A stretch of 64,000 nucleotides of DNA from Bdellovibrionales bacterium (GTDB lineage Bacteria; Bdellovibrionota; Bdellovibrionia; Bdellovibrionales; UBA1609). Below are positions 1-64,000 of this stretch, piece after piece. The translations under genes were made by a program, and so were the position numbers. The stretch lies in the NCBI GenBank assembly GCA_965261545.1, contig CBDHDF010000011.1:256001-320000 (forward strand). The letters run 5' to 3'. Every line of letters starts with the position of its first letter. Position 1 is the stretch's first letter. The notes under the pieces are model-generated. The model had not been told where the DNA came from, did no database searches, and worked only from the letters and a program-made list of their open reading frames with translations.

Positions 1-194
1 CATATAAGATAAGTGTTCTTATAGGCCCAAACAAACATCAACAAAAAAAGGCTTATAATGTTCATTATACCATTTCCTGTGAGAGTTTTCGACCTCTTCA
101 CAGCATGGTAACAACGCACATAAATGATAATAATGATTTTTCTAAGAGCATTAAAAACGTCCATAGGGCTTATGCCCCCTTTTGATTTACTCAT
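1..194 (-). CDS. N-terminus of a membrane protein running off the window edge; possibly the T4SS coupling protein (VirD4/TraD-like)
   Basis: Open frame MSKSKGGISPMDVFNALRKIIIIIYVRC...NIISLFLLMFVWAY overlaps the end of the virB10-like gene. Function inferred from position only. Confidence 0.45.
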   Translation of the reverse strand, partial: MSKSKGGISPMDVFNALRKIIIIIYVRCYHAVKRSKTLTGNGIMNIISLFLLMFVWAYKNTYLI

Positions 195-1449
195 AATTGT
201 TCCTTTCATTTTGATGGTTTTTATAATGATGATGGTTTGTTTTTTGCATTTTAAGAGTCTCTGTAAGACTCACAACAAGCTCTTTTCCGGGCTTCAGGGT
301 GATGTAAGGCCCTTGACCACTAGAAGTCTTTAGCTGCAAGTTACCTTCCTTTTTGACGAACCCTGAAACTCCTCCTAAAAAGGCATTTCTTAGGGTGGGC
401 TTTGTCGTAATGGTTTTTCCTTCACCGAGGGCTTCTTTTTCTTGGAGAACCTCACTGGCTCCAGAAACAAAACCCAAACCTAGAGTGGACCCCATTCGCC
501 TGACCAGCCCACTGTGGTAATGGCCCATAAGTCCTGAAGCAAAATCCTTGGCATCCAAGGCCATGGCTGAGATTTTTATCTCCCGTCCATTTGGAAGAAC
601 TCCCTTGTGGAACTGAATAAAGACCCTTGGCCCGTGTCCTGGATATGAGGGAGCGCCCCAAAGAACACTCCCCTGGGGGAGGCTCATATGCCCTTGAAGT
701 CTGCCCTCCAAGGGAAGCACCACACGAACTAAAATGTCGGATTGACGGGTGTCCACATGGGAAAGAAGCTTTCCGATGAAAAGAGTTCCTGAAGGCAAGG
801 TTTTGCTGTCACTGATATCTGGGCGGACAAAGACTTGCTGGGCCTTATACTTAATAGGAACTTTTTTTCTCTGTCTTCTCAAGACAGCCTTTTGGGGAAA
901 GGGAGAAGGGCCATCGCTAGCAAGATTTTTTCTCTGAAGCTCATTAAATTCATTGAGTTTAGCTATAGCGGAGCCTTCCCCTTCTTGGCTTGAGCCAAGG
1001 GGCTGAGGGTTTCCATTGAGGTTGCTCTCACCTATGATCTCTTCCAGAGAAACCGCTTCATAAAGACTACGATCCTCTCTTGACGAAGATAGCCAACTCA
1101 TAGTGAGTGAAACAAAAACAGAGAGCCACATCACCGAAAGAAAAGCTCTTGCCAGATTTATGGTCACTTTCTTTGGATATTGAGTGAACAAATAGCCTAG
1201 AACAAAAGAGGTACCATTTGAGATACTCTTTGAAAGACTATTTGAGATACTCCTTTGAATCCACCTTTTGCTTTTAAGAAAAAAAATTTTCTTGAATTTC
1301 AAAGATTTTAAAGACTTCAAAGATTTCTTGTCCTGCTTAGTTTTCTTAGAGTCTAATCTCTGAAATGACTTCTTCTTGCCTGAAAAAAGGAATCTAAAAA
1401 TAGAAAGAAAGAATCTAAAACTAAATATTTGATACTTCATTTGTACCAC
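187..1449 (-). CDS. VirB10/TrbI-like T4SS core protein
   Basis: TM segment, then a C-terminal beta domain (LPSGTLFIGKLL, LPQGSVLWG, RVFIQF, ALDAKDFASGLMG, YITLKPGK); T4SS operon context. Confidence 0.8.
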   Translation of the reverse strand: MVQMKYQIFSFRFFLSIFRFLFSGKKKSFQRLDSKKTKQDKKSLKSLKSLKFKKIFFLKSKRWIQRSISNSLSKSISNGTSFVLGYLFTQYPKKVTINLARAFLSVMWLSVFVSLTMSWLSSSREDRSLYEAVSLEEIIGESNLNGNPQPLGSSQEGEGSAIAKLNEFNELQRKNLASDGPSPFPQKAVLRRQRKKVPIKYKAQQVFVRPDISDSKTLPSGTLFIGKLLSHVDTRQSDILVRVVLPLEGRLQGHMSLPQGSVLWGAPSYPGHGPRVFIQFHKGVLPNGREIKISAMALDAKDFASGLMGHYHSGLVRRMGSTLGLGFVSGASEVLQEKEALGEGKTITTKPTLRNAFLGGVSGFVKKEGNLQLKTSSGQGPYITLKPGKELVVSLTETLKMQKTNHHHYKNHQNERNNYE

Positions 1450-1970
1450 CTCCTAAAGGTTGTGATTGGATCTAATGCTATGATTTGACTTGATGTTGTA
1501 ATCTGCCCTGGTGCAATAATTTTGATTTGACTTGATGTTGTGATCTGACCTGATTGATCTCCATGGGTCTTCATTGATCTCAAAGAGAGCTTCTTAGAAA
1601 ATCTTGTGGGACGTTTCCAATAAACTTTCACTAAGTCATCATAGACTTGGCACCTGCAAACTCTTAAAATAAAACCAAAGCGATGCTGGCCACTGTAGAT
1701 GAATAAATTGCTCGAAAGTTGAGACAAAGGCTGAATGGTCACGTCATTACCTGTAAATTTGATGCTAAAATAATTGCTGTTCCCGTTCACAGCCTTCTTG
1801 GGCCTATCAATGAAATGAAGAATGGTGGAATGCCCCATGGAAAGGGTGATTGTTTCCATCTTATTGTCATTCATTTCAACAACACGCACCCTAGAGTAAG
1901 ATAGAGTCGTAGCAAGAAAAACACTCAAAAAAATAAAAACTAACCAATAAATGCTCCTTTGAATATTCAT
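1437..1970 (-). CDS. VirB9/TrbG-like secreted T4SS protein
   Basis: Signal peptide and ITLSMGHSTILHFIDRP-type N-domain; lies between virB8-like and virB10-like genes. Confidence 0.6.
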   Translation of the reverse strand: MNIQRSIYWLVFIFLSVFLATTLSYSRVRVVEMNDNKMETITLSMGHSTILHFIDRPKKAVNGNSNYFSIKFTGNDVTIQPLSQLSSNLFIYSGQHRFGFILRVCRCQVYDDLVKVYWKRPTRFSKKLSLRSMKTHGDQSGQITTSSQIKIIAPGQITTSSQIIALDPITTFRRWYK

Positions 1971-2563
1971 TATTTATTAAACTCCTTAATGGCACTGATA
2001 TAAATGCCTTTTGGGTTCCACTTGTTGGGTTTATCTCTCATTAATTCAAGATGGATTTTTAAAGGCTGAACCGATTTGACCCTCTTGCCCAATGAAATAA
2101 CACGGTCTATTTCCACATGAACATATCCGTCCTTGGCTTCTATGTTTTGAATCACTACATCTTGAGAAATAGAGTTTTTCTTTATAAATTCTTTGGAATC
2201 CTTTATTTGTTGAAGCACCTTTTTTAGTAAACTATAAGACGCATAGGGGCTTATGTTTCGCATGATGTTTTCCATATTGTAGGACTTCCATTGATAACGC
2301 TCTAAAACAAATCTCTTGGCTGCCTTTTTAAGGTCGGATTCTTGAAGTTCCACCTCCTTTCTTTCTCCGACAAAATAAAAACTTTCTGACTCTGTGAGAG
2401 CAATCACTAGATTTTTCTGATTCATTAAATAAATCATAGTTCCCACAAGAAGCACATTGGACAGAATGAGCCCAAGAGATATTGTTCTTAAATTCCTAAT
2501 AATAAGACTGGCCTTGATCCAATGATTGCAAGGGCCTAAACGCTTTGATTTCATGTTCATCAT
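1970..2563 (-). CDS. VirB8/TrbF/TraK-like protein
   Basis: Single N-terminal TM, FVLERY helix, C-terminal NPKGIYI motif (NPxGxYI of the VirB8 family). Confidence 0.75.
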   Translation of the reverse strand: MMNMKSKRLGPCNHWIKASLIIRNLRTISLGLILSNVLLVGTMIYLMNQKNLVIALTESESFYFVGERKEVELQESDLKKAAKRFVLERYQWKSYNMENIMRNISPYASYSLLKKVLQQIKDSKEFIKKNSISQDVVIQNIEAKDGYVHVEIDRVISLGKRVKSVQPLKIHLELMRDKPNKWNPKGIYISAIKEFNK

Positions 2564-3684
2564 TTTTTATCACCTCCTTGAGGGCTTTCTCCCCCTGGTT
2601 TGTTAAAATCTTCTTTTTGTCTCTTCATGCTTTGGCTCCCATAGCGACTCTGAAAATAACTTTTGGAATGGCCCTCGGAGTGGTCTCGGAAGTGGCCTTG
2701 AAAATGACTCTGGGAAGGATCTTGAAAATGACCTTGGGAATGACTCTGAGAACGACTCCGAGAATAGTTTTTGGGTTGAGATTGAGTCCATTCACTGAGC
2801 TTCTTAAAACCTCTTGATTGAGCAAAATTCCCAAAATTTTTGAGGTTTCTTGCTGTGATCTTGACTCCATGACTTGCCACTTGTTTCCCTTTTTGGGATG
2901 AGAGGGTCGCAGCCTTTTTTATATGCCCTGTAATGATTTTTTGAGAAGCAATGGCTGGAATGGCCGCCAAGCCTCCTGCAAAAGTTGCAAAATCAGAGGA
3001 TAAAAAAGCCTTGGTTGTGATCGGAACGACAAGCATACTTGTACCAATGAAAAGATTGATGACAATGAGAAGTATGGCATTGTAGTCATCTCCTTGGGTA
3101 ATGGGAGCATGGGCTGTAAGCTTCAAAAGAATGACTCCAAGAGCCGTCCAAGTGATTTTCCAGACCATAACAATGCATAGACTTCGGTAAAGCCCCTTGG
3201 TGATCTGTGAGGTGGCCTCGGAGATATAGGCAAGTATCATCAAAGGGGACATGACAAATAAAATTCCCCAACAAAAATGCACCAAGGCATCAGCAATAAA
3301 AGCCCCCAAGTAGGCAAAAATAAAAGAAAGGAGGCTTAAAACCCAAATAAGGGTTTCTTTAAATTGATGCCAACTAAGCTCCATATCTTTGACAAACTTC
3401 CACATCTCGCTAAGCACCTCATTGATATGAGGCGTGGGGCTGATATGAGTGACAATGCCGTCACCAATCAGAGATATCATGCGAAAGACCTCATCAAAAC
3501 TCATAAGCAATATGATGGATAAAGCCGCTCTTTTGATAATGCCAAGGGCATTGGGTTCACGCTCTGGCAACTTAAAAAATTCTAAAATAATCAGCAAAAG
3601 AGTGAGGGGCACAATAGATATCCAATAGATTTCTATCATGTTAGACCGGATCTCTTTACAAACCTCTGGTAGCCACTCGTACAT
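2560..3684 (-). CDS. VirB6/TrbL-like polytopic membrane protein with a repetitive C-terminal tail
   Basis: Multiple TM helices, VMSPLMILAYI segment, operon position. Confidence 0.7.
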   Translation of the reverse strand: MYEWLPEVCKEIRSNMIEIYWISIVPLTLLLIILEFFKLPEREPNALGIIKRAALSIILLMSFDEVFRMISLIGDGIVTHISPTPHINEVLSEMWKFVKDMELSWHQFKETLIWVLSLLSFIFAYLGAFIADALVHFCWGILFVMSPLMILAYISEATSQITKGLYRSLCIVMVWKITWTALGVILLKLTAHAPITQGDDYNAILLIVINLFIGTSMLVVPITTKAFLSSDFATFAGGLAAIPAIASQKIITGHIKKAATLSSQKGKQVASHGVKITARNLKNFGNFAQSRGFKKLSEWTQSQPKNYSRSRSQSHSQGHFQDPSQSHFQGHFRDHSEGHSKSYFQSRYGSQSMKRQKEDFNKPGGESPQGGDKK

Positions 3685-4553
3685 TAAAACACCGGAGGAG
3701 TTGCAAAAGTTGCTTCAAAGGTGTTCAAACTATGGCCCAAGTCACGGGTCACTTTCTTAAAATGATGGTTGGACTCCTTGGCCGCCTTGTTGGACAATGC
3801 CAAGGATTCACTTTGAAGTTTTAGCATTTGACCATTGATCTTTAAAATCTGACTGAGAATATGAAGAATGGCTGCCTGCCCCTCAAGGTTTGTGCGAGCC
3901 GCACCTTTAAGGCCCATATGAGGGGCACTTGCTGCCATACGCCTTGAGTTCTGTTCCTGCGAATGGGCGTAGGAATTTATGGAGCTTACCATTTTAATAC
4001 TCTCTGCCACTGTCTCATCGTGAAGCCTTAACAATAGCTCTTCTTTCCCACGGGGGATTTGACCATAAAGGCGTTCAACCTCATCCATGGCCCCTTTAAA
4101 TGATTTCAAGTCTCCAAGGATTTTCCCACCTTCAATGGGAAAGCTTTCTAAAAGGCCCATGGCCTCATTAAGACCCATATTGATAGACTCGATCATATCC
4201 TTATGTTCCTTGGCATTTTCATAAATTACTTTCATTTGTTCGTATTGTTTGACGGACTGAGAAAGAATCTTAATGAGGTAAGGGGTTGTCATGGCTCCAT
4301 CAATACCTAAAAGCGCATGGCTTTTGTGGGGAGTGAAAGTGACAACAGTCCCTACAAACAGTAAGAATCCTAGGGCGAACAACAGGCGAGAAAATAATGG
4401 GTTCAAGGTGAACAACAGGCGAGGGAATAGCAGGCTTAGGGGGAACAATAGGCGATGAAATAACAGACTTAGAGCGAGTAACAAGTTTGGTGTGACAGAC
4501 TTACATATAAATTCACATAGAAACGCATAGAAAGGAATTTTAATTTTTTTCAA
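3684..4553 (-). CDS. VirB5/TrbJ-like exported helical protein
   Basis: Signal-like SHA cleavage site, helical body, located between virB4 and virB6 homologs. Confidence 0.5.
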   Translation of the reverse strand: MKKIKIPFYAFLCEFICKSVTPNLLLALSLLFHRLLFPLSLLFPRLLFTLNPLFSRLLFALGFLLFVGTVVTFTPHKSHALLGIDGAMTTPYLIKILSQSVKQYEQMKVIYENAKEHKDMIESINMGLNEAMGLLESFPIEGGKILGDLKSFKGAMDEVERLYGQIPRGKEELLLRLHDETVAESIKMVSSINSYAHSQEQNSRRMAASAPHMGLKGAARTNLEGQAAILHILSQILKINGQMLKLQSESLALSNKAAKESNHHFKKVTRDLGHSLNTFEATFATPPVF

Positions 4554-5749
4554 CTTTGCCCTCCTTGGGTTATCTTATGGCTTACAATTTCTTCCAAGAC
4601 CTCCAAATAACTGTGGTCTGGGAATTTCTCTTTAAATTGATGAATAATGGCCTTGTCCTTGGGGTCCGTGGTGCAAATCCAATAGGACAAGGGATCAGGT
4701 TCAATCTTGAGGATGGACTCTTTGTCATCTTGAATATAAAGACATTCTGAAAAGCCTCCCTTCTGTGAACGCAGAGATTTGACAACCTCAATCTCTGTTT
4801 CATTGAGTGAGAGAATTTCTTGAAATTCCTTCCAGTCCACCCCACGCTGCTTTAAAATGATTCGACTGGGTGTGTTTTGCATAATGGCGGCGGCCACCTC
4901 TGGATCAAACATAAAATCTTTAATGGATTGAGTGATTCCCCAAATTCCACCATAGAACTTCCTCATAGTGCGGTAGCACTCAATGACAAATTGGGCGGCA
5001 CTCTCGTTTTGTAAGAGCTTCCAAATCTCATCCACAATGAGAAGGTATCTCTGGGAGGGATTTTTAGACGCCTCATTCATAATATACTCAGTTAAAATGA
5101 GTAAAAGGACTCGCTGAAGATCGGGGTAAACATCAAGCCCCTTCACTTCAATGGCCACAAGGGGTTTTGTGAGTTCAATATTGGTGGGACCATCAAGAAG
5201 CTTTCCGTAGGCACTGGCCCCTGTCCAAGAATACAAAATATCAGCGTACCTTCTCATTTCAACAAGGGGGTGGTTCTTCAATATCTTGAGAAGATCGGTC
5301 ATTGTGGGAGACCCACAAGGTGACGCACAAGAAGATCCACGGGAGGGAACGCAGGAGGAAGTACTGAAAAAGGGAATGTTGAAAAATTGAGTGTAGGTTT
5401 CAGAAATGGCTTGTTCCAAAAGAGCTTTTTCTCTTTTGGGTAACCCCTTTGAATCATCTTCTTTGCAGATGGATTCAATAACTCCTAAAAGGAGTTTTTT
5501 CTTAGTGGGGGAAGCTTCCATCTCTCCCCGGCCCAATTGAAAGGCGTTCAGGACAATGCCACTTTCAAGATTCAAGTCAATGAATTGCCCCCCCAGTGAG
5601 TCCACAAGTCCACGGGAAGAAGCCCCATTGTCTATCCAAACCACCTTGGAAAGTCCAAGGTGGTTTTTTGTCTTCGCCTTCTTCATATTCTTCATATTTG
5701 ATTTCCTATTCATGTCTGGTTTCCTGCTTATGTTTGATTCCCTATTCAT
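4550..5749 (-). CDS. virB4: VirB4/TraC ATPase, C-terminal part (split from the N-terminal part)
   Basis: VVWIDNGAS, Walker B LLIVDEIW, RKFYGGIWGITQS, LSYWICTTDPKD. Confidence 0.85.
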   Translation of the reverse strand: MNRESNISRKPDMNRKSNMKNMKKAKTKNHLGLSKVVWIDNGASSRGLVDSLGGQFIDLNLESGIVLNAFQLGRGEMEASPTKKKLLLGVIESICKEDDSKGLPKREKALLEQAISETYTQFFNIPFFSTSSCVPSRGSSCASPCGSPTMTDLLKILKNHPLVEMRRYADILYSWTGASAYGKLLDGPTNIELTKPLVAIEVKGLDVYPDLQRVLLLILTEYIMNEASKNPSQRYLLIVDEIWKLLQNESAAQFVIECYRTMRKFYGGIWGITQSIKDFMFDPEVAAAIMQNTPSRIILKQRGVDWKEFQEILSLNETEIEVVKSLRSQKGGFSECLYIQDDKESILKIEPDPLSYWICTTDPKDKAIIHQFKEKFPDHSYLEVLEEIVSHKITQGGQS

Positions 5750-7149
5750 GTTTGATCTCCTATAAACATTAAAATAAGTTGGCTTATGGTGAAGGATTTC
5801 CCACTCCCACTGGAACCAATGACAAACCCATTCCAGTTGGGCAGTTCTGGCGCAAAAGGGTCGATGGACACCAAAACATGATCCCGGTTAGTGACAAGGC
5901 ATGTGGGCTTGTTGTTTCCCCTCCAGAATGAAAAAACAGGCAGCAAGTGAGAGAGGTTGGAAGATTTCATTTTCTTAGGACGGTTGGTTTGGCAAAGGCC
6001 CGGAGTCGTCTTTAAGAAAGTATCCAGTGTTGCGAAGGTTTCCACCAAACCCTCGGAGTGATTAAGGCTTTTAAAGGTTCTTAAGACTTCATCGCATTTC
6101 TCATCAAGTTCTCTTGTGGTTTTTCCCCAAATAATGACATTCAGGTCAGCCTCAACCACTTTTTCAGAGCTATCAATAATATCAGACAAAAGACCCTCAA
6201 TTTGGCCAAGCTTTGATTCGCTCTCAAGGTCTTGAACGTGATTGCGCTCACTGCTTGCCATGGAGTGGACAATTCTCCTTTTAAGTTGAAGGACGTTGTA
6301 CTCCCTCGTCTGGTCACAAACTTTAACCACCTGGCTGATCCAGCAATGAAAGGGTAAGGCCAAGAGTTCACGAATGAGCCCCGAATAAGTTTCATCGGGA
6401 AGAGTTCTTAAACTCACGGCTCTAAACTTGTAGCTTCCCACCATCACGTCATGAGAGCTTAGGTGGATATCACTAAGCAAAAACTGTGAGAGCAGGGAGC
6501 TTGGTGAAAAAGCCCTAGGACCTTTGAGTTCTGGAACCCTATGGACTTCGGACCTTGATAGGTTGAAATGTTCATACAGAAGCTCAAACCATTCCTTAGA
6601 TGACAAACGACTCTTGAAGAGTTGCCCATCCTTAAGAGAAGATTCCAAGTGGCTCACCGTTCTTTCAAATCGTTCCACATGGGTTTCAAAGTCCTTGGCT
6701 TGAGCCTTTGTGAAGGGTTTTGTTTTTTGAAAAATCCCCTGCTTCCTAAAGGCAAAGGGAAGACCCTTGAGAAAGCAATAGATTTCAGGTTCAAAGAAAT
6801 AACCCATTTCACGATGACTCTTAAGATGAGAAGTTCGCCCCTCCATGATCTTGCGATAGCCCTCAAGAGGACAATTTCTTGATAAAGAAAGATGCTCCTC
6901 AACAAGGGAGTCCACCTTGGGGGTGAGCTTATAAAGAATCTGCAAAGAGGTTCCCGTTCCAAGACCTGTGATAAGGTTTTCAAGTTTTCTTGTAAACTGG
7001 TTGATCTCATCTGCGGTGGCACAGGAAACATCTTTTCCCTTAATCTTAAAGCCGCAACCCAAGGAACCATCTCCAAAAACCATATAATTTCCAAAGAAAT
7101 GCCATAGATTTAAAAAATCACCGATGTTCTGAGGAACTAACAATTTCAT
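5746..7149 (-). CDS. virB4: VirB4/TraC ATPase, N-terminal part ending just after Walker A
   Basis: Start MKLLVPQ after an AAGGAGG RBS; LPNWNGFVIGSSGSGKSF Walker A; stop 13 codons later. Confidence 0.85.
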   Translation of the reverse strand: MKLLVPQNIGDFLNLWHFFGNYMVFGDGSLGCGFKIKGKDVSCATADEINQFTRKLENLITGLGTGTSLQILYKLTPKVDSLVEEHLSLSRNCPLEGYRKIMEGRTSHLKSHREMGYFFEPEIYCFLKGLPFAFRKQGIFQKTKPFTKAQAKDFETHVERFERTVSHLESSLKDGQLFKSRLSSKEWFELLYEHFNLSRSEVHRVPELKGPRAFSPSSLLSQFLLSDIHLSSHDVMVGSYKFRAVSLRTLPDETYSGLIRELLALPFHCWISQVVKVCDQTREYNVLQLKRRIVHSMASSERNHVQDLESESKLGQIEGLLSDIIDSSEKVVEADLNVIIWGKTTRELDEKCDEVLRTFKSLNHSEGLVETFATLDTFLKTTPGLCQTNRPKKMKSSNLSHLLPVFSFWRGNNKPTCLVTNRDHVLVSIDPFAPELPNWNGFVIGSSGSGKSFTISQLILMFIGDQT

Positions 7150-7537
7150 GCCTCCTTTCTTCTTCAAAGCTAAGCTCATCTCCCACACAAAAAATGCCTG
7201 GGAGTACGGAGAATTTGATAAAGTCTTGAATATAACGCTCAGGCTTTCCCCTCTTGCCAAAATAAATTCCAAGTGCTAAAAGGGCCGGGAGCCCAAAAAC
7301 AAGGGCTCCCGTAAACAGGTTTAAGTTTTGGCTATAAAGGCTTTGACTATAAGCTTGGTCGTAAACATGGCTATATGCCTGACCATAAGTTTGACCATGA
7401 ACCTGACCATAAATCTGGCCAAAAATAAGATTCATCACAGATGCAAAAGCTCCCACAGCAATCACATCAAAAAGCTCCATGCCCAAAATCTTGATCTTTG
7501 AATCAAGGTTTCTATGAACAACAGACCGATCTATCAA
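7118..7537 (-). CDS. VirB3-like small membrane protein
   Basis: VHRNLDSKIKILGMELFD, two TM segments, KRGKPERYI; probable TTG start overlapping the pilin stop. Confidence 0.65.
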   Translation of the reverse strand: MIDRSVVHRNLDSKIKILGMELFDVIAVGAFASVMNLIFGQIYGQVHGQTYGQAYSHVYDQAYSQSLYSQNLNLFTGALVFGLPALLALGIYFGKRGKPERYIQDFIKFSVLPGIFCVGDELSFEEERRHEIVSSSEHR

Positions 7538-7857
7538 TTGAGGACCCCTTGGAGCCACCCAATAATGTAGGGAGCTAAAAAACCCACCCCACTGCCGATC
7601 AGACAAAACCAAATCTTTGACTTGGCTCCTTCATTGCCAATGGCGGCAAGAATCCCAGCCATGACTAAACCCAGAACACTCATCACGGGGAGAATGAAGG
7701 ATGACAATTTGTGTTGTAGATGAGTCATTTTATTTTCAAAACCTGACTTCAAGACCACAGCAAGGGCTTCACTTTGATAGAAGAAAGAAAAAAGCACCAA
7801 AAGGCTTAAAAGAAATATAATGACGGTTATTTGCTTCATCTCAGTTGTTTTCTTCAT
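7534..7857 (-). CDS. VirB2/TrbC-like pilin
   Basis: 107 aa, signal peptide (ALA), two hydrophobic helices, immediately upstream of virB3/virB4. Confidence 0.75.
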   Translation of the reverse strand: MKKTTEMKQITVIIFLLSLLVLFSFFYQSEALAVVLKSGFENKMTHLQHKLSSFILPVMSVLGLVMAGILAAIGNEGAKSKIWFCLIGSGVGFLAPYIIGWLQGVLN

Positions 7858-7858
7858 T

Positions 7859-8296
7859 TTAGTTGGCCTCCTTCATAGGTTGATTAAATTGATTTGAATG
7901 ATTTAAAGAGTTTTTGGATTCGTCCCTTAAGCTCACCACAAGCTGTTTGAAGAATGGGGCGGGTTGCATGATAATCTCATGGGTGGAGGGGTCTAAAAAC
8001 CCCTCCCCTTGAGTAAAAATTTTTGTTCTTCCTCCTCTTTCTTTCATGGGTTTCATGGAGATGAGTCGGTAGCGACATGGCCTGCCAGCCTCACCTCCCA
8101 TGGGTTTTACAAAGTAATGGTTGTCTGGAAAGAAATTGAGAATGAGGCGGTAGTCACCATTTTTCTCATTGTAGTAGGCAACACCTGCCATTTCTCTGGA
8201 ATTTGTGTGGGGGCAATGCCACCACACATAAAACCTTTCATTGGCCTTGTTCTTATCATTGGAGTCGTTGGCATCGTTCTTAGGAAGTCTATTCAT
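7859..8296 (-). CDS. Hypothetical protein (start re-called at MNRLPKND)
   Basis: Coupled ORF in the operon; beta-rich and aromatic; no family recognised. Confidence 0.55.
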   Translation of the reverse strand: MNRLPKNDANDSNDKNKANERFYVWWHCPHTNSREMAGVAYYNEKNGDYRLILNFFPDNHYFVKPMGGEAGRPCRYRLISMKPMKERGGRTKIFTQGEGFLDPSTHEIIMQPAPFFKQLVVSLRDESKNSLNHSNQFNQPMKEAN

Positions 8297-9476
8297 GGTG
8301 AACCGCCTTTTCATTCTGATTTGCCACTTTACCCTTAGGGTCTGTGGCCTTTTTCTTACCGCTTTCCATCTTCTCACTATGGTCTGCCGCCTCCTCCCTA
8401 TGGCCTGCACCCTTCTTATTCTGATCTTCCTCCTTCTCCTCGATGAGTTGCCAATTAAGAATCTCTAGGCTTACATTAAATTCTCTTGTGACTTCATGGA
8501 GCATGGTCGTTGATGAATCGGATTTTCCAATGCTAAAATCTTTTTCTGCCTTTCTAGGGCAATAGCTATAGTCCTGAAAACCCACCTTCACCTCACCCTT
8601 GGATTCAACTATGGGCTTGATGTAAAGTTCATTGATTCCATCAGAGAGCATATCTTCATTGATTTGAAGGGAGGCATAGAGGTATGGGTCATTGAAACCT
8701 TTGAAGTATTTTATTTCCTCAAAGTTATACTCCTTATCTCCAATTCTTAGAACCAAGTCGATGGATTTTGAATCCTTATCAAAAGGAATGGGTGATTCAT
8801 TCTTTCCAAGATAGTCTCGGTGAGAAACCACACACTTTCCCTTTTCCTCTATGTATCCACACCTTTTTGAGATGTTAGACTTTGAAGGGTCTTCACAAAA
8901 ATGATTCTTCCAAGATGCTTCAACAGAGACATCATAGATGCTCGAGAACCGACTCTCTTTTCGCACACCACTTCTCACTTTGACTTCGACCATATCACCG
9001 GCTTTCACACGGCTGACCCAAAGCTCCTTATCAACTCTTTGGTCTCTAAGGATCACATCCATCATTCGTCTAAAGCGAGGAGGAGATACCTTTTTCTTAT
9101 TTTCAGGTACTGGCTCTTTAACATTGTCGGATTCCTGAGTAGGTCCTTCCTCTTTGTTTGTGGTGTCATTCAGATTATTGATGTCTTCCATGGCCTTTAT
9201 GGAATCTATGGCATCTCGACACCCATGACGTCCTTTTTTGCCTTCTGCCACCTCTGTAGGATCCATTAAAAGATCGTTCCTAAAATATTTCATCTTCTCG
9301 TCTTCTAGTCCTCTGAAAATGATGCAAGGAGTGCCTTCTGACTCTTCATCCAAACCACCACACGCAGACAAAACCATTGGCAAGGTAATAAGACCTAAAA
9401 AAGCTATTCTTTTAAAAATTCTTACTTCATTCTTCTTACAAAAAAATTGGCAGATATTATTTTTTCTTTTATTCAT
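8289..9476 (-). CDS. Putative lipoprotein
   Basis: Lipobox VLSAC after a hydrophobic stretch; Cys-containing body. Confidence 0.65.
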   Translation of the reverse strand: MNKRKNNICQFFCKKNEVRIFKRIAFLGLITLPMVLSACGGLDEESEGTPCIIFRGLEDEKMKYFRNDLLMDPTEVAEGKKGRHGCRDAIDSIKAMEDINNLNDTTNKEEGPTQESDNVKEPVPENKKKVSPPRFRRMMDVILRDQRVDKELWVSRVKAGDMVEVKVRSGVRKESRFSSIYDVSVEASWKNHFCEDPSKSNISKRCGYIEEKGKCVVSHRDYLGKNESPIPFDKDSKSIDLVLRIGDKEYNFEEIKYFKGFNDPYLYASLQINEDMLSDGINELYIKPIVESKGEVKVGFQDYSYCPRKAEKDFSIGKSDSSTTMLHEVTREFNVSLEILNWQLIEEKEEDQNKKGAGHREEAADHSEKMESGKKKATDPKGKVANQNEKAVHHE

Positions 9477-9682
9477 GACTGTAATTCTCCTAAAGGTTGG
9501 ATTTTTATTTTTTTTAGTTTTTTTAATTTTATTAATCTTCTTAATTTTTCTTTAACTTGTTTGCGATATTTCTTATCGTAGAATTTATTATTCTTCTGCA
9601 TATCACATCTTCTACTAATGACTTCCAAATCATTTATTTCTTTACCTTTCTTAAACGCACCTAAATTTCGTAGTTTCGACAT
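9473..9682 (-). CDS. Small basic hypothetical protein
   Basis: Lys-rich 69 aa ORF; ATGA overlap with the next gene. Confidence 0.45.
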   Translation of the reverse strand: MSKLRNLGAFKKGKEINDLEVISRRCDMQKNNKFYDKKYRKQVKEKLRRLIKLKKLKKIKIQPLGELQS

Positions 9683-9686
9683 TACA

Positions 9687-9899
9687 TTAACTCTCCACCA
9701 CTATGATTGATTTGATCAGATTGAAGGTATCTACAAGATCAAGTGTTTTTTCGTTTCTCTCTTGTATTTCATCAATCGCATCAAAAATCTCCATTGTTTC
9801 CAAACTATAAAGACCACATGATGGGCACTTGTACGGAAAGTTAAATTCAACATAAAAAGCCTCATCACAACGCAAACAACTTTTCATTCTATATCTCAA
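9687..9899 (-). CDS. Small zinc-ribbon protein
   Basis: CLRC...CPSC; GGAGGTG RBS upstream. Confidence 0.6.
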   Translation of the reverse strand: MRYRMKSCLRCDEAFYVEFNFPYKCPSCGLYSLETMEIFDAIDEIQERNEKTLDLVDTFNLIKSIIVVES

Positions 9900-9936
9900 A
9901 AATTTATCACCTCCATTTCAAATAAATTCTTTTTTA

Positions 9937-10446
9937 TTAAATTCTTTTTTTTATCACTTTTTTATTCATTTTCTTTTTCCCATGACATCGATTTCTTCTT
10001 ATGACTTCTTTCAACAAAAGATCAGAAATTCTCTTAAGGGCACGATCTTTTGTGTATTTAACAGCCACACGACTGACACCAAGCTTTTTTGAAGCTCCGC
10101 CCAAGCTAAGGTTTTCCCAGAAAATGTGATGTAAAACCTGTCTTTGATTCTCTGAAAGCTGATTGATGATCTCTCCCAGAATTTCTTCCAGATGAAGGAA
10201 ATTCTTTGGATCGGTGGCCGGAGAGAAGACTTTTTCATGATCTTCTTGAGAAAGATTCTCAGAAAGACGCCCCATCATGCTTGAGTTCTCCATGAGAAGC
10301 TCTTTTTGTTTAACGTCTACAGTGGAATCAAGATAGGTCTCCCAATCACTCGCTGACCAACTATGACAGACCTTTTTGATCTCTTCATCAGACATTGGTA
10401 AGCCGTCTTTTTGGGTCCAAATTTTACTTGTACTCTTTTTTTTCAT
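9937..10446 (-). CDS. Sigma70 region-4 (ECF-like) transcription factor heading the transfer operon
   Basis: LSENQRQVLHHIFWENLSLGGASKKLGVSRVAVKYTKDRALKRI HTH; AAGGAG RBS before MKKKSTS. Confidence 0.8.
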   Translation of the reverse strand: MKKKSTSKIWTQKDGLPMSDEEIKKVCHSWSASDWETYLDSTVDVKQKELLMENSSMMGRLSENLSQEDHEKVFSPATDPKNFLHLEEILGEIINQLSENQRQVLHHIFWENLSLGGASKKLGVSRVAVKYTKDRALKRISDLLLKEVIRRNRCHGKKKMNKKVIKKRI

Positions 10447-10562
10447 ATCAACTCCTTGTAATGCTCCCTGCAATGTTCTCTTGTTTTCAAGGAAGCTAAG
10501 AATTAAACTCATTTTCTCACTTCTTTAATTATTTAATAATTTACTCTTCTTTCTATTCACCT

Positions 10563-10897
10563 CCTCTCATATATGTGAAAATGTTAATGTAGAGGATTAA
10601 CAGCTCCTTCTTTTATGGCGAGAACATCTCACTCAATCAGAAACCATCAAAACCCATTCCTTGCTATTCTGAGTCTCTTTCAAATGCTTCAAAAAAAGCC
10701 TTTCCCCCCTACCTATGTGAAAACGTTAATGTGGGGGGGTTAACAGTCCCGTATTTATTGAAGAAAATGGAATTCATTAAAAAATCTATTTCCTCCTATT
10801 TTTGAGCTCCTTTCAAATACTTGCCCAAGGTCTCTCCCAAAAAAGCCATTCCCCCTACCTATGTGAAAATGTTAATGTAGGGGGTTAACAACTCCTT
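10563..10897. repeat. Three direct copies of a ~45-bp motif at 142/146-bp spacing
   Basis: Core TATGTGAAAAYGTTAATGTRGRGG..TTAACA starts at 10572, 10714 and 10860. Confidence 0.9.
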
Positions 10898-10961
10898 ATT
10901 TATTGAAAGAAGCACCTGAACTCATCACGACCCTTCCATCATTGCCTTTCAATTTATTCAA

Positions 10962-10977
10962 TGCACAAGACGGACCA
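10962..10977 (-). promoter_or_regulatory. Candidate sigma54 (-24/-12) promoter facing the sigma/T4SS operon
   Basis: Minus strand reads TGGTCCGTCTTGTGCA = GG-N10-GC; an imperfect match to the TGGCACG-N4-TTGC consensus. Confidence 0.55.
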
Positions 10978-10992
10978 AATGTTCCAAAGACA

Positions 10993-11005
10993 TAAATGAC
11001 TGATT
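10993..11005 (-). promoter_or_regulatory. IHF consensus site
   Basis: AATCAG-TCAT-TTA matches WATCAR-N4-TTR; lies between the sigma54 motif and the upstream boxes. Confidence 0.55.
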
Positions 11006-11030
11006 TTATTGGATATTTAATTTTGAGATA

Positions 11031-11174
11031 TGGACCATAAATAGGTCATGGCCCAAAATATTGAGTTAATTTCATCGAAGCGAAGTAAAAGTAAAGAACA
11101 GTGGACCACTTTCGGTCTATTTAAAATATGTGATGAATGATTTAAGGGATTTAGACAAACCCACAAGTGGGACA
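11031..11174. promoter_or_regulatory. Cluster of 18-bp imperfect palindromes (candidate enhancer sites)
   Basis: TGGACCATAAATAGGTCA (11031), TGGACCACTTTCGGTCTA (11102), AAACCCACAAGTGGGACA (11157). Confidence 0.55.
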
Positions 11175-11470
11175 GAATAATAAAGTGATGGATTATTTTG
11201 TCATTTATTACAATAAAATATTAAACGATAACCCAAAATCTAGAAATTTTTCTGATTTTTTTATGATTTTTTATTAATGAACTCGACGGAAAACCATGAG
11301 AGTCGGAAATTCAAAATGAGTTATATTAAAAGTTTAGAAAAATCCTCTCTTGTATCTCACAATCATAATTGCAATAGCACCTTGAGTTTGGCTTTCATTG
11401 ATAATCATAGCTCTCTGGATTCCTGTTTCAAGGGGTGATCTATTCAGTCGACATAGAGATTGGAGCCCTC

Positions 11471-11587
11471 GTGCGCCACGAAGCGCAAACACATCGGTGG
11501 TGAAAGTCCACACGAGGAAGTGCCTCAGCACACCTCGCAGCGAGTCTTGGGCTCATGGAGGTAACAATATGAGTTAAGCGTAGATAG
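11471..11587 (+). mobile_element. Group II intron 5' stub truncated by IS4
   Basis: Begins GTGCG; nearly identical to the intron start at 62702 that leads into an RT ORF. Confidence 0.85.
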
Positions 11588-13004
11588 CAATGCCGTTTCC
11601 TTAAGCCACCACACCCCTCTGCCTCTGCGTTAAGCTATTTCTTTTAAAAGAACTCCCAGCCCTTTTGATAGACCTTTCATAGCTTCTTTTGAAGTGCCTC
11701 CTCTTCTCCATTGAAATCTTCATCAGCAACTTTATCTGCTTCCTAAATTTCTGATAGAGCCCCGCAACAAAAAGGGGGATGCTATCCATTATGAAATCAA
11801 GAATCAGTTTAAAGTTAGGTTTTTTGTAGTCATTTTTTACCAACTGATTCACACTGTCTTCATCCTCATTTATGCTCATTTGAATCTTTGTATAATTGAA
11901 GAGCCAAAAATAAGAATACAGCTCTTGCAATATTCCATTAAGGCTTGTTGAGTGCCACTGCTCCATTTTCATTGTCGATGTAAAATCACGAAATGTCGTT
12001 TCTATTTCCCAACGACGAGAGTAAAGAGCAACCATATCCTTCTTGTCCAAGGAGCCATGCGGAAGATTAGTGGCCAAAACAGAGAACTCCCCAGTCTTTG
12101 GGTTTTTATACTTATAGAGATGAATGACCACCCCCTCAATAACCATTTGTGAATACCAACCTGGGCCATTAAATAAATTTACGATGGGGATAAAAGTAGA
12201 GCCTCGCTTACAACGCGCAATAAAGAAGTTACTGGCTTGAGCATGGGCCTTAATAATCTCTGTAGATAAATAAAGCCTATCGTAGAGAGTTATGCTATTA
12301 CTCTCAAAACTACCTATCATTTGAATAGCATTGGCGATTTCGTTGAGAGCGGGAGAATAGCAAAGATTCTTTGTCACACCCGATAAAACGTCATAAGCAT
12401 GAGATAGATACATACGTAAGAAATGAGTTTCCATCTCATTTGGGCAAGGGTACCCACAATAACCCTCCTTTAAAAGATCTTTAGAGCGAGGAAGTGCTAA
12501 TTGGTCGCCATCTATGGCATAGATATAAAAGCCATGAAACGTTTTTCTCAATGGTTCGTAGTCTGTAATCAGAGATTCAAAGATATTTTTAAAAAATAGG
12601 TAAGAAATACTTTGACGTATCTTGCTGAGACTGCTTTTGACTGGCATGAGAAGCAGGTCACCAAAATGAGTCCATACCGTCTTAAGAGCGATTTGGTAGC
12701 CTTCGTAATTTGTTCCGGAAATAAGATAGATAATAGTAAAAAAGAAAATTTGAGGATTAAATTTTCGATTCCTTTTTTGTTTTTCTGGATCGACAAGGTG
12801 CTCTGGCTTGAAGGAAGAATCAAGTTTTGGTAGAATAAAATGGTCATCTGTGACGCGAACTCGTCATTTGGGGGCTTTCGAGATCAATATTGGATTGCAT
12901 GTGACTTACTCCTTGGTTGAGGGTTGGGTGTAAAATAAAACAAGTCTTATTCTTGTCGATTTATCTAATAATTTCAAGAGATTTTTCTTAAGGAAACGGC
13001 ATTG
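11588..13004 (-). mobile_element. IS4-family element, copy 1
   Basis: 18-bp terminal IRs CAATGCCGTTTCCTTAAG / CTTAAGGAAACGGCATTG enclosing a transposase. Confidence 0.9.
11601..12647 (-). CDS. IS4-family DDE transposase (frame stays open upstream to ~12863 without an ATG)
   Basis: AIDGD, YDRLY, YSRRWEIETTFRDF (YREK-like motif). Confidence 0.85.
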   Translation of the reverse strand: MPVKSSLSKIRQSISYLFFKNIFESLITDYEPLRKTFHGFYIYAIDGDQLALPRSKDLLKEGYCGYPCPNEMETHFLRMYLSHAYDVLSGVTKNLCYSPALNEIANAIQMIGSFESNSITLYDRLYLSTEIIKAHAQASNFFIARCKRGSTFIPIVNLFNGPGWYSQMVIEGVVIHLYKYKNPKTGEFSVLATNLPHGSLDKKDMVALYSRRWEIETTFRDFTSTMKMEQWHSTSLNGILQELYSYFWLFNYTKIQMSINEDEDSVNQLVKNDYKKPNFKLILDFIMDSIPLFVAGLYQKFRKQIKLLMKISMEKRRHFKRSYERSIKRAGSSFKRNSLTQRQRGVVA

Positions 13005-13157
13005 ATCAGGGACTGTAAAAATAATTGTGTAACTGCAATTTTTTTCTTAAATCTTAAAGCCACTTATGTGGCTCCACTCCTGGTAAAAAGCACAGTCCCA
13101 TATTATTCGTCAATGTATAATTGACATTTTTTCCTTCAAGCGATTTTGTCAGTCACA

Positions 13158-13310
13158 ATGCATTATAAGTTAATGGGGAGGTGGACATCTTCGCTGGTCT
13201 ATATAATTGGCCTCTTTAGTTACTCTGGACTTTTGATTGTATTATGGAGCCGTAATGGGATCATATCAGAACTGGAAAGAACTCAAATAAATAATTATCA
13301 TCTTGGTTGA
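13158..13310 (+). CDS. Possible 50-aa single-TM peptide in the IS256 cargo
   Basis: MHYKLMGRWTSSLVYIIGLFSYSGLLIVLWSRNGIISELERTQINNYHLG; intact in both copies; no clear RBS. Confidence 0.3.
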   Translation: MHYKLMGRWTSSLVYIIGLFSYSGLLIVLWSRNGIISELERTQINNYHLG

Positions 13311-13621
13311 AAAAAAATCAGCAATGGCTCTCTCAAAAAAATGGAAATTCCAATCTCATCAAAGGGTTCATGTGTTTAGGTTCCCATACTATATTACCCC
13401 CTTTTTTTTATTTTTTTTAACTTAGGATATTCGAGAAATACCAGAATTGGGATGAAATATGAAAAAAAATGGGAACCCAAATCTGCACCAAGAGGGCATG
13501 TATTTAGGTTCCCATACTATATTACCCTAACCATAGTCTCGGTATTCCAGTACTTCTGTCAACGCCTTAGAGGGGCTTTTAAGCCCCCTTATAAGGCAGG
13601 TGGTGGACCTTATTAAAAAAC

Positions 13622-14824
13622 TTAGTTGTCAAAACGGTCACCGTATTCAATGGCAAACCTGTTCATGGCTGGCTTCCAGTTGTGTAATGGTCGTGTCCAT
13701 CGCTTAGAGGCCATTTTTATCGCTAAATATACAACTTTTAAAGCCGACCGATCACTGGGAAATATCTTACGATTTCTGATCGCCTTGCGGATCACGCTAT
13801 TTAACGACTCTATGGCGTTTGTGGTATAAAAAATCTTTCTGATTTCATCCGGATAATCGAAAATAGTGATGAGATTGTCCCAATTCCTACGCCAAGACTT
13901 TTCAATATTCGGATACTTTGAAGACCACTTGGTACAAAATTCCTCAAGGGCCTTTTCAGCTTCTGTCAGAGTCGTAGAGCCATAAATGGACTTGAGGTCT
14001 TGGGCGACAGCTTTCATATCCTTGGAAGGAACATAGCGAAGGGAATTGCGGACCATATGGACAATGCACAGTTGTACTTTAGACTTGGGAAAAGCCGCTG
14101 AAATGGCTTGAGGAAAACCTGTAAGACCATCTACAGAAAATATAAATACGTCTTTCAACCCTCGATTTTGCAGCTCAGTCAAAACACTCAACCAAAACTT
14201 TGAACCCTCATTTTCAGAAATCCATAGGCCCAACAAGTCTTTCTGACCCTCCTCTGTAATACCAAGAGCTAGGTAAATCGCCTTATTAATAACTCTCTTG
14301 TCTTGATGGACCTTCACCACGATACAGTCCAAAAATACGATAGGGTAAGTGCTATCCAAGGGGCGGTTCTGCCAAGCCGTAACTTCATCAATAACAGCAT
14401 CCGTCACGTTGGCTATCACTGAGTGGGATATCTCTGCACCATGGTAGAGGTCTTTGATAGCTCCTTGAATATCCCTGGTCGTCATTCCCCTCGCATAGAG
14501 GGTCAGAATACTGTCTTCAAAGCCCTCAAGACGAGTCTTGCCTTTGGGAATGACTTGGGGCTCAAAGGAGGCACTTCGGTCACGGGGGACCTGAAGCTCC
14601 ACCTCGCCTTTCTCTCCCTTTATGGTCTTTCTACTGTAACCATTGCGAGTGTTGGATTTGCGGGTCTCAGACTTCTCATGCCTCTCATAACCTAGGTGAT
14701 CGTCCATTTCCGCATTAAGAGCTGTCTCTAAAACAACCTTCATCAGTTGACCCGTTATGTCGGATAAATCCTTTTGGGTCTTGACGTTCTTCGCTAGTTC
14801 CTTGCCTATTGTCTTGATATCCAT
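13622..14824 (-). CDS. IS256-family transposase (intact)
   Basis: RNGY, VPRDR, FLDC, SVDGLTGF, CIVH, YTTNAIESLN. Confidence 0.95.
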   Translation of the reverse strand: MDIKTIGKELAKNVKTQKDLSDITGQLMKVVLETALNAEMDDHLGYERHEKSETRKSNTRNGYSRKTIKGEKGEVELQVPRDRSASFEPQVIPKGKTRLEGFEDSILTLYARGMTTRDIQGAIKDLYHGAEISHSVIANVTDAVIDEVTAWQNRPLDSTYPIVFLDCIVVKVHQDKRVINKAIYLALGITEEGQKDLLGLWISENEGSKFWLSVLTELQNRGLKDVFIFSVDGLTGFPQAISAAFPKSKVQLCIVHMVRNSLRYVPSKDMKAVAQDLKSIYGSTTLTEAEKALEEFCTKWSSKYPNIEKSWRRNWDNLITIFDYPDEIRKIFYTTNAIESLNSVIRKAIRNRKIFPSDRSALKVVYLAIKMASKRWTRPLHNWKPAMNRFAIEYGDRFDN

Positions 14825-15092
14825 TTTGCCTTCTCCTTTCAGGATGATAGTTCATCCTAATATGATTCGGCAGTTACACAAAATAGTTTACAGGCTCATT
14901 GATCACTCAAGTAGGTGTATGGTTCGCCCAGAGTTCGATTTGCTCCACGGTGTTATACGATACTTTATTCTGACTAGAATTCGCCTTTATTTTTTATTTT
15001 TCTTTGACCATCCCTAGAGAATTATTACATTCCCTTGACTAAGTCTTGTCATAACCTCCCCATGAGTTTAATACTCTGCATCAGGAGGTGTT

Positions 15093-15216
15093 ATGATTTT
15101 AGCTACTTTTGTATCAACGGATGACCTTGTAAAAGAAGGTAAGAATTACAATTGGAAGAGGCCATGTAAGTGCCAAAATCCCGGCTGTAAAAGTGAGAAG
15201 CTCTGGGGCCATGGCT
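15093..15216 (+). pseudogene. Truncated zinc-ribbon ORF of the type that precedes DDE-integrase/ExeA-ATPase elements
   Basis: GGAGG RBS, MILATFVSTDDLVKEGKNYNWKRPCKCQNPGCKSEKLWGHG, cut by IS4 copy 2. Family link is from recollection. Confidence 0.55.
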
Positions 15217-16631
15217 CAATGCCGTTTCCTTAAGCCACCACACCCCTCTGCCTCTGCGTTAAGCTATTTCTTTTAAAAGAACTCCCAGCCCTTTTGATAG
15301 ACCTTTCATAGCTTCTTTTGAAGTGCCTCCTCTTCTCCATTGAAATCTTCATCAGCAACTTTATCTGCTTCCTAAATTTCTGATAGAGCCCCGCAACAAA
15401 AAGAGGGATGCTATCCATTATGAAATCAAGAATCAGTTTAAAGTTAGGTTTTTTGTAGTCATTTTTTACCAACTGATTCACACTGTCTTCATCCTCATTT
15501 ATGCTCATTTGAATCTTTGTATAATTGAAGAGCCAAAAATAAGAATACAGCTCTTGCAATATTCCATTAAGGCTTGTTGAGTGCCACTGCTCCATTTTCA
15601 TTGTCGATGTAAAATCACGAAATGTCGTTTCTATTTCCCAACGACGAGAGTAAAGAGCAACCATATCCTTCTTGTCCAAGGAGCCATGCGGAAGATTAGT
15701 GGCCAAAACAGAGAACTCCCCAGTCTTTGGGTTTTTATACTTATAGAGATGAATGACCACCCCCTCAATAACCATTCGTGAATACCAACCTGGGCCATTA
15801 AATAAATTTACAATGGGGATAAAAGTAGAGCCTCGCTTACAACGCGCAATAAAGAAGTTACTGGCTTGAGCATGGGCCTTAATAATCTCTGTAGATAAAT
15901 AAAGCCTATCGTAGAGAGTTATGCTATTACTCTCAAAACTACCTATCATTTGAATAGCATTGGCGCCTAACAAGAGCGGGAGAATAGCAAAGATTCTTTG
16001 TCACACCCGATAAAACGTCATAAGCATGAGATAGATACATACGTAAGAAATGAGTTTCCATCTCATTTGGGCAAGGGTACCCACAATAACCCTCCTTTAA
16101 AAGATCTTTAGAGCGAGGAAGTGCTAATTGGTCGCCATCTATGGCATAGATATAAAAACCATGAAACGTTTTTCTCAATGGTTCGTAGTCTGTAATCAGA
16201 GATTCAAAGATATCTTTGAAAAATAGGTAAGAAATACTTTGACGTATCTTGCTGAGACTGCTTTTGACTGGCATGAGAAGCAGGTCACCAAAATGAGTCC
16301 ATACCGTCTTAAGAGCGATTTGGTAGCCTTCGTAATTTGTTCCGGAAATAAGATAGATAATGGTAAAAAAGAAAATTTGAGGATTAAATTTTCGATTCCT
16401 TTTTTGTTTTTCTGGATCGACAAGGTGCTCTGGCTTGAAGGAAGAATCAAGTTTTGGTAGAATAAAATGGTCATCTGTGACGCGAACTCGTCATTTGGGG
16501 GCTTTCGAGATCAATATTGGATTGCATGTGACTTACTCCTTGGTTGAGGGTTGGGTGTAAAATAAAACAAGTCTTATTCTTGTCGATTTATCTAATGATT
16601 TCAAGAGATTTTTCTTAAGGAAACGGCATTG
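15217..16631 (-). mobile_element. IS4-family element, copy 2 (transposase frameshifted at ~15966)
   Basis: Same IRs and near-identity to copy 1; ORF split into 15939-16274 and 15230-15973. Confidence 0.9.
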
Positions 16632-16633
16632 AC

Positions 16634-17068
16634 TTGAGTGATGTATCTGTTTTTATTCCACATTTTCTATGCCTGCCCAGCTTCAACCATGGAATTTTAC
16701 GGAAACTCCACACTGAATGGAGGCTTTCTGCACGCAGTATCGTTGATCTCAGTGGGGGAGTATGGGCAAAAACTTCTATTTCCCAGGCTCTCCGCAAGCA
16801 CCAGTTAACAAAGCCCAGCCATGCTCAGCAAACTCCAACCTTTCATCGAAGATATGGAAAAACTCTCCTCAAAGGAAAATTGGTGGATCATAAGGGAGAG
16901 CAGAGAATCATTGAGCAGATGCTCGAACTAAAATCCCAGGGAAAATCTTCCTACCAAATTGCCAAACATTTAAACAGTAAGAAAATCAAAAGCAAAACCG
17001 GTGGACTGTGGACGTACCCCACAGTCACAGTCATCATCAAGCGGGAAACCCAGGAGGAACTATCATGA
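16634..17068 (+). CDS. Recombinase-domain protein (large serine recombinase-like DNA-binding part), probably 5'-truncated by IS4
   Basis: YG...LVDHKGEQRIIEQMLELKSQGKSSYQIAKHLN...GGLWTYPTVTVIIKR. Confidence 0.65.
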   Translation: MSDVSVFIPHFLCLPSFNHGILRKLHTEWRLSARSIVDLSGGVWAKTSISQALRKHQLTKPSHAQQTPTFHRRYGKTLLKGKLVDHKGEQRIIEQMLELKSQGKSSYQIAKHLNSKKIKSKTGGLWTYPTVTVIIKRETQEELS

Positions 17069-17253
17069 AAAGTATCATCGACACCATCATTGCCATTTTA
17101 TTTATTCTCTTTGGCCTCGATTTTGGCCTGGAGTATCTCCACAGAGAGGTCAAAAGAGCCACCATCAAGAGACTCCACAAGGGACTCCCCCCACTGAGCC
17201 CAATGACTCAGAGAATGACGGGCCGGAAAATGACAGAGCCGAGAAACCCTTAG
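17065..17253 (+). CDS. Small single-TM protein
   Basis: GGAGG RBS, ATGA overlap, MKSIIDTIIAILFILFG; apparent paralog at 58115-58308. Confidence 0.6.
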   Translation: MKSIIDTIIAILFILFGLDFGLEYLHREVKRATIKRLHKGLPPLSPMTQRMTGRKMTEPRNP

Positions 17254-17855
17254 GGGTCCGGACGGAAAGGCAAAACAGGCAATGAAGCCTTACTCCTCCG
17301 GGCGAATCTACAAACCTGACTTTGTCTCTTTTTCAGAGATATTGTACGAATCTTTGTAAGAACAGTTCTGTTTTACAAACTTTGACTCAAGGAACCCCAT
17401 CCAATGGCATTAAAGATTAAATTTTCTTTTCCAACACATAAAAATTTTTCTCAACGACCTGTTTTATCTATTTTTTTATATTTCTAACCTGGCGCAGCCA
17501 GAACCCAGAATTAAGACTGGACTCCAGACTTAATTCCTAAGTCTATGTTTGCTGTGAGCCTATCTCACAGTACTTAAGAGGGTCGGAATAAAATTATGTT
17601 CGAATTTTGCAGATATAATGACAAGTAAGGAACTATATGCCCTCTTGATAACTCTTCCATTTTCTTATGTAAACCCTCCGTTAAGAATTTGTTTTTCTAA
17701 ATCTCGACATCCTGACAATCTCCTCTTGGGGAAGCCTCCGAATACTATAAAGTGCAAATGTGGTCGCAAAAATATTCCTTGGACATATAGGATTAAGACT
17801 TGAAACTAAGGTCTTCCTATAGTAGATTGCTTTTTGAAAGCATATAAAGGAGTTT

Positions 17856-18164
17856 ATGATGGAAGTTTACGAACTAATCAAAAAAGCAATTATTGAAAAA
17901 AAACAGGTACACGCTAAGTATAAAGGTCGTTCAAGAGAGATGTGCCCCCATATTCTTGGAACTAAAAGTGGAAAACCACGGGTTTTATTTTATCAGTTTG
18001 GTGGCGATAGCAAAAGTGAATTAAGCGATAATGGAGGCTGGAGATGCATACCATTAGATGGTTTAGAAGATGTTTCCCTCAAAGAGGGTGAGTGGCATAC
18101 AGTCATGGGAACAACTGACCAGAGAAGCTCCTGTGTTGATGAAATCGATGTTGAGGTAAAGTAA
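17856..18164 (+). CDS. Stand-alone WYL-like protein
   Basis: IKKAI.EKKQVHAKY..REMCPHILG..YQ..GWRCIPLD pattern; AAGGAG RBS. Confidence 0.6.
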   Translation: MMEVYELIKKAIIEKKQVHAKYKGRSREMCPHILGTKSGKPRVLFYQFGGDSKSELSDNGGWRCIPLDGLEDVSLKEGEWHTVMGTTDQRSSCVDEIDVEVK

Positions 18165-18513
18165 GGTTAGAAAATGAAGTAGTTTAGAATAATGTTGACA
18201 TGACTCTCCTCATCACAGACTGGAGTTCCCCACAAAAAGTGGAGAGTTTTTTAAGCGAATCTTGATTGTTTATAGCCCTTGAGTCCCTATGCATCAAGGA
18301 CCAAAGCGCCAATGTTTATTCAATTCCTGTAGTACTTTCTCTCCCATTATTCACATCCTCCGTGCTGTAAAAAGCATTTTGGGGTCATGTCACTTCATGG
18401 GTAAAATCGCTTTCAACCAAAACAACATTTTTCCACGATGTTGAGTTTGCCGTCACAAATACATTCGAGGAATTTTCAGGGAAGTACGTGTAATTCAAAG
18501 GGAGATTAGACAA

Positions 18514-21099
18514 ATGGTTTCATTAACAACAACGGAGTGGTTATCGAAAAGACCAAAATGGCTGCAGTCTGCTGCAAAGCGATTGTTAGAATCTGGCGAA
18601 ATCAATGAAACCGCCATTGGTGAACTTGTAGTGCTATGCCAGCAGGAAGCCAACAGTAAATTCCCTGATATCGATTACAGTATTCCAACAAATACCTTTG
18701 ATACACATGATTCGGAAGAAATCCGCTTATGTTCGATTAGCGAAATTGCAGGAGTTAATAGACTGGCTCCCAAAAAGCCACTTCATTTTGGTACCAACAA
18801 TATTGCTGTTGTTTACGGAAAAAACAGTTCTGGAAAATCAGGCTATGTCCGCCTACTCAAACATATTTGCGGAGCCCGTGACTGTATTCGTGGCCAACTG
18901 CACAAAGATGTGTTCTCGACTAAAGACGTTGTTCAAAAAGCCAAAATATCCTTTCTCAAAAACAACTCTCCTTCTGAACATGAGTGGTCAGGTCAGGGTG
19001 TTTGTGACGATCTGAGATCAGTTGACATTTTTGATACCTCTTTTAGCCGGGTGTTCATGGGTAGTGAGAATGAAGTCAGCTATGAACCTCCAGAACTTTC
19101 TTTTTTCAGCAGGCTTATTGATGTTTGTGAGAAAGTGGCGGCAAAACTTGATGCAGACAAAGAATCACTCAAATCAAAAATGGCGAATCTCCCTAACAAC
19201 CTCCTTGGTTCCACTGAGGCAGATTGGTGGGGAAAGCTTAGTGCTAAAACGCAGACTGATGAAATTGATATCCATTGTTCTTTCACTCTGGAAAACGAGA
19301 CGGAACTACTGGATATCCAGAAAAGAATTTCAGAACAATCGCCAGTTGATAAGGCCAGTCAATTAAAGAACAAAAAAACTTACGCTGACAGTATTATCAA
19401 TGACGTTCAAAATTACCTCAATCAACTATCTGATGAAAATTGCAAACGAATCATCGCTACCAAAAAAAAATCCATCCTAAAAGAGTCGGCCTCTGAAACT
19501 GCTGCCAAAGATGCATTCAATGGCGAACAGCTTGAAGGAATTGGTTCCAATGTCTGGAAAGAGCTTTGGAATGCTGCTCGGAAATATTCAGAGGAATTAG
19601 CTTATAACGGGCAGGTGTTTCCTGTTGTTCAGGACGATTCTGCTTGTGTGCTATGTCATCAGCCACTATCAGAAGATGCGAAGCAAAGGTTCATATCTTT
19701 TGAATCGTACATAAAAGGAGAGACTCAAAAACAAGCTGTTCAAGCAGCAAAAAAAGCTAAACAGGCTATTGATGCCCTGCCGGATATCCCCAGCGTTGAA
19801 GCACTAAAAACAAAGATAGACGCTGCAGGCATAGAGAATCAGAATATTATTAAGGCTCTGACTGATGCAGTCACCACTCTTCTGGATAGAAAAACAAAAT
19901 TACTATCACTTGAATCAGAAGACGCTTTAACGAGCATTGAGCAGACTCCACCTTGGTTGAAGGAAATACATAAAATCTCGCAGGAATACGAGGAAAGCGC
20001 TAAGAAATATCAGGAAGATACAACCAAAGACAATCGGGAAGAACTTCAAAAAGAATTGAAGAATCTTCAGACAAAAAAGTGGCTTGCCGAGCAAAAAACT
20101 GCGATTCAAGAAGAAGTCAATCGTCTCCAGATTCTTGAAAGAATTGAGAAAGCTAAAAAGAAAACCAGTTCTGCGGTATTGTCCAAGAAAAAGGGAGAAT
20201 TGGCAAAGACGCATATCACTGATGACTTCGTTAAGCGTTTTTATAATGAACTCAAATGCTTGGAAGCCTCTCAACTTAATGTCAAATTAATCCAACCCAA
20301 GGTTTCTAAAGGGAAAGTCCTTTACACTCTTCAATTGAATGGGGCTGCCCATAATCACCTCAATGACGTCCTTAGTGAAGGTGAGTATCGAATTGTCTCT
20401 ATTGCCGCATTTCTTGCTGATGTTACGGGTAGGAATTATCCGGCTCCCTTTGTGTTTGATGATCCGATTTCTTCTCTTGATCAAGATTATGAGGAAGCCG
20501 TGGTTCGACGGCTTTGCCAGATCGCCTCCAAAAGACAGGTTATCATATTCACGCATCGTCTTTCACTCCTGGGGATGGTTCAGGATTATGCCAAAGGTGC
20601 AAGTATCGAGCCTACAATCATTTGCATTCGTGAAGAACCATGGGGAACTGGTGAACCTGGAAACACTCCATTGTATGCACAAAGACCATTACAAGCACTT
20701 AACACTCTAATCGAGAGGCTTTCACAAGCAAAAAATATTTTTAATAAAAAGGGTTATGATGCTTATGAATCAGAAGCGAAGTCTCTTTGCATTGAATTCA
20801 GAATTCTTCTCGAACGAATGGTAGAGTATGAGCTCATGTCAGATGTTGTACATCGGTATAGGCGGGCAATTAATACAATGGGCAAAATTGGCAATTTGGC
20901 AAAGATCTCAAAAAAAGACTGTACATATTTTGATAATTTGATGAAAAAGTATTCAAAATATGTACACTCCCAGCCACTTGAAGTACCCCTCCCTCTTCCA
21001 AAGCCAGATGACTTAGAATCTGATTTTAAGGAACTAAAGCAGTGGCAAGAGGAGTTTAAAAAGAGACCAATAACTCCAGTTCTTCAGGAGGCTCAATGA
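18514..21099 (+). CDS. Rad50/RloC-like ABC ATPase with zinc hook and possible HEPN-like C-terminus
   Basis: Walker A GKNSSGKS, CVLC hook within coiled coil, LSEGE, FDDPISSLD, FTH, C-terminal SKYVH. Confidence 0.75.
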   Translation: MVSLTTTEWLSKRPKWLQSAAKRLLESGEINETAIGELVVLCQQEANSKFPDIDYSIPTNTFDTHDSEEIRLCSISEIAGVNRLAPKKPLHFGTNNIAVVYGKNSSGKSGYVRLLKHICGARDCIRGQLHKDVFSTKDVVQKAKISFLKNNSPSEHEWSGQGVCDDLRSVDIFDTSFSRVFMGSENEVSYEPPELSFFSRLIDVCEKVAAKLDADKESLKSKMANLPNNLLGSTEADWWGKLSAKTQTDEIDIHCSFTLENETELLDIQKRISEQSPVDKASQLKNKKTYADSIINDVQNYLNQLSDENCKRIIATKKKSILKESASETAAKDAFNGEQLEGIGSNVWKELWNAARKYSEELAYNGQVFPVVQDDSACVLCHQPLSEDAKQRFISFESYIKGETQKQAVQAAKKAKQAIDALPDIPSVEALKTKIDAAGIENQNIIKALTDAVTTLLDRKTKLLSLESEDALTSIEQTPPWLKEIHKISQEYEESAKKYQEDTTKDNREELQKELKNLQTKKWLAEQKTAIQEEVNRLQILERIEKAKKKTSSAVLSKKKGELAKTHITDDFVKRFYNELKCLEASQLNVKLIQPKVSKGKVLYTLQLNGAAHNHLNDVLSEGEYRIVSIAAFLADVTGRNYPAPFVFDDPISSLDQDYEEAVVRRLCQIASKRQVIIFTHRLSLLGMVQDYAKGASIEPTIICIREEPWGTGEPGNTPLYAQRPLQALNTLIERLSQAKNIFNKKGYDAYESEAKSLCIEFRILLERMVEYELMSDVVHRYRRAINTMGKIGNLAKISKKDCTYFDNLMKKYSKYVHSQPLEVPLPLPKPDDLESDFKELKQWQEEFKKRPITPVLQEAQ

Positions 21100-22334
21100 A
21101 GTTCCTCCACACATCAGACTGGCATTTAGGGCGCTCCCTTTACGGCAGGAAACGCTATGAGGAGTTTTCGGCATTTCTGGATTGGCTGACCCAGACCATC
21201 AAAGATGAAGGGGTTGACGCTCTCCTTGTGGCTGGTGATGTGTTTGATACCAGCACACCAAGCAATCGGGCACAGGAGCTCTATTATCGATTCCTCTGCC
21301 GGGTTTCCACATCATGTTGCCGCCATGTTGTGGTCATTGCCGGTAACCATGATTCCCCTTCATTTCTCAATGCCCCTAAGGAATTGCTGCGGGCGCTGAA
21401 TGTGTATGTGGTCGGCTTCATGACTGAATCTTTGGAAGATGAGGTGATTGTTCTTTACAAGGATGAGCAGCCGGAGGCAATTGTCTGCGCAGTACCGTAC
21501 CTGCGGGACAAAGATATCCGGACGATCGAGCCGGGAGAAACCATTGACGATAAAAATGCCAAGCTTGCTGAAGGGCTGAAAAAGCATTATACGGATGTCT
21601 GTAGCATTGCAGAACAGAAACAAACCGAATTTGAAAATGCCGGGCACGACGGTATTCCTATCGTTGCCATGGGGCACCTCTTCACAGCGGGCGGCAAGAC
21701 CGTTGACGGAGATGGAGTCAGAGAACTTTATGTAGGCTCATTGGCTCACGTTGGTGAGGAAGTCTTTCCTTCATCAATCGATTATCTCGCGCTCGGTCAT
21801 TTGCACGTTCCTCAGGCCGTCGGCAGCGCTGAGCACATCCGTTATTGCGGATCGCCCATACCGATGGGCTATGGCGAAGCGACTCAGGAAAAGAAGGTTG
21901 TACTCATTGGGTTCAACAGCACTACTTCAAATATTCGGGAACTTTCGGTGCCGTGTTTTCAACAACTGATCCGAATCGTCGGTTCACTGGACGATATCCA
22001 TGCAAAGCTGGAAGAGCTGAAAAAGGAAGAAAACTGTGCATGGCTTGAGATTGAATATACCGGCAGCGACATCATCGGCAGCCTGCGTGAAATGCTTGAT
22101 GAGGCATTGGCCGATTCCTTCATGGAGATTCGGCGGATAAAAAACAGGCGCATCATGGATCAGGTAATCAGTACGATTGCGGAAAATGAAACCCTTGATG
22201 ATTTGGATGCCGGTGACGTCTTTACCCGCTGTCTGGATACTTTTGATGTTCCTGATGAAGACCGGGAGGAACTGACGGCGTCCTATAACGAAGTAGTCAA
22301 GTCTCTTCGTGAAGAAGACGTAAATGCGGAATAG
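21096..22334 (+). CDS. sbcD: Nuclease SbcCD subunit D (Mre11-like)
   Basis: HTSDWHLG, AGDVFD, GNHDS, GHLF, ALGHLH. Confidence 0.95.
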   Translation: MKFLHTSDWHLGRSLYGRKRYEEFSAFLDWLTQTIKDEGVDALLVAGDVFDTSTPSNRAQELYYRFLCRVSTSCCRHVVVIAGNHDSPSFLNAPKELLRALNVYVVGFMTESLEDEVIVLYKDEQPEAIVCAVPYLRDKDIRTIEPGETIDDKNAKLAEGLKKHYTDVCSIAEQKQTEFENAGHDGIPIVAMGHLFTAGGKTVDGDGVRELYVGSLAHVGEEVFPSSIDYLALGHLHVPQAVGSAEHIRYCGSPIPMGYGEATQEKKVVLIGFNSTTSNIRELSVPCFQQLIRIVGSLDDIHAKLEELKKEENCAWLEIEYTGSDIIGSLREMLDEALADSFMEIRRIKNRRIMDQVISTIAENETLDDLDAGDVFTRCLDTFDVPDEDREELTASYNEVVKSLREEDVNAE

Positions 22335-22345
22335 AGAGGCTAATT

Positions 22346-25300
22346 ATGAAGATACTTGAACTCCGATTTAAAAACCTCAATTCCCTCTACGGTGAATGGG
22401 TCATTGACTTCACCGATCCCGAACATGTATCCAATGGAATTTTTGCTCTGACCGGCCCGACCGGTGCGGGTAAATCGACTATTCTTGATGCTATCTGTCT
22501 TGCCCTGTATGGAGCGACGCCCCGCCTTGGAAAAATCACGAAGAGCGGAAACGAAATCATGTCCTGTCAGACCGGTGAGTGCTATGCCGAGGTGTTGTTT
22601 GAATCTCAGTCTGGCCGCTTCCGTTGCCACTGGGAACAGCACCGTGCGCGAAAAAAAGCTGAGGGTAATCTGCAGGATCAGGAGCACCAGATTGCGGATG
22701 CCGACACCAGCAAACCCATCGAAACCAAAAAGAGTTTGGTCGCCGGAGTCATCGAAGAAAAGACGGGGATGGACTTTGACCGGTTCACCCGCTCCATCTT
22801 GTTGGCTCAGGGTGGCTTTGATACCTTCCTGAAGGCAAACGTTGAGCAGAAGTCTAAGATTCTGGAACAGATCACCGGCACTGAGATTTATTCGAAAATT
22901 TCACAACGTGTTCATGAGCGCCAGCGTGACGAACAGGAAAAGTTGAACCTGCTGCAGGTCGAAACATCCGGCATTGTGATTCTGGAGCCAGAACAGGAAA
23001 AAGAGATTCAACAGGATCTTGAAGGCAAGCAAAAAGAAAATATCGAGCTCAACGGCAAATCAGCTGAAACAAGAAAAGCCATTACTTGGCTCACTTCCAT
23101 TGATGGATTGAAAAAGAAAATCAGCAGCCTTGCTGAAGAAGCAGTTAAGTTGCAAAATGATGTAGAGGTATTCAAACCGAAACGTGACAAACTTGATCGA
23201 GCCATAAAGGCCGCTTCATTGGATGGATTGTATGCAACACTCACTACCATCCAAAAGCAGCATTCAGAAGATCAAGCGAACCTGAAAGCCAAGGAAGCAG
23301 CTCTTCCAGAACTGGAGTCTTCTGCCAATACGCAGGCAGAATTACTCAATTCGGCGGAACAACAAACGGTTAAAGCCAAAAAGGAGCTGAAAGCAGCAGC
23401 ACCGCTCATCCAGAACGTTCGCCTTCTCGATCAAAAACTCACCGAACAGGAAAAGGCTGTTTCAGACGGTACCGAGAGCTGCACCAAGGATGTGGCAAAG
23501 ATTGATGCGGATAAGCAGGATCGAGCTAAAAAACAGGAAAACTGGACCGAGGCCGAAAAAACTCTGAAGCTTGCTGAAGGCTATCTCAAGGAGCATGCAC
23601 AGGATGAATGGCTGATCAGTGGTCTGGCCGGTATTGAAGAACAGCTGGACAGACTGCTCTCCAGACAAAAAGAGATCGATCAGAAAGAGATAGATTACAA
23701 GAAGGTTGAATCGACTCTGGAGCAAGTGGTAAAGAAACTCGACGAATGTGCAAAGCAATGCGGTATCCGCAAACAGGAAATTGAGGACGCATCAAAAAAA
23801 CTTCAGCAAGGGAAAGATACCTTGGGTGCATTGCTGAGTGACCGACCGTTGCGTGAATATCGTACCGAGAAAGAAACTCTATTTCGTGAAATGACTTTTC
23901 TGTCAAGGATTGCGGAGCTTGAAGGTCACCGGGCCAAACTGGAAGACGGCAAACCCTGTTCTCTTTGTGGTGCTAAAGAACACCCCTTTGCCAAGGGGAA
24001 TATTCCGGTACCCGATGAAACCGAACAGAAAATTGAGATGCTCACCAAGTTGATCACCAAGGCTGAGGAGATGGAGGCCGCCAATAAAAAGCTGGAAGAG
24101 GGAAAAACCGCTGCCAACAAAAATCTAACCAAAAGTGAAAAACTGGAAGCAACTGCGGTCAATGATAAAAAAGCAGCTAAGAAAGACCTTGTGGAATTGA
24201 AGAATGACCTGGAGAAACTTCGGGCCGATTTTACCAAACTGAAAGAGGCGGTATCCGTCAAACTTCAGCCGCTTGGCATTACAGAAATACCCGAGACGCA
24301 AGTTTCATTACTATTTAAATCTCTCAAGGGTCGTTTGAATGCATGGAAGGATCAGGTTAAGAAAAAGGTGGGAATCGAAAAACAGATTGCAGACATCGAT
24401 AGTGAGATGAAGCGTCTGGATGCAGTCATTGCAACTCAAGAAGCCGCCTTGACTAAGAAGTTGGAAGGTTTGGAAACGCTGAAAAAGGAACATGCGGACG
24501 AGAGTGAAGAGCGGAAGAAATTGTATGGAGATAAAAAAACTGACGATGAAGAAAGCCGCCTGAATAAAGCCGTTACAGATGCTGAGGAAGCTGAAAAAAA
24601 GGCCAGCGCACTGAACTTTAAGCTGCAGCAGGAATTCACAACTTCAAAAACGCATGTTGAATCCCTGAAAGAGCGCATCGAACAGAGAATGCCGGAACTG
24701 ACAAAAGCGGAAACCGATTTCTCATCAGCACTCGAACCGGCTGGATTTTCAGATGACAAGCAGTTCCTTGAAGCCAGACTGACAAATGAAGAGCGGACTA
24801 TTTTATCTGCCAGAGCAAAGAAACTGGATGACACTCAAACAGATATCAAGGCCAGACAAAAAGATCATGAAACGCACTTGACCACGGAGATAGCCCAAAA
24901 GATTACTGACAAATCCCTTGAGGAGTTGGAATCGCAATTCAAGAAGTATGAGGAGTCACTAAAAGAGCTGTGCGAAGCCATTGCCGGTCTCAAATATAAG
25001 CTGAATGAGAATACAGCTTCCAAAGAGCGGATAAAGGAAAAGCAGATCGCTATTGAGGCTCAGAAAAAAGAGTATCATCGCTGGGAAAAACTGCATAATC
25101 TGATCGGTTCTGCTGACGGAAAAAAATACCGCAACTTTGCTCAGGGGCTGACCTTTGAGTTGATGGTTTTACATTCCAACCGCCAGTTGGAAAAGATGAC
25201 CGACCGTTATCTGCTTATTCGTGATGACGAACAGCCTCTGGAGTTGAACGTCGTTGATAATTATCAAGCAGGTGAAATCAGATCGACCAAGAATCTGTCC

Positions 25301-25603
25301 GGTGGAGAAAGCTTCATTGTCAGCCTCACATTGGCGCTGGGACTTTCCAAAATGGCCAGCCGCAAAGTTCGTGTGGATTCCCTGTTTCTCGATGAAGGCT
25401 TCGGTACCTTGGATGAGGAAGCTCTGGAAACCGCTCTGGAAACATTGTCCGGTCTTCAGCAGGACGGTAAGTTGATTGGAATCATCTCCCACGTCTCTGC
25501 ACTAAAGGAAAGGATCAGTACACAGATAACGATAACACCTGTCTCCGGCGGCCGCAGTTCACTTGCCGGTCCGGGCTGTAATAAGGTCGCTAACAGTGAA
25601 TAA
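22346..25603 (+). CDS. sbcC: Nuclease SbcCD subunit C (Rad50-like)
   Basis: NLNSL, GPTGAGKS, CSLC hook, LSGGE, FLDEGFGTLD, ISH. Confidence 0.95.
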   Translation: MKILELRFKNLNSLYGEWVIDFTDPEHVSNGIFALTGPTGAGKSTILDAICLALYGATPRLGKITKSGNEIMSCQTGECYAEVLFESQSGRFRCHWEQHRARKKAEGNLQDQEHQIADADTSKPIETKKSLVAGVIEEKTGMDFDRFTRSILLAQGGFDTFLKANVEQKSKILEQITGTEIYSKISQRVHERQRDEQEKLNLLQVETSGIVILEPEQEKEIQQDLEGKQKENIELNGKSAETRKAITWLTSIDGLKKKISSLAEEAVKLQNDVEVFKPKRDKLDRAIKAASLDGLYATLTTIQKQHSEDQANLKAKEAALPELESSANTQAELLNSAEQQTVKAKKELKAAAPLIQNVRLLDQKLTEQEKAVSDGTESCTKDVAKIDADKQDRAKKQENWTEAEKTLKLAEGYLKEHAQDEWLISGLAGIEEQLDRLLSRQKEIDQKEIDYKKVESTLEQVVKKLDECAKQCGIRKQEIEDASKKLQQGKDTLGALLSDRPLREYRTEKETLFREMTFLSRIAELEGHRAKLEDGKPCSLCGAKEHPFAKGNIPVPDETEQKIEMLTKLITKAEEMEAANKKLEEGKTAANKNLTKSEKLEATAVNDKKAAKKDLVELKNDLEKLRADFTKLKEAVSVKLQPLGITEIPETQVSLLFKSLKGRLNAWKDQVKKKVGIEKQIADIDSEMKRLDAVIATQEAALTKKLEGLETLKKEHADESEERKKLYGDKKTDDEESRLNKAVTDAEEAEKKASALNFKLQQEFTTSKTHVESLKERIEQRMPELTKAETDFSSALEPAGFSDDKQFLEARLTNEERTILSARAKKLDDTQTDIKARQKDHETHLTTEIAQKITDKSLEELESQFKKYEESLKELCEAIAGLKYKLNENTASKERIKEKQIAIEAQKKEYHRWEKLHNLIGSADGKKYRNFAQGLTFELMVLHSNRQLEKMTDRYLLIRDDEQPLELNVVDNYQAGEIRSTKNLSGGESFIVSLTLALGLSKMASRKVRVDSLFLDEGFGTLDEEALETALETLSGLQQDGKLIGIISHVSALKERISTQITITPVSGGRSSLAGPGCNKVANSE

Positions 25604-25618
25604 AAGGGAACGATTCTA

Positions 25619-27592
25619 ATGGTGAAAAAAAGATATCTGACCAAATCAAGATTCAAACTGGCAACCAAATGCCCCACGAAACTCTTCTATACAGAGAAAA
25701 GTGAGTACGCAAACCAGAACCTCGATGACAGTTTTCTCCTTGCGCTGGCCGATGGCGGATTTCAGGTGGGTGACCTGGCTAAATGCTATTTCCCCGGTGG
25801 CCATGATATCAAAACGCTGGATTATGAGCAGGCTCTGACTGAAACCAATAAACTGTTGCAGTTGGATCAGGTCACAATATACGAAGCCGCAATAGCAACC
25901 GAGAACCTCTTTATTCGTGCGGATATTCTGGTCAAGAACGGCAACCGGCTCAGCCTCTATGAAGTAAAGGCCAAATCTTTTAATCCGGAAGAGAAATATC
26001 CCTTTGTCAATAAAAACGGGACAATCAAATCCGGCTGGAAATCTTACCTCTACGACGTTGCCTTCCAGAAATATGTTATCAATCAGACCTTCTCGCAGTA
26101 TGAAGTATCAGCCCATCTCATGATGGCCGATAAATCCTCAATGTGCCCGACTGAGGGGCTTAATCAGAAGTTCCGTCTAGTGAAAAACCACAATGGCCGG
26201 AAGTCTGTTTCCATATCGGACAGTTTGATAGAAGCAGATTTAACACCACCAATTCTCTGCAAGGTCAATGTAGACACAGAGTGTGAACAGATTTATGCCG
26301 GAACAGATGGCGGAAGCGATCAGTCCCTGAGTTTCAAACAACGAGTTGATCTGTTTGCAGATCACTATGCCTCGGATACGAAAATTCCGTCACCGGTATC
26401 AATTAACTGCTCCGACTGTGAGTTTTATACCACTGACAGTGATGAACAGTCTGGATTGAAAAGCGGCAGGAAAGAATGCTGGAAAAAGAATCTGGGCTGG
26501 GACGACAAGGATTTCGAGTGCCCAACAGTGCTGGATGTATGGAACTTCAGGAAAAAAGCCAAACTGATTGAGGCTGGCTGCATCAAAATGTTGGACCTTA
26601 CCAAAGAGGATGTGGCTCCAAAGCCTGACAAAAAGCCGGGAATATCCGCAAGTGAACGGCAATGGCTTCAGATTGAAAAATACCAGGCCGGCGACAATAC
26701 GGTCTGGCTGGATCGGAATAGCCTGCAAAGCGAAATGAACAGTTGGGTGTATCCGCTTCACTTTATTGACTTTGAAACCACGATGGTGGCTATACCCTTC
26801 AATGCAGGCCGTCGGCCTTACGAAGGAATCGCTTTTCAGTTTTCTCATCACATTGTTCATGAAGACGGAACCGTCGAACACTATGGTGAGTACCTGAATG
26901 CGGAACAGGGAGCATTCCCGAACTACGATTTTTTGAGAGCACTTAAGGCTCAGCTTGAAAGCGACGCTGGAAGCATCTTCCGCTATTCCAACCACGAAAA
27001 CACATTCCTCAACATGATTTACCGTCAGCTTCAGGATGATAACACCGTTGAGGACCGGATGAAATTGTGCAACTTCATCAGATCGATCACCAAATCTGTT
27101 AATGACTCGGTAGATCAATGGATTGGCGAACGCAATATGGTGGATATGTTGGAAATTGTTAAGCGCTACTATTATAACCCAGCCACTAATGGTTCTAATT
27201 CTATCAAGCAAGTGCTTCCGGCAATCCTGAATAGCTCGAAATACCTGCAGGATAAATATTCAAAGCCGATCTACGGTTCGGAAAACGGGATCAAGAGCCT
27301 CAATTTCAAAGATTGGCAATGGATCAGGGTGGAGTCCGGAAAAGTCGTCAACCCCTATAAAATGCTGCCTAAAATGTTTCAGGATATCTCTGACAAAGAT
27401 ATGAGGATATTGAGTGATAACGATGAACTGAGAGACGGTGGAGCTGCCCTGGCAGCATATGCGCGAATGCAGTTTGAAGAAATGACAGATTACGAATGTG
27501 AGGATATCCAAAAGGCTCTGCTCAAATATTGCGAATTAGACACCATGGCAATGGTGATGATCTATGAAGGTTGGAAAGATCTTCTGCAGTAG
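25619..27592 (+). CDS. DUF2779-like protein (Cas4/RecB-like nuclease plus RNase H/DnaQ-like domain)
   Basis: LTKSRF...CP, RADIL..YEVKAK, CSDC..C, HFIDFET, FQFSHH, YCELDT. Confidence 0.75.
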   Translation: MVKKRYLTKSRFKLATKCPTKLFYTEKSEYANQNLDDSFLLALADGGFQVGDLAKCYFPGGHDIKTLDYEQALTETNKLLQLDQVTIYEAAIATENLFIRADILVKNGNRLSLYEVKAKSFNPEEKYPFVNKNGTIKSGWKSYLYDVAFQKYVINQTFSQYEVSAHLMMADKSSMCPTEGLNQKFRLVKNHNGRKSVSISDSLIEADLTPPILCKVNVDTECEQIYAGTDGGSDQSLSFKQRVDLFADHYASDTKIPSPVSINCSDCEFYTTDSDEQSGLKSGRKECWKKNLGWDDKDFECPTVLDVWNFRKKAKLIEAGCIKMLDLTKEDVAPKPDKKPGISASERQWLQIEKYQAGDNTVWLDRNSLQSEMNSWVYPLHFIDFETTMVAIPFNAGRRPYEGIAFQFSHHIVHEDGTVEHYGEYLNAEQGAFPNYDFLRALKAQLESDAGSIFRYSNHENTFLNMIYRQLQDDNTVEDRMKLCNFIRSITKSVNDSVDQWIGERNMVDMLEIVKRYYYNPATNGSNSIKQVLPAILNSSKYLQDKYSKPIYGSENGIKSLNFKDWQWIRVESGKVVNPYKMLPKMFQDISDKDMRILSDNDELRDGGAALAAYARMQFEEMTDYECEDIQKALLKYCELDTMAMVMIYEGWKDLLQ

Positions 27593-28321
27593 AAACAACA
27601 AAACTAAAAGGTACCCAAATGTCAGCCAAATTGATCGAAACAACAGTCAGCTGGAGTTCCCCAAAAAAATGGAAGGATTTTGTAAGCGAATTTTGCTTCC
27701 CGAGGGGCTCTCAAAGATAGAGCGAAGGGCCCTCACTCGAATTGCCAGGGACTGTAAAAATAATTGTGTAACTGCAATTTTTTTCTTAAATCTTAAAGCC
27801 ACTTATGTGGCTCCACTCCTGGTAAAAAGCACAGTTGTTAGCTGACAATTAAAATGCCCCACCGTCGCCAATGAAAAGTGGCCACTTTTCAGAGGAGGAC
27901 CTATGGTGATTTTTGGCATTGTCAACCGAGACGCATATAATCAATTGATATTACTCATAAAAAGGCTCCGAGCTGATAAGAACTCCTTTTGGGTTCTTGT
28001 CGACCTGGAAAGGGGCTTCGTGTTGGAGAGTCCTTCCATGACAGCCTATTCAGGTTCCATATTTGTCATTTGTAGACTGTTTCTGGATTTCAATGAGGTT
28101 AAATATATAGTCAAGAAAAGCCTGTTTAGGCTGTGCCCATTTTCTAAAGTATTTAAATTCCACAAGATTCCAACATTTGCCTCAATTTTCATGGAATTTC
28201 TTTCTGAAGACAGGCTTCCCTTAAAGCCGTCGCCAATTAAAATGTCCCACTTTCAATATGGAGGTTGTCGCCAATGAAAAGTGACCAATCTTCAGGGAGT
28301 GTTCAAATACTAGATGTAAAA

Positions 28322-28459
28322 TTGCATGGCATTGCCCTCACCAGTTGCATGGTATTACCCGCACCGATTGCATGGCATTACCCGCACCAGTTGCATGGCA
28401 TTACCCTCACCAGTTGCATGGCATTGCCCGCACCAGTTGCATGGCATTGCCCGCACTGA
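28322..28459 (+). repeat. Six tandem 23-bp subterminal repeats of IS21-A
   Basis: Unit TTGCATGGYATTRCCCKCACYRR, no spacers; two inverted units at the right end. Confidence 0.9.
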
Positions 28460-28492
28460 TTGGCATGACTGATTCCCCTTAGCATAGCGTCA

Positions 28493-30061
28493 TTGATGTT
28501 CTATAAAGACCTCCAATCTTTAACCAAGGAGGTCGAAATGAGAACAAAGATGGATCATGAGCGTTACACAAAAATAAAATCATTAATAAAGGCAAATATT
28601 CCCGACCGAGAAATCAGTCGCCGCATGAAATGCTGCACCAAGACTCTTAGAAAGATAAGACGTGGTCTTTTAACAGACCCCAAGGATTGGAAGACCCAAA
28701 GAGAAATTCCCCCTTGGTCTTACGGTATAGATTGGAAGATTATTGAGAAGGAGATTGAGGATAGGCATTGTTTAAGTGACGTTTGGGAGGAAAAATTTCT
28801 GAAGGTCATTAGCTACCCCCAGTTTACGAGGGAGTTTCATAAGCAATTTCCAAAAGCTGGCAAAAGGATTATTACCTTGCGTGATTTTCAGCCAGGCCAC
28901 CAAGTTGAGGTTGATTACGCAGGGTTTCAGCAAGAGTGGATCGATGAAGACCTTAATATTCATAAGGCCCATATATTTTGCTCAAATCTATGTTTCTCTC
29001 AGCGTATTTTTGCTTATGGCTCTTTGAGCGAATCCAGTGAAGATTTTCTTCATGCTCACGTTCTGATGTTTGAATATTACGGTGGGGTTCCGAGAGTGGT
29101 TGTTCCTGATAATTTAAAGACTGGAGTGAACACACCCCATTTGTATGATCCAGAGTTGAATAAATCCTACCAAGAGCTTTTGGAACACTATGACACGGTG
29201 GCTGTTCCCGCTCGAGTTCGTCGTCCCCAGGATAAAAGCCTTACTGAGAATGCCGTGAAGCTCGTTACAAGGGCCCTCAGGTTCATGTACAGACGAGAGA
29301 CCTTCACCAGTCTGGATCAAATTAATAAGGCTTTAAGGGAGGTGTGCGAGAAGATAAATGCTCGCCCTCACACAAGATTTAAGGTCTCCCGCAATGAAAA
29401 ATTTCAACGAGAGGTAAAAACTTTAAAACCCTTGCCTTCTTTTCCCTACCGGTGGGGACGTTGGGAGAAGAAAAAACTCCACCAAGACTGTCATGTGAGC
29501 GTTGAATCCAACTTCTACTCGGCTCCGTTTCAGCACCGAGGGGAGTATGTAGATGTAAAAATTGGAGTGGAGAGTGTGGAGATTTACTTTCAAAAACAGC
29601 TCCTCGCTCGCCACAAGAGGACCAAAGGTAAACTCGGAGAGTACATCACCAAAAACGAACACCTCCCGGAGCCCAGTCGCGCCTACAAGGAGGCCACTCC
29701 CCAGAACATTCTCATTCAAGCAAGTATGATTTGTAAAGAGCTTGAAAACTTCATTGAGGAGCTTTTTCAGGGTGGGACCATTGAAAATCTCAGAAGAGCT
29801 ATGGGCTTTGTAAGCTCCTGTCACAAAGAAATCCAGAAAGAGGGCAAGGAAAAGTCCCTTCCTCTCATTATCAAAGCCCTTGAGGACTGCAAGCAGTGGG
29901 AGAAAAGGAGGGTTAGATATTTTCAGCAACAACTCCATTTCTATAAAGGGCAAAAAATAAAAAAGGTGAACGAGAAAATAGATCGTAAACAAGGCAACCC
30001 TTATTTGCGACATAACGAAAATCCAAATAACCAAAGCCCCAAGGAGGTGCCAGATGGATGA
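28493..30061 (+). CDS. istA: IS21 transposase IstA
   Basis: PGHQVEVDY, VPDNLKTGV, PQDKSLTENAV, YSAP. Confidence 0.95.
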   Translation: MMFYKDLQSLTKEVEMRTKMDHERYTKIKSLIKANIPDREISRRMKCCTKTLRKIRRGLLTDPKDWKTQREIPPWSYGIDWKIIEKEIEDRHCLSDVWEEKFLKVISYPQFTREFHKQFPKAGKRIITLRDFQPGHQVEVDYAGFQQEWIDEDLNIHKAHIFCSNLCFSQRIFAYGSLSESSEDFLHAHVLMFEYYGGVPRVVVPDNLKTGVNTPHLYDPELNKSYQELLEHYDTVAVPARVRRPQDKSLTENAVKLVTRALRFMYRRETFTSLDQINKALREVCEKINARPHTRFKVSRNEKFQREVKTLKPLPSFPYRWGRWEKKKLHQDCHVSVESNFYSAPFQHRGEYVDVKIGVESVEIYFQKQLLARHKRTKGKLGEYITKNEHLPEPSRAYKEATPQNILIQASMICKELENFIEELFQGGTIENLRRAMGFVSSCHKEIQKEGKEKSLPLIIKALEDCKQWEKRRVRYFQQQLHFYKGQKIKKVNEKIDRKQGNPYLRHNENPNNQSPKEVPDG

Positions 30062-30806
30062 AGTACAAATCAAAAACCACATGCATGAGTTGAAGCTCTA
30101 TGGAATGTTAGACAGCCTTGAAGTGGCGCTGGATAACACAAGCCACAAGACTCAAGCATTGGATCTATTGAACGAGCTGTTATTTGCAGAAGTGGAGGCT
30201 CGGAAAATCCAATTCAGCCAAAGACTTCTCAAGACCTCAAAGCTGCCTCACAAGGTCAGAGGTGAGGCATTTGACCACCATGCCAAAAGGTCTATTAGTA
30301 AAAGAGAGGTGGATAGGCTTCAAACTTTATCATGGGTTAAGGAGCAAAGGTCTATCATTGTCGAAGGGCCAACGGGGGTGGGTAAAACCTTCTTGGCCCA
30401 GAGCCTGGGACACCAGTGTTGTCAATCCAGAATCTCCACACTGTTTATAGACATCAACATATTTCTAGAAACCTTGGCCCTGGAAAGGCACTCAGGAAGG
30501 TATTTGAACTACTTGCGTCGTCTGGGCCGCCCCCAAGTGTTAATTTTTGATGACTTTGGATTAAGGAAGTTCTCCCAAAGTGAATCCACAGACTTCTGCG
30601 ATATTTTAAAGTTTCGTTCCGATAGGTCCACCATTATTACCACTCAACTGCCAATAACGCATTGGTCAGAAATTATTGATGATGAGGTGCTGGCAGATAC
30701 TATCATCGACCGTTTGAAGCATACCGCCATAAAAATTTTACTTAAAGGAGAGAGTTATCGAAAAATCCAGGGAACAAAACTTGACCAGGACTTTTCCCTA
30801 AAATAG
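30054..30806 (+). CDS. istB: IS21 helper ATPase IstB
   Basis: GPTGVGKT, LIFDDFG, IITTQ, IIDRL. Confidence 0.95.
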   Translation: MDEVQIKNHMHELKLYGMLDSLEVALDNTSHKTQALDLLNELLFAEVEARKIQFSQRLLKTSKLPHKVRGEAFDHHAKRSISKREVDRLQTLSWVKEQRSIIVEGPTGVGKTFLAQSLGHQCCQSRISTLFIDINIFLETLALERHSGRYLNYLRRLGRPQVLIFDDFGLRKFSQSESTDFCDILKFRSDRSTIITTQLPITHWSEIIDDEVLADTIIDRLKHTAIKILLKGESYRKIQGTKLDQDFSLK

Positions 30807-31030
30807 GAAGAAATAGGATTACAAATTAACTAAAATTTTCCCCAGAAATGGGAAGGAAAATCATCAATGACGCATTGAAATAGGGAAAGTGAGGGTAATG
30901 GGTGCAACCAGTGCGGGCAATACGCGCAATTGTACAACTAGACAATGAAGTCTCTTCTTCTGATATAGATACTAAGCTCACAGAGTCCCTCCCTCTTGCA
31001 ACTCAAAAGGTTAGCAATGAGGAGGATCTT

Positions 31031-32496
31031 ATGATTAGTCAATACACTTTCGGCCGCATTCGTGACCTGAGTCACAGTGGTAAAAATAAGACAGAAATAT
31101 CTCGTGAATTAGGGATCAATCGTAAGACGGTGCGCAAGTACTGTGAGTCAACACCCCACCGAAGTACAAGGCGAGGTCCAAAAGAACTCGCCCAGATCCC
31201 CTTAATGGATATATGGATCGGGTGAAGTACTTTTTGAAGTTGAACCCAAGTAACACCGCCCGTGAAATATATGAGCTATTAGTTGAGGAGGGTTATCGTG
31301 GGAGTGAGAGAACGGTTCAGAGAAGAGTTTGTGAGATTCTTGGTTCTCGCCCCAAGGAGCGTTTTTTCAGCCAAAGATATGATCCTGGAGAACAGGCTCA
31401 GTTTGATTTTAAGGAGAAGGTTGCTTTACCATTTGCCGATGGTGTTCAGATCGTTCATCTCCATTTTGGAACATTGCCTTGTAGTGGCACCTGTTGGGTT
31501 CGTGCCTACCCCTTTCTTGTCTATGAGTGTTTCATCGATGGGGTGCATGCTTTTTTTGAAAAGATAGGTGGGATGAGTGCGAACATCCGTATTGATAATT
31601 TATCTCCCTGTGTGAAGAAAGTTCTTAAAGGAAATCAGCGAATTTACACCCAATCTTTTGATCGAGCCATCCAATACTATGGATTTAAGGTTCTTCCCTG
31701 CCGCGCAGGGAAGGGCTCTGACAAGGGAGATGTGGAGCGTGATATTCGAACCTTCAGTTCTCGGATAAAAAATATTGTTAGAAACAAAGGAATTATTTTT
31801 AAAGACTGGGATCATTTGAATCAGTTTTTAGAGTCTTATATGGATCAGCATCAGAGTGACTCCACCAAATCTCGCTTTGAGGAGGAGGCCAAAGTTCTTA
31901 AGCCTTTGCCTCCACGAGATGAAGATATTCTCTGTAAGGTGAATATTTGTCAAAGTAATGGTTATGGGACTTTGAGAATAGGTAAAACCACATATTCCAT
32001 ACCTGATGAGGTGATCCAATCTCCCTGTAAAACCGTACAGGGTCCCTATCATGTCACGATCTATCGTGCAGGAGGGAAGCAAGAAATTGTCGCTCGCCAT
32101 CAAAGAAAACCTGATGGGGAGCATAGTCTTCTTCTTGAACATATCCTTCCCTCTTTAGTTCGTAAGCCGCAAGCCATGGTAAGATGGGCTCACCGATCCA
32201 TTCTTTTTCCAACAAATGTGTTTGAAAATTTTTATCAATACCTCAAGCAACAAGATTCAAGCCGTGCCGAGCATGAATATTTAAGAGTTATCAACTTGAT
32301 TCAGCATGTGAGTTGGCAGGACTTATCTACAGCCATGGAGCTTCAATTAGAAAGTCGTGAGATTTTCGACTTTAAATCCATAAAAGATTTGCTCTTAGGC
32401 AATCCCACCAAAATTAATTTGAATGACCAACAAAAACCACTTCAACCTAGATTGTCTCAATATGACAGTCTTGTTCCAAACATAGGAGGTTCTTAA
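31031..32496 (+). pseudogene. istA: IS21-B IstA with a 1-nt frameshift near 31150
   Basis: HTH start MISQYTF..RKTVRKY lies in one frame; the DDE body (PGEQAQFDF, IDNLS, DKGDVE) lies in another. Confidence 0.85.
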
Positions 32497-33278
32497 TGAA
32501 TCACGAAGAACTTATAGGTTCTCTTAAAAAACTCCGACTTCCAGCGATGGCGGATGAATATGTTGCAACGGCTAGAGTTGCCGAAAAAACAAAAAAGACG
32601 TATGAACAGTATTTAGGTATACTCGTTCAAAATGAGCTTGCTGACAAGCATTCCCAGAGAGTGAAAAGATTGCTTAAGGGGGCCAAGCTTCCTCAACTTA
32701 AATCACTCCAAACTTATAACTTCCAGAAAAGAACGGGAGTGACAGCTCAGCAAATTAATTGGATGGCAGAGGGAGAGTGGGTCAGAAAAGCCTGTAATGT
32801 TGTGTTTTACGGAAGCTTTGGAATGGGGAAAAGTCATTTGGCCATGTCCCTAGTTCGTTCACTCTGTGAACAAGGCTATCGATGTTTATGGGTCACCACT
32901 CATGAACTTATTGAAACAATGCGTGAAAGCAAGAAAGAACTCTCATTGAATGCTCTTTTTAAGAAATTAGACCGTTTTGATCTTATTGCTTGTGATGAAC
33001 TTGGCTATACAGCTTCCTGCACAGAGGGTGCTGATCTTTTCTTTCAATTCATATCTCAGCGATATGAAAGGAAAAGTCTCATGATCACTACAAACTTAAC
33101 TTACTCTGAATGGGATAAGGTGTTTCTTAACCCTATTACCACCGCTGCTGCTGTTGATCGAATTATTCACAACTGTGAAACCCTCAACATTGAAGGAAAA
33201 GAAAGTTGGAGAACCGAATCGGCAAAAGCCAAGTCTAAACAGAGCAAAGAGGAAAGTTCAACCAAAGAAGTTCATTAG
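32496..33278 (+). CDS. istB: IS21-B IstB ATPase
   Basis: GSFGMGKSH, DELGY, ITTNL, AAVDRIIH. Confidence 0.93.
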   Translation: MNHEELIGSLKKLRLPAMADEYVATARVAEKTKKTYEQYLGILVQNELADKHSQRVKRLLKGAKLPQLKSLQTYNFQKRTGVTAQQINWMAEGEWVRKACNVVFYGSFGMGKSHLAMSLVRSLCEQGYRCLWVTTHELIETMRESKKELSLNALFKKLDRFDLIACDELGYTASCTEGADLFFQFISQRYERKSLMITTNLTYSEWDKVFLNPITTAAAVDRIIHNCETLNIEGKESWRTESAKAKSKQSKEESSTKEVH

Positions 33279-33306
33279 AGATCCCCACTTTTGGGGAAGG
33301 AACTCG

Positions 33307-33402
33307 CCAGTTATCCACAAAATTTATCCACAGCAGCACTGCGTTGCTAGACATCGGGGTCACAGCCGCAGTGTCGCCATGGATAAATTTATGGATAACT
33401 GG
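33307..33402. other. Long hairpin with DnaA-box sequences in the IS21-B right end
   Basis: TTATCCACA at 33311 and 33324; arms CCAGTTATCCA..TGGATAACTGG. Confidence 0.8.
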
Positions 33403-35109
33403 CTTTTACCGTACTATTTGCTCGTCACTCTCGCGGAGCTTTAGACATTAGCTGCGCCAAGGAATCCTGAAAAATACTCCATTTACCTCTGCCATAGGGC
33501 TGAAGGATGCATTTGGGGTCATGCCAAAAGTGGTGGGCAGAAAATCATTCCTCAGAATCTTGTGGCATAGTCCGAGTTAAATGATGAGCAAAATAAAGAC
33601 ACTTGACTAAACTCTGAACGAAGAATAACTAAATCAGTACATCATCAACTGGCCGTTTTTCATTGGCGACGGCTTCTAAAAATGGCCAATTTTAATTGGC
33701 GCCTAACAACAGTCCCATATTATTCGTCAATGTATAATTGACATTTTTTCCTTCAAGCGATTTTGTCAGTCACAATGCATTATAAGTTAATGGGGAGGTG
33801 GACATCTTCGCTGGTCTATATAATTGGCCTCTTTAGTTACTCTGGACTTTTGATTGTATTATGGAGCCGTAATGGGATCATATCAGAACTGGAAAGAACT
33901 CAAATAAATAATTATCATCTTGGTTGAAAAAAAATCAGCAATGGCTCTCTCAAAAAAATGGAAATTCCAATCTCATCAAAGGGTTCATGTGTTTAGGTTC
34001 CCATACTATATTACCCCCTTTTTTTTATTTTTTTTAACTTAGGATATTCGAGAAATACCAGAATTGGGATGAAATATGAAAAAAAATGGAAACCCAAATC
34101 TGCACCAAGAGGGCATGTATTTAGGTTCCCATACTATATTACCCTAACCATAGTCTCGGTATTCCAGTACTTCTGTCAACGCCTTAGAGGGGCTTTTAAG
34201 CCCCCTTATAAGGCAGGTGGTGGACCTTATTAAAAAACTTAGTTGTCAAAACGGTCACCGTATTCAATGGCAAACCTGTTCATGGCTGGCTTCCAGTTGT
34301 GTAATGGTCGTGTCCATCGCTTAGAGGCCATTTTTATCGCTAAATATACAACTTTTAAAGCCGACCGATCACTGGGAAATATCTTACGATTTCTGATCGC
34401 CTTGCGGATCACGCTATTTAACGACTCTATGGCGTTTGTGGTATAAAAAATCTTTCTGATTTCATCCGGATAATCGAAAATAGTGATGAGATTGTCCCAA
34501 TTCCTACGCCAAGACTTTTCAATATTAGGATACTTTGAAGACCACTTGGTACAAAATTCCTCAAGGGCCTTTTCAGCTTCTGTCAGAGTCGTAGAGCCAT
34601 AAATGGACTTGAGGTCTTGGGCGACAGCTTTCATATCCTTGGAAGGAACATAGCGAAGGGAATTGCGGACCATATGGACAATGCACAGTTGCACTTTAGA
34701 CTTGGGAAAAGCCGCTGAAATGGCTTGAGGAAAACCTGTAAGACCATCTACAGAAAATATAAATACATCTTTCAACCCTCGATTTTGCAGCTCAGTCAAA
34801 ACACTCAACCAAAACTTTGAACCCTCATTTTCAGAAATCCATAGGCCCAACAAGTCTTTCTGACCCTCCTCTGTAATACCAAGAGCTAGGTAAATCGCCT
34901 TATTAATAACTCTCTTGTCTTGATGGACCTTCACCACGATACAGTCCAAAAATACGGGTATATCCGAGTTTCTCAACAGAAAATGGGCCTAATTTCGACG
35001 TTGCAGAATTACCGCATTAAAAACCAAGAAAATAATTCAATTTCCATGATTTATCCCCCTCATTACTTTACCCATAACAAAACCATGGTTTAATCTCTTA
35101 ATTTACTTA

Positions 35110-36375
35110 TTGGAAAATAATACAGGAGATGCCATGGTCTTGAATAAGTTTATTATAAAGATGTTGAAATTATCATTCTTAAAAGTGACTTGGGTTAAAT
35201 TTAAAAATCGAAATCAAGAACTTCACTTAGGGGTTAAACCCCATAAGAATGGCTGCCGCTGTCCTCATTGTGGACGCCGCTGTAAGATACTTAGATGCTT
35301 AGAAGAAAGAGTGTGGCAAGATATCGTCGTGTGCGGTACCCCCATTTATTTCCATTATTCTCCGAAGGAAGTTCTGTGTCCCACTCATGGTCGTATTATG
35401 GAGAGAATTCCTTGGGCCGACCACTTCAGTCGAGTCACCTATCGTCTGGAACTAACAATTCTGACCCTGACCAAGCAGATGACCCAAAAAGCCGTTTCAG
35501 AGCTTGTCAAGATACCCACATCCACCTTATCTGATCTTATTCATCGAATCATCCACAGGGAACGAGATGGTCACAAAATTCGTGGTTTGGAGGTCATTGG
35601 AGTCGATGAAATTTCTTATGCTAAGGGAAGGAAGTTTATTACCTTGATTTACGACATGAAGAAAGGCTGTGTCGTTTGGATTGGAAAAGGTAAGGGTAAG
35701 GAGACAATAGACTCCTTTTTTACAAAGGAACTCAGCCAATATCAGCGAGACAAAATTAGAGTGGCTTGTTGTGATATGGCTCAAGGCTACATCTCCTCTA
35801 TCAAGGAGCATTGTAAGAATGCTACTCTCGTTTTGGACAAATTTCACATTATTCAATCCCTCAACAGGGCTGTGGATGAGGTGAGAAAAGAAATTTGGAG
35901 AGATGCCTGCAAGAAGGACAGAAAGGCTATTAAGGGAACTCGCTGGTTGATAGCCTACAGTTCATCCTCTCGTAGTAAGGCCCAAACTCGTAAAATTAAC
36001 CTCATGGAGAAATCTAACAATAAAATATTCAGAGCATGGCTGCTTAAAGATAATTTTGAGCATTTCTGGGATTATGTGAGTCCAGGTCATGCTGCGAATT
36101 TTCTGAATGCCTGGATCACTCGTGCCTTAAGATCACGCATTGATTCTATGAAAAAGTTTGCCTTGATGCTCAGGAAGCACCAAGAAAATATTCTTTCCTT
36201 CATTAAAGATCCTGTCACAAATGCCAAGGCTGAGGGAATCAATCGCCTTCTAAAGATCATAAAAAATCGGGCTTCAGGATTTAAGAACCTACAGGGTTTT
36301 GAGAATATGATTTACTTGTGTGCTGGGGATTTGGATATTGTTGGAAGTTTCCCCAAGCGTTTTTGTACATTATAG
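35110..36375 (+). CDS. ISL3 transposase
   Basis: CPHCG zinc finger, IGVDEIS, CDM, DKFHI, TNAKAEGIN. Confidence 0.95.
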   Translation: MENNTGDAMVLNKFIIKMLKLSFLKVTWVKFKNRNQELHLGVKPHKNGCRCPHCGRRCKILRCLEERVWQDIVVCGTPIYFHYSPKEVLCPTHGRIMERIPWADHFSRVTYRLELTILTLTKQMTQKAVSELVKIPTSTLSDLIHRIIHRERDGHKIRGLEVIGVDEISYAKGRKFITLIYDMKKGCVVWIGKGKGKETIDSFFTKELSQYQRDKIRVACCDMAQGYISSIKEHCKNATLVLDKFHIIQSLNRAVDEVRKEIWRDACKKDRKAIKGTRWLIAYSSSSRSKAQTRKINLMEKSNNKIFRAWLLKDNFEHFWDYVSPGHAANFLNAWITRALRSRIDSMKKFALMLRKHQENILSFIKDPVTNAKAEGINRLLKIIKNRASGFKNLQGFENMIYLCAGDLDIVGSFPKRFCTL

Positions 36376-36441
36376 TTTTTATTGTCGATCAACATTTCTT
36401 TTTCCAATTCACCTCCCCATACTAACTCCGCCAAGATGAGT

Positions 36442-36537
36442 CAGTTATCCACAGACTCATCCATGGCGACGCTGCGGCTATGGCCCTCGGAGCCACAATA
36501 AAGCAGCGCTGCTGTGGGTGAGTCTTGTGGATAACGG
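36442..36537. other. Long hairpin with DnaA boxes in the ISL3 right end; homolog of 33307-33402
   Basis: TTATCCACA at 36445 and TGTGGATAA at 36526. Confidence 0.8.
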
Positions 36538-37312
36538 CGGCTCTCCACACAAGTGATTTGGTAGCCCTGTCCTCCGTGTTTTTATGTACAAATCTTAGGA
36601 ATAACCTGTACATCCAGTTTTTAGCTATTTCCCTAGGGAATTTGGACTTTAGGCTCCGAGAAACTCGGATATAGCCAAAAATACGATAGGGTAAGTGCTA
36701 TCCAAGGGGCGGTTCTGCCAAGCCGTAACTTCATCAATAACAGCATCCGTCACGTTGGCTATCACTGAGTGGGATATCTCTGCACCATGGTAGAGGTCTT
36801 TGATAGCTCCTTGAATATCCCTGGTCGTCATTCCCCTCGCATAGAGGGTCAGGATACTGTCTTCAAAGCCCTCAAGACGAGTCTTACCCTTGGGAATGAC
36901 TTGAGGTTCAAAGGAGGCACTTCGGTCACGGGGGACCTGAAGCTCCACCTCGCCTTTCTCTCCCTTTATGGTCTTTCTACTGTAACCATTGCGAGTGTTG
37001 GATTTGCGGGTCTCAGACTTCTCATGCCTCTCATAACCTAGGTGATCGTCCATTTCCGCATTAAGGGCCGTCTCTAAAACAACCTTCATCAGTTGACCCG
37101 TTATGTCGGATAAATCCTTTTGGGTCTTGACGTTCTTCGCTAGTTCCTTGCCTATTGTCTTGATATCCATTCTGCCTTCTCCTTTCAGGATGATAGTTCA
37201 TCCTAATATGATTCGGCAGTTACACAAAATAGTTTACAGGCTCCTTGAAACGCAAGCACATGCCTGAGACGTCACCCTCTTGCAAGTCTGAGAGACTTTC
37301 AAAAGCCTTGGC

Positions 37313-37341
37313 GGCAGTTACACAAAATAGTTTACAGGCTC
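37313..37341. repeat. Orphan IS256 terminal IR
   Basis: GGCAGTTACACAAAATAGTTTACAGGCTC, identical to 37215-37243. Confidence 0.9.
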
Positions 37342-38530
37342 TATCTTTATCAAAGTATAGTTTTATCATTTCTTTGTTTTGAATATTTTTTGTGCAGAAA
37401 AGGCAAAAATATCCATCAATCTCTTCGTCACTCTCCAATATATTTTTCCTTATCCTTCCTGAGGGGGTAAAATACTTTTCTAAACATGCCTTAATAGGTT
37501 TCCCTTTAGATAATGATTTTTGAGCATGCTGTATCTCACGATGACGAGACTCTTGTATTTCAACTCTTTTCCGATCATTATAACAAATAGCCAACTTTCC
37601 TTTAACTCTGTTAAATGAATAGTCTACTTTTTTTATATAGAATACTCTTTTCTCTAATGGGATCATATTTGAAACATTTTTTATCCCACCATCATTTATA
37701 ACCTCTCGGACTGTGCTTTTTTCTTTACTGTTCATTGGAACTCCACATAGCGTGTTCCACCCCAATTTCTTGACCTCTCTTAGGTTTTCTCCAGAAGGAA
37801 TTCCTCTATCATACACAAGAAGACCTGAGCGGAGATTATAGTGAGAGAATTCTTGTACAAGGCCAGATAGGGTTTTGCTGTCGGCAATATTTCCATCAAA
37901 TGTCTTGTGGAAAACAGGAACCCCTTCTTTCTGAGTTACACATAGACCTACTTGAATAAGCGGTTTATCTTTTTTTCCTTCTTTGCTATGACCTAGCTTT
38001 CCTATTGTGCATTTTTTCCCATATAAATATGTATTAGTAACATCATACACCATTCCTCGCAAAGACAGCTTATATTTTCTTTTGGCAACATTAAATACAT
38101 TCCTCTGAATAGACTCTATCTTACTTTCAGTTAAAGTATCTAGAGATGTTAGCAACCGATATTCTGTTAAACCATCTAAATCCAATATATTATTTAAATC
38201 TGTTCTCTCAAACCATTCAGGCATATTATTTAGGCTCTGATAGTTTAGACAGTGGGCATATACCATACTTAATATTTCATTAGAGTAAGACCCCAACATA
38301 TTTTGTAGTTCTAATTTTTTAGAAATACTATCTAAAACCAATAATGGTCCATATACTTTCACCTCATTGACTTGAAGGTCATCAGATGATATCGATATTA
38401 CCTTTTTTTCATCTACCTCTTTCCCAATGTAACGAATATGTTTCTGTACTACTTTTCCATTAATTCTCTTACCTTCTACTTCTGCTAAATATGTTTTTCC
38501 ATTTTTTTTTATTTTTCTGATGTAACTCAT
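37342..38530 (-). pseudogene. IS1634-like transposase, 3'-truncated
   Basis: YDVTNTY, GHSKEGKKD..Q, FDGNIADSKT, YDRG, DGYFCL; breaks at YFDKD before the catalytic Glu. Confidence 0.8.
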
Positions 38531-38797
38531 ATTTCCCCTCTCACTAGTGTTGTGTATAATTTATACACAACAAAATAAAGGGAGGCAATAGTAATTTATG
38601 AGAATTTTCTAAAAAAATAATGATTTTTCAGAAGGAGAAGGGCATGTTATGAAAAAATATAAAGATAGTCTATAAATGTTGTGTATAAAAATGGCCACGA
38701 ATTCAAGTCTAGCATCCAAGCTAGTGAGCATGAGGAAGCCTTCTAAAGGCTTTCTAAAAAAAACAAAACTGGGTTTAAGCTATCATCGGAAAATACT

Positions 38798-40852
38798 TTA
38801 ACCACCATCATCGAGTCCATCGTCACTAATACTCCAACTACGATCTATGAGGGCGCTCCGTGCATCAATAGCACTATTATTGTATTTTGAATTTCCACCA
38901 TGGAATGAGATATTATTCTGTTGTGAGGTGGTGTGGATTTGGTTGAGCAGGCTGCTGTATATTCCCGTGGGAAGGGTGAGTCCTTCAAGCATGCTACTCA
39001 TGTCTGTGACACTAAGGAAATTCCATTGAGTCATATCGGGTTGAGCCATTGGGGCTTGCCTAAACATAGAACTCATGTTTGTGACATTGGAGACATCCCA
39101 ACCGCTGACGTCGGGATTGGCAACATCTGCCCCATCAAACATATAACTCATGTTTGTGACATTGGAGACATCCCAACCGCTGACGTCGGGATTGACAACA
39201 TCTGCCTCATCAAACATATGACCCATGTTTGTGACATTGGAGACATCCCAATCGCTGACATCGGGATTGGCAACATCTGCCAAATAAAACATATAACTCA
39301 TATTTGTGACCTTGGATGTATCCCAGCGACTCACATCGAGATCGGCCATATTTGCATCGGAAAACATAAAGTTCATATTTGTGACCTTGGATGTATCCCA
39401 GCGACTCACATCGAGATCGGCCATATTTGCATCGTAAAACATATAACTCATATTTGTGACCTTGGATGTATCCCAACCGCTGACGTCGGGACTAGCAACA
39501 TCTGCCCCACCAAACATATAACTCATATTTGTGACCTTGGATGTATCCCAACCGCTTACGTCGGGATTGGCAACATCTGCCTCATAAAACATATAACTCA
39601 TATTTGTGACCTTGGATGTATCCCAACCGCTTACGTCGGGATTGGCAACAGATGCCTCAGAAAACATAGAGTTCATGTTTGTGACATTGGAGACATCCCA
39701 ATCGCTGACATCGGAATTGGCAGCTTCTGCATCATAAAACATGCTACTCATATCTGTAACCCCAGAAACATTTCCTCCACTTAGATACTCAAGGGCTTCG
39801 CATTGCCTAAAGGCTCCTTTTAAACTCCGCCACCCCACATCACCAAGATCTTTCACAAAGATGAGTTTTAACCTATGTGCTGTAGCCTCGCTATCGAAAT
39901 TCCAAGCCTCAAGGGTCCCCGAAATGGTGACAGTGTAATCTCCAGCTTCGGCGTAAATATGAGTGATATCGCTGTCATCATGGGACGTGATCTCACTGGA
40001 GGAATCATCCCCCCAATCCACAGTAAAATTATACTTGTATCCTGAGGGCAAGGGGAGAGCGATGGCTTCACTTGTTTGAGAAGTTCTCCAAACAGAGACA
40101 AAGAAAGAGAACCCTCCATCACTGATACTCCACCCTCGTTCTTTTAAGAGTTGTCGGATATTTTCGGAACGGCTGTCGTACTTAGAGCTCCCCATATCCA
40201 ATGTGAAATTTTCCTGGCTGGAGGTTTCATAAAGTCGCTGAAGGAGTGTGTTATAGACCCCTGTGGGAAGGGTGACTTCACTGAAAGTCTCATCCATCTT
40301 TGCCAAAAGAGCAAAATTCCATCCACTGAAGTCTATTTTCTTTATAGAAGTCACTCCTTTAAACATGCGATCCATGTTTGTGACATTGGAGATGTCTCCT
40401 CCTCCTACTTGGCGAAGGTTGCTGCAACCCTCAAAGGCTCCCTCTAAGTTGATCCACCCCATATTCCCTAAGTCGGTCACAGAAATGAGTTTGTCTTTGC
40501 TCCCACTGTTGTTGAAATACCAAGCCTCAAGCTCCCCCGAAATAGTGACGGTGTAGTCTCCAGACTCGGCATAGGTATGAGTGATATCGCTGTCATCATG
40601 GGATGTGATTTCACTAGAGGCACCATCACCCCAGTCCACAGTGAAATTATAATTATACCCTGATCGCAACGGAAGAGTGATGGACTCATTTTCACTGGAC
40701 AAACGCCACACAGAGATAAAGGAAGAAGCTGTCACAGAAGGAGCTTGCTTTGTATCACCACAGCCTAAAAGACTCGCCATGGTCAGGCCAACAGAGAGAC
40801 CCATGGTGAGTAAAGGTAGGGTGCATCTTGTAAAAGTTTGTAATGGAGTCAA
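38798..40852 (-). CDS. BspA/DUF285 repeat surface lipoprotein with two PKD-like domains
   Basis: Lipobox LLGC; two FTVDWGD..THTY..GDYTVTISG modules; about 10 repeats of 25 aa (WDxSxVTNMSYMF). Confidence 0.9.
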   Translation of the reverse strand: MTPLQTFTRCTLPLLTMGLSVGLTMASLLGCGDTKQAPSVTASSFISVWRLSSENESITLPLRSGYNYNFTVDWGDGASSEITSHDDSDITHTYAESGDYTVTISGELEAWYFNNSGSKDKLISVTDLGNMGWINLEGAFEGCSNLRQVGGGDISNVTNMDRMFKGVTSIKKIDFSGWNFALLAKMDETFSEVTLPTGVYNTLLQRLYETSSQENFTLDMGSSKYDSRSENIRQLLKERGWSISDGGFSFFVSVWRTSQTSEAIALPLPSGYKYNFTVDWGDDSSSEITSHDDSDITHIYAEAGDYTVTISGTLEAWNFDSEATAHRLKLIFVKDLGDVGWRSLKGAFRQCEALEYLSGGNVSGVTDMSSMFYDAEAANSDVSDWDVSNVTNMNSMFSEASVANPDVSGWDTSKVTNMSYMFYEADVANPDVSGWDTSKVTNMSYMFGGADVASPDVSGWDTSKVTNMSYMFYDANMADLDVSRWDTSKVTNMNFMFSDANMADLDVSRWDTSKVTNMSYMFYLADVANPDVSDWDVSNVTNMGHMFDEADVVNPDVSGWDVSNVTNMSYMFDGADVANPDVSGWDVSNVTNMSSMFRQAPMAQPDMTQWNFLSVTDMSSMLEGLTLPTGIYSSLLNQIHTTSQQNNISFHGGNSKYNNSAIDARSALIDRSWSISDDGLDDGG

Positions 40853-41291
40853 AGCTTACCTCCTTCGCTCATATTTTCTTCTTTTCACCTTTTTTCTTCT
40901 CAACTTGATATAAAAAGATGTAATATATATTATATGTGCACTCTGGTTAAGGTGAAAACGCTGACTTGGATTTATGGACTTTATAAATAAGAAGATCGAA
41001 GGAAATCCTGCTCAAGGTCGTGGCCTCTAACCCACATTTCTCACAAAGATATACTGGAGTTCTGACTGGATATACCCATAAAATTTACTGGAAAGGCACT
41101 AGGGATGTAATATGATTGATTCCGATTGTATAATCGTAAATTCAGAAAAAGAGATAATCGATTTTGGGGTGGATAATACTCTCATCTTGATAGATCCAGT
41201 AATAATTTCCGTCACTTTCTTATTCTGAATAGCATCAATTAAAGAGACCACTATGCTATTTTATGATAAAAGAAAGAATGAAGCCCCTTAC

Positions 41292-41675
41292 TTATTTCTT
41301 ATATGTTGTAGATCTTTTTTTGATAAGCCCCCAGCGAACTCTCAGAAACTTCGCTAAACGCACAAATTCAACTCTTTCTTGTGATGTAATCTTCTGACCA
41401 AACTTAATCCATTCAAGCTCAGAGCCACCTACCTTGGGGGTTTCTAAATAAGGAAGGTTTGAAAGAAGGTTTGGATTGACTCCACGTGCTATAAGAAGGC
41501 GAACCAAAGTGTCGGCATTAACGGACTTTCTTCCAGACATGGTGCGTAGTGTTTCCGGACTCAGGCCAGCCTTTTTGGCAACCTCAGACCTTTCTTTAGG
41601 TTCCATGCCCTTTGGAACAACAAACTCCATAAGGCTTTCAGTAATAGATTTAACTTGCTTGTCCAAGATGGCCAT
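41292..41675 (-). CDS. XRE-like HTH regulator (paralog A)
   Basis: VAKKAGLSPETLRTMSGRKSVNADTLVRL. Confidence 0.7.
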   Translation of the reverse strand: MAILDKQVKSITESLMEFVVPKGMEPKERSEVAKKAGLSPETLRTMSGRKSVNADTLVRLLIARGVNPNLLSNLPYLETPKVGGSELEWIKFGQKITSQERVEFVRLAKFLRVRWGLIKKRSTTYKK

Positions 41676-41865
41676 AGAACTCCCCCTTCCAATAGATTAT
41701 CTCTCCAAGGGTTATTCTTTGTTATAAAATAATTGTTACAAAAATATTGATTTAGATATGATATTTGGTAATGTGACTCTGTAGCTTTTTTCCTCTGAGT
41801 GACTCCAAGTCACATGAAAATTCCTAAAGAGGAATAAAGAGGACAACTTTACAAAGGACAGTAGT

Positions 41866-42234
41866 GTGGCTGAAGTAAGCAAGTACAGGATTCAAGATAT
41901 ATTTGACTCATACGAAGACTATATATTGTATCTCAAAAAGACATATTCTCTTTTTCAAGATTTAAAGCAAAGTAAAGACCCATCATTCTCAAAGATTGTT
42001 CCAGAGTACCTCGAAATTGAGTTCATCCAAACTCTTAAGGCTCCAAGACTCTATTATCCGAGAAATAAGGGGGTCATCATTGTACAATTACCTTTGGGAA
42101 AAAGTGCAGGATTAAAACAGAAGGAAGCTCTACGCTCCAAGGCTCTCATTACTTTTTCGGCTATTGTAAAAATAAACGAAAAAGCCATGGCTGAAGAATT
42201 TGCCATGAGCCTCAAGTTGTTTGAATCAGAATAG
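41866..42234 (+). CDS. Short paralog of the 42472 protein (shared N-terminus, divergent C-terminus)
   Basis: The first ~50 aa closely match the 42472-43299 product. Confidence 0.5.
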   Translation: MAEVSKYRIQDIFDSYEDYILYLKKTYSLFQDLKQSKDPSFSKIVPEYLEIEFIQTLKAPRLYYPRNKGVIIVQLPLGKSAGLKQKEALRSKALITFSAIVKINEKAMAEEFAMSLKLFESE

Positions 42235-42471
42235 CCATTTGAGGGCCTGCGAAGGATGAAATGAATATTTATCAGAAAGTCTTAGGGCTTATAAAAAATA
42301 AATTGAACTAAAATTGTACTGTTTTACTTTAAGATCTAATTGAATAAGCTCAATTTATTTTTTTACAAGCTCTTAGTTCATTGGTAATGGACCAAAAAAA
42401 TGATACTTGATCTACTCAATTTAATGGCACTACCTCTTTAAATCAATTATAATTGTCAGCTAACAGCAGGG

Positions 42472-43299
42472 CTAGGAACTTAACCAATTGTGAGTAGGAA
42501 AGTAAACTTGGACTTGATTCCCATGGTTTTTCAGGCTTCTTGCAATCACTCTTCCTCCATGCAACTCAATAAAACATCTTGCGAAATAAAGACCTAGACC
42601 ACTTTTTTTCTCCAAACTCTGGCACTTTGAAGATTTACGAAATTCTTTAAAGGCTCTATTGCATTCTTCGAGACCTATATGAGTTCCTTTTTTAATGAAG
42701 TCAATCCTAACTTCACCTTGTATTCTTTGCGTTTTAATCAATATGTACCCACCCATCGGTGAAGACTTTATGGCACTTAGGATAACCTCGGCCATAGCTT
42801 CATAGAAGAGGACTCCATCTACCCCTATCATAGATATGGGATCAAGCTGTCTTTGAATAGTGATTTTTTTCTTTTGTGCACAGAAGCTGGAATCTTGGAT
42901 GATATTTTCGATAATTTCACTTATATCTATGGAAATCTTAAGAGATTTGATATATTTGAGTTTAATTGTTTTCAACATGCGATCTATATTTTGATTGATC
43001 TCACAGGCTTCGTAGTGTAGGCATCTGGCTTTAGCTGTAGACTTGGGAGGTAAGTCTCCAGAAGATGAACGAGCACAAATGGACTGAATTTCAAGCATAG
43101 GTGCTTTTAAGTCTTGGGCCATAAAACTTAAATCGTCTTCTAACTCCTTTTTTAGATACTCTGAAATAATTCCTGGAAATGATGGACCTTGACTCTGCTT
43201 TAAATCTTGAAAAAGAGAATATGTTTTTTTGAAATACGATATATAGTCTTCGTATAAATCAAAGATGTCTTGATCCCTATATTTGCTTATCTCAACCAC
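42472..43299 (-). CDS. Degenerate soluble histidine kinase-like protein (pseudokinase candidate)
   Basis: H-box AQDLKAPM lacks His; N-box reads LSAIKSS; D-box lost; G2 SGLGLYFAR..ELHGG retained. Confidence 0.7.
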   Translation of the reverse strand: MVEISKYRDQDIFDLYEDYISYFKKTYSLFQDLKQSQGPSFPGIISEYLKKELEDDLSFMAQDLKAPMLEIQSICARSSSGDLPPKSTAKARCLHYEACEINQNIDRMLKTIKLKYIKSLKISIDISEIIENIIQDSSFCAQKKKITIQRQLDPISMIGVDGVLFYEAMAEVILSAIKSSPMGGYILIKTQRIQGEVRIDFIKKGTHIGLEECNRAFKEFRKSSKCQSLEKKSGLGLYFARCFIELHGGRVIARSLKNHGNQVQVYFPTHNWLSS

Positions 43300-43499
43300 A
43301 CGACCCTTCCTTTGTAAAAGTTGCTCTCCTTCTTTCCTCTTTGAAGTTTTCCATGTGGTTTGGAGTCACCCAAAAGGAAAAAACGAAAGGCTATAGGGGC
43401 ACAATACCAAATATCATATCTAAATCAATATTTTTGTAACAATAATTGTATAGCAAGGCATAAACCTTGGGGAGATAATCTACTAGACGGAGGGGTTCT

Positions 43500-43883
43500 A
43501 TGGTCATCTTGGACAAGCAAGTTAAATTCATTATTGAAAGCCTTATGGAGTTTGCTGTTCCAAAGGGCATGGAACCTAAAGAAAGAGCTGGAGTTGCCAA
43601 AAAGGCTGGCCTGAGCCCTGAAACACTACGCACCATGTCTGGAAGAAAATCTGTCAATGCTGATACTTTGGTGCGCCTTCTTATAGCCCGTGGAGTCAAT
43701 CCAAAACTTCTTTTAAATCTTCCTTATTTAGAAACCCCCCAGGTAGATGGTTCTGAGCTTGAGTGGATCAAGTTTGGTCAGAAGATGAAATCACAAGAAA
43801 AGGTTGAGTTTGTGCGTTTAGCGAAGTTTCTGAGAGTTCGCTGGGGGCTTATCAAAAAAAAATCTATAGCATATAAGAAATAA
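43500..43883 (+). CDS. XRE-like HTH regulator (paralog B)
   Basis: Highly similar to 41292-41675, in inverted orientation. Confidence 0.7.
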   Translation: MVILDKQVKFIIESLMEFAVPKGMEPKERAGVAKKAGLSPETLRTMSGRKSVNADTLVRLLIARGVNPKLLLNLPYLETPQVDGSELEWIKFGQKMKSQEKVEFVRLAKFLRVRWGLIKKKSIAYKK

Positions 43884-44114
43884 ATAGGGGGACTTTAATT
43901 GGCTCCCGATGGAATGCCAAAGCTAGAAAAGAAGCGACTTCGAGAGTCTGCTTCTTGGGAATATCAGCCACAACGCATGGCGGCGTTAGGGATTCACTGT
44001 CGACACTGATGCTTGGCATGAGATGGCCCAAAGGTATTGTGAATTTACCAATAACCAAGCCTTCAAGTGAACCTCATAACTATAAACACCATAATGGTTA
44101 TTGAAGGAGCCTTT

Positions 44115-44858
44115 ATGCACCATGTAAACCACGAAGATGCGCCTCCAGTGTTTCTCAGTGCCCATTGGGTTGACTTAGTTTTCATAAGCTTTGAAGTAGA
44201 TCCTAAAATTTTAGCACCTCATTTACCTTATGGAACAACACTGGATTTCTTTCATGGAAAAACCTATATCAGCCTCGTAGCATTTCTATTTAAAGATACC
44301 AAATTGGTAGGAAGAATTCCTGCCATCTTTCATCGAAACTTTGAAGAGATTAATCTAAGATTCTATGTTCTCAGGCAAGAAGGGCAGAATTTAAAAAGAG
44401 GGGTTGTTTTCATCAAAGAGTTTGTACCCAAGCCACTTCTTGCTTGGGTGGCACGGACCTTTTATCATGAAAATTATGCCAGTCTCCCCATATATAGCAA
44501 AATCAAAAGGGGAGAACACTACAAGTACCAGTGGAGTTCTCACAGTGTAACCGTTCATTCCAGTGGCAAACTACTAAAGGCCACAGAGCAATCCCTGGAT
44601 CGATGGATTACAGAGCACTACTGGGGTTACACTCGCATAGGAGGACCCCATAAAACATGGGAGTACAAAGTTCAACACCCCGTGTGGGACCTCTACGTAG
44701 TCACTGGTCACCATTTAGATGTAAACTTTGAAGCACTTTATGGACAAGAATTTGAAACTTGTACAGCAACTCAGCCCTCCTCTGTAATTTTAGCCCAAGG
44801 CTCTGAAGTAAATGTCCACTGGCCTAAGCATATCAAAGCAACAGGTCTCCATTCATGA
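44115..44858 (+). CDS. DUF2071/YqjF-family protein
   Basis: FLSAHW.DLVFISFEVDP, FEEINLRFYV, GVVFIKE, ITEHYWGY; AAGGAG RBS before MHHVN. Confidence 0.85.
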   Translation: MHHVNHEDAPPVFLSAHWVDLVFISFEVDPKILAPHLPYGTTLDFFHGKTYISLVAFLFKDTKLVGRIPAIFHRNFEEINLRFYVLRQEGQNLKRGVVFIKEFVPKPLLAWVARTFYHENYASLPIYSKIKRGEHYKYQWSSHSVTVHSSGKLLKATEQSLDRWITEHYWGYTRIGGPHKTWEYKVQHPVWDLYVVTGHHLDVNFEALYGQEFETCTATQPSSVILAQGSEVNVHWPKHIKATGLHS

Positions 44859-45023
44859 AGGAGAGACTTAGTCTCTGCCTGAATACTTTAATGACAGGTG
44901 CCCTTTTACGTCACTTATGTTGAAAAGATTGATAGTTTTTGCCGCCACCCCCTTTCATGCAACCTCATTCACTTTAAAGCCTCTCAGGTCGAACCTCAAG
45001 AAATCAAATAGCATAAATAGCGT

Positions 45024-45184
45024 TGTCCCAAAAATGGCCTCGTTTAAATAGGAGGTCGCCTTAAATGGACCATGGGTGGTCCATTGAAGATATTTAAATA
45101 TTTCAGAAAAAAAGTGTGTCATTTCATAATGATAAATACTTTTCTTTTGCACACACCTCATATCTTGACCCAAACTTTGGTCAA
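45024..45184. promoter_or_regulatory. Cluster of 18-bp palindromes (candidate enhancer sites)
   Basis: TGTCCCAAAAATGGCCTC (45024), TGGACCATGGGTGGTCCA (45066), TGACCCAAACTTTGGTCA (45166). Confidence 0.55.
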
Positions 45185-45243
45185 TGGAATGACAGTGAGA
45201 TGGTGTGAGTGCCTTGAAACCCACTTAGGTTTGAATACAGATT

Positions 45244-45259
45244 TGGCATGATTTATGCT
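45244..45259 (+). promoter_or_regulatory. Sigma54 (-24/-12) promoter
   Basis: TGGCATGATTTATGCT = GG-N10-GC, upstream of a GAFTGA-activator operon. Confidence 0.7.
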
Positions 45260-45571
45260 TATAAAAATCTATGAAAGCATTTTTTAATTTACATCATTTG
45301 AACTTACATCATAAAGGCTCATATATTTTTAGGTCTATATTAGAAACCACATCTTTTGATTTACTCCCCATCATAGCCTCTAAATATTACAGGAAAGAAA
45401 AGAACTAAGAAGAATTAAGAATAAGGTGTCACGCCCACCTATATATGAAAGTCTATAAAAGACATGTTCATAACATGAAAGACATGCTCATATAGTTCAT
45501 ATAGATATATAGGTCGTATAAAGGGCTGTAGGCAATAGATTCGATTCTACAATAGTGGGAGGTATCAATCA

Positions 45572-47002
45572 ATGAACTATAAAATTCTTATCGCCGATGA
45601 CCAAGAATCTGTTCTTGATAATTTTCGAGAAATGTTCAAGAACCATTTGGACATTGAGCCCACCCTGACCCAACAATCCTTGGATGCCTTAAAGCTTATC
45701 CAAGAAAACCCCGATGATTATGCCGTTGTTGTTCTGGACTACCATTTTGAAGGTCAAAAACTCAATGGAGCGCAGGTGGCTCAAGAGATTCTTAAGATCA
45801 ACCCCAAGTTGATTGTTCTTATTTGCACAGGGGACATGGGGCGAGAAGCTCCTATTTCTTGTCTCAAGGCCGGAGTGAGTGACTTCATTCAAAAAGACGA
45901 ACCCCTTGATAAGATTATTTCTAGAATTAGATCCAATTTTAGAAAGTTTGATGAACTTTCAAGAGTGGTGACAAGCAAATCCACCCAATATCAGTCCCAC
46001 CAAAAAGAATTTGAAAATGCATCTTTGATTTCAAAATTGGGTATGATCGGTTGCTCTGCATCTATGGCTTCAGTGGCACAAAAGGTCTTGACCTTGAGTA
46101 AGAATGGAGGGGATAAGTCTACAATACTTATTCGTGGTGAGTCGGGAACAGGAAAAGAGCTTGTTGCAAGAGCCATTCATGAAAACTCATCTCGAAAGGC
46201 AAAGCTTCGCATTGATATCAATTGTGCTTCTATTCCAGAGGGTCTTTTAGAATCAGAGCTTTTTGGCCATGAAAAGGGAGCCTTTACGGGAGCCGATAAG
46301 AAGCGGCTTGGTAAGTTTCAAGTGGCCACAGGTGGTACAATTTTTCTTGATGAAATTGGCGAAATGCCCAAAGAACTTCAGGCTAAACTTCTTCGAGTCT
46401 TGCAAGAAAAAACCATTGAACCCATTGGCTCCAACTCTCCCATACCTGTGGATGTTCGAGTGATTGCCGCAACACATGTGAATCTTGAGGAAAAGGTTAA
46501 ATCTGGGGAATTTAGGGAAGACCTCTTTTATCGACTGAACCAAATTCCCCTCTTTATTCCCTCCCTAAGAGAGCGTCCCGAAGATATTCCCCCTTTGGTG
46601 ACCCACTTTATGGACAAACACTCTGGGAGAGAAAAGAAAAAACTTATGTATAAGACCTTGCAATACTTAAAATCTTACCAGTGGAATGGCAATATTCGTG
46701 AACTCGAAAACACCATCAAGCAATTGGTTGTTTTAACCCCCAGTGATGAGATTCGTCCAGAGCATCTTGATGCTAAGATATTTGAAGCCAACAGCAGGGC
46801 GGCCACAATGTCGTATCCAGAGTTTAAAAATATTGTGAATAAAAAAGTCGAAGAGGAAGAAAAAGAATTTCTTGTCTCAAGAATAAGAGCTTATCCCTCC
46901 TTAAGGGCTGCGGCAAAGGCTCTATCTATACCAAAAACCTCACTCCAGAGGAAACTCTCTGAATGGGGATATTCTTCAAAGGGCGAGGGGGTGTTGGTAT
47001 GA
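45572..47002 (+). CDS. NtrC-family sigma54-dependent response regulator
   Basis: REC (ADDQ, LDY, K), GESGTGKE, GAFTGA, FLDEIGEM, FREDLFYRL, C-terminal HTH. Confidence 0.95.
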   Translation: MNYKILIADDQESVLDNFREMFKNHLDIEPTLTQQSLDALKLIQENPDDYAVVVLDYHFEGQKLNGAQVAQEILKINPKLIVLICTGDMGREAPISCLKAGVSDFIQKDEPLDKIISRIRSNFRKFDELSRVVTSKSTQYQSHQKEFENASLISKLGMIGCSASMASVAQKVLTLSKNGGDKSTILIRGESGTGKELVARAIHENSSRKAKLRIDINCASIPEGLLESELFGHEKGAFTGADKKRLGKFQVATGGTIFLDEIGEMPKELQAKLLRVLQEKTIEPIGSNSPIPVDVRVIAATHVNLEEKVKSGEFREDLFYRLNQIPLFIPSLRERPEDIPPLVTHFMDKHSGREKKKLMYKTLQYLKSYQWNGNIRELENTIKQLVVLTPSDEIRPEHLDAKIFEANSRAATMSYPEFKNIVNKKVEEEEKEFLVSRIRAYPSLRAAAKALSIPKTSLQRKLSEWGYSSKGEGVLV

Positions 47003-48081
47003 GTTTCTTAAAAACAATGGAAGACTATCTACTCAAAAAGGCTATAAAGCATATTGGAGGCCAAAAAAACATGGCCATTCAACTGGACATTACAAATGCC
47101 TGCAATCTTAAATGTTCCCACTGTTACCATTCCAATCATAAAAATACGGGAGCTTTAAACCTTGAAGGCTGGCTTGAGATTCTTGACCAGTACGACAAGA
47201 TGCTTCAAACTCTCAAGCTACAACCCTATATTGTGATTTGCGGTGGGGAACCCACATTAAGCCCTTATCTCTTTTCTATTCTAAAAAGAGCCAATGAGCT
47301 TTGGGAAAGTCCCACCATTACGATTCTCACCAATGGCACAAGGCTTACGGACAAACTACTGTCTTCCCTCAGTGAGTACAATATGCGGTTTCAAGTCTCT
47401 TTAGATGGCCCTGATGCTAAGAGGCATGATGCTCTTCGTGGTAAAGGGAATTTCCAAAAGGCACTGGAGGGAGCCAAACGGGCAAAGCAGTACGGCATTG
47501 AGATAAACATTTTAAGTATTTTATCAAAGAAGACCTCCCATTGGATTCCAGAGTTCTTTCAAATGGCCAAGGAAAACAGCCTTGATTCCATGAGTTTTAC
47601 AAGATTTATCCCACAGGGTTTTGGCGCAGAACTTGTCGAAACGGGTGGGGATGATTCCTTATATGGTTTTGAGTTAAGAGATGCCATGCAGTCCATCATC
47701 CATTTTTCAGAAAAATATGAAGTTCCAACTTCAACAGACCACCCCTTATATCACCTCATTGACCCCACGCTTGGTCATAATGGCCGTTTTGGATTTCAGG
47801 GCCTTGTTGTGGATTACAAAGGTAACTTGAAGGTCTCCAGCAGAGCCGACTACATACTTGGAAATATACTCGACGAAGGTCTTCAAAATTTATTTTTACA
47901 CCATCCTTTGATGAAGGATTTGAGAACCCCCCAAAAGATCAATGGGTGCGGTGCTTGTATGTATTATACCCGATGTGGTGGAAATAGAAATATAAGCTAT
48001 GCCACAACAGGAAGTTTCTTAGAAAAAGATAAAGGATGTTGGATTCCGTCAGCATCTACAAAGAAAGGAGTTGTCGCATGA
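46999..48081 (+). CDS. Radical SAM protein with an atypical SPASM domain
   Basis: CNLKCSHC, GGEP, TNG, VSLDG, C-terminal CGAC-x5-C...C. Confidence 0.92.
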   Translation: MSFLKTMEDYLLKKAIKHIGGQKNMAIQLDITNACNLKCSHCYHSNHKNTGALNLEGWLEILDQYDKMLQTLKLQPYIVICGGEPTLSPYLFSILKRANELWESPTITILTNGTRLTDKLLSSLSEYNMRFQVSLDGPDAKRHDALRGKGNFQKALEGAKRAKQYGIEINILSILSKKTSHWIPEFFQMAKENSLDSMSFTRFIPQGFGAELVETGGDDSLYGFELRDAMQSIIHFSEKYEVPTSTDHPLYHLIDPTLGHNGRFGFQGLVVDYKGNLKVSSRADYILGNILDEGLQNLFLHHPLMKDLRTPQKINGCGACMYYTRCGGNRNISYATTGSFLEKDKGCWIPSASTKKGVVA

Positions 48082-48452
48082 AGAAATTAATAAGAAAAAG
48101 TATTTTAGGAATTATATCTCTTATGCCAATACAAGCATTAGGATTTGCTTCAGATTTTTCCTCAATTTTTTTATCAGACATATATGAAGATAGTGCTCCA
48201 AATACTGCAAACCAAGAATATGAAAAAGAACTTGTGAGACGACTTGAAGAGGGAACACTGTCTCATAAATATTATGATTTCATGGAAAAGCATAGAATAC
48301 ATAGCACGGATGATCTATTGTCTTCTCGATCTCAGAAGAATTTAAAGAAGCTCACAAGAGAATTTATTAAAGATATCCATGAACCACTTCTTGCAAGTAA
48401 AAATGTGATATTATCAGAAAATCTAAGCGACGCATGGCCAAAGAAAAAATGA
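48078..48452 (+). CDS. 124-aa secreted protein; candidate precursor/signal
   Basis: AAGGAG RBS, signal peptide MKKLIRKSILGIISLMPIQALG, C-terminus LSENLSDAWPKKK. Role inferred from context. Confidence 0.65.
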   Translation: MKKLIRKSILGIISLMPIQALGFASDFSSIFLSDIYEDSAPNTANQEYEKELVRRLEEGTLSHKYYDFMEKHRIHSTDDLLSSRSQKNLKKLTREFIKDIHEPLLASKNVILSENLSDAWPKKK

Positions 48453-50005
48453 AAAATAAAAAGGATTTTTGTATAATGAAGAAAATATTATTTTTAACTA
48501 CCTTAATTATGGCTATATCTTTTATTTATTGGATAGGTAGCCAAAAGGAGAAAGGTGAGATGATCTTAAAAGTAGGATATCCTGGCAATTGGCATGACCT
48601 TATACCATCACTTCAACATACGGCTTATGCTGACGATATCATGCATAACCAATTTGAAACATTAGTTGTTATTGGCAGAAATGGAAAATCTGAAAGCATG
48701 GCCGCCAAATCGTGGTCCATCAGTGATGATAAAAGATCATTTACTTTCAATATTGATACAACTCGTAAATTCTCCAATGGAGTTTCGTTATCAGCAACTC
48801 ACTTCAAGGAGGCATGGGAGTATAGCCTCACCATTGATCCAAAATCTTCAAATAATAGCTTACTCGATGTTCTTTATAAAATTAAAGGATTTGAAGACTA
48901 TGAAAAAAATGGAGAAATATCTGGAATTAAGGTTATTGATGACTCTACTTTAAGAATTGACTTTCAGAATACTTTTCGCATAGGTCTCAATCATTTGGCT
49001 GGAACAAGAATGGCTGCCTTCATAAGGGAAGGAAATAAGTTTCTTGGCACAGGACCCTATGTCATCAACCCAATAAGCAGTGAAGAGCTTCTTCTTACTA
49101 AAAATAATTTCTATGAAGAGTCGATACCTTTTGACAAGGTGAGCGTCAAAGTTGTTCCTCCTCAGCATTCTCGTGATGCGCTAGGAAGAGGTGAAATTGA
49201 TCTTTATAAATTTGCTGAGATTGGTTATATTGATTCTTGCTTTGATAAAAATGTAGAATGTATTTCTGGCTCTGAAAATCGCCATATAGCTATAGCACTT
49301 AACGGAATGAAAAAGCGTCTTCTAAGCAATACCAACCATCGGAAAGCCCTTCAATATTTATTCTTTGAGAGTTTCACTGACAAAGATATACCAGAAGAAG
49401 ATCGTTTAAAAATTCAAATTGACCCCCAAATATTTTTACCTCTTCAGGCAGGAAGACTTGAAGACAAGGAGGCAAGTAGAATTATCCATGAAGGAAAAAA
49501 ATATGTGGATGATTTTATTAAGGCAACCCATGAGAGTCCTCTCTATCTAGCAGTATCTAATAGCGTATTATGGTACAAATCTTATCTTGAAAAGAAAGGA
49601 GTCCAATTTTCTGAAAATTCTATTGATTTTCAAGGGGAGGAACTGGCAAAAATGTATTATAAGACCTTTGAACCAGATATGATGATTTCATACAAAAGCG
49701 TTTTTGATGGTGACCCTGATGGAATATATCATACTATCGGAGAAAAAGGAGCTATCAGTTCGCCCATGTTATACCGCAAAGATGTGCTAAAACTTCTTGA
49801 AGAAGGCCGTAAAATACTTTCTTTTAAAGATTTATCTTCACATTACGAAAAAGTGGCAAGAGCTTTTTTGCATGAAATTCCATTTATTCATGTGGGTTTC
49901 CTAAAAGAAATGTCTATCATAAGAAAAGATTCTGTAAAATCAGAAAATAATTACAATCATCGTAATAGTGTTCGGTTTACAAGCTACCACCCCATGAGGA
50001 AGTAA
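48449..50005 (+). CDS. Membrane-anchored family 5 (OppA/DppA-like) solute-binding protein
   Basis: FETLV, AAKSWSISDDKRSFTFNI, KFSNG, GIKVIDDSTLRI, GTGPY; no permease or ATPase genes nearby. Confidence 0.85.
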   Translation: MKNKKDFCIMKKILFLTTLIMAISFIYWIGSQKEKGEMILKVGYPGNWHDLIPSLQHTAYADDIMHNQFETLVVIGRNGKSESMAAKSWSISDDKRSFTFNIDTTRKFSNGVSLSATHFKEAWEYSLTIDPKSSNNSLLDVLYKIKGFEDYEKNGEISGIKVIDDSTLRIDFQNTFRIGLNHLAGTRMAAFIREGNKFLGTGPYVINPISSEELLLTKNNFYEESIPFDKVSVKVVPPQHSRDALGRGEIDLYKFAEIGYIDSCFDKNVECISGSENRHIAIALNGMKKRLLSNTNHRKALQYLFFESFTDKDIPEEDRLKIQIDPQIFLPLQAGRLEDKEASRIIHEGKKYVDDFIKATHESPLYLAVSNSVLWYKSYLEKKGVQFSENSIDFQGEELAKMYYKTFEPDMMISYKSVFDGDPDGIYHTIGEKGAISSPMLYRKDVLKLLEEGRKILSFKDLSSHYEKVARAFLHEIPFIHVGFLKEMSIIRKDSVKSENNYNHRNSVRFTSYHPMRK

Positions 50006-51723
50006 TGAATATTATAACTCTTAAGCAATGGTTTTTTAGAAATACGAGATTCCCCCTGATTACATTAGGTTCTGTGGTAGCTCTTGTACAGATTGCCTTT
50101 CTTATCCATACTCACAAGGAATTAAGAAAAGGGCAAGACAAAGCTATTCGTAATCTTGTTGCCACAGTTGCAAATATTGGTATTCAACAAAAAAACAGAA
50201 CCCTCCTTGAGTCATCATTTCAGCTTGCCATTGAAGAGCTTGGAGTGAAGTCTATGATTGTGTGCAAAGGGTCAAGGCGTCTTTTTCATCAACCTGCTGG
50301 GTTTGGGAGTTGTCCAAATCCTCCGCAATCCAATTCATATCAATACATCATTGAAATTAACCCTTCGGGGTTTCATGAATACAAATTTTATTTTTATGTG
50401 AGTCGATTCCCTCTTAATTTTTCACTTGTGGCTCTTAACGGTATTACTCTTATATTCTTAATCATTGTATTTCGCATCATATACAAAATTCAAAGAAAAT
50501 TCCATGATGATATTTTATTTCCATTAAAAGACGCATTAAAGGATGATTTATCTGAAAAAAATAAATTTCAAATTAATGAACTTAATTCTATCAGGGAAAC
50601 ATTCGATGAACATCGTAAGTCAAAAGAAAAACAGGCCATTGCTGGAGCTATTGTTGAGCATAACATGAATATTAACCATAATATTAAATCCATTAAACAA
50701 ACTCTTGATGTTATCATATCGGGAGAATTTTCTTCAAACAGACAAAAGAAACGATTTCATCAAGTTTCAAATGATTTTACAAGGCTTATGGCCAAGGTGG
50801 CTGAACAAATACCCGATAGAAATCAGGCCCAACTTATTACATCAGATAAAACATTCTTTGAATATCTTGAAGAAGGAAACCAAAAAAAGACAAAAGTAAA
50901 CGTCAAAGATGCCTTTGAAATTGCTATCGAGCATAAAAAAATTGAAACGAAGGCACATGCAGAAGATATTCATATTGATCTTTCTTATAAAGATGAAATC
51001 AAAAATTTATTCATTGAGGCTGTGGACCCTGAACTAAGAGGTATTCTTTCCAATTTGATGAATAATTCCATTGATTCAAAGGCCACTCATATTCAAATCG
51101 AGTTGTGCAAAAAAGATTCTAATCTTGTAGCTACCCTGGTTGATAATGGTGCAGAAATCCCTGAAGATATTAAGAAAAATATTTTCCATCGCGGTTTTAG
51201 TTGGGGTAAAGAGAAGGGGACAGGCTATGGACTTTACCATGCTCAAAAATTCATAGAGTCATGGGGTGGAGAACTGAACCTCTTAAAAAGTAAGACAAGA
51301 AGTAAAGACGGAAGTAAAAAAGGACAAACAATTTTTGAAATAAGGCTGCCCCTATGGAAGCCCTCACCTATAAATCTTGATTCAAAAAGCCATATAGTGA
51401 TAGTGGATGATGAGGAATCAGTCCATAGCAAATGGTCTGAAAAGATAACATCCATCAATCCAAGTGCGAAAGTCCTCCACTTCAAGAAACCCCATGAGTT
51501 TCAAGTTTGGTTTAGCGGCAATCATGTCTTTTCTGACCATGTATTCTTTTTTGATAGCGACCTTGGAGACAATGAAGAAACTGGAGAACATTTGATAGAT
51601 GAGATGGGTCTTAATCATATGTCCTACCTTGTCACAAACAACTATAACAATTCAAAGTTAGCAAGCTGGTGTAACAAGAGGTCCATTCAGGTGATCCCCA
51701 AGGGTTATTTGTTGGGTTCGTGA
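50005..51723 (+). CDS. Membrane histidine kinase with a C-terminal receiver-like domain
   Basis: Two TMs, H-box NHNIKS, NLMNNS, DNG, GTGYGLY, IVDDE..FFDSDLG. Confidence 0.9.
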   Translation: MNIITLKQWFFRNTRFPLITLGSVVALVQIAFLIHTHKELRKGQDKAIRNLVATVANIGIQQKNRTLLESSFQLAIEELGVKSMIVCKGSRRLFHQPAGFGSCPNPPQSNSYQYIIEINPSGFHEYKFYFYVSRFPLNFSLVALNGITLIFLIIVFRIIYKIQRKFHDDILFPLKDALKDDLSEKNKFQINELNSIRETFDEHRKSKEKQAIAGAIVEHNMNINHNIKSIKQTLDVIISGEFSSNRQKKRFHQVSNDFTRLMAKVAEQIPDRNQAQLITSDKTFFEYLEEGNQKKTKVNVKDAFEIAIEHKKIETKAHAEDIHIDLSYKDEIKNLFIEAVDPELRGILSNLMNNSIDSKATHIQIELCKKDSNLVATLVDNGAEIPEDIKKNIFHRGFSWGKEKGTGYGLYHAQKFIESWGGELNLLKSKTRSKDGSKKGQTIFEIRLPLWKPSPINLDSKSHIVIVDDEESVHSKWSEKITSINPSAKVLHFKKPHEFQVWFSGNHVFSDHVFFFDSDLGDNEETGEHLIDEMGLNHMSYLVTNNYNNSKLASWCNKRSIQVIPKGYLLGS

Positions 51724-51737
51724 ACTTCATTGAATTC

Positions 51738-51857
51738 ATGACCTTAGTGGGATTGGCAACCACACCTCCCGTGGATGACAGCAAAGCCTCCCCCACTTCA
51801 TCTTTGTACGATGGAAATGGCCGCATGGGGTGGCTGCAATATAAGTATTTGTTTTAG
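51738..51857 (+). pseudogene. Possible Fic-domain remnant
   Basis: A short frame contains LYDGNGRMG (compare HPFxDGNGR) without the His. Confidence 0.3.
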
Positions 51858-52140
51858 TTTTATGATTTTTCTGGCTCTTCTGAATGGGTAGAGAGAGAAC
51901 TGACACACGGTTGTAGATTTACCCGCAAATATTGAAGAGATGTCGAGCCCTCACGGTTCAGTTCACAAAACTTTTGGGATATTTTAAGATCGAGCTTTAA
52001 TAATTCAAATATCTATATTACAATCACCTTTCTAACTGCTGGATATGCCGAAGAGGTGGCGAGTGGCTTCAACAAGGCCAGCTACAAATCATTTGAAAAA
52101 AGCTTTTAAGGCAGAAATTTCCAAGTAAAGGGAAATCTAA

Positions 52141-55100
52141 ATGTTTAAACTCGAAAAAGATCAGTTGCTTCAACTTGATGACACACAACTAAGAGAGTTG
52201 GTGGCTCGTTTGTGTGAAGCAGAGTTGTTAAGCAAAAGTCAGCCTTCTCGTAATGTCAGATGGGGTGGTGCCCAAACAGCCCCTGACGAAGGTATTGATG
52301 TAGAGTGCTTAGTTGAAGATGATAACTTTATTGGTAATTTTGTACCTCGTTCCCACACAATTTTTCAAGTCAAGGTATCAAAAATGTCTCCCTATGCCAT
52401 CAAAAAAGAAATGTCTCCAACAGGACAGCTTCGACCTATTTTCTCAAAGCTTGCTAAAAATAATGGCTGCTACATCATTGTTAGTTTGAAAGATGATCTC
52501 ACTGCGTCGAAGCAAGAAACACGTGAAGAAGTGATGCGTGAAGCAGCGGCGCGTAATAAAGTTACGAATGCCGAAGATTCCAACAACCTATACATGAAGT
52601 TCTATGGACTCAATGACCTTACTAGGTGGCTCGATGATCATCCTAGTGTTCAACTTTGGGTTCGAGAAAAGCTTGGGCTCACAATAACAGGATGGCGAGA
52701 TCATGACAGGTGGAGTATGACACCATCCAATGTTGATGATAGCTTCGTTTGCGGGCCAGGTGTTGAGATTATCCTTCCGGGTAAAAAACCGAAAAGATTG
52801 GATATTGAGTCAGGAGTCAATGAAATTCGAGAGCTTGTTAGAAATTCAAATGATGCAGTGCGTATTATTGGTTTGTCGGGTGTAGGCAAAACTCGTATTG
52901 TTCAAGCTTTGTTTGAAAAAAGTGTTGGCAACAACCCTCTTGATTCAAGCCTTGCTCGGTATGCAGATATGGGTGATGAAGATGAAGTAGACCCAAAGCC
53001 AAGCAAATTTCTGGAGGATATTAATGCCAAAAGCCACAAGGCTATTGTAATCTTAGATAATTGCTCATCTAAAAAACATAATAACTATGCTAAGCTTGTT
53101 GCTTCCTTTTCAAACTCATCACAGTCAAGTGTGACACTCATTACTATTGAATATGATATCCGAGAGGACATACCTGAGTTTACTCAAGTTGTTCGCATTG
53201 AAACTAATATTGATGACATAGTAGATAGTGCGGGAATAACCTACAACATTATCAAAAATAGGTATTCAAAGTTGGGCATTGTGAACACACAATGCATTGT
53301 TCATTTTTCTAATGGTAATGCTCGACTTGCTCTTGCACTTGCTGAAAGAGTAGAGGAAAAAGAAGATCTGTCAAAATTTTCTGACGATCAATTCTTTCAA
53401 AGACTTGTTCATCAAAGAAATGCCTCCGACGACAGACTTCTCAGGTGTGCAGAAGTTTTAGCATTGGTAGACTCATTTTCTATTGAGGATAAAAATGGTA
53501 TGGATGAGTTGGCTGTTCTTTCTAATTTAATAGGTTATTCCAGAGATGATTTATACCGGAATACACAAGTACTTCTTGATCGTGGATTAGTTTTAGTTCA
53601 GAGGTGCGGAGAACGGTATGCCGTTTTGCCACATACATTGGCTAAGCGTTTAGCCTCAAGGGCTCTTAGAAATATTCCAGAAGGAAAAATTTTAAATGCA
53701 TTTGAAAACCCCGAAAACAAACGAATGCTTCAGTTATTTGCAAGACGCCTGAGATATTCTCGCGATGATAAATATGCAGAATCTATTCTAAATTCATGGC
53801 TTTCAGAGGGTGGGGTACTCCATAATCTCTACAACCTTGATGATGACAGAATAAAGCTTCTTTTCAATATCGCACCTGTAGCTCCAGAGCGTGTTTTGGA
53901 AGCCATAGAAAATCAGGCAGAAGAAATATGTAATTCTTTTTATAAAAACAAACTAGAATCTTCTTTAGTCGACGGTTTATTTACCAGACTCTTAATCCAA
54001 ATAGCATATGAAGCTAATTTCTTCGAGCGATGTGTCAATCTCCTAGCTAAGTTTGCATTTGAGCAAGGCAAGGACAATCCCAGCAAGACTATTTATTCCG
54101 ATCTCTGTGCTCTATTTAGACTATATTCCTCAGGGACTCAAGCGGGTTTGAATTTGCGAGAGAGCATTGTCCGTCGTTTTATACTCAGTAAAAATTCACG
54201 TGAACAGTCTCTTGGCTTGGGTATGCTGGAGAAGGCATTAAGCAATGAGACTAGTCTCAGCATTTGTGACTTTGGTGCTCATCCGCGATTCTATGATGGG
54301 CCACAACCTCAAGAGGAAGAAGAGTGGTTTTCTCGGTTCATTGAACTAGGAAGAACGGTGGCGGCAAACAAAGACCATCTTACACAAGCGCAGAAGGCTC
54401 GCAAACTTCTTGCAAAAGAATTTACGTTTATTTTTGATCACTTTCCGAATTTACATCAAGGCTTAGCATCTTTGGCAAGCAGCCTTAATGAGAATCGGCC
54501 TTGGCTTGAAGGTTGGTCAGCAATACAAGGAATCAAGAATCGTAACAATCATAAGTCTAAGCAACAAGGTATTTCTAATGACATAGATATTGAACAAGAT
54601 GAACTTGATAACATAAACAATCTTTTGAAGATACTAAGACCAAAATCGCTCGCTGATGAAGTAAGGACCTATGTTCTTGCTCCTTCCACTTTTGATCAGA
54701 AACCTGATGAGAGACAAAAGGCTTATAATCTAGGTCAAGCTTCTGTTAATGAACCAAATGTTATAGATGATATTTTAAGTGAACTCTTTCTGTCGTCGAG
54801 CAGAGTTACATATCTCAGTGATTTTGGAAAGGGTATGGCTGCAAGTCATAGTGATTTGCAGACCCTTTGGACTCAACTTGTCAAAGAGTTTGAGGCTACA
54901 GAAAATTATGGAAGTACTCCTGGTATTTCTTCACAATTTCCATCATTTCTCTTCCCAAAAAAGGTAAGAGAAAAACAGCGATATTATGGAAATCCTGAGT
55001 TATTATATGGTGCTTTTGAAGGTATTTATAAAAGGGATGAATCATTAGCACAGAAAATTTTAGACAAAGCTATAGAGAGTCCTGCTCTTAGAAGTATCAT

Positions 55101-56100
55101 TGTAAAATTATATTCAAGAGCACCAAATTTAGGCTGCATACGTGAGCGTCTGGAAAAGGTTTTGAAATTCAAAGATGTACCTTTAAGTCAGTTCTCATAT
55201 GTTGAGCTATTCTTAAAGGAAGCTCTGAATGAAGAAGATTTTTTGAACTTGATGAGAAAATTACTTGACAAGAAAGAGACCATCCCAATTATTCTTAATA
55301 ACTTATGCTCTCGCCACATTCGACTAATGTGTAACAATATGGATCCTAGTAATAAACTCAAAAGATTCAGTTTGTTTGTTTCAATTAAATTTCTTCGTAA
55401 TTCACTATGTAAAGATCAATATAAAAGTGTACTTAATTACTACATACCCAAAATTTTAGAATCCTGTTTAAATGAAGAAATAGATGTAGTAAATATTTTC
55501 AAGGCATCTTGGTTTTTTTCAAAGAAGAATAATTCAAATTATTTAAGAAATATATTCTTAGTTTTATCTAAAAAATCACCATTCGTATTTCTCGACACGA
55601 TCTTTCTGAATTCAGATCAAAAAATGAGATATTATAAAAGTATTTTCAATGCACAAGAATTGAATCATGAAGAAAATCCACTTTCTGAAGTAGATATTCA
55701 GGACTTACTAAAATGGTGCAAGCAAGGAAATTTTCAGGAACGACTCATCGATATTTCAAAATTTATATGCCCTTTCAAAACCACTTTCGGAAAGCCAATA
55801 AATTCAAAACCTGAGTGTGCAGATCAAGCTCATCACCTCAGACTTGCACTTACAGAGCAAGCTCGTGACCTCATAAATGAAGCTGAGAGCCCCGCCTCTA
55901 TTCTCAAAAACTTTGCTTATAAAAACGAAAAAGTAATTGTGATGGGTGCAAGGGCAGATAAAATAAAGAGTCAACGTCAGGCTTTTGAGGTACTTTTCTC
56001 ACATAAACGAGAGGATGTTCGTAACGCAGCAAATATTATAACTTCTAATCTTCAAAAACAAGAAGAAATGGAAGAACAAAAGGATAGGGAGAAACAATAG
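52141..56100 (+). CDS. Large PD-(D/E)xK nuclease-STAND-like NTPase (Avs-like defence candidate)
   Basis: DEGIDV..FQVK, Walker A GLSGVGKT, Walker B VILDNC, GNARLA, long helical C-terminus. Confidence 0.7.
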   Translation: MFKLEKDQLLQLDDTQLRELVARLCEAELLSKSQPSRNVRWGGAQTAPDEGIDVECLVEDDNFIGNFVPRSHTIFQVKVSKMSPYAIKKEMSPTGQLRPIFSKLAKNNGCYIIVSLKDDLTASKQETREEVMREAAARNKVTNAEDSNNLYMKFYGLNDLTRWLDDHPSVQLWVREKLGLTITGWRDHDRWSMTPSNVDDSFVCGPGVEIILPGKKPKRLDIESGVNEIRELVRNSNDAVRIIGLSGVGKTRIVQALFEKSVGNNPLDSSLARYADMGDEDEVDPKPSKFLEDINAKSHKAIVILDNCSSKKHNNYAKLVASFSNSSQSSVTLITIEYDIREDIPEFTQVVRIETNIDDIVDSAGITYNIIKNRYSKLGIVNTQCIVHFSNGNARLALALAERVEEKEDLSKFSDDQFFQRLVHQRNASDDRLLRCAEVLALVDSFSIEDKNGMDELAVLSNLIGYSRDDLYRNTQVLLDRGLVLVQRCGERYAVLPHTLAKRLASRALRNIPEGKILNAFENPENKRMLQLFARRLRYSRDDKYAESILNSWLSEGGVLHNLYNLDDDRIKLLFNIAPVAPERVLEAIENQAEEICNSFYKNKLESSLVDGLFTRLLIQIAYEANFFERCVNLLAKFAFEQGKDNPSKTIYSDLCALFRLYSSGTQAGLNLRESIVRRFILSKNSREQSLGLGMLEKALSNETSLSICDFGAHPRFYDGPQPQEEEEWFSRFIELGRTVAANKDHLTQAQKARKLLAKEFTFIFDHFPNLHQGLASLASSLNENRPWLEGWSAIQGIKNRNNHKSKQQGISNDIDIEQDELDNINNLLKILRPKSLADEVRTYVLAPSTFDQKPDERQKAYNLGQASVNEPNVIDDILSELFLSSSRVTYLSDFGKGMAASHSDLQTLWTQLVKEFEATENYGSTPGISSQFPSFLFPKKVREKQRYYGNPELLYGAFEGIYKRDESLAQKILDKAIESPALRSIIVKLYSRAPNLGCIRERLEKVLKFKDVPLSQFSYVELFLKEALNEEDFLNLMRKLLDKKETIPIILNNLCSRHIRLMCNNMDPSNKLKRFSLFVSIKFLRNSLCKDQYKSVLNYYIPKILESCLNEEIDVVNIFKASWFFSKKNNSNYLRNIFLVLSKKSPFVFLDTIFLNSDQKMRYYKSIFNAQELNHEENPLSEVDIQDLLKWCKQGNFQERLIDISKFICPFKTTFGKPINSKPECADQAHHLRLALTEQARDLINEAESPASILKNFAYKNEKVIVMGARADKIKSQRQAFEVLFSHKREDVRNAANIITSNLQKQEEMEEQKDREKQ

Positions 56101-56231
56101 GCATAGAAGATTTGAATAGATACTAATAATGAAGTTCAAGAATAAAAAAAATATTACGAGTTAAAGAATTATTTTTCTCTTTAATCCGAGGAAATGAATG
56201 AATTTCATAAAATATATGGAGACTTATTTTT

Positions 56232-58004
56232 ATGGATAATTTTGGCGACAAAGAAAATCCTATATGCTTTAAGGGGTACAGTTGCTTCAAAAATGAATGG
56301 TCAGAAATTGGCGATCTGAAACCAATTAACGTCATTATTGGATGCAATAACTCTGGAAAATCTCATTTTTTAGACCTAATTGCTGAACTATGTAAATATA
56401 AACATCTTGCAGATACAGGTATCGAATATATTGTTTATAAAAAAATAAATAATTTTTTAACAACTAGCAATAAAATTAGTGATTATTCAAAAAAATTTTT
56501 TAATTCAGAAGTAAAAAATGAAATTAGACAATATGATATTTATTATGAGGTAAATACAAATAAAAAATATCGTGGACTAATGTCTAAAAAAAATTGCAAA
56601 CTATTGAAAAAAATAGAATATTTATTTAGAATAAAAAATATTTCTTTATCTAGCGATTCTAAAGAAGAATTAAAGAATAGTATTTACGAAATAATTTCAT
56701 GCTCTTTGGACGAATGCACTAACTATTTTTATAATAAAACATTTAGGAGAATACTTGCAGACAGGGATGTTAAAAGAGAAACCGAAGACTCTTCCCCAGA
56801 TATTTCCCCTGATGGAACTGGTGCGACAAGTATAATACGTCAATACCTAAATTCAGCTGACTCAGAATTTGATCAAGATGTAATTAAGAAGGAATTTCTA
56901 GATTCATTGAATGAAATATTTTTTGGCCATGGAGTTTTCAAAGATATTTTCATAAAAAAACATAAAGACACTGCTTGGGAAATTTATTTTGAAGAAGAAA
57001 AAAAAGGTCGTATACCTCTAAGTAAATCAGGAAGTGGCTTGAAAACTATCATCATAGTTCTCTTAAATTTATTGGTTTCAACTAAAAATAAAAATAAAAA
57101 TGAGTTTATATTTGCATTTGAAGAATTAGAAAATAATTTACATCCATCTTTGTTAAGAAATATTTTTAATTACATCAAAGAATATATGAATAAAAATAAT
57201 GCAATATTTTTTCTCACGACTCATTCAAATGTAGCTATAGATTTTTTTGGAAAAGATAATAACGCTCAGATTATTCGTGTTATTCACGATGGTGAGTCAT
57301 CTAAATCAGAGAAAATTTCTGGGTATTTTGAATATTTAGAACTAATTTCAGACCTAGGTTCAAGGCCATCAGACATTTTGCAAGCAAATGGAATAGTATG
57401 GGTAGAAGGCCCATCAGATCGCATCTATATTAATCGTTGGATCAGTTTGTTTGATAATAAACTTAAAGAAGGATATCATTATCAATGTATTTTTTATGGA
57501 GGAGCACTGTTAGCAAATACAGAAGCAAAATCTAATGATAATACAAATGATAAATTAGTAAATTTATTATCGATTAATCCAAATATTGTTCTTGTATGTG
57601 ATGGAGATCGGTCAGAGGAAAATCAGGAATTAAAACCTAGAGTTACAAAAATTAAAAAAGATATTGACAACATGAAAAATGGATATATATGGATAACTGA
57701 AGCAAAAGAAATTGAAAATTATATACCAGGTTGTGTGATTCAAAAGACTGAATTATGCACACCTACTTTAGATGAAAACCGAGATTCAATTAAAAGTCCA
57801 GAAAAATATGAATCTTTCTTTAGTCAAGACAATAAAGACTCCTCTTCATATATTAAGAAACAAACGGGCAAAACTCGTGTAGATAAAAAAGAGCTAGCAC
57901 GAAGCAGCATTGATCATATGACCATGGAAAACATGAAAGGTCGATTTGATTGGAATTTTCATATGGAAAAAATTGTTGATCGTATAAAGGGTTGGAATAA
58001 ATAG
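56232..58004 (+). CDS. OLD-family ABC-ATPase/TOPRIM nuclease
   Basis: GCNNSGKS, SGSG, FEELENNLHP, TTHS, WVEGPSD, DGD, EIENY; very AT-rich. Confidence 0.88.
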   Translation: MDNFGDKENPICFKGYSCFKNEWSEIGDLKPINVIIGCNNSGKSHFLDLIAELCKYKHLADTGIEYIVYKKINNFLTTSNKISDYSKKFFNSEVKNEIRQYDIYYEVNTNKKYRGLMSKKNCKLLKKIEYLFRIKNISLSSDSKEELKNSIYEIISCSLDECTNYFYNKTFRRILADRDVKRETEDSSPDISPDGTGATSIIRQYLNSADSEFDQDVIKKEFLDSLNEIFFGHGVFKDIFIKKHKDTAWEIYFEEEKKGRIPLSKSGSGLKTIIIVLLNLLVSTKNKNKNEFIFAFEELENNLHPSLLRNIFNYIKEYMNKNNAIFFLTTHSNVAIDFFGKDNNAQIIRVIHDGESSKSEKISGYFEYLELISDLGSRPSDILQANGIVWVEGPSDRIYINRWISLFDNKLKEGYHYQCIFYGGALLANTEAKSNDNTNDKLVNLLSINPNIVLVCDGDRSEENQELKPRVTKIKKDIDNMKNGYIWITEAKEIENYIPGCVIQKTELCTPTLDENRDSIKSPEKYESFFSQDNKDSSSYIKKQTGKTRVDKKELARSSIDHMTMENMKGRFDWNFHMEKIVDRIKGWNK

Positions 58005-58114
58005 TGATCCTTTTTAGTCATCTGAGTCTGAGGAGGCTCAAAATAGGCTGAAAAAAGCGAAATAAGGTGGAGCCACCTCTTCCCCTTGAGGGACTCCAAA
58101 TAGAAGACTAAATT

Positions 58115-58308
58115 TTACTTCTTTACTTCACTTTTTCTTGGTCCTTTCGAGTCACTAAGCAAGGCATCTGTGAACTTGGTTGTTGGGGTCAAGCACGAAG
58201 GATTTGCTTTGTGGCTGCCTCTTGGAAGAATTGAAAAACCTCTATAGCAGAAAAGCACATAAAAACCCAAAATAAAGTGCCTACAATTAAATCAGTTAAT
58301 GCTTTCAT
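58115..58308 (-). pseudogene. Frameshifted apparent paralog of the 17065 small TM protein
   Basis: GGAGG RBS, MKALTDLIVGTLFWVF...ATKQILR; stop at 58189, continuation in another frame. Confidence 0.5.
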
Positions 58309-58360
58309 GATAATACCTCCATTTATGGTTTAAGTTGAATCCTCACTCTCTGGTAAGGGT

Positions 58361-58905
58361 TATAGTGGACCCCAAAAACAGACTGGTTGCTAAGTTACAT
58401 CGCAGCGGGTAAAAAGCCCCTCATAGGAGGGGATAATGAGAAAGAAACACAGCGCACAATTTAAGGCCAGAGTCGCACTTGACGCCATTCGTGAGACTGA
58501 CACAATGGCAGAGTTGGCCTCCAAGCATGGAGTTCCGCATCCAAATCCAAGATTGGAAGAAGCAAGCTATTGAAGCCATTCCTAAGGCCTTAGCGAGCAA
58601 AAAAAGGACAACAACGAGGTAGAAGAACAAAGAAAAACCATTGATGAATTGTATCGGCAAATAGGGCAGTTAAAGGTTGAAAATGATTGGTTAAAAAAAT
58701 CTGAGAGCTTCAATGCCTGAGAAAAAAGCCGCTATCAATTGGAAACATCCAAATATTTGTGTCACTCGCCAATGTGAGTTGCTAGGACTCTCTAAGGGAG
58801 CCTTGTACTACAAGCCCATACCTGAGAGTGCCTACAACTTAAAACTGATGAGTTTAATTGACAAACAGTACTTGGAGACCCCTTTTTATGGGAGCCGTAA
58901 AATGG
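58361..58905 (+). mobile_element. IS3-family 5' fragment (orfA frameshifted, orfB cut by IS21-B)
   Basis: [19 protein letters not shown] at 58436, ELYRQIGQLKVENDWLKK, RQCELLGLS..YY..PFYGSRKM. Confidence 0.85.
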
Positions 58906-59173
58906 TGTTAGCTGACAATTAAAATGCCCCACCGTCGCCAATGAAAAGTGGCCACTTTTCAGAGGAGGACCTATGGTGATTTTTGGCATTGTCAACCGAG
59001 ACGCATATAATCAATTGATATTACTCATAAAAAGGCTCCGAGCTGATAAGAACTCCTTTTGGGTTCTTGTCGACCTGGAAAGGGGCTCCGTGTTGGAGAG
59101 TCCTTCCATGACAGCCTATTCAGGTTCCATATTTCTCATTTGTAGACTGTTTCTGGATTTCAATGAGGTTAAA
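58906..59173 (+). mobile_element. IS21-B left-end fragment, copy 2
   Basis: Near-identical to 27836-28103. Confidence 0.9.
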
Positions 59174-59351
59174 TGTAAAATTGCATGGCATTGCCCTCAC
59201 CAGTTGCATGGTATTACCCGCACCGATTGCATGGCATTACCCGCACCAGTTGCATGGCATTACCCTCACCAGTTGCATGGCATTGCCCGCACCAGTTGCA
59301 TGGCATTGCCCGCACTGATTGGCATGACTGATTCCCCTTAGCATAGCGTCA

Positions 59352-60920
59352 TTGATGTTCTATAAAGACCTCCAATCTTTAACCAAGGAGGTCGAAATGA
59401 GAACAAAGATGGATCATGAGCGTTACACAAAAATAAAATCATTAATAAAGGCAAATATTCCCGACCGAGAAATCAGTCGCCGCATGAAATGCTGCACCAA
59501 GACTCTTAGAAAGATAAGACGTGGTCTTTTAACAGACCCCAAGGATTGGAAGACCCAAAGAGAAATTCCCCCTTGGTCTTACGGTATAGATTGGAAGATT
59601 ATTGAGAAGGAGATTGAGGATAGGCATTGTTTAAGTGACGTTTGGGAGGAAAAATTTCTGAAGGTCATTAGCTACCCCCAGTTTACGAGGGAGTTTCATA
59701 AGCAATTTCCAAAAGCTGGCAAAAGGATTATTACCTTGCGTGATTTTCAGCCAGGCCACCAAGTTGAGGTTGATTACGCAGGGTTTCAGCCAGAGTGGAT
59801 CGATGAAGACCTTAATATTCATAAGGCCCATATATTTTGCTCAAATCTATGTTTCTCTCAGCGTATTTTTGCTTATGGCTCTTTGAGCGAATCCAGTGAA
59901 GATTTTCTTCACGCTCACGTTCTGATGTTTGAATATTACGGTGGGGTTCCGAGAGTGGTTGTTCCTGATAATTTAAAGACTGGAGTGAACACACCCCATT
60001 TGTATGATCCAGAGTTGAATAAATCCTACCAAGAGCTTTTGGAACACTATGACACGGTGGCTGTTCCCGCTCGAGTTCGTCGTCCCCAGGATAAAAGCCT
60101 TACTGAGAATGCCGTGAAGCTCGTTACAAGGGCCCTCAGGTTCATGTACAGACGAGAGACCTTCACCAGTCTGGATCAAATTAATAAGGCTTTAAGGGAG
60201 GTGTGCGAGAAGATAAATGCTCGCCCTCACACAAGATTTAAGGTCTCCCGCAATGAAAAATTTCAACGAGAGGTAAAAACTTTAAAACCCTTGCCTTCTT
60301 TTCCCTACCGGTGGGGACGTTGGGAGAAGAAAAAACTCCACCAAGACTGTCATGTGAGCGTTGAATCCAACTTCTACTCGGCTCCGTTTCAGCACCGAGG
60401 GGAGTATGTAGATGTAAAAATTGGAGTGGAGAGTGTGGAGATTTACTTTCAAAAACAGCTCCTCGCTCGCCACAAGAGGACCAAAGGTAAACTCGGAGAG
60501 TACATCACCAAAAACGAACACCTCCCGGAGCCCAGTCGCGCCTACAAGGAGGCCACTCCCCAGAACATTCTCATTCAAGCAAGTATGATTTGTAAAGAGC
60601 TTGAAAACTTCATTGAGGAGCTTTTTCAGGGTGGGACCATTGAAAATCTCAGAAGAGCTATGGGCTTTGTAAGCTCCTGTCACAAAGAAATCCAGAAAGA
60701 GGGCAAGGAAAAGTCCCTTCCTCTCATTATCAAAGCCCTTGAGGACTGCAAGCAGTGGGAGAAAAGGAGGGTTAGATATTTTCAGCAACAACTCCATTTC
60801 TATAAAGGGCAAAAAATAAAAAAGGTGAACGAGAAAATAGATCGTAAACAAGGCAACCCTTATTTGCGACATAACGAAAATCCAAATAACCAAAGCCCCA
60901 AGGAGGTGCCAGATGGATGA
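59352..60920 (+). CDS. istA: IS21 transposase IstA
   Basis: Differs from copy 1 by a Q/P change in FQ(Q/P)EW. Confidence 0.95.
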   Translation: MMFYKDLQSLTKEVEMRTKMDHERYTKIKSLIKANIPDREISRRMKCCTKTLRKIRRGLLTDPKDWKTQREIPPWSYGIDWKIIEKEIEDRHCLSDVWEEKFLKVISYPQFTREFHKQFPKAGKRIITLRDFQPGHQVEVDYAGFQPEWIDEDLNIHKAHIFCSNLCFSQRIFAYGSLSESSEDFLHAHVLMFEYYGGVPRVVVPDNLKTGVNTPHLYDPELNKSYQELLEHYDTVAVPARVRRPQDKSLTENAVKLVTRALRFMYRRETFTSLDQINKALREVCEKINARPHTRFKVSRNEKFQREVKTLKPLPSFPYRWGRWEKKKLHQDCHVSVESNFYSAPFQHRGEYVDVKIGVESVEIYFQKQLLARHKRTKGKLGEYITKNEHLPEPSRAYKEATPQNILIQASMICKELENFIEELFQGGTIENLRRAMGFVSSCHKEIQKEGKEKSLPLIIKALEDCKQWEKRRVRYFQQQLHFYKGQKIKKVNEKIDRKQGNPYLRHNENPNNQSPKEVPDG

Positions 60921-61665
60921 AGTACAAATCAAAAACCACATGCATGAGTTGAAGCTCTATGGAATGTTAGACAGCCTTGAAGTGGCGCTGGATAACACAA
61001 GCCACAAGACTCAAGCATTGGATCTATTGAACGAGCTGTTATTTGCAGAAGTGGAGGCTCGGAAAATCCAATTCAGCCAAAGACTTCTCAAGACCTCAAA
61101 GCTGCCTCACAAGGTCAGAGGTGAGGCATTTGACCACCATGCCAAAAGGTCTATTAGTAAAAGAGAGGTGGATAGGCTTCAAACTTTATCATGGGTTAAG
61201 GAGCAAAGGTCTATCATTGTCGAAGGACCAACGGGGGTGGGTAAAACCTTCTTGGCCCAGAGCCTGGGACACCAGTGTTGTCAATCCAGAATCTCCACAC
61301 TGTTTATAGACATCAACATATTTCTAGAAACCTTGGCCCTGGAAAGGCACTCAGGAAGGTATTTGAACTACTTGCGTCGTCTGGGCCGCCCCCAAGTGTT
61401 AATTTTTGATGACTTTGGATTAAGGAAGTTCTCCCAAAGTGAATCCACAGACTTCTGCGATATTTTAAAGTTTCGTTCCGATAGGTCCACCATTATTACC
61501 ACTCAACTGCCAATAACGCATTGGTCAGAAATTATTGATGATGAGGTGCTGGCAGATACTATCATCGACCGTTTGAAGCATACCGCCATAAAAATTTTAC
61601 TTAAAGGAGAGAGTTATCGAAAAATCCAGGGAACAAAACTTGACCAGGACTTTTCCCTAAAATAG
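60913..61665 (+). CDS. istB: IS21 ATPase IstB
   Basis: Same protein as 30054-30806. Confidence 0.95.
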   Translation: MDEVQIKNHMHELKLYGMLDSLEVALDNTSHKTQALDLLNELLFAEVEARKIQFSQRLLKTSKLPHKVRGEAFDHHAKRSISKREVDRLQTLSWVKEQRSIIVEGPTGVGKTFLAQSLGHQCCQSRISTLFIDINIFLETLALERHSGRYLNYLRRLGRPQVLIFDDFGLRKFSQSESTDFCDILKFRSDRSTIITTQLPITHWSEIIDDEVLADTIIDRLKHTAIKILLKGESYRKIQGTKLDQDFSLK

Positions 61666-61691
61666 GAAGAAATAGGATTACAAATTAACTA

Positions 61692-62701
61692 GTTCCTGTC
61701 CAGGGAAGAAAGTTAAGTAGTTTTAAGTATTTACATGCCTTCCCTTTAGATTTTATGCTTTAAAATGGAGTCCATCAAACATAATCCGTGTAAATTCAGT
61801 TACTTACATAAAACGGAAAAATAAAATAAGTTCCCCCCCCTCTCTTGACGAACCTTTCACAGCCCCTCCCTTTCAGTGACTTATGTGGCTATCAACTGCG
61901 TTACTTGATATGAGAGGAAGAGTTGGATCAACCTGTGTTTCCACCGTGGTGATTTCAAACCTCCTTCAGGGAAATAACATTACGTTGCGCATCAACTTCA
62001 AAAAATACTTGACGTGTTTTTTCAGAGAAATAATTTTTGATATTTTATTCTTCATTTATTTTTTATGTAGGTTTTAGGAGGCGTGGGAGCCTCTCTATGA
62101 GGTAGAATTCTTATCCATGTTCTCCGAGAACCTCTCTGATTTTTTTCTTCTTAAAAGACATCCTTGCTCACTTTTTTCCCTCAAAAAAACGTATGTTAAT
62201 ATAAAAATTAAAGAGAACCTTTCACCAAAGGGGGGACTATGCGCCATTTGAAGAAGATACAGTTGGGACTCTTTTCCCAATATCCTAACCACCAACTCAG
62301 TACAGAATTGCAGCAAATTAATAACATCATTGATCGCCATCCAGAGTTTGCCCATATGGTTCATGAAGACCTTGTTAAAGAAAAGAAAGATTCTGGTGAT
62401 ATTGGTATGACATCGGAGCAAGTTCTCAAGGTGGCTATTCTTAAATCCATAAGAGGTCTTTCCTATCGTGCGTTAGCCTTTAATCTTGTCGATTCAGTAT
62501 CCACCAGAGCTTTTCTGGGCCTTGAATTGGAAGAAAATTACGCTCACTCCATCTTACAGGACTTGATTGTTCAAATAAGTGAAGAAACTTGGGGAATTAT
62601 TAGCGCCTCTTTAGTTTCAGATGCAAGAGATCAAAAGATTGAGCCGTGTAAGAAAATGAGAGTGGACAGTACAGTGACGAAATCAAACGAGTCCATTACT
62701 T
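61692..62701 (+). mobile_element. IS5-like/ISNCY element, 5' part; transposase from 62239 interrupted by a group II intron
   Basis: GMTSEQVLK..LSYRALAFNL.DS..R.FLG and RVDSTV; left end GTTCCTGTCC is inferred. Confidence 0.7.
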
Positions 62702-63329
62702 GTGCGCCACGAAGCGCAAATACATCGGTGGTGAAAGTCCACACGAGGAAGTGCCTCAGCACACCTCGCAGCGAGTCTTGGGCTCAAGGAGGTAATGACA
62801 TGAGTTAAGCGTAGATAGCAAGAAAGAAGGGCCGTAAGCCGCAAGGTTGAAGTGATTGAGCCTCGAAAGTATTCCATGTGTGGTGGTCGACACTGTGAGT
62901 AAGGTGGAAGACAACATCATTCTGCTCTAACTGAGGAGAACAGGGTGGCACCGCCGGGGTCTGAGAGCACGGCACTTCTTGAAGATGTATTTGTGAACGT
63001 GGGAGACCCTCATAGTTCCCTAGGATGGGGTATTGCCAAACAAGCCTAAACAGCAAGGATGGTGAAATAGCTGTGGGGGAGTCAGCGAATCCATAGTACT
63101 GATGAAGCGAGTAATGACCGTGGAGGGAAGGGATTCAGGTAATTTTAACTTTGGAAGGGAAACGTAAGTGGGAGAGACAAAGTCCAATAATATTACGGAA
63201 ACGAAACTGAAGAAGGTAGCTCAACTATCTGGTAAGAATCCCGAGATGGTTTTCATGGGGCTTATGCCTCACGTGAACAGGGAGTCACTCACCAGATGTT
63301 TCCACGAGTTGGATGAGAGGAAGGCCGTG
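62702..63329 (+). mobile_element. Group II intron (IIB-like) 5' part with the start of its RT/maturase
   Basis: GTGCG start; TCAGCGAATCCATAGTACTGATGAAGC..GGAGGGAAGGG domain II/III-like segment; ORF ETKLKKVAQLS..VFMGLMPH..CFHELDERKAV cut just before the usual GxDG. Confidence 0.88.
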
Positions 63330-64000
63330 TGTGATCCAATACTTTATTTTGACGGACTTTTCATGGGTTCCTTTGACCTCGAAGCAATTTTTATGATTTT
63401 ATCCTGACTGAGTTTAAGTTGTTGAGAGTGATATTTTGATTAGCAAGGTGTGTCGAGGTGAAGTGAGTGAAAAAAGGATGACTGATTCTCTCTGTTTGGT
63501 TTGCTCTCCCGCCTGGTGGCTCAAGAAATTAAGAGCACTTGAGATTTCCAAGTTCTCTTGGAAGGATAATTTCGCTGTATCTGATTTGATGGATTATTTT
63601 TGGAAGCCTAGTTCCTGGCATTTAAAGCAGGAGATCCTCCCACAGGTGGTGGCTACTTGCTTGAATCGACGCAACATCCTGTTGCGGATCTTTCAGTCTC
63701 GGGCTCCTGCCCTCGCCCCTCAGCCCCAGGGGGCTTTCGGGTACGACTGAAAGATTCTTAGTCTCGATTCCACATTGAGAGGAGATTGAGAGGAGCCTCC
63801 TATCCAGTGGGACTTTATTTGGCCCCTCAGGGAGAATAACTACCGACCATGTAGTTTAAATAAGTTCTGTGGCGGCTTGGCGAACATGTTCTTCTGTAAT
63901 TTGTTCTTCAGAAGCTTTCATACATGCAATCAATGAACCTCTGGCAATCAAATTGGCTTTTCTTAGCAAGCCTCCAGAGCCCTGCCAAATGGCTGTGACA
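63330..64000 (-). mobile_element. End of a DDE-integrase/ExeA-ATPase type element inserted in the intron RT
   Basis: TG terminus at 63330. The minus strand encodes ..AIWQGSGGLLRKANLIARGSLIAC..ITEEHVRQAATELI* (stop ~63856). Confidence 0.65.

Follow-up and report, generated by a model that had tools for sequence, protein, structure and literature searches.

A predicted sigma54-dependent promoter with clustered enhancer boxes that likely controls the transfer operon of a Bdellovibrionales integrative conjugative element

How might the DNA-transfer genes of a mobile element be linked to a signalling operon that lies 34 kb away? This question is raised by positions 10962-11174 of the stretch of Bdellovibrionales DNA analysed here (64,000 nucleotides, G000:C11:256001-320000, hereafter the window). 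An initial annotation had proposed that the activator encoded at 45572 switches on the transfer cascade as well as its own operon, in response to cell density. Judged from sequence comparisons, the two promoters are probably under shared control by sigma54 and this activator, and the region at 10962-11174 is likely to serve as a sigma54-dependent master promoter for the transfer genes of an integrative conjugative element. The features of this region and its leader are as follows.

10962-10978, minus strand: predicted sigma54 -24/-12 promoter of the transfer operon, the 17-mer TTGGTCCGTCTTGTGCA with a GG-N10-GC core; predicted start near 10951
10979-10987, minus strand: second -24-like element, 9 bp upstream of the spaced one, with 6 of 9 columns invariant
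10993-11005, minus strand: IHF-type site AATCAGTCATTTA, which matches WATCARxxxxTTR exactly and is flanked on its 5' side by an A-tract
11031-11048: proximal 18-bp box TGGACCATAAATAGGTCA (cross-score p=1.1e-5; relatives-only matrix p=3.9e-5)
11049-11054: extra half-site abutting the proximal box, its GG..CA columns kept in 4 of 4 elements
11102-11119: middle 18-bp box (cross-score p=2.5e-5; relatives-only matrix p=3.5e-3)
11157-11174: distal 18-bp box (cross-score p=6.8e-5; relatives-only matrix p=3.5e-5)
10572-10901: leader segment separating the promoter from the region-4 gene, with three direct repeats of 42 bp spaced 142 and 146 bp apart

The corresponding features of the signalling promoter are these.

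45024-45041: box 1 (transfer-side matrix p=6.8e-5; aligned in 5 elements)
45066-45083: box 2 (transfer-side matrix p=3.2e-6; aligned in 5 elements)
45166-45183: box 3 (transfer-side matrix p=5.9e-5; relatives-only matrix p=1.2e-6)
45243-45259, plus strand: predicted sigma54 promoter of the signalling operon, TTGGCATGATTTATGCT (p=3.9e-5); predicted start near 45270

The individual motifs named in the initial annotation are present. Specifically, GG-N10-GC occurs on the minus strand at 10962, with GG and GC invariant in 4 of 4 elements; the IHF site at 10993-11005 is exact with respect to the consensus printed in PMC3897727 (WATCARxxxxTTR) and has one mismatch to the WATCAA form; and 18-bp boxes are found on both sides, at 11102, 11157, 45024, 45066 and 45166. 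A sixth box at 11031, which that annotation did not name, is the best cross-scoring one. Shared architecture was also claimed, and this is seen in the boxes and the predicted sigma54 sites. No IHF match within one mismatch exists in 45001-45300 at the window signalling promoter, and thus IHF is not established as common to both promoters.

Taken singly, GG-N10-GC, the IHF pattern and the loose box pattern are each weak. Any 300 bp of one strand should hold 0.70 copies of a bare GG-N10-GC, the IHF pattern turns up in 9% of 2000 shuffles of 10900-11300, and the loose box pattern with two mismatches has 43 hits in the window versus 31.8 expected. The transfer-side 17-mer is likewise weak by itself (p=3.7e-3, third best in 10500-11300), with four mismatches to the sigma54 consensus. 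The box cluster, unlike these single motifs, is strong. When a matrix built from the three signalling-side boxes alone was used to scan the 4.3 Mb genome, its top three sites in the transfer region were 11031, 11102 and 11157, and none of 410 column-shuffled matrices gave two hits in that region. At the top-1e-4 threshold, only five clusters of three boxes in 250 bp occur in the whole genome, and all five are this element's two promoters or near-identical copies of them. At looser thresholds, three-box clusters number 17 (3e-4) and 217 (1e-3).

The boxes have the form TG(A/G/T)(C/A)CC-N6-GG(G/T)(T/C/A)CA. Comparison with related elements suggests that the window boxes have drifted from the family consensus TGACCC-N6-GGGTCA. 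A matrix derived from 18 boxes at the signalling promoters of six relatives scores 11102 and 45024 at only p=3.5e-3 and p=1.2e-3; the 12 clusters that it yields at 3e-4 include neither promoter of the window, and the transfer promoter of the copy on contig C10 ranks 18th among its top 20 windows.

The initial annotation had also likened the boxes to the NtrC palindrome, a resemblance that proves superficial. The box is 18 bp long, whereas the NtrC box is 17 bp (PMC8743547), and the best matches on the transfer and signalling sides carry five and six mismatches, respectively, to the 14 fixed positions of TGCACCAnnnTGGTGCA. The 45572 activator also scores below the NtrC cut-off (TIGR01818, 332 versus 558.6 bits). 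Several other candidate sites were rejected. The transfer-side GG might form half of a fourth box at 10971, but that 18-mer reaches only p=5e-3 and 4e-2, and relatives hold TGG and GC with other half-site letters. The sequences at 45216 and 11049 are not full boxes, and box-like hits at L059:6089 and L040:12524 resemble terminator hairpins; hits that fell within coding regions were left out.

Conservation of the arrangement was assessed in three relatives (L058, L059 and L218) that carry an activator 67-70% identical to that of the window, the same VirB module, and DNA upstream of it; L244 came without upstream DNA. In these relatives, the signalling operon lies 2-3 kb upstream of the transfer genes and in line with them. 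All three transfer promoters align to the window gap-free. In the four aligned elements, the distance from the start of the proximal box to the sigma54 17-mer is exactly 70 bp, the second box lies 140-142 bp upstream of the 17-mer, and only TGG and GC are invariant within the 17-mer. Because 20 of 83 G/C columns in the alignment are invariant, the probability that the four GG/GC columns would all be so by chance is about 0.003. The IHF-like motif ends 14 nt before the 17-mer with 6 of its 13 columns invariant in four elements, and the site is within one mismatch of the consensus in two of the three relatives. The distal box at 11157, centred at about -214 from the predicted start, is not clearly kept in L058 and L059. 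At the signalling promoters of six relatives, the three boxes and TGGCA..TGC are kept. There, box 3 lies 65-70 bp from the promoter, compared with 77 bp in the window, or one helical turn more; the 70 bp of the transfer side match this 65-70 bp spacing.

These observations bear on a first rival account, in which the resemblance between the two regions arose by chance or one region is a functionless relic of a duplicated promoter. Single motifs are common, as noted above, and the boxes of the initial annotation were chosen with knowledge of both regions. Regardless, a blastn comparison of the two regions (E<=0.01) gives no match, which argues against a simple duplication, conservation is focused on motif columns at fixed distances in four elements, and the best box in the cross-test is the unnamed one at 11031. 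The conserved register and the shuffled-matrix results appear largely to refute this account, which we consider hardly credible.

A second rival grants that the boxes are bound but holds that the transfer site itself is decayed or repressive, with the sigma-like protein reading the operon from the leader repeats, or a sigma70 promoter serving instead. The weak -24 (TGGTCC), the mis-spaced TGG element, and the three repeats and region-4 protein inserted after the site all fit such a scheme. A sigma70-like match exists on the minus strand at 11204-11177, where five were found versus 7.8 expected, a number that is not significant. There is also a precedent in the split sigma factor Sig7-8 of Tn916, according to bioRxiv 10.64898/2026.10.01.756105. 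However, TGG, GC, their spacing and the IHF site are kept in three relatives that have no sigma-like gene, and TGGTCC is common to L059 and L218, which argues against a decay specific to the window. The overall sigma54 scores of the 17-mer are mixed, at p=3.2e-5 in L058, 2.5e-3 in L059 and 1.6e-4 in L218, compared with 3.7e-3 in the window. In more distant DNA (L242, with a 29% identical activator), a canonical sigma54 site lies 15 nt after an IHF-like motif, in the register of the window GG (14 nt). The second rival is improbable, and a functional sigma54 site at 10962-10978 is the reading that we follow below.

The mis-spaced element at 10979-10987 reads TTGGAAC in the window and TTGGCAC in three relatives, and lacks a -12 partner. 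As a working -24, TTGG(C/A)AC is the less likely choice: it has no GC at -12 and lies 61 bp from the box, and the canonical site of L242 corresponds to the downstream register. More speculatively, this conserved element may dampen the transfer promoter. The three 42-bp leader repeats are candidate sites for the sigma70 region-4 protein.

What would this promoter transcribe? The genes downstream of it in the window are listed here.

9937-10512, minus strand: sigma70 region-4-only protein, first gene (Pfam PF04545/PF08281)
9687-9887, minus strand: small ORF at the operon head, 66-aa CxxC protein
9473-9682, minus strand: small ORF at the operon head, 69 aa
187-9476, minus strand: transfer operon with a lipoprotein-like ORF, VirB2, a VirB3-like protein, split VirB4 and VirB10
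5746-7272 and 4550-5749, minus strand: split VirB4, two ORFs within the transfer operon

The first gene, called a sigma factor in the initial annotation, is of the sigma70 type but comprises region 4 only. The operon also holds four membrane or periplasmic ORFs, including a VirB9-like one, and the minus-strand ORFs from 10512 leftward mostly overlap. It runs past the window edge to an FtsK-type coupling protein, a relaxase-like winged-HTH ORF, an excisionase-like HTH_17 protein and a tyrosine integrase, with the integrase, HTH_17 and FtsK genes located at G000:C11:250904-256209. The traits of an integrative conjugative element are thus present: integrase, excisionase, a type IV secretion system with VirB4 and VirB10, and coupling protein. 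The relaxase-like protein (C11:253926-254705) has no Pfam relaxase hit of its own and is homologous (E ~1e-27) to two sister proteins that exceed the Replic_Relax cut-off. A short match to a tRNA-Pro 3' end, read by eye, follows the integrase, and relatives abut tRNAs.

In six relatives, the VirB4 C-terminal half is an open frame of only 355-399 aa with 74-82% identity, and thus the split appears to be a subfamily trait rather than decay; one contig from one run carries a 1-base deletion in virB4, at a depth of 3.9, which may be an error. The right end of the window copy is broken by an insertion sequence (IS), and the 34 kb between the two promoters are filled by IS elements and cargo. A contig from another study's run joins 11198 to 13009, which places an IS 24 bp past the distal box, sparing the enhancer. 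The host genome contains rpoN and four genes of the IHF/HU family, as well as a near-identical copy of the whole element on contig C10 and a copy of the signalling half on C2. Cargo at 18514-27592 and 52141-58004 has a defence-like look, with an SbcCD-like pair, a DUF2779 protein and AAA-ATPase genes. The segment 38798-43883, directly before the signalling promoter, encodes a DUF285/PKD surface protein, an orphan HATPase_c gene and a duplicated 127-aa ORF.

The sigma-like gene has no match at this place in L058, L059 and L218, where the first ORF begins within ~70 nt of the promoter; in relatives the 66-aa CxxC ORF comes directly after it. Because the three closest relatives manage without the gene here, the part of the proposed transfer cascade that passes through it would be optional.

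Elements in which the regulator or the transfer module differs allow the two to be told apart. In L229, whose cassette encodes a 55% identical activator, two TGACC-type boxes accompany a canonical sigma54 site, TTGGCACAACTCCTGCT (p=1.2e-7), some 8 kb further downstream; they precede a transfer module unrelated to that of the window, with TrwB/TraD-like, T2SSE and TrbI hits. L240 shares the VirB module of the window (VirB2 84%), its activator is 37% identical, and it has no TGACCC box. Instead, a TGATTC-N6-GAATCA palindrome, a pattern derived from these same regions, is found at both promoters. Only two perfect copies exist in the L240 genome, both at the signalling promoter, and one of the 18 sites with at most one mismatch falls 90 bp before the transfer-side GG-N10-GC. 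The box thus tracks the element's activator across families f1, f2 and f10, and differs where the activator has been swapped.

A finer correspondence concerns the predicted recognition helix. The third base of the half-site is A in 46 of 52 cases where the helix reads PN(T/S), and T in 23 of 26 where it reads SK or AK. In the window, whose helix reads PKT, the 12 half-sites have G six times, A four times and T twice, and the two promoters show an identical 3/2/1 division. In the tree the window falls within the PN clade (95/100), which suggests that the helix and both promoters changed together. An exception is L219, with T three times, A twice and G once despite a PN helix. The boxes in this tally were chosen by matrix or by eye, and since the elements compared are related to one another, few independent changes underlie the counts. 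Given a single change, the L219 exception and hand-picked sites, the helix/box rule is only supportive.

The same comparison weighs on a third rival, in which a host enhancer-binding protein, or another protein of the element such as the integrase or an XRE/HTH protein, binds the boxes at both sites. Potential binders are available, with 22 Sigma54_activat matches in the host genome, eight strong ones of which are not beside mapped element genes, and two strong boxes near an element end (C2:550451 and 550491) have no visible sigma54 site. Yet outside the element there is no three-box cluster at the stringent threshold, and the box follows the element activator and changes with it, as described above. 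A different binding protein is therefore a very unlikely explanation, and we retain the 45572 activator. The two C2 boxes (G000:C2:550451-550508, L239) are among the strongest in the genome, 40 bp apart, near the tRNA-Pro end and upstream of a conserved 70-aa ORF; they are a possible third target of the activator. The window copy of this ORF (58113-58308) is frameshifted, and its upstream region has been replaced by an IS.

Taken together, the initial proposal of one activator for both promoters is well supported, at the level of sequence comparison, by the conserved geometry, by the second transfer module in L229 and by the swapped palindrome in L240; density control is a hypothesis that derives from the anatomy of the signalling operon.

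The association is also seen more widely. In the sister elements of genome G000, the activator lies beside, and divergent from, a sigma-like first gene of the transfer side. A sigma54-like site faces that gene at 7 of 7 places (p 1.7e-4 to 1.8e-3), being the best hit in four of the seven, among which two pairs are near-duplicates. In L050-L054 and L222, a 17-mer beginning with TGG is found a short way upstream of the sigma-like gene, and in most of these sites GT replaces GC at -12; a frequent form is TGGCAC-N5-YTGTA. In L056 and L057, which have sigma-like and VirB genes, no good sigma54 site precedes these genes and the stretch fetched contains no activator, and several cassette loci have no VirB match in the DNA fetched (L040, L042/L231, L044/L230, L221, L224/L225 and L228). 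Thus, the link between activator and transfer genes is common but not universal. Among 13 of 80 metagenomic loci examined there was no further transfer-side promoter of this type, and viral contigs gave only distant radical SAM hits.

To what signal might the activator respond? The signalling operon encodes the following.

45572-47002, plus strand: NtrC-family enhancer-binding protein with a receiver domain, AAA+ domain with GAFTGA, and C-terminal HTH
46963-48081, plus strand: radical SAM/SPASM-type enzyme; no named NCBIfam family reached
48078-48452, plus strand: candidate secreted peptide precursor with a signal-like N-terminus (by eye), conserved middle and variable tail
48434-50005, plus strand: family-5 solute-binding protein (PF00496, E=4.7e-27, 95.5 bits versus a cut-off of 32.4)
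50005-51723, plus strand: hybrid histidine kinase with two transmembrane segments, invariant H225, N and G boxes, and C-terminal receiver-like Asp residues

The HTH assignment of the activator is weak (HTH_50 E=1.9e-4, below cut-off; E=0.13 in a second search). The candidate peptide ORF spans 124-138 aa, with a tail that varies around an invariant Ser, and has no Pfam or NCBIfam hit and no usable Atlas hit. Precursor, modifying enzyme, sensor kinase and regulator thus stand together in one predicted autoregulated operon, the first two by inferred role. At the thresholds used, 11 of 121 relatives carry the radical SAM gene, and the count for the order as a whole is 21 of 384 genomes, G000 included. 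Sister loci (G000:C11:224656-230524, 438665-444946 and 476837-482758, and L240:5715-11926) have the same activator-peptide-binding protein-kinase frame with different enzymes in the maturase slot, of GNAT type in L240. No Pfam match to a TPR/RRNPP receptor (Rap/Phr) or to LuxR or LuxI (TraI/TraR) occurs among the 48 window ORFs scanned.

From this anatomy (peptide-like ORF, radical SAM enzyme, binding protein, kinase, autoregulated promoter and allele swap), it is about an even call that the operon responds to a peptide modified by the radical SAM enzyme and perceived via the binding protein and kinase, which would provide element-specific quorum control. A rival that modifies this explanation rather than replacing it keeps both promoters activator-driven but makes the input something other than positive density sensing, with the peptide inhibiting the kinase, so that transfer would occur where carriers of the element are scarce, as with RapI/PhrI, or with another input altogether; we place its probability just below one half. 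Arguing for density sensing, the boxes and strong sigma54 site before the activator, enzyme and peptide genes imply autoinduction. Autoinduction is typical of activating peptide quorum circuits. Between the window and C10 copies, moreover, the peptide, binding protein and kinase share only 45%, 57% and 64% identity, as against 93-98% for the activator and radical SAM enzyme, a pattern that resembles pherotypes. However, the divergence is spread across the whole of the binding protein and kinase and may reflect a module swap rather than selection for specificity, and the maturase partner differs between cassettes, as noted for L240. In addition, peptide signals borne by elements are reported to hold back transfer among carriers (PMC8055654). 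In the C10 copy (G000:C10:140515-149894), which holds the divergent allele, the activator is split by an IS, and in the C2 copy (G000:C2:538533-546413) the radical SAM gene is split by an IS, whereas the window copy is intact.

We hypothesize a mechanism that follows the standard model of sigma54 activation, as given in PMC7057263. The kinase would phosphorylate the 45572 activator, which would bind the boxes (about -88, -159 and -214) as dimers and oligomerise there, while IHF at -42 to -54 would bend or loop the DNA so that sigma54 holoenzyme would open the promoters near 10951 and near 45270. Transcription would then run from the sigma-like gene through the VirB genes to the coupling protein, relaxase-like gene, excisionase and integrase. 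Activator bound at 45024-45183 would raise its own operon, creating positive feedback, and because the activator diffuses, the 34 kb of IS elements and cargo between the promoters would be no obstacle. If the peptide quorum reading is true, then a strong signalling and a weak transfer promoter would yield an ordered, threshold response. The sigma-like gene and the three leader repeats may add a second tier, like HrpL or Tn916 Sig7-8.

More broadly, these elements may constitute a Bdellovibrionota family of integrative conjugative elements with a sigma54 enhancer switch on excision and transfer, a radical-SAM-matured peptide pheromone perceived via binding protein and kinase, cassette swapping, and helix/box co-evolution that insulates co-resident elements, a composite view that we hold tentatively. 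The tight off state of sigma54 promoters would suit costly transfer machines. With exact boxes, predicted starts and natural activator/box variants to hand, the circuit could be studied in E. coli with no need to grow the host, and the element points to new peptide chemistry and orthogonal activator-enhancer pairs.

The promoter architecture itself is textbook; its use to control conjugation with a candidate modified-peptide signal in a Gram-negative lineage was not found in the open-licence PMC and bioRxiv literature, as far as its accessible text goes. The same scope gave no description of the circuit under Bdellovibrio integrative conjugative elements or radical SAM RiPP quorum control of conjugation; 'conjug' and 'Bdellovibrio' are absent from PMC12316311, and 'rpoN' occurs once in PMC5812530, in a reference title.

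Among known systems, the sigma54 promoters of NtrC/glnAp2, NorR/norV and Desulfovibrio orp share the -24/-12 elements, upstream palindromes, intervening IHF site and GAFTGA activator, as documented in PMC7057263, PMC2831303 (three enhancers) and PMC3897727. In contrast, the target here is a conjugation operon on a mobile element, and there is an extra -24-like element 9 bp upstream. Cluster-encoded activators also turn on secretion machines via sigma54, as predicted here, in VasH/RpoN control of type VI secretion and in the HrpRS pathway through sigma54 and hrpL to type III secretion, the latter acting via a downstream sigma factor with UAS and IHF (PMC10482370 and PMC3105312). Here, the machine is a type IV DNA-transfer system and the activator has a receiver domain and comes with a kinase and binding protein; unlike hrpL, the sigma-like gene encodes region 4 only and is absent in close relatives. 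Similarly, Tn916 places a partial sigma protein, Sig7-8, at the head of its expression (bioRxiv 10.64898/2026.10.01.756105), whereas the sigma-like gene here lies behind a predicted sigma54 promoter, has no partner subunit identified and is missing at this place from three close relatives.

Element-encoded signals and receptors beside transfer genes are known from TraI/TraR. The same arrangement, of which a candidate is present here, is found in RapI-PhrI of ICEBs1 and ComQXP-type systems, according to PMC8055654. What distinguishes this element from these systems is the predicted extracytoplasmic sensing via binding protein and kinase, the predicted sigma54 output and the Gram-negative host. 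In the Vibrio quorum circuit, LuxP/LuxQ signal to LuxO, combining a binding protein, a hybrid kinase and a sigma54 activator. The 45572 activator falls far below the LuxO cut-off (274 versus 800 bits), and the present system differs from LuxPQ-LuxO in having a family-5 binding protein and a candidate modified peptide, in being element-borne, and in its predicted direct control of transfer genes.

Follow-up and report, generated by a model that had tools for sequence, protein, structure and literature searches.

The agr system comprises the AgrB peptidase and AgrD with its ring Cys, and in ICEBs1 (RapI-PhrI), pLS20 and pCF10 the element's own peptide regulates the transfer genes. Ribosomal peptide quorum signals have been described as typical of Gram-positive bacteria, and the same account reports for agr a linked polymorphism of signal and sensor (PMC9306890). 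On the sensing side, AioX-AioS-AioR is described as joining a binding protein, a kinase and an RpoN activator (PMC5908839), and CBP-ChiS as a family-5 binding protein with a kinase (PMC8050422). On the side of peptide modification, bufferins are reported as RiPPs whose Sec-signal precursor is modified in the cytoplasm and found in the periplasm (PMC11626156); anSME/AtsB are said to oxidise Ser or Cys to formylglycine, and TqqB to link a Thr hydroxyl (PMC10114670). In the literature we found no description of the kind of cell-to-cell signalling considered below.

Here, we analysed a 64-kb window of contig CBDHDF010000011.1 from a Bdellovibrionales bacterium, in which five linked genes form a cassette on the + strand (45024..51723). 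The first-pass annotation had read these genes, coupled by overlapping start and stop codons, as an agr-like loop; all open reading frames were indeed found where it placed them, with ATGA at 46999, 48078 and 48449 and TAATG at 50003. We consider it probable, if well short of certain, that the cassette is a pheromone circuit built on a modified peptide and belonging to integrative conjugative elements and islands of Bdellovibrionota.

Is this gene order a common arrangement? Among 35 family loci with at least 2.5 kb of downstream sequence, a set in which one record is a duplicate and three are copies from this genome, 33 keep the order radical SAM enzyme, small exported protein, orphan family-5 binding protein and kinase, and the small gene is present in all 35. 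Of the expected five-gene synteny, the four-gene core was thus conserved; the activator proved to be the variable part, with none directly upstream in about half of the loci. Exceptions are L181, with enzyme and receptor and without the small gene, and L176, in which an MFS transporter replaces the receptor. Among ten further receptor loci, five with upstream sequence lack an intact radical SAM enzyme and precursor (L254, L256, L257, L259, L261). At the gene level, the cassette has the composition of a RiPP cluster, i.e. a short precursor, its leader conserved and its core variable, next to a maturase; neither a protease nor an outer-membrane exporter is encoded within it. A phage origin was rejected, identity being at most 33% among the best 80 viral loci.

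The cassette is preceded by a sigma54 (-24/-12) promoter (GG-N10-GC; 45244..45258, + strand; 8 of 10 consensus positions) and by three palindromic boxes without assigned strand. Box 1 (45024..45041), an imperfect 7-4-7 palindrome and candidate activator site, lies 220 nt before the sigma54 site, and its counterpart in relatives at about -210 to -243. For box 2 (45066..45083; 7-4-7), the counterpart in relatives lies at about -154 to -178, and box 3 (45166..45183; 7-4-7) is found at -78 here and at -65 to -71 in most relatives. Promoter and boxes had both been proposed from this sequence, and each is conserved in 15/15 activator-first loci, counting for the sigma54 site those with upstream sequence. 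Overall, the site occurs in 22/47 loci versus 3/47 on the reverse strand, with 2.1 expected. The single match in the 64-kb window, against 2.1 expected, is by itself within chance, and we take the site as real because of its conservation in relatives. It stands 329 nt from the start codon, compared with 49-93 nt in relatives. The first gene (45572..47002, + strand) encodes a receiver-domain sigma54 activator of 476 aa (REC-AAA+-HTH), in which Pfam places REC and sigma54 AAA+ above and HTH below the cut-off; the GAFTGA motif noted earlier is at residue 236. Together with the rpoN gene of the host genome, the -24/-12 site, the boxes and the activator make up the parts of a predicted sigma54-dependent autoregulated operon. 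Conservation establishes the boxes and the sigma54 site, and we infer that the activator binds the boxes. A strict box pattern matched 10 sites, of which the three cassette copies account for 6; our list of regulated genes, drawn from this one strict pattern and from alignments, is therefore incomplete.

A second candidate target lies in the same window, on the - strand. Conjugation genes (TrbI, TraE-like, TraG P-loop, TraC-like) and a sigma70 region-4 protein occupy 187..10512, in agreement with the earlier claim of a mobile element, and the carrier seems to be an integrative conjugative element, a candidate assignment based on these transfer genes. Their candidate output promoter (10963..11119) has boxes at 11119-11102 and 11048-11031 and a GG-N10-GC site at 10977-10963. 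This layout is shared with three relatives (L020, L002, L151), and the box-to-site spacing is 71 nt in the window, L020 and L002. The window's transfer leader does not itself contain two strict palindromes, and a shuffle control that required them was therefore set aside. Transfer genes were found inside the fetched flanks of 7/29 other loci.

The enzyme (46999..48081, + strand; 360 aa) matches PF04055 (E 4e-24) and belongs to the radical SAM superfamily by its C35/C39/C42 motif (CxxxCxxC), present in 38/38 sequences, and by a partial TIM-barrel fold. In its family, unnamed, about 40 clusters at 50% identity stand out. The SPASM domain gave no Pfam match, none of the best 25 NCBIfam models listed reached its cut-off, and the WgkB, DynA and GrrM models scored far below theirs. 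In a structure model (pLDDT 91), the closest folds are SkfB, SuiB and anSME, and the C-terminal domain is SPASM-like. This domain, however, has only four invariant Cys (317, 320, 326, 347), which by the anSME numbering we take to be the AuxII set; positions 280 and 329, Cys in the canonical neighbours L183-L189, are Ser/Thr and Asp/Asn/Ser. Thus, of the proposed radical SAM/SPASM enzyme the radical SAM part held, and a canonical SPASM domain with two auxiliary clusters did not, the cysteines of one cluster being absent. Streptide-like crosslinking is doubtful for an enzyme left with just four cysteines at its C-terminus.

The candidate precursor (48078..48452, + strand) is, as annotated, a signal-peptide protein of 124 aa ending in DAWPKKK, with a family-specific signal/leader (1-24), a helical body and a Gly/Ser-rich tail. 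It matches no Pfam or NCBIfam family, and an atlas search gave no usable match. In the window's subgroup the helical body is conserved, with an invariant Tyr65; six members have a body of only about 25-40 residues. Conservation of a signal-peptide Pro is partly circular, because the pattern used to pick most of the precursors itself contains Pro. Tat export was rejected: K-K outnumbers R-R at the twin-arginine positions and the window's precursor has R-K, although the genome does encode TatC. For the tail counts we left out duplicates (L016, L168, L172, L177), the atypical L176 and genes truncated by contig ends, insertion sequences or frameshifts (L003, L004, L019, L143, L149, L161, L163, L053). 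A Ser stands within the last 10 residues of 33/34 tails of the radical SAM type (background 0.49), irregularly placed in the short tails of some distant members; Cys occurs in 0/34, and His is scarce. Ser117 (codon at 48426), invariant in 18/18 precursors of the window's subgroup, is the predicted modified residue. We rejected Trp, present in 9/34 tails, and with it the suggested Trp crosslinking at a conserved C-terminal Trp: no listed model of a Trp-crosslinking maturase scored above cut-off, and in the second allele (C10) and the closest relatives the Trp is differently placed or absent.

In four sister cassettes of this genome, the enzyme slot is filled by YcaO, another peptide-modifying family, as it is in 6/10 YcaO loci fetched from other genomes (six genomes). 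The YcaO-type tails are Cys/Thr-rich, with Cys in 7/9 versus 0/34 of the radical SAM type, so that the predicted tail chemistry follows the enzyme type (Ser with radical SAM, Cys/Thr with YcaO). These cassettes pair with a separate receptor clade (17-18% identical), and, outside the signal peptide, the two precursor types showed no detectable homology (comparison of one YcaO precursor, probability 3%). The modified-peptide reading is backed by these sister cassettes and by the block-swapped second allele.

DNA identity to the C10 copy is 87-100% before about 48100 and only 51-79% after it. The swappable block (48100..51723, + strand) holds precursor, receptor and kinase, and GC is lower there, about 34% over 48-51 kb. 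At the protein level, the activator is 98-100% and the radical SAM enzyme 92% identical, versus 25% for the precursor tail, 58% for the receptor, and 58% (periplasmic domain) and 81% (DHp) for the kinase; identical silent sites number 75/79 in the activator, 64/81 in the enzyme, 26/72 in the receptor and 36/80 in the kinase. Contigs from four runs of one sample, which may be the source sample, bridge 47235-51718, with a second allele leaving at 48099. Across 25 loci, in which kin are not independent, similarity of the mature precursor tracks that of the receptor after removal of radical SAM similarity (partial r 0.49). The last 12 residues alone showed no significant tracking (partial r 0.09; 167/1000 permutations), and the expected C-terminal motif co-varying with the binding protein was not borne out. 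The block swapping itself agrees with the agr-like claim, precursor, receptor and kinase changing together while activator and enzyme are kept. Thus, a joint variation of putative signal and sensor in one linked block, resembling the specificity groups of agr, is seen in one allele pair of this genome and, for the mature protein and not the tail alone, across the 25 loci.

The receptor candidate (48449..50005, + strand; 518 aa) is a family-5 solute-binding protein with an N-terminal membrane anchor, its SBP_bac_5 match (E 5e-27) confirming the OppA-like assignment. By fold, binders of peptides, opines and nickel come equally close to it (13-20% identity). A co-fold of the receptor (38-518) with the precursor tail (93-124) scored 0.01, which counts neither for nor against binding. 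No permease match was found beside it in any of 54 loci, as had been claimed, and the same search gave 16 matches in the organism's own genome as a control; judged by its permeases, the locus is thus not an Opp/Dpp-type importer, and has the make-up of a binding-protein-dependent two-component system, in which a kinase gene and no transporter gene accompanies that of the binding protein. That kinase (50005..51723, + strand; 572 aa), a membrane histidine kinase as annotated, has two membrane segments, HATPase (E 3e-16), a periplasmic domain with invariant Cys87/Cys103, an invariant His225, N and G boxes and a C-terminal receiver-like domain.

In the circuit that we propose, the small protein would first be modified in its C-terminal tail by the radical SAM enzyme, still inside the cytoplasm; the conserved Ser or a residue next to it is the most likely site, and Ser oxidation, an ether link or epimerisation the possible chemistry. 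The signal peptide would direct Sec export, and host proteases may release the tail or the mature protein. By synteny and precedent, the anchored binding protein would capture the product and alter the activity of the adjacent kinase, which would phosphorylate the activator; from the repeated palindromic boxes, the activator would then drive sigma54-dependent expression of both its own operon and the transfer genes. Specificity types would arise as precursor, receptor and kinase recombine together in one block. The ligand may turn the loop either on or off.

Alternatively, and with a minor though real likelihood, the small protein, once modified, remains in the periplasm of its producer and serves the receptor as a partner or plug. 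Such a cell-autonomous switch would sense loss or dilution of the product (envelope damage, prey contact, a new host) and not cell density. It would suit a Sec route that delivers to the periplasm only, a cassette without exporter or protease, the tracking of the receptor by the whole mature protein and not by the 12-residue tail, and the conserved helical body with Tyr65; the six reduced members, however, argue that the body is dispensable, and block-swapped alleles on near-identical elements together with receptor-only loci fit intercellular signalling better. Rather improbable is a trio of receptor, kinase and activator that senses an outside small molecule or a prey-derived peptide, like AioXSR or CBP-ChiS, with enzyme and small protein as co-regulated output, for example a bufferin-like, metal-binding modified protein. 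Receptor-kinase pairs do exist without enzyme and precursor, many receptor residues are invariant although the tails differ, and family-5 proteins are reported to bind also sugars, nickel complexes and opines (PMC8050422). Yet in the allele swap the precursor changes with the receptor and not with the enzyme, the YcaO cassettes join a different receptor clade to a different tail chemistry, and the radical SAM-type tails have no Cys and little His. It is very unlikely that the orphan protein hands the product to a chromosomal Opp permease for action inside the cell, as plasmid pheromone receptors of Enterococcus do: two Opp-type operons elsewhere in the genome could be borrowed, but the kinase gene directly follows the receptor in nearly all loci, the output regulator has a receiver domain and no cytoplasmic peptide receptor is encoded. 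A chance assembly of island cargo, for which the abundance of insertion sequences in the window might speak, is refuted by synteny, the order being kept down to ~40% radical SAM identity across many families of the phylum, with promoter and boxes conserved.

If the pheromone reading is true, the cassette represents a new signalling design in Bdellovibrionota, in which a loop of modified peptide is read through a periplasmic co-receptor and sigma54, and a testable communication system for these bacteria and their mobile elements; the natural allele pairs are usable for specificity tests, and all parts are small and could be rebuilt in E. coli. An enzyme family with a reduced SPASM domain and a Ser-bearing candidate substrate points to new radical chemistry. 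More tentatively, and slightly on the doubtful side, we suggest a plug-in maturase slot on one chassis (Sec-exported precursor, orphan family-5 co-receptor, kinase, sigma54 activator), taken by radical SAM on Ser tails or by stand-alone YcaO on Cys/Thr tails; in predatory-type bacteria, conjugative elements would count their own kind by swapped types and time their transfer, and a radical SAM enzyme with one auxiliary cluster, from the unusual half of the SPASM domain, would perform an undescribed Ser modification.

How does the cassette compare with known systems? ICEBs1, pLS20 and pCF10 use unmodified peptides, Opp import and cytoplasmic RRNPP receptors. The enzyme resembles SuiB/StrB, SkfB, TqqB and anSME in fold and radical SAM motif, as far as these are described (PMC10114670), but is 17-22% identical to radical SAM-SPASM maturases, retains only the four C-terminal Cys, and has a precursor without a Lys-Trp motif. 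Bufferins, in their published outline (PMC11626156), share a RiPP precursor with Sec signal peptide and differ by an MNIO enzyme, Cys-derived thiooxazoles, copper binding and the lack of a dedicated receptor-kinase pair. AioX-AioS-AioR, LuxP-LuxQ, TorT-TorS and CBP-ChiS likewise use a periplasmic binding protein as kinase sensor (PMC5908839, PMC8050422), and AioR is also an AAA+ activator at an RpoN promoter (PMC5908839); their ligands are arsenite, AI-2, TMAO and chitin sugars, and none is described in these accounts as co-encoding a ribosomal precursor and maturase. The Vfm quorum-sensing system found in Dickeya, according to the source cited, is similar in its Gram-negative peptide-type signal, two-component relay and accessory sensor that varies with the signal, but its signal is non-ribosomal and the proposed co-sensor an ABC permease (PMC9306890). 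With agr, as far as it is described there, the cassette shares a single unit that brings together precursor, kinase, regulator and an enzyme for processing, and a signal and sensor that co-vary as specificity groups. It has no AgrB, polytopic AgrC or LytTR regulator by Pfam/NCBIfam match and no thiolactone Cys in its tails and, unlike agr, combines a Gram-negative host with a separate binding protein, a sigma54 activator and a radical SAM or YcaO enzyme.

The five-gene cassette (window 45572-51723, +) is real and conserved. The five reading frames and their overlaps, the GG-N10-GC site (45244-45258) and the three palindromic boxes are present in the window sequence as the first-pass annotation described them. 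A domain search found a receiver domain in the activator, which is thus a response regulator. The kinase has two membrane segments, and its His225 and N and G boxes are invariant in an alignment with 21 relatives, while the binding protein (receptor) combines a family-5 fold with a hydrophobic anchor at its N-terminus. The radical-SAM (rSAM) enzyme represents a distinct family, whose roughly 40 clusters at 50% identity are set apart from the background at 30%; among 401 genomes of the phylum a profile matched 16, and among 384 of the order 23 (the window's own genome, G000, counted). We examined 54 loci, 35 of which have at least 2.5 kb downstream. The small gene is present in all 35 and receptor and kinase follow in order in 33; the two exceptions carry an insertion sequence in place of the receptor (L003) or a truncated receptor and no kinase (L154). 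Among the shorter loci, the small gene is missing from L181, and in L176 it is followed by an MFS transporter gene. The activator is optional, its place being taken in some loci by another activator clade, a REC-HTH protein or nothing. A short sigma54-DBD-like protein lies between activator and rSAM in two GC-rich metagenome loci (L171:4753-5805; L174:4682-5728, the one covered by the domain scan), and a broken piece of the same activator gene, with the rest of the cassette absent, is found on contig C2 of G000 (221392-222127).

The proposed sigma54 site recurs in all 15 loci that begin with a window-type activator and have upstream sequence, and in the same loci one to three near-perfect palindromes of a single 7-4-7 type lie at distances that recur. 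Over 47 non-redundant loci, 22 sigma54 sites were counted versus 3 on the reverse strand (2.1 expected from shuffles), and rpoN is present in the genome. We infer that the activator would bind the palindromic boxes; with promoter and boxes ahead of the activator gene, the cassette appears wired for self-activation. Two activator-type boxes at L273:4450-4510 (G000:C2:550450-550510), about 330 nt from a tRNA-Pro gene and with no clear sigma54 site, could also be recombination-related sites at an element end.

Is the small exported protein the substrate of the enzyme? All the small proteins begin alike, with 24 signal-like residues. A profile of this stretch, built without G000 and run over 8084 reading-frame starts, singled out the three precursor copies (22 bits, against 11.5 for the next best). 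This start is thus family-specific and may double as a leader. RiPP precursors with a Sec signal are known: bufferins are described as modified, a step for which their signal peptide is dispensable, and later found without it (PMC11626156). The precursor body ranges in length between about 25 and 100 residues. The tail is Gly- and Ser-rich: in 33 of 34 complete precursors a Ser lies among the last 10 residues (background 0.49), and none of the 34 rSAM-type tails contains Cys. The expected conserved C-terminal Trp was not borne out: Trp occurs within the last 14 residues in 9 of the 34, and all 18 members of the window's subgroup keep Ser117, but not all keep Trp120.

The enzyme model (pLDDT 91) has SkfB, SuiB and anSME as nearest folds, at 18-22% identity. 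Four C-terminal Cys are kept in 38/38 aligned rSAM members, which carry Ser/Thr and Asp/Asn at the positions of the other cluster's Cys in canonical neighbours, a reduced form of the SPASM domain. By anSME numbering, we take the lost cluster to be the one nearest the substrate. For SuiB, this cluster has been proposed to oxidise the Lys-Trp radical (PMC10114670), and its loss is an added reason to doubt the Trp crosslinking suggested earlier. The nearest chemical precedents are anSME, which oxidises Ser to formylglycine, and TqqB, which forms an ether (PMC10114670); a redox-neutral change is possible too.

Four further G000 cassettes (C11:224656-230524, C11:438665-444946, C2:29382-35648 and C11:476837-482758), each adjoining conjugation genes, run activator, small exported protein, orphan family-5 protein, enzyme and kinase, the enzyme being a YcaO (above the Pfam cut-off in all three scanned of the four). 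Among 10 YcaO loci that were fetched from other genomes, 6 have the same four core parts, and three of these arrange them as enzyme-precursor-receptor-kinase. Their tails are Cys- and Thr-rich (Cys in 7/9), and one precursor (L265:6936-7250, -) tandemly repeats a two-Cys core. A single slot filled by two unrelated peptide-modifying families, with tails whose chemistry suits the enzyme in each case, is the best indication that the small protein serves as the substrate. In two of the four G000 YcaO cassettes, a divergent sigma54-like site faces a sigma70 region-4 gene. A third cassette type (C10:77227-84243, C10:226421-232439, C11:982993-990010) consists of a sigma54 activator, in part a 303-aa beta-barrel-like protein, an ankyrin protein of 1009-1030 aa with a signal-like start, and a kinase, with no family-5 protein.

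G000 holds three rSAM cassette copies, which could stem from close strains, the assembly having 3.7% contamination. The C2 copy is 98-100% identical and has an insertion in the rSAM gene; the C10 copy carries its insertion in the activator gene. Between window and C10, DNA identity falls at about 48100. Activator and rSAM are 98% and 92% identical to their C10 counterparts, against 36% for the precursor body, 25% for its tail, 58% for the receptor and, in the kinase, 58% for the sensor part and 81% for DHp. At silent sites, receptor (26/72 identical) and kinase (36/80) have diverged far more than activator (75/79) and rSAM (64/81), which points to an old block swapped by recombination. Precursor, receptor and kinase diverge as a linked block; signal and sensor of agr are likewise described as varying in linked fashion (PMC9306890). 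Over 25 loci, kin not being independent, similarity of the mature precursor goes more closely with that of the receptor than with that of the enzyme (partial r 0.49). No such tie is seen for the last 12 residues (0.09), although C-terminal co-variation had been anticipated.

On these patterns, we moderately favour a peptide-pheromone loop as the predicted role. Of ten further receptor loci, five are without intact enzyme and precursor genes (L254:6386-8136, L261:6205-7049, L256, L257, L259; mostly with a kinase, two with a short rSAM remnant); they may be listeners, or the receptor may sense something else, which would speak against the pheromone loop. Also against the loop, the cassette contains no protease or exporter gene, and comparison of the receptor fold singled out no ligand. 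A cell-autonomous switch seems unlikely, and less probable again is a sensor of an outside ligand with a co-regulated product. An import route is very improbable. The reported lack of a permease beside the receptor was upheld, with 0 matches in 54 loci versus 16 in the own genome as control.

The pheromone loop would likely control transfer in element-borne copies. The mobile-element setting stands, with conjugation genes at 187-7272 of the window, which also contains many insertion sequences. The leader of these transfer genes has two boxes and a GG-N10-GC site, which align with the leaders of L020, L002 and L151, where transfer genes lie directly 3' of the cassette; a leader 99.8% identical to the window's is situated about 10 kb from the C10 allele, and the fetched flanks of 7/29 other loci contain homologous transfer genes. 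At the transfer-gene promoter (10987-10963, -), a second -24-like element stands exactly 10 nt before the first and is kept in the same three loci. Elsewhere in the window, a repeat of 40-70 nt occurs in three imperfect copies before the sigma70 region-4 gene (10570-10890, -), and a 684-aa protein has two PKD domains and DUF285 repeats (38798-40852, -). An inverted duplication (41292-43883, 86% identical), also at the C2 copy, holds two HTH-like genes of 127 aa; between them lie a 122-aa gene and a 275-aa HATPase gene, which are alike in their first 40 residues. A 1319-aa protein with no Pfam match, followed by an AAA_15/AAA_21 ATPase (52141-58004, GC 28-30%), looks like defence cargo.

No description of this system was found in the literature searched (main texts, with few subscription papers), within which the cassette is undescribed. 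It works like agr in its logic and is wired like AioXSR and CBP-ChiS as these are presented in PMC5908839 and PMC8050422, but it is a member of none of them.
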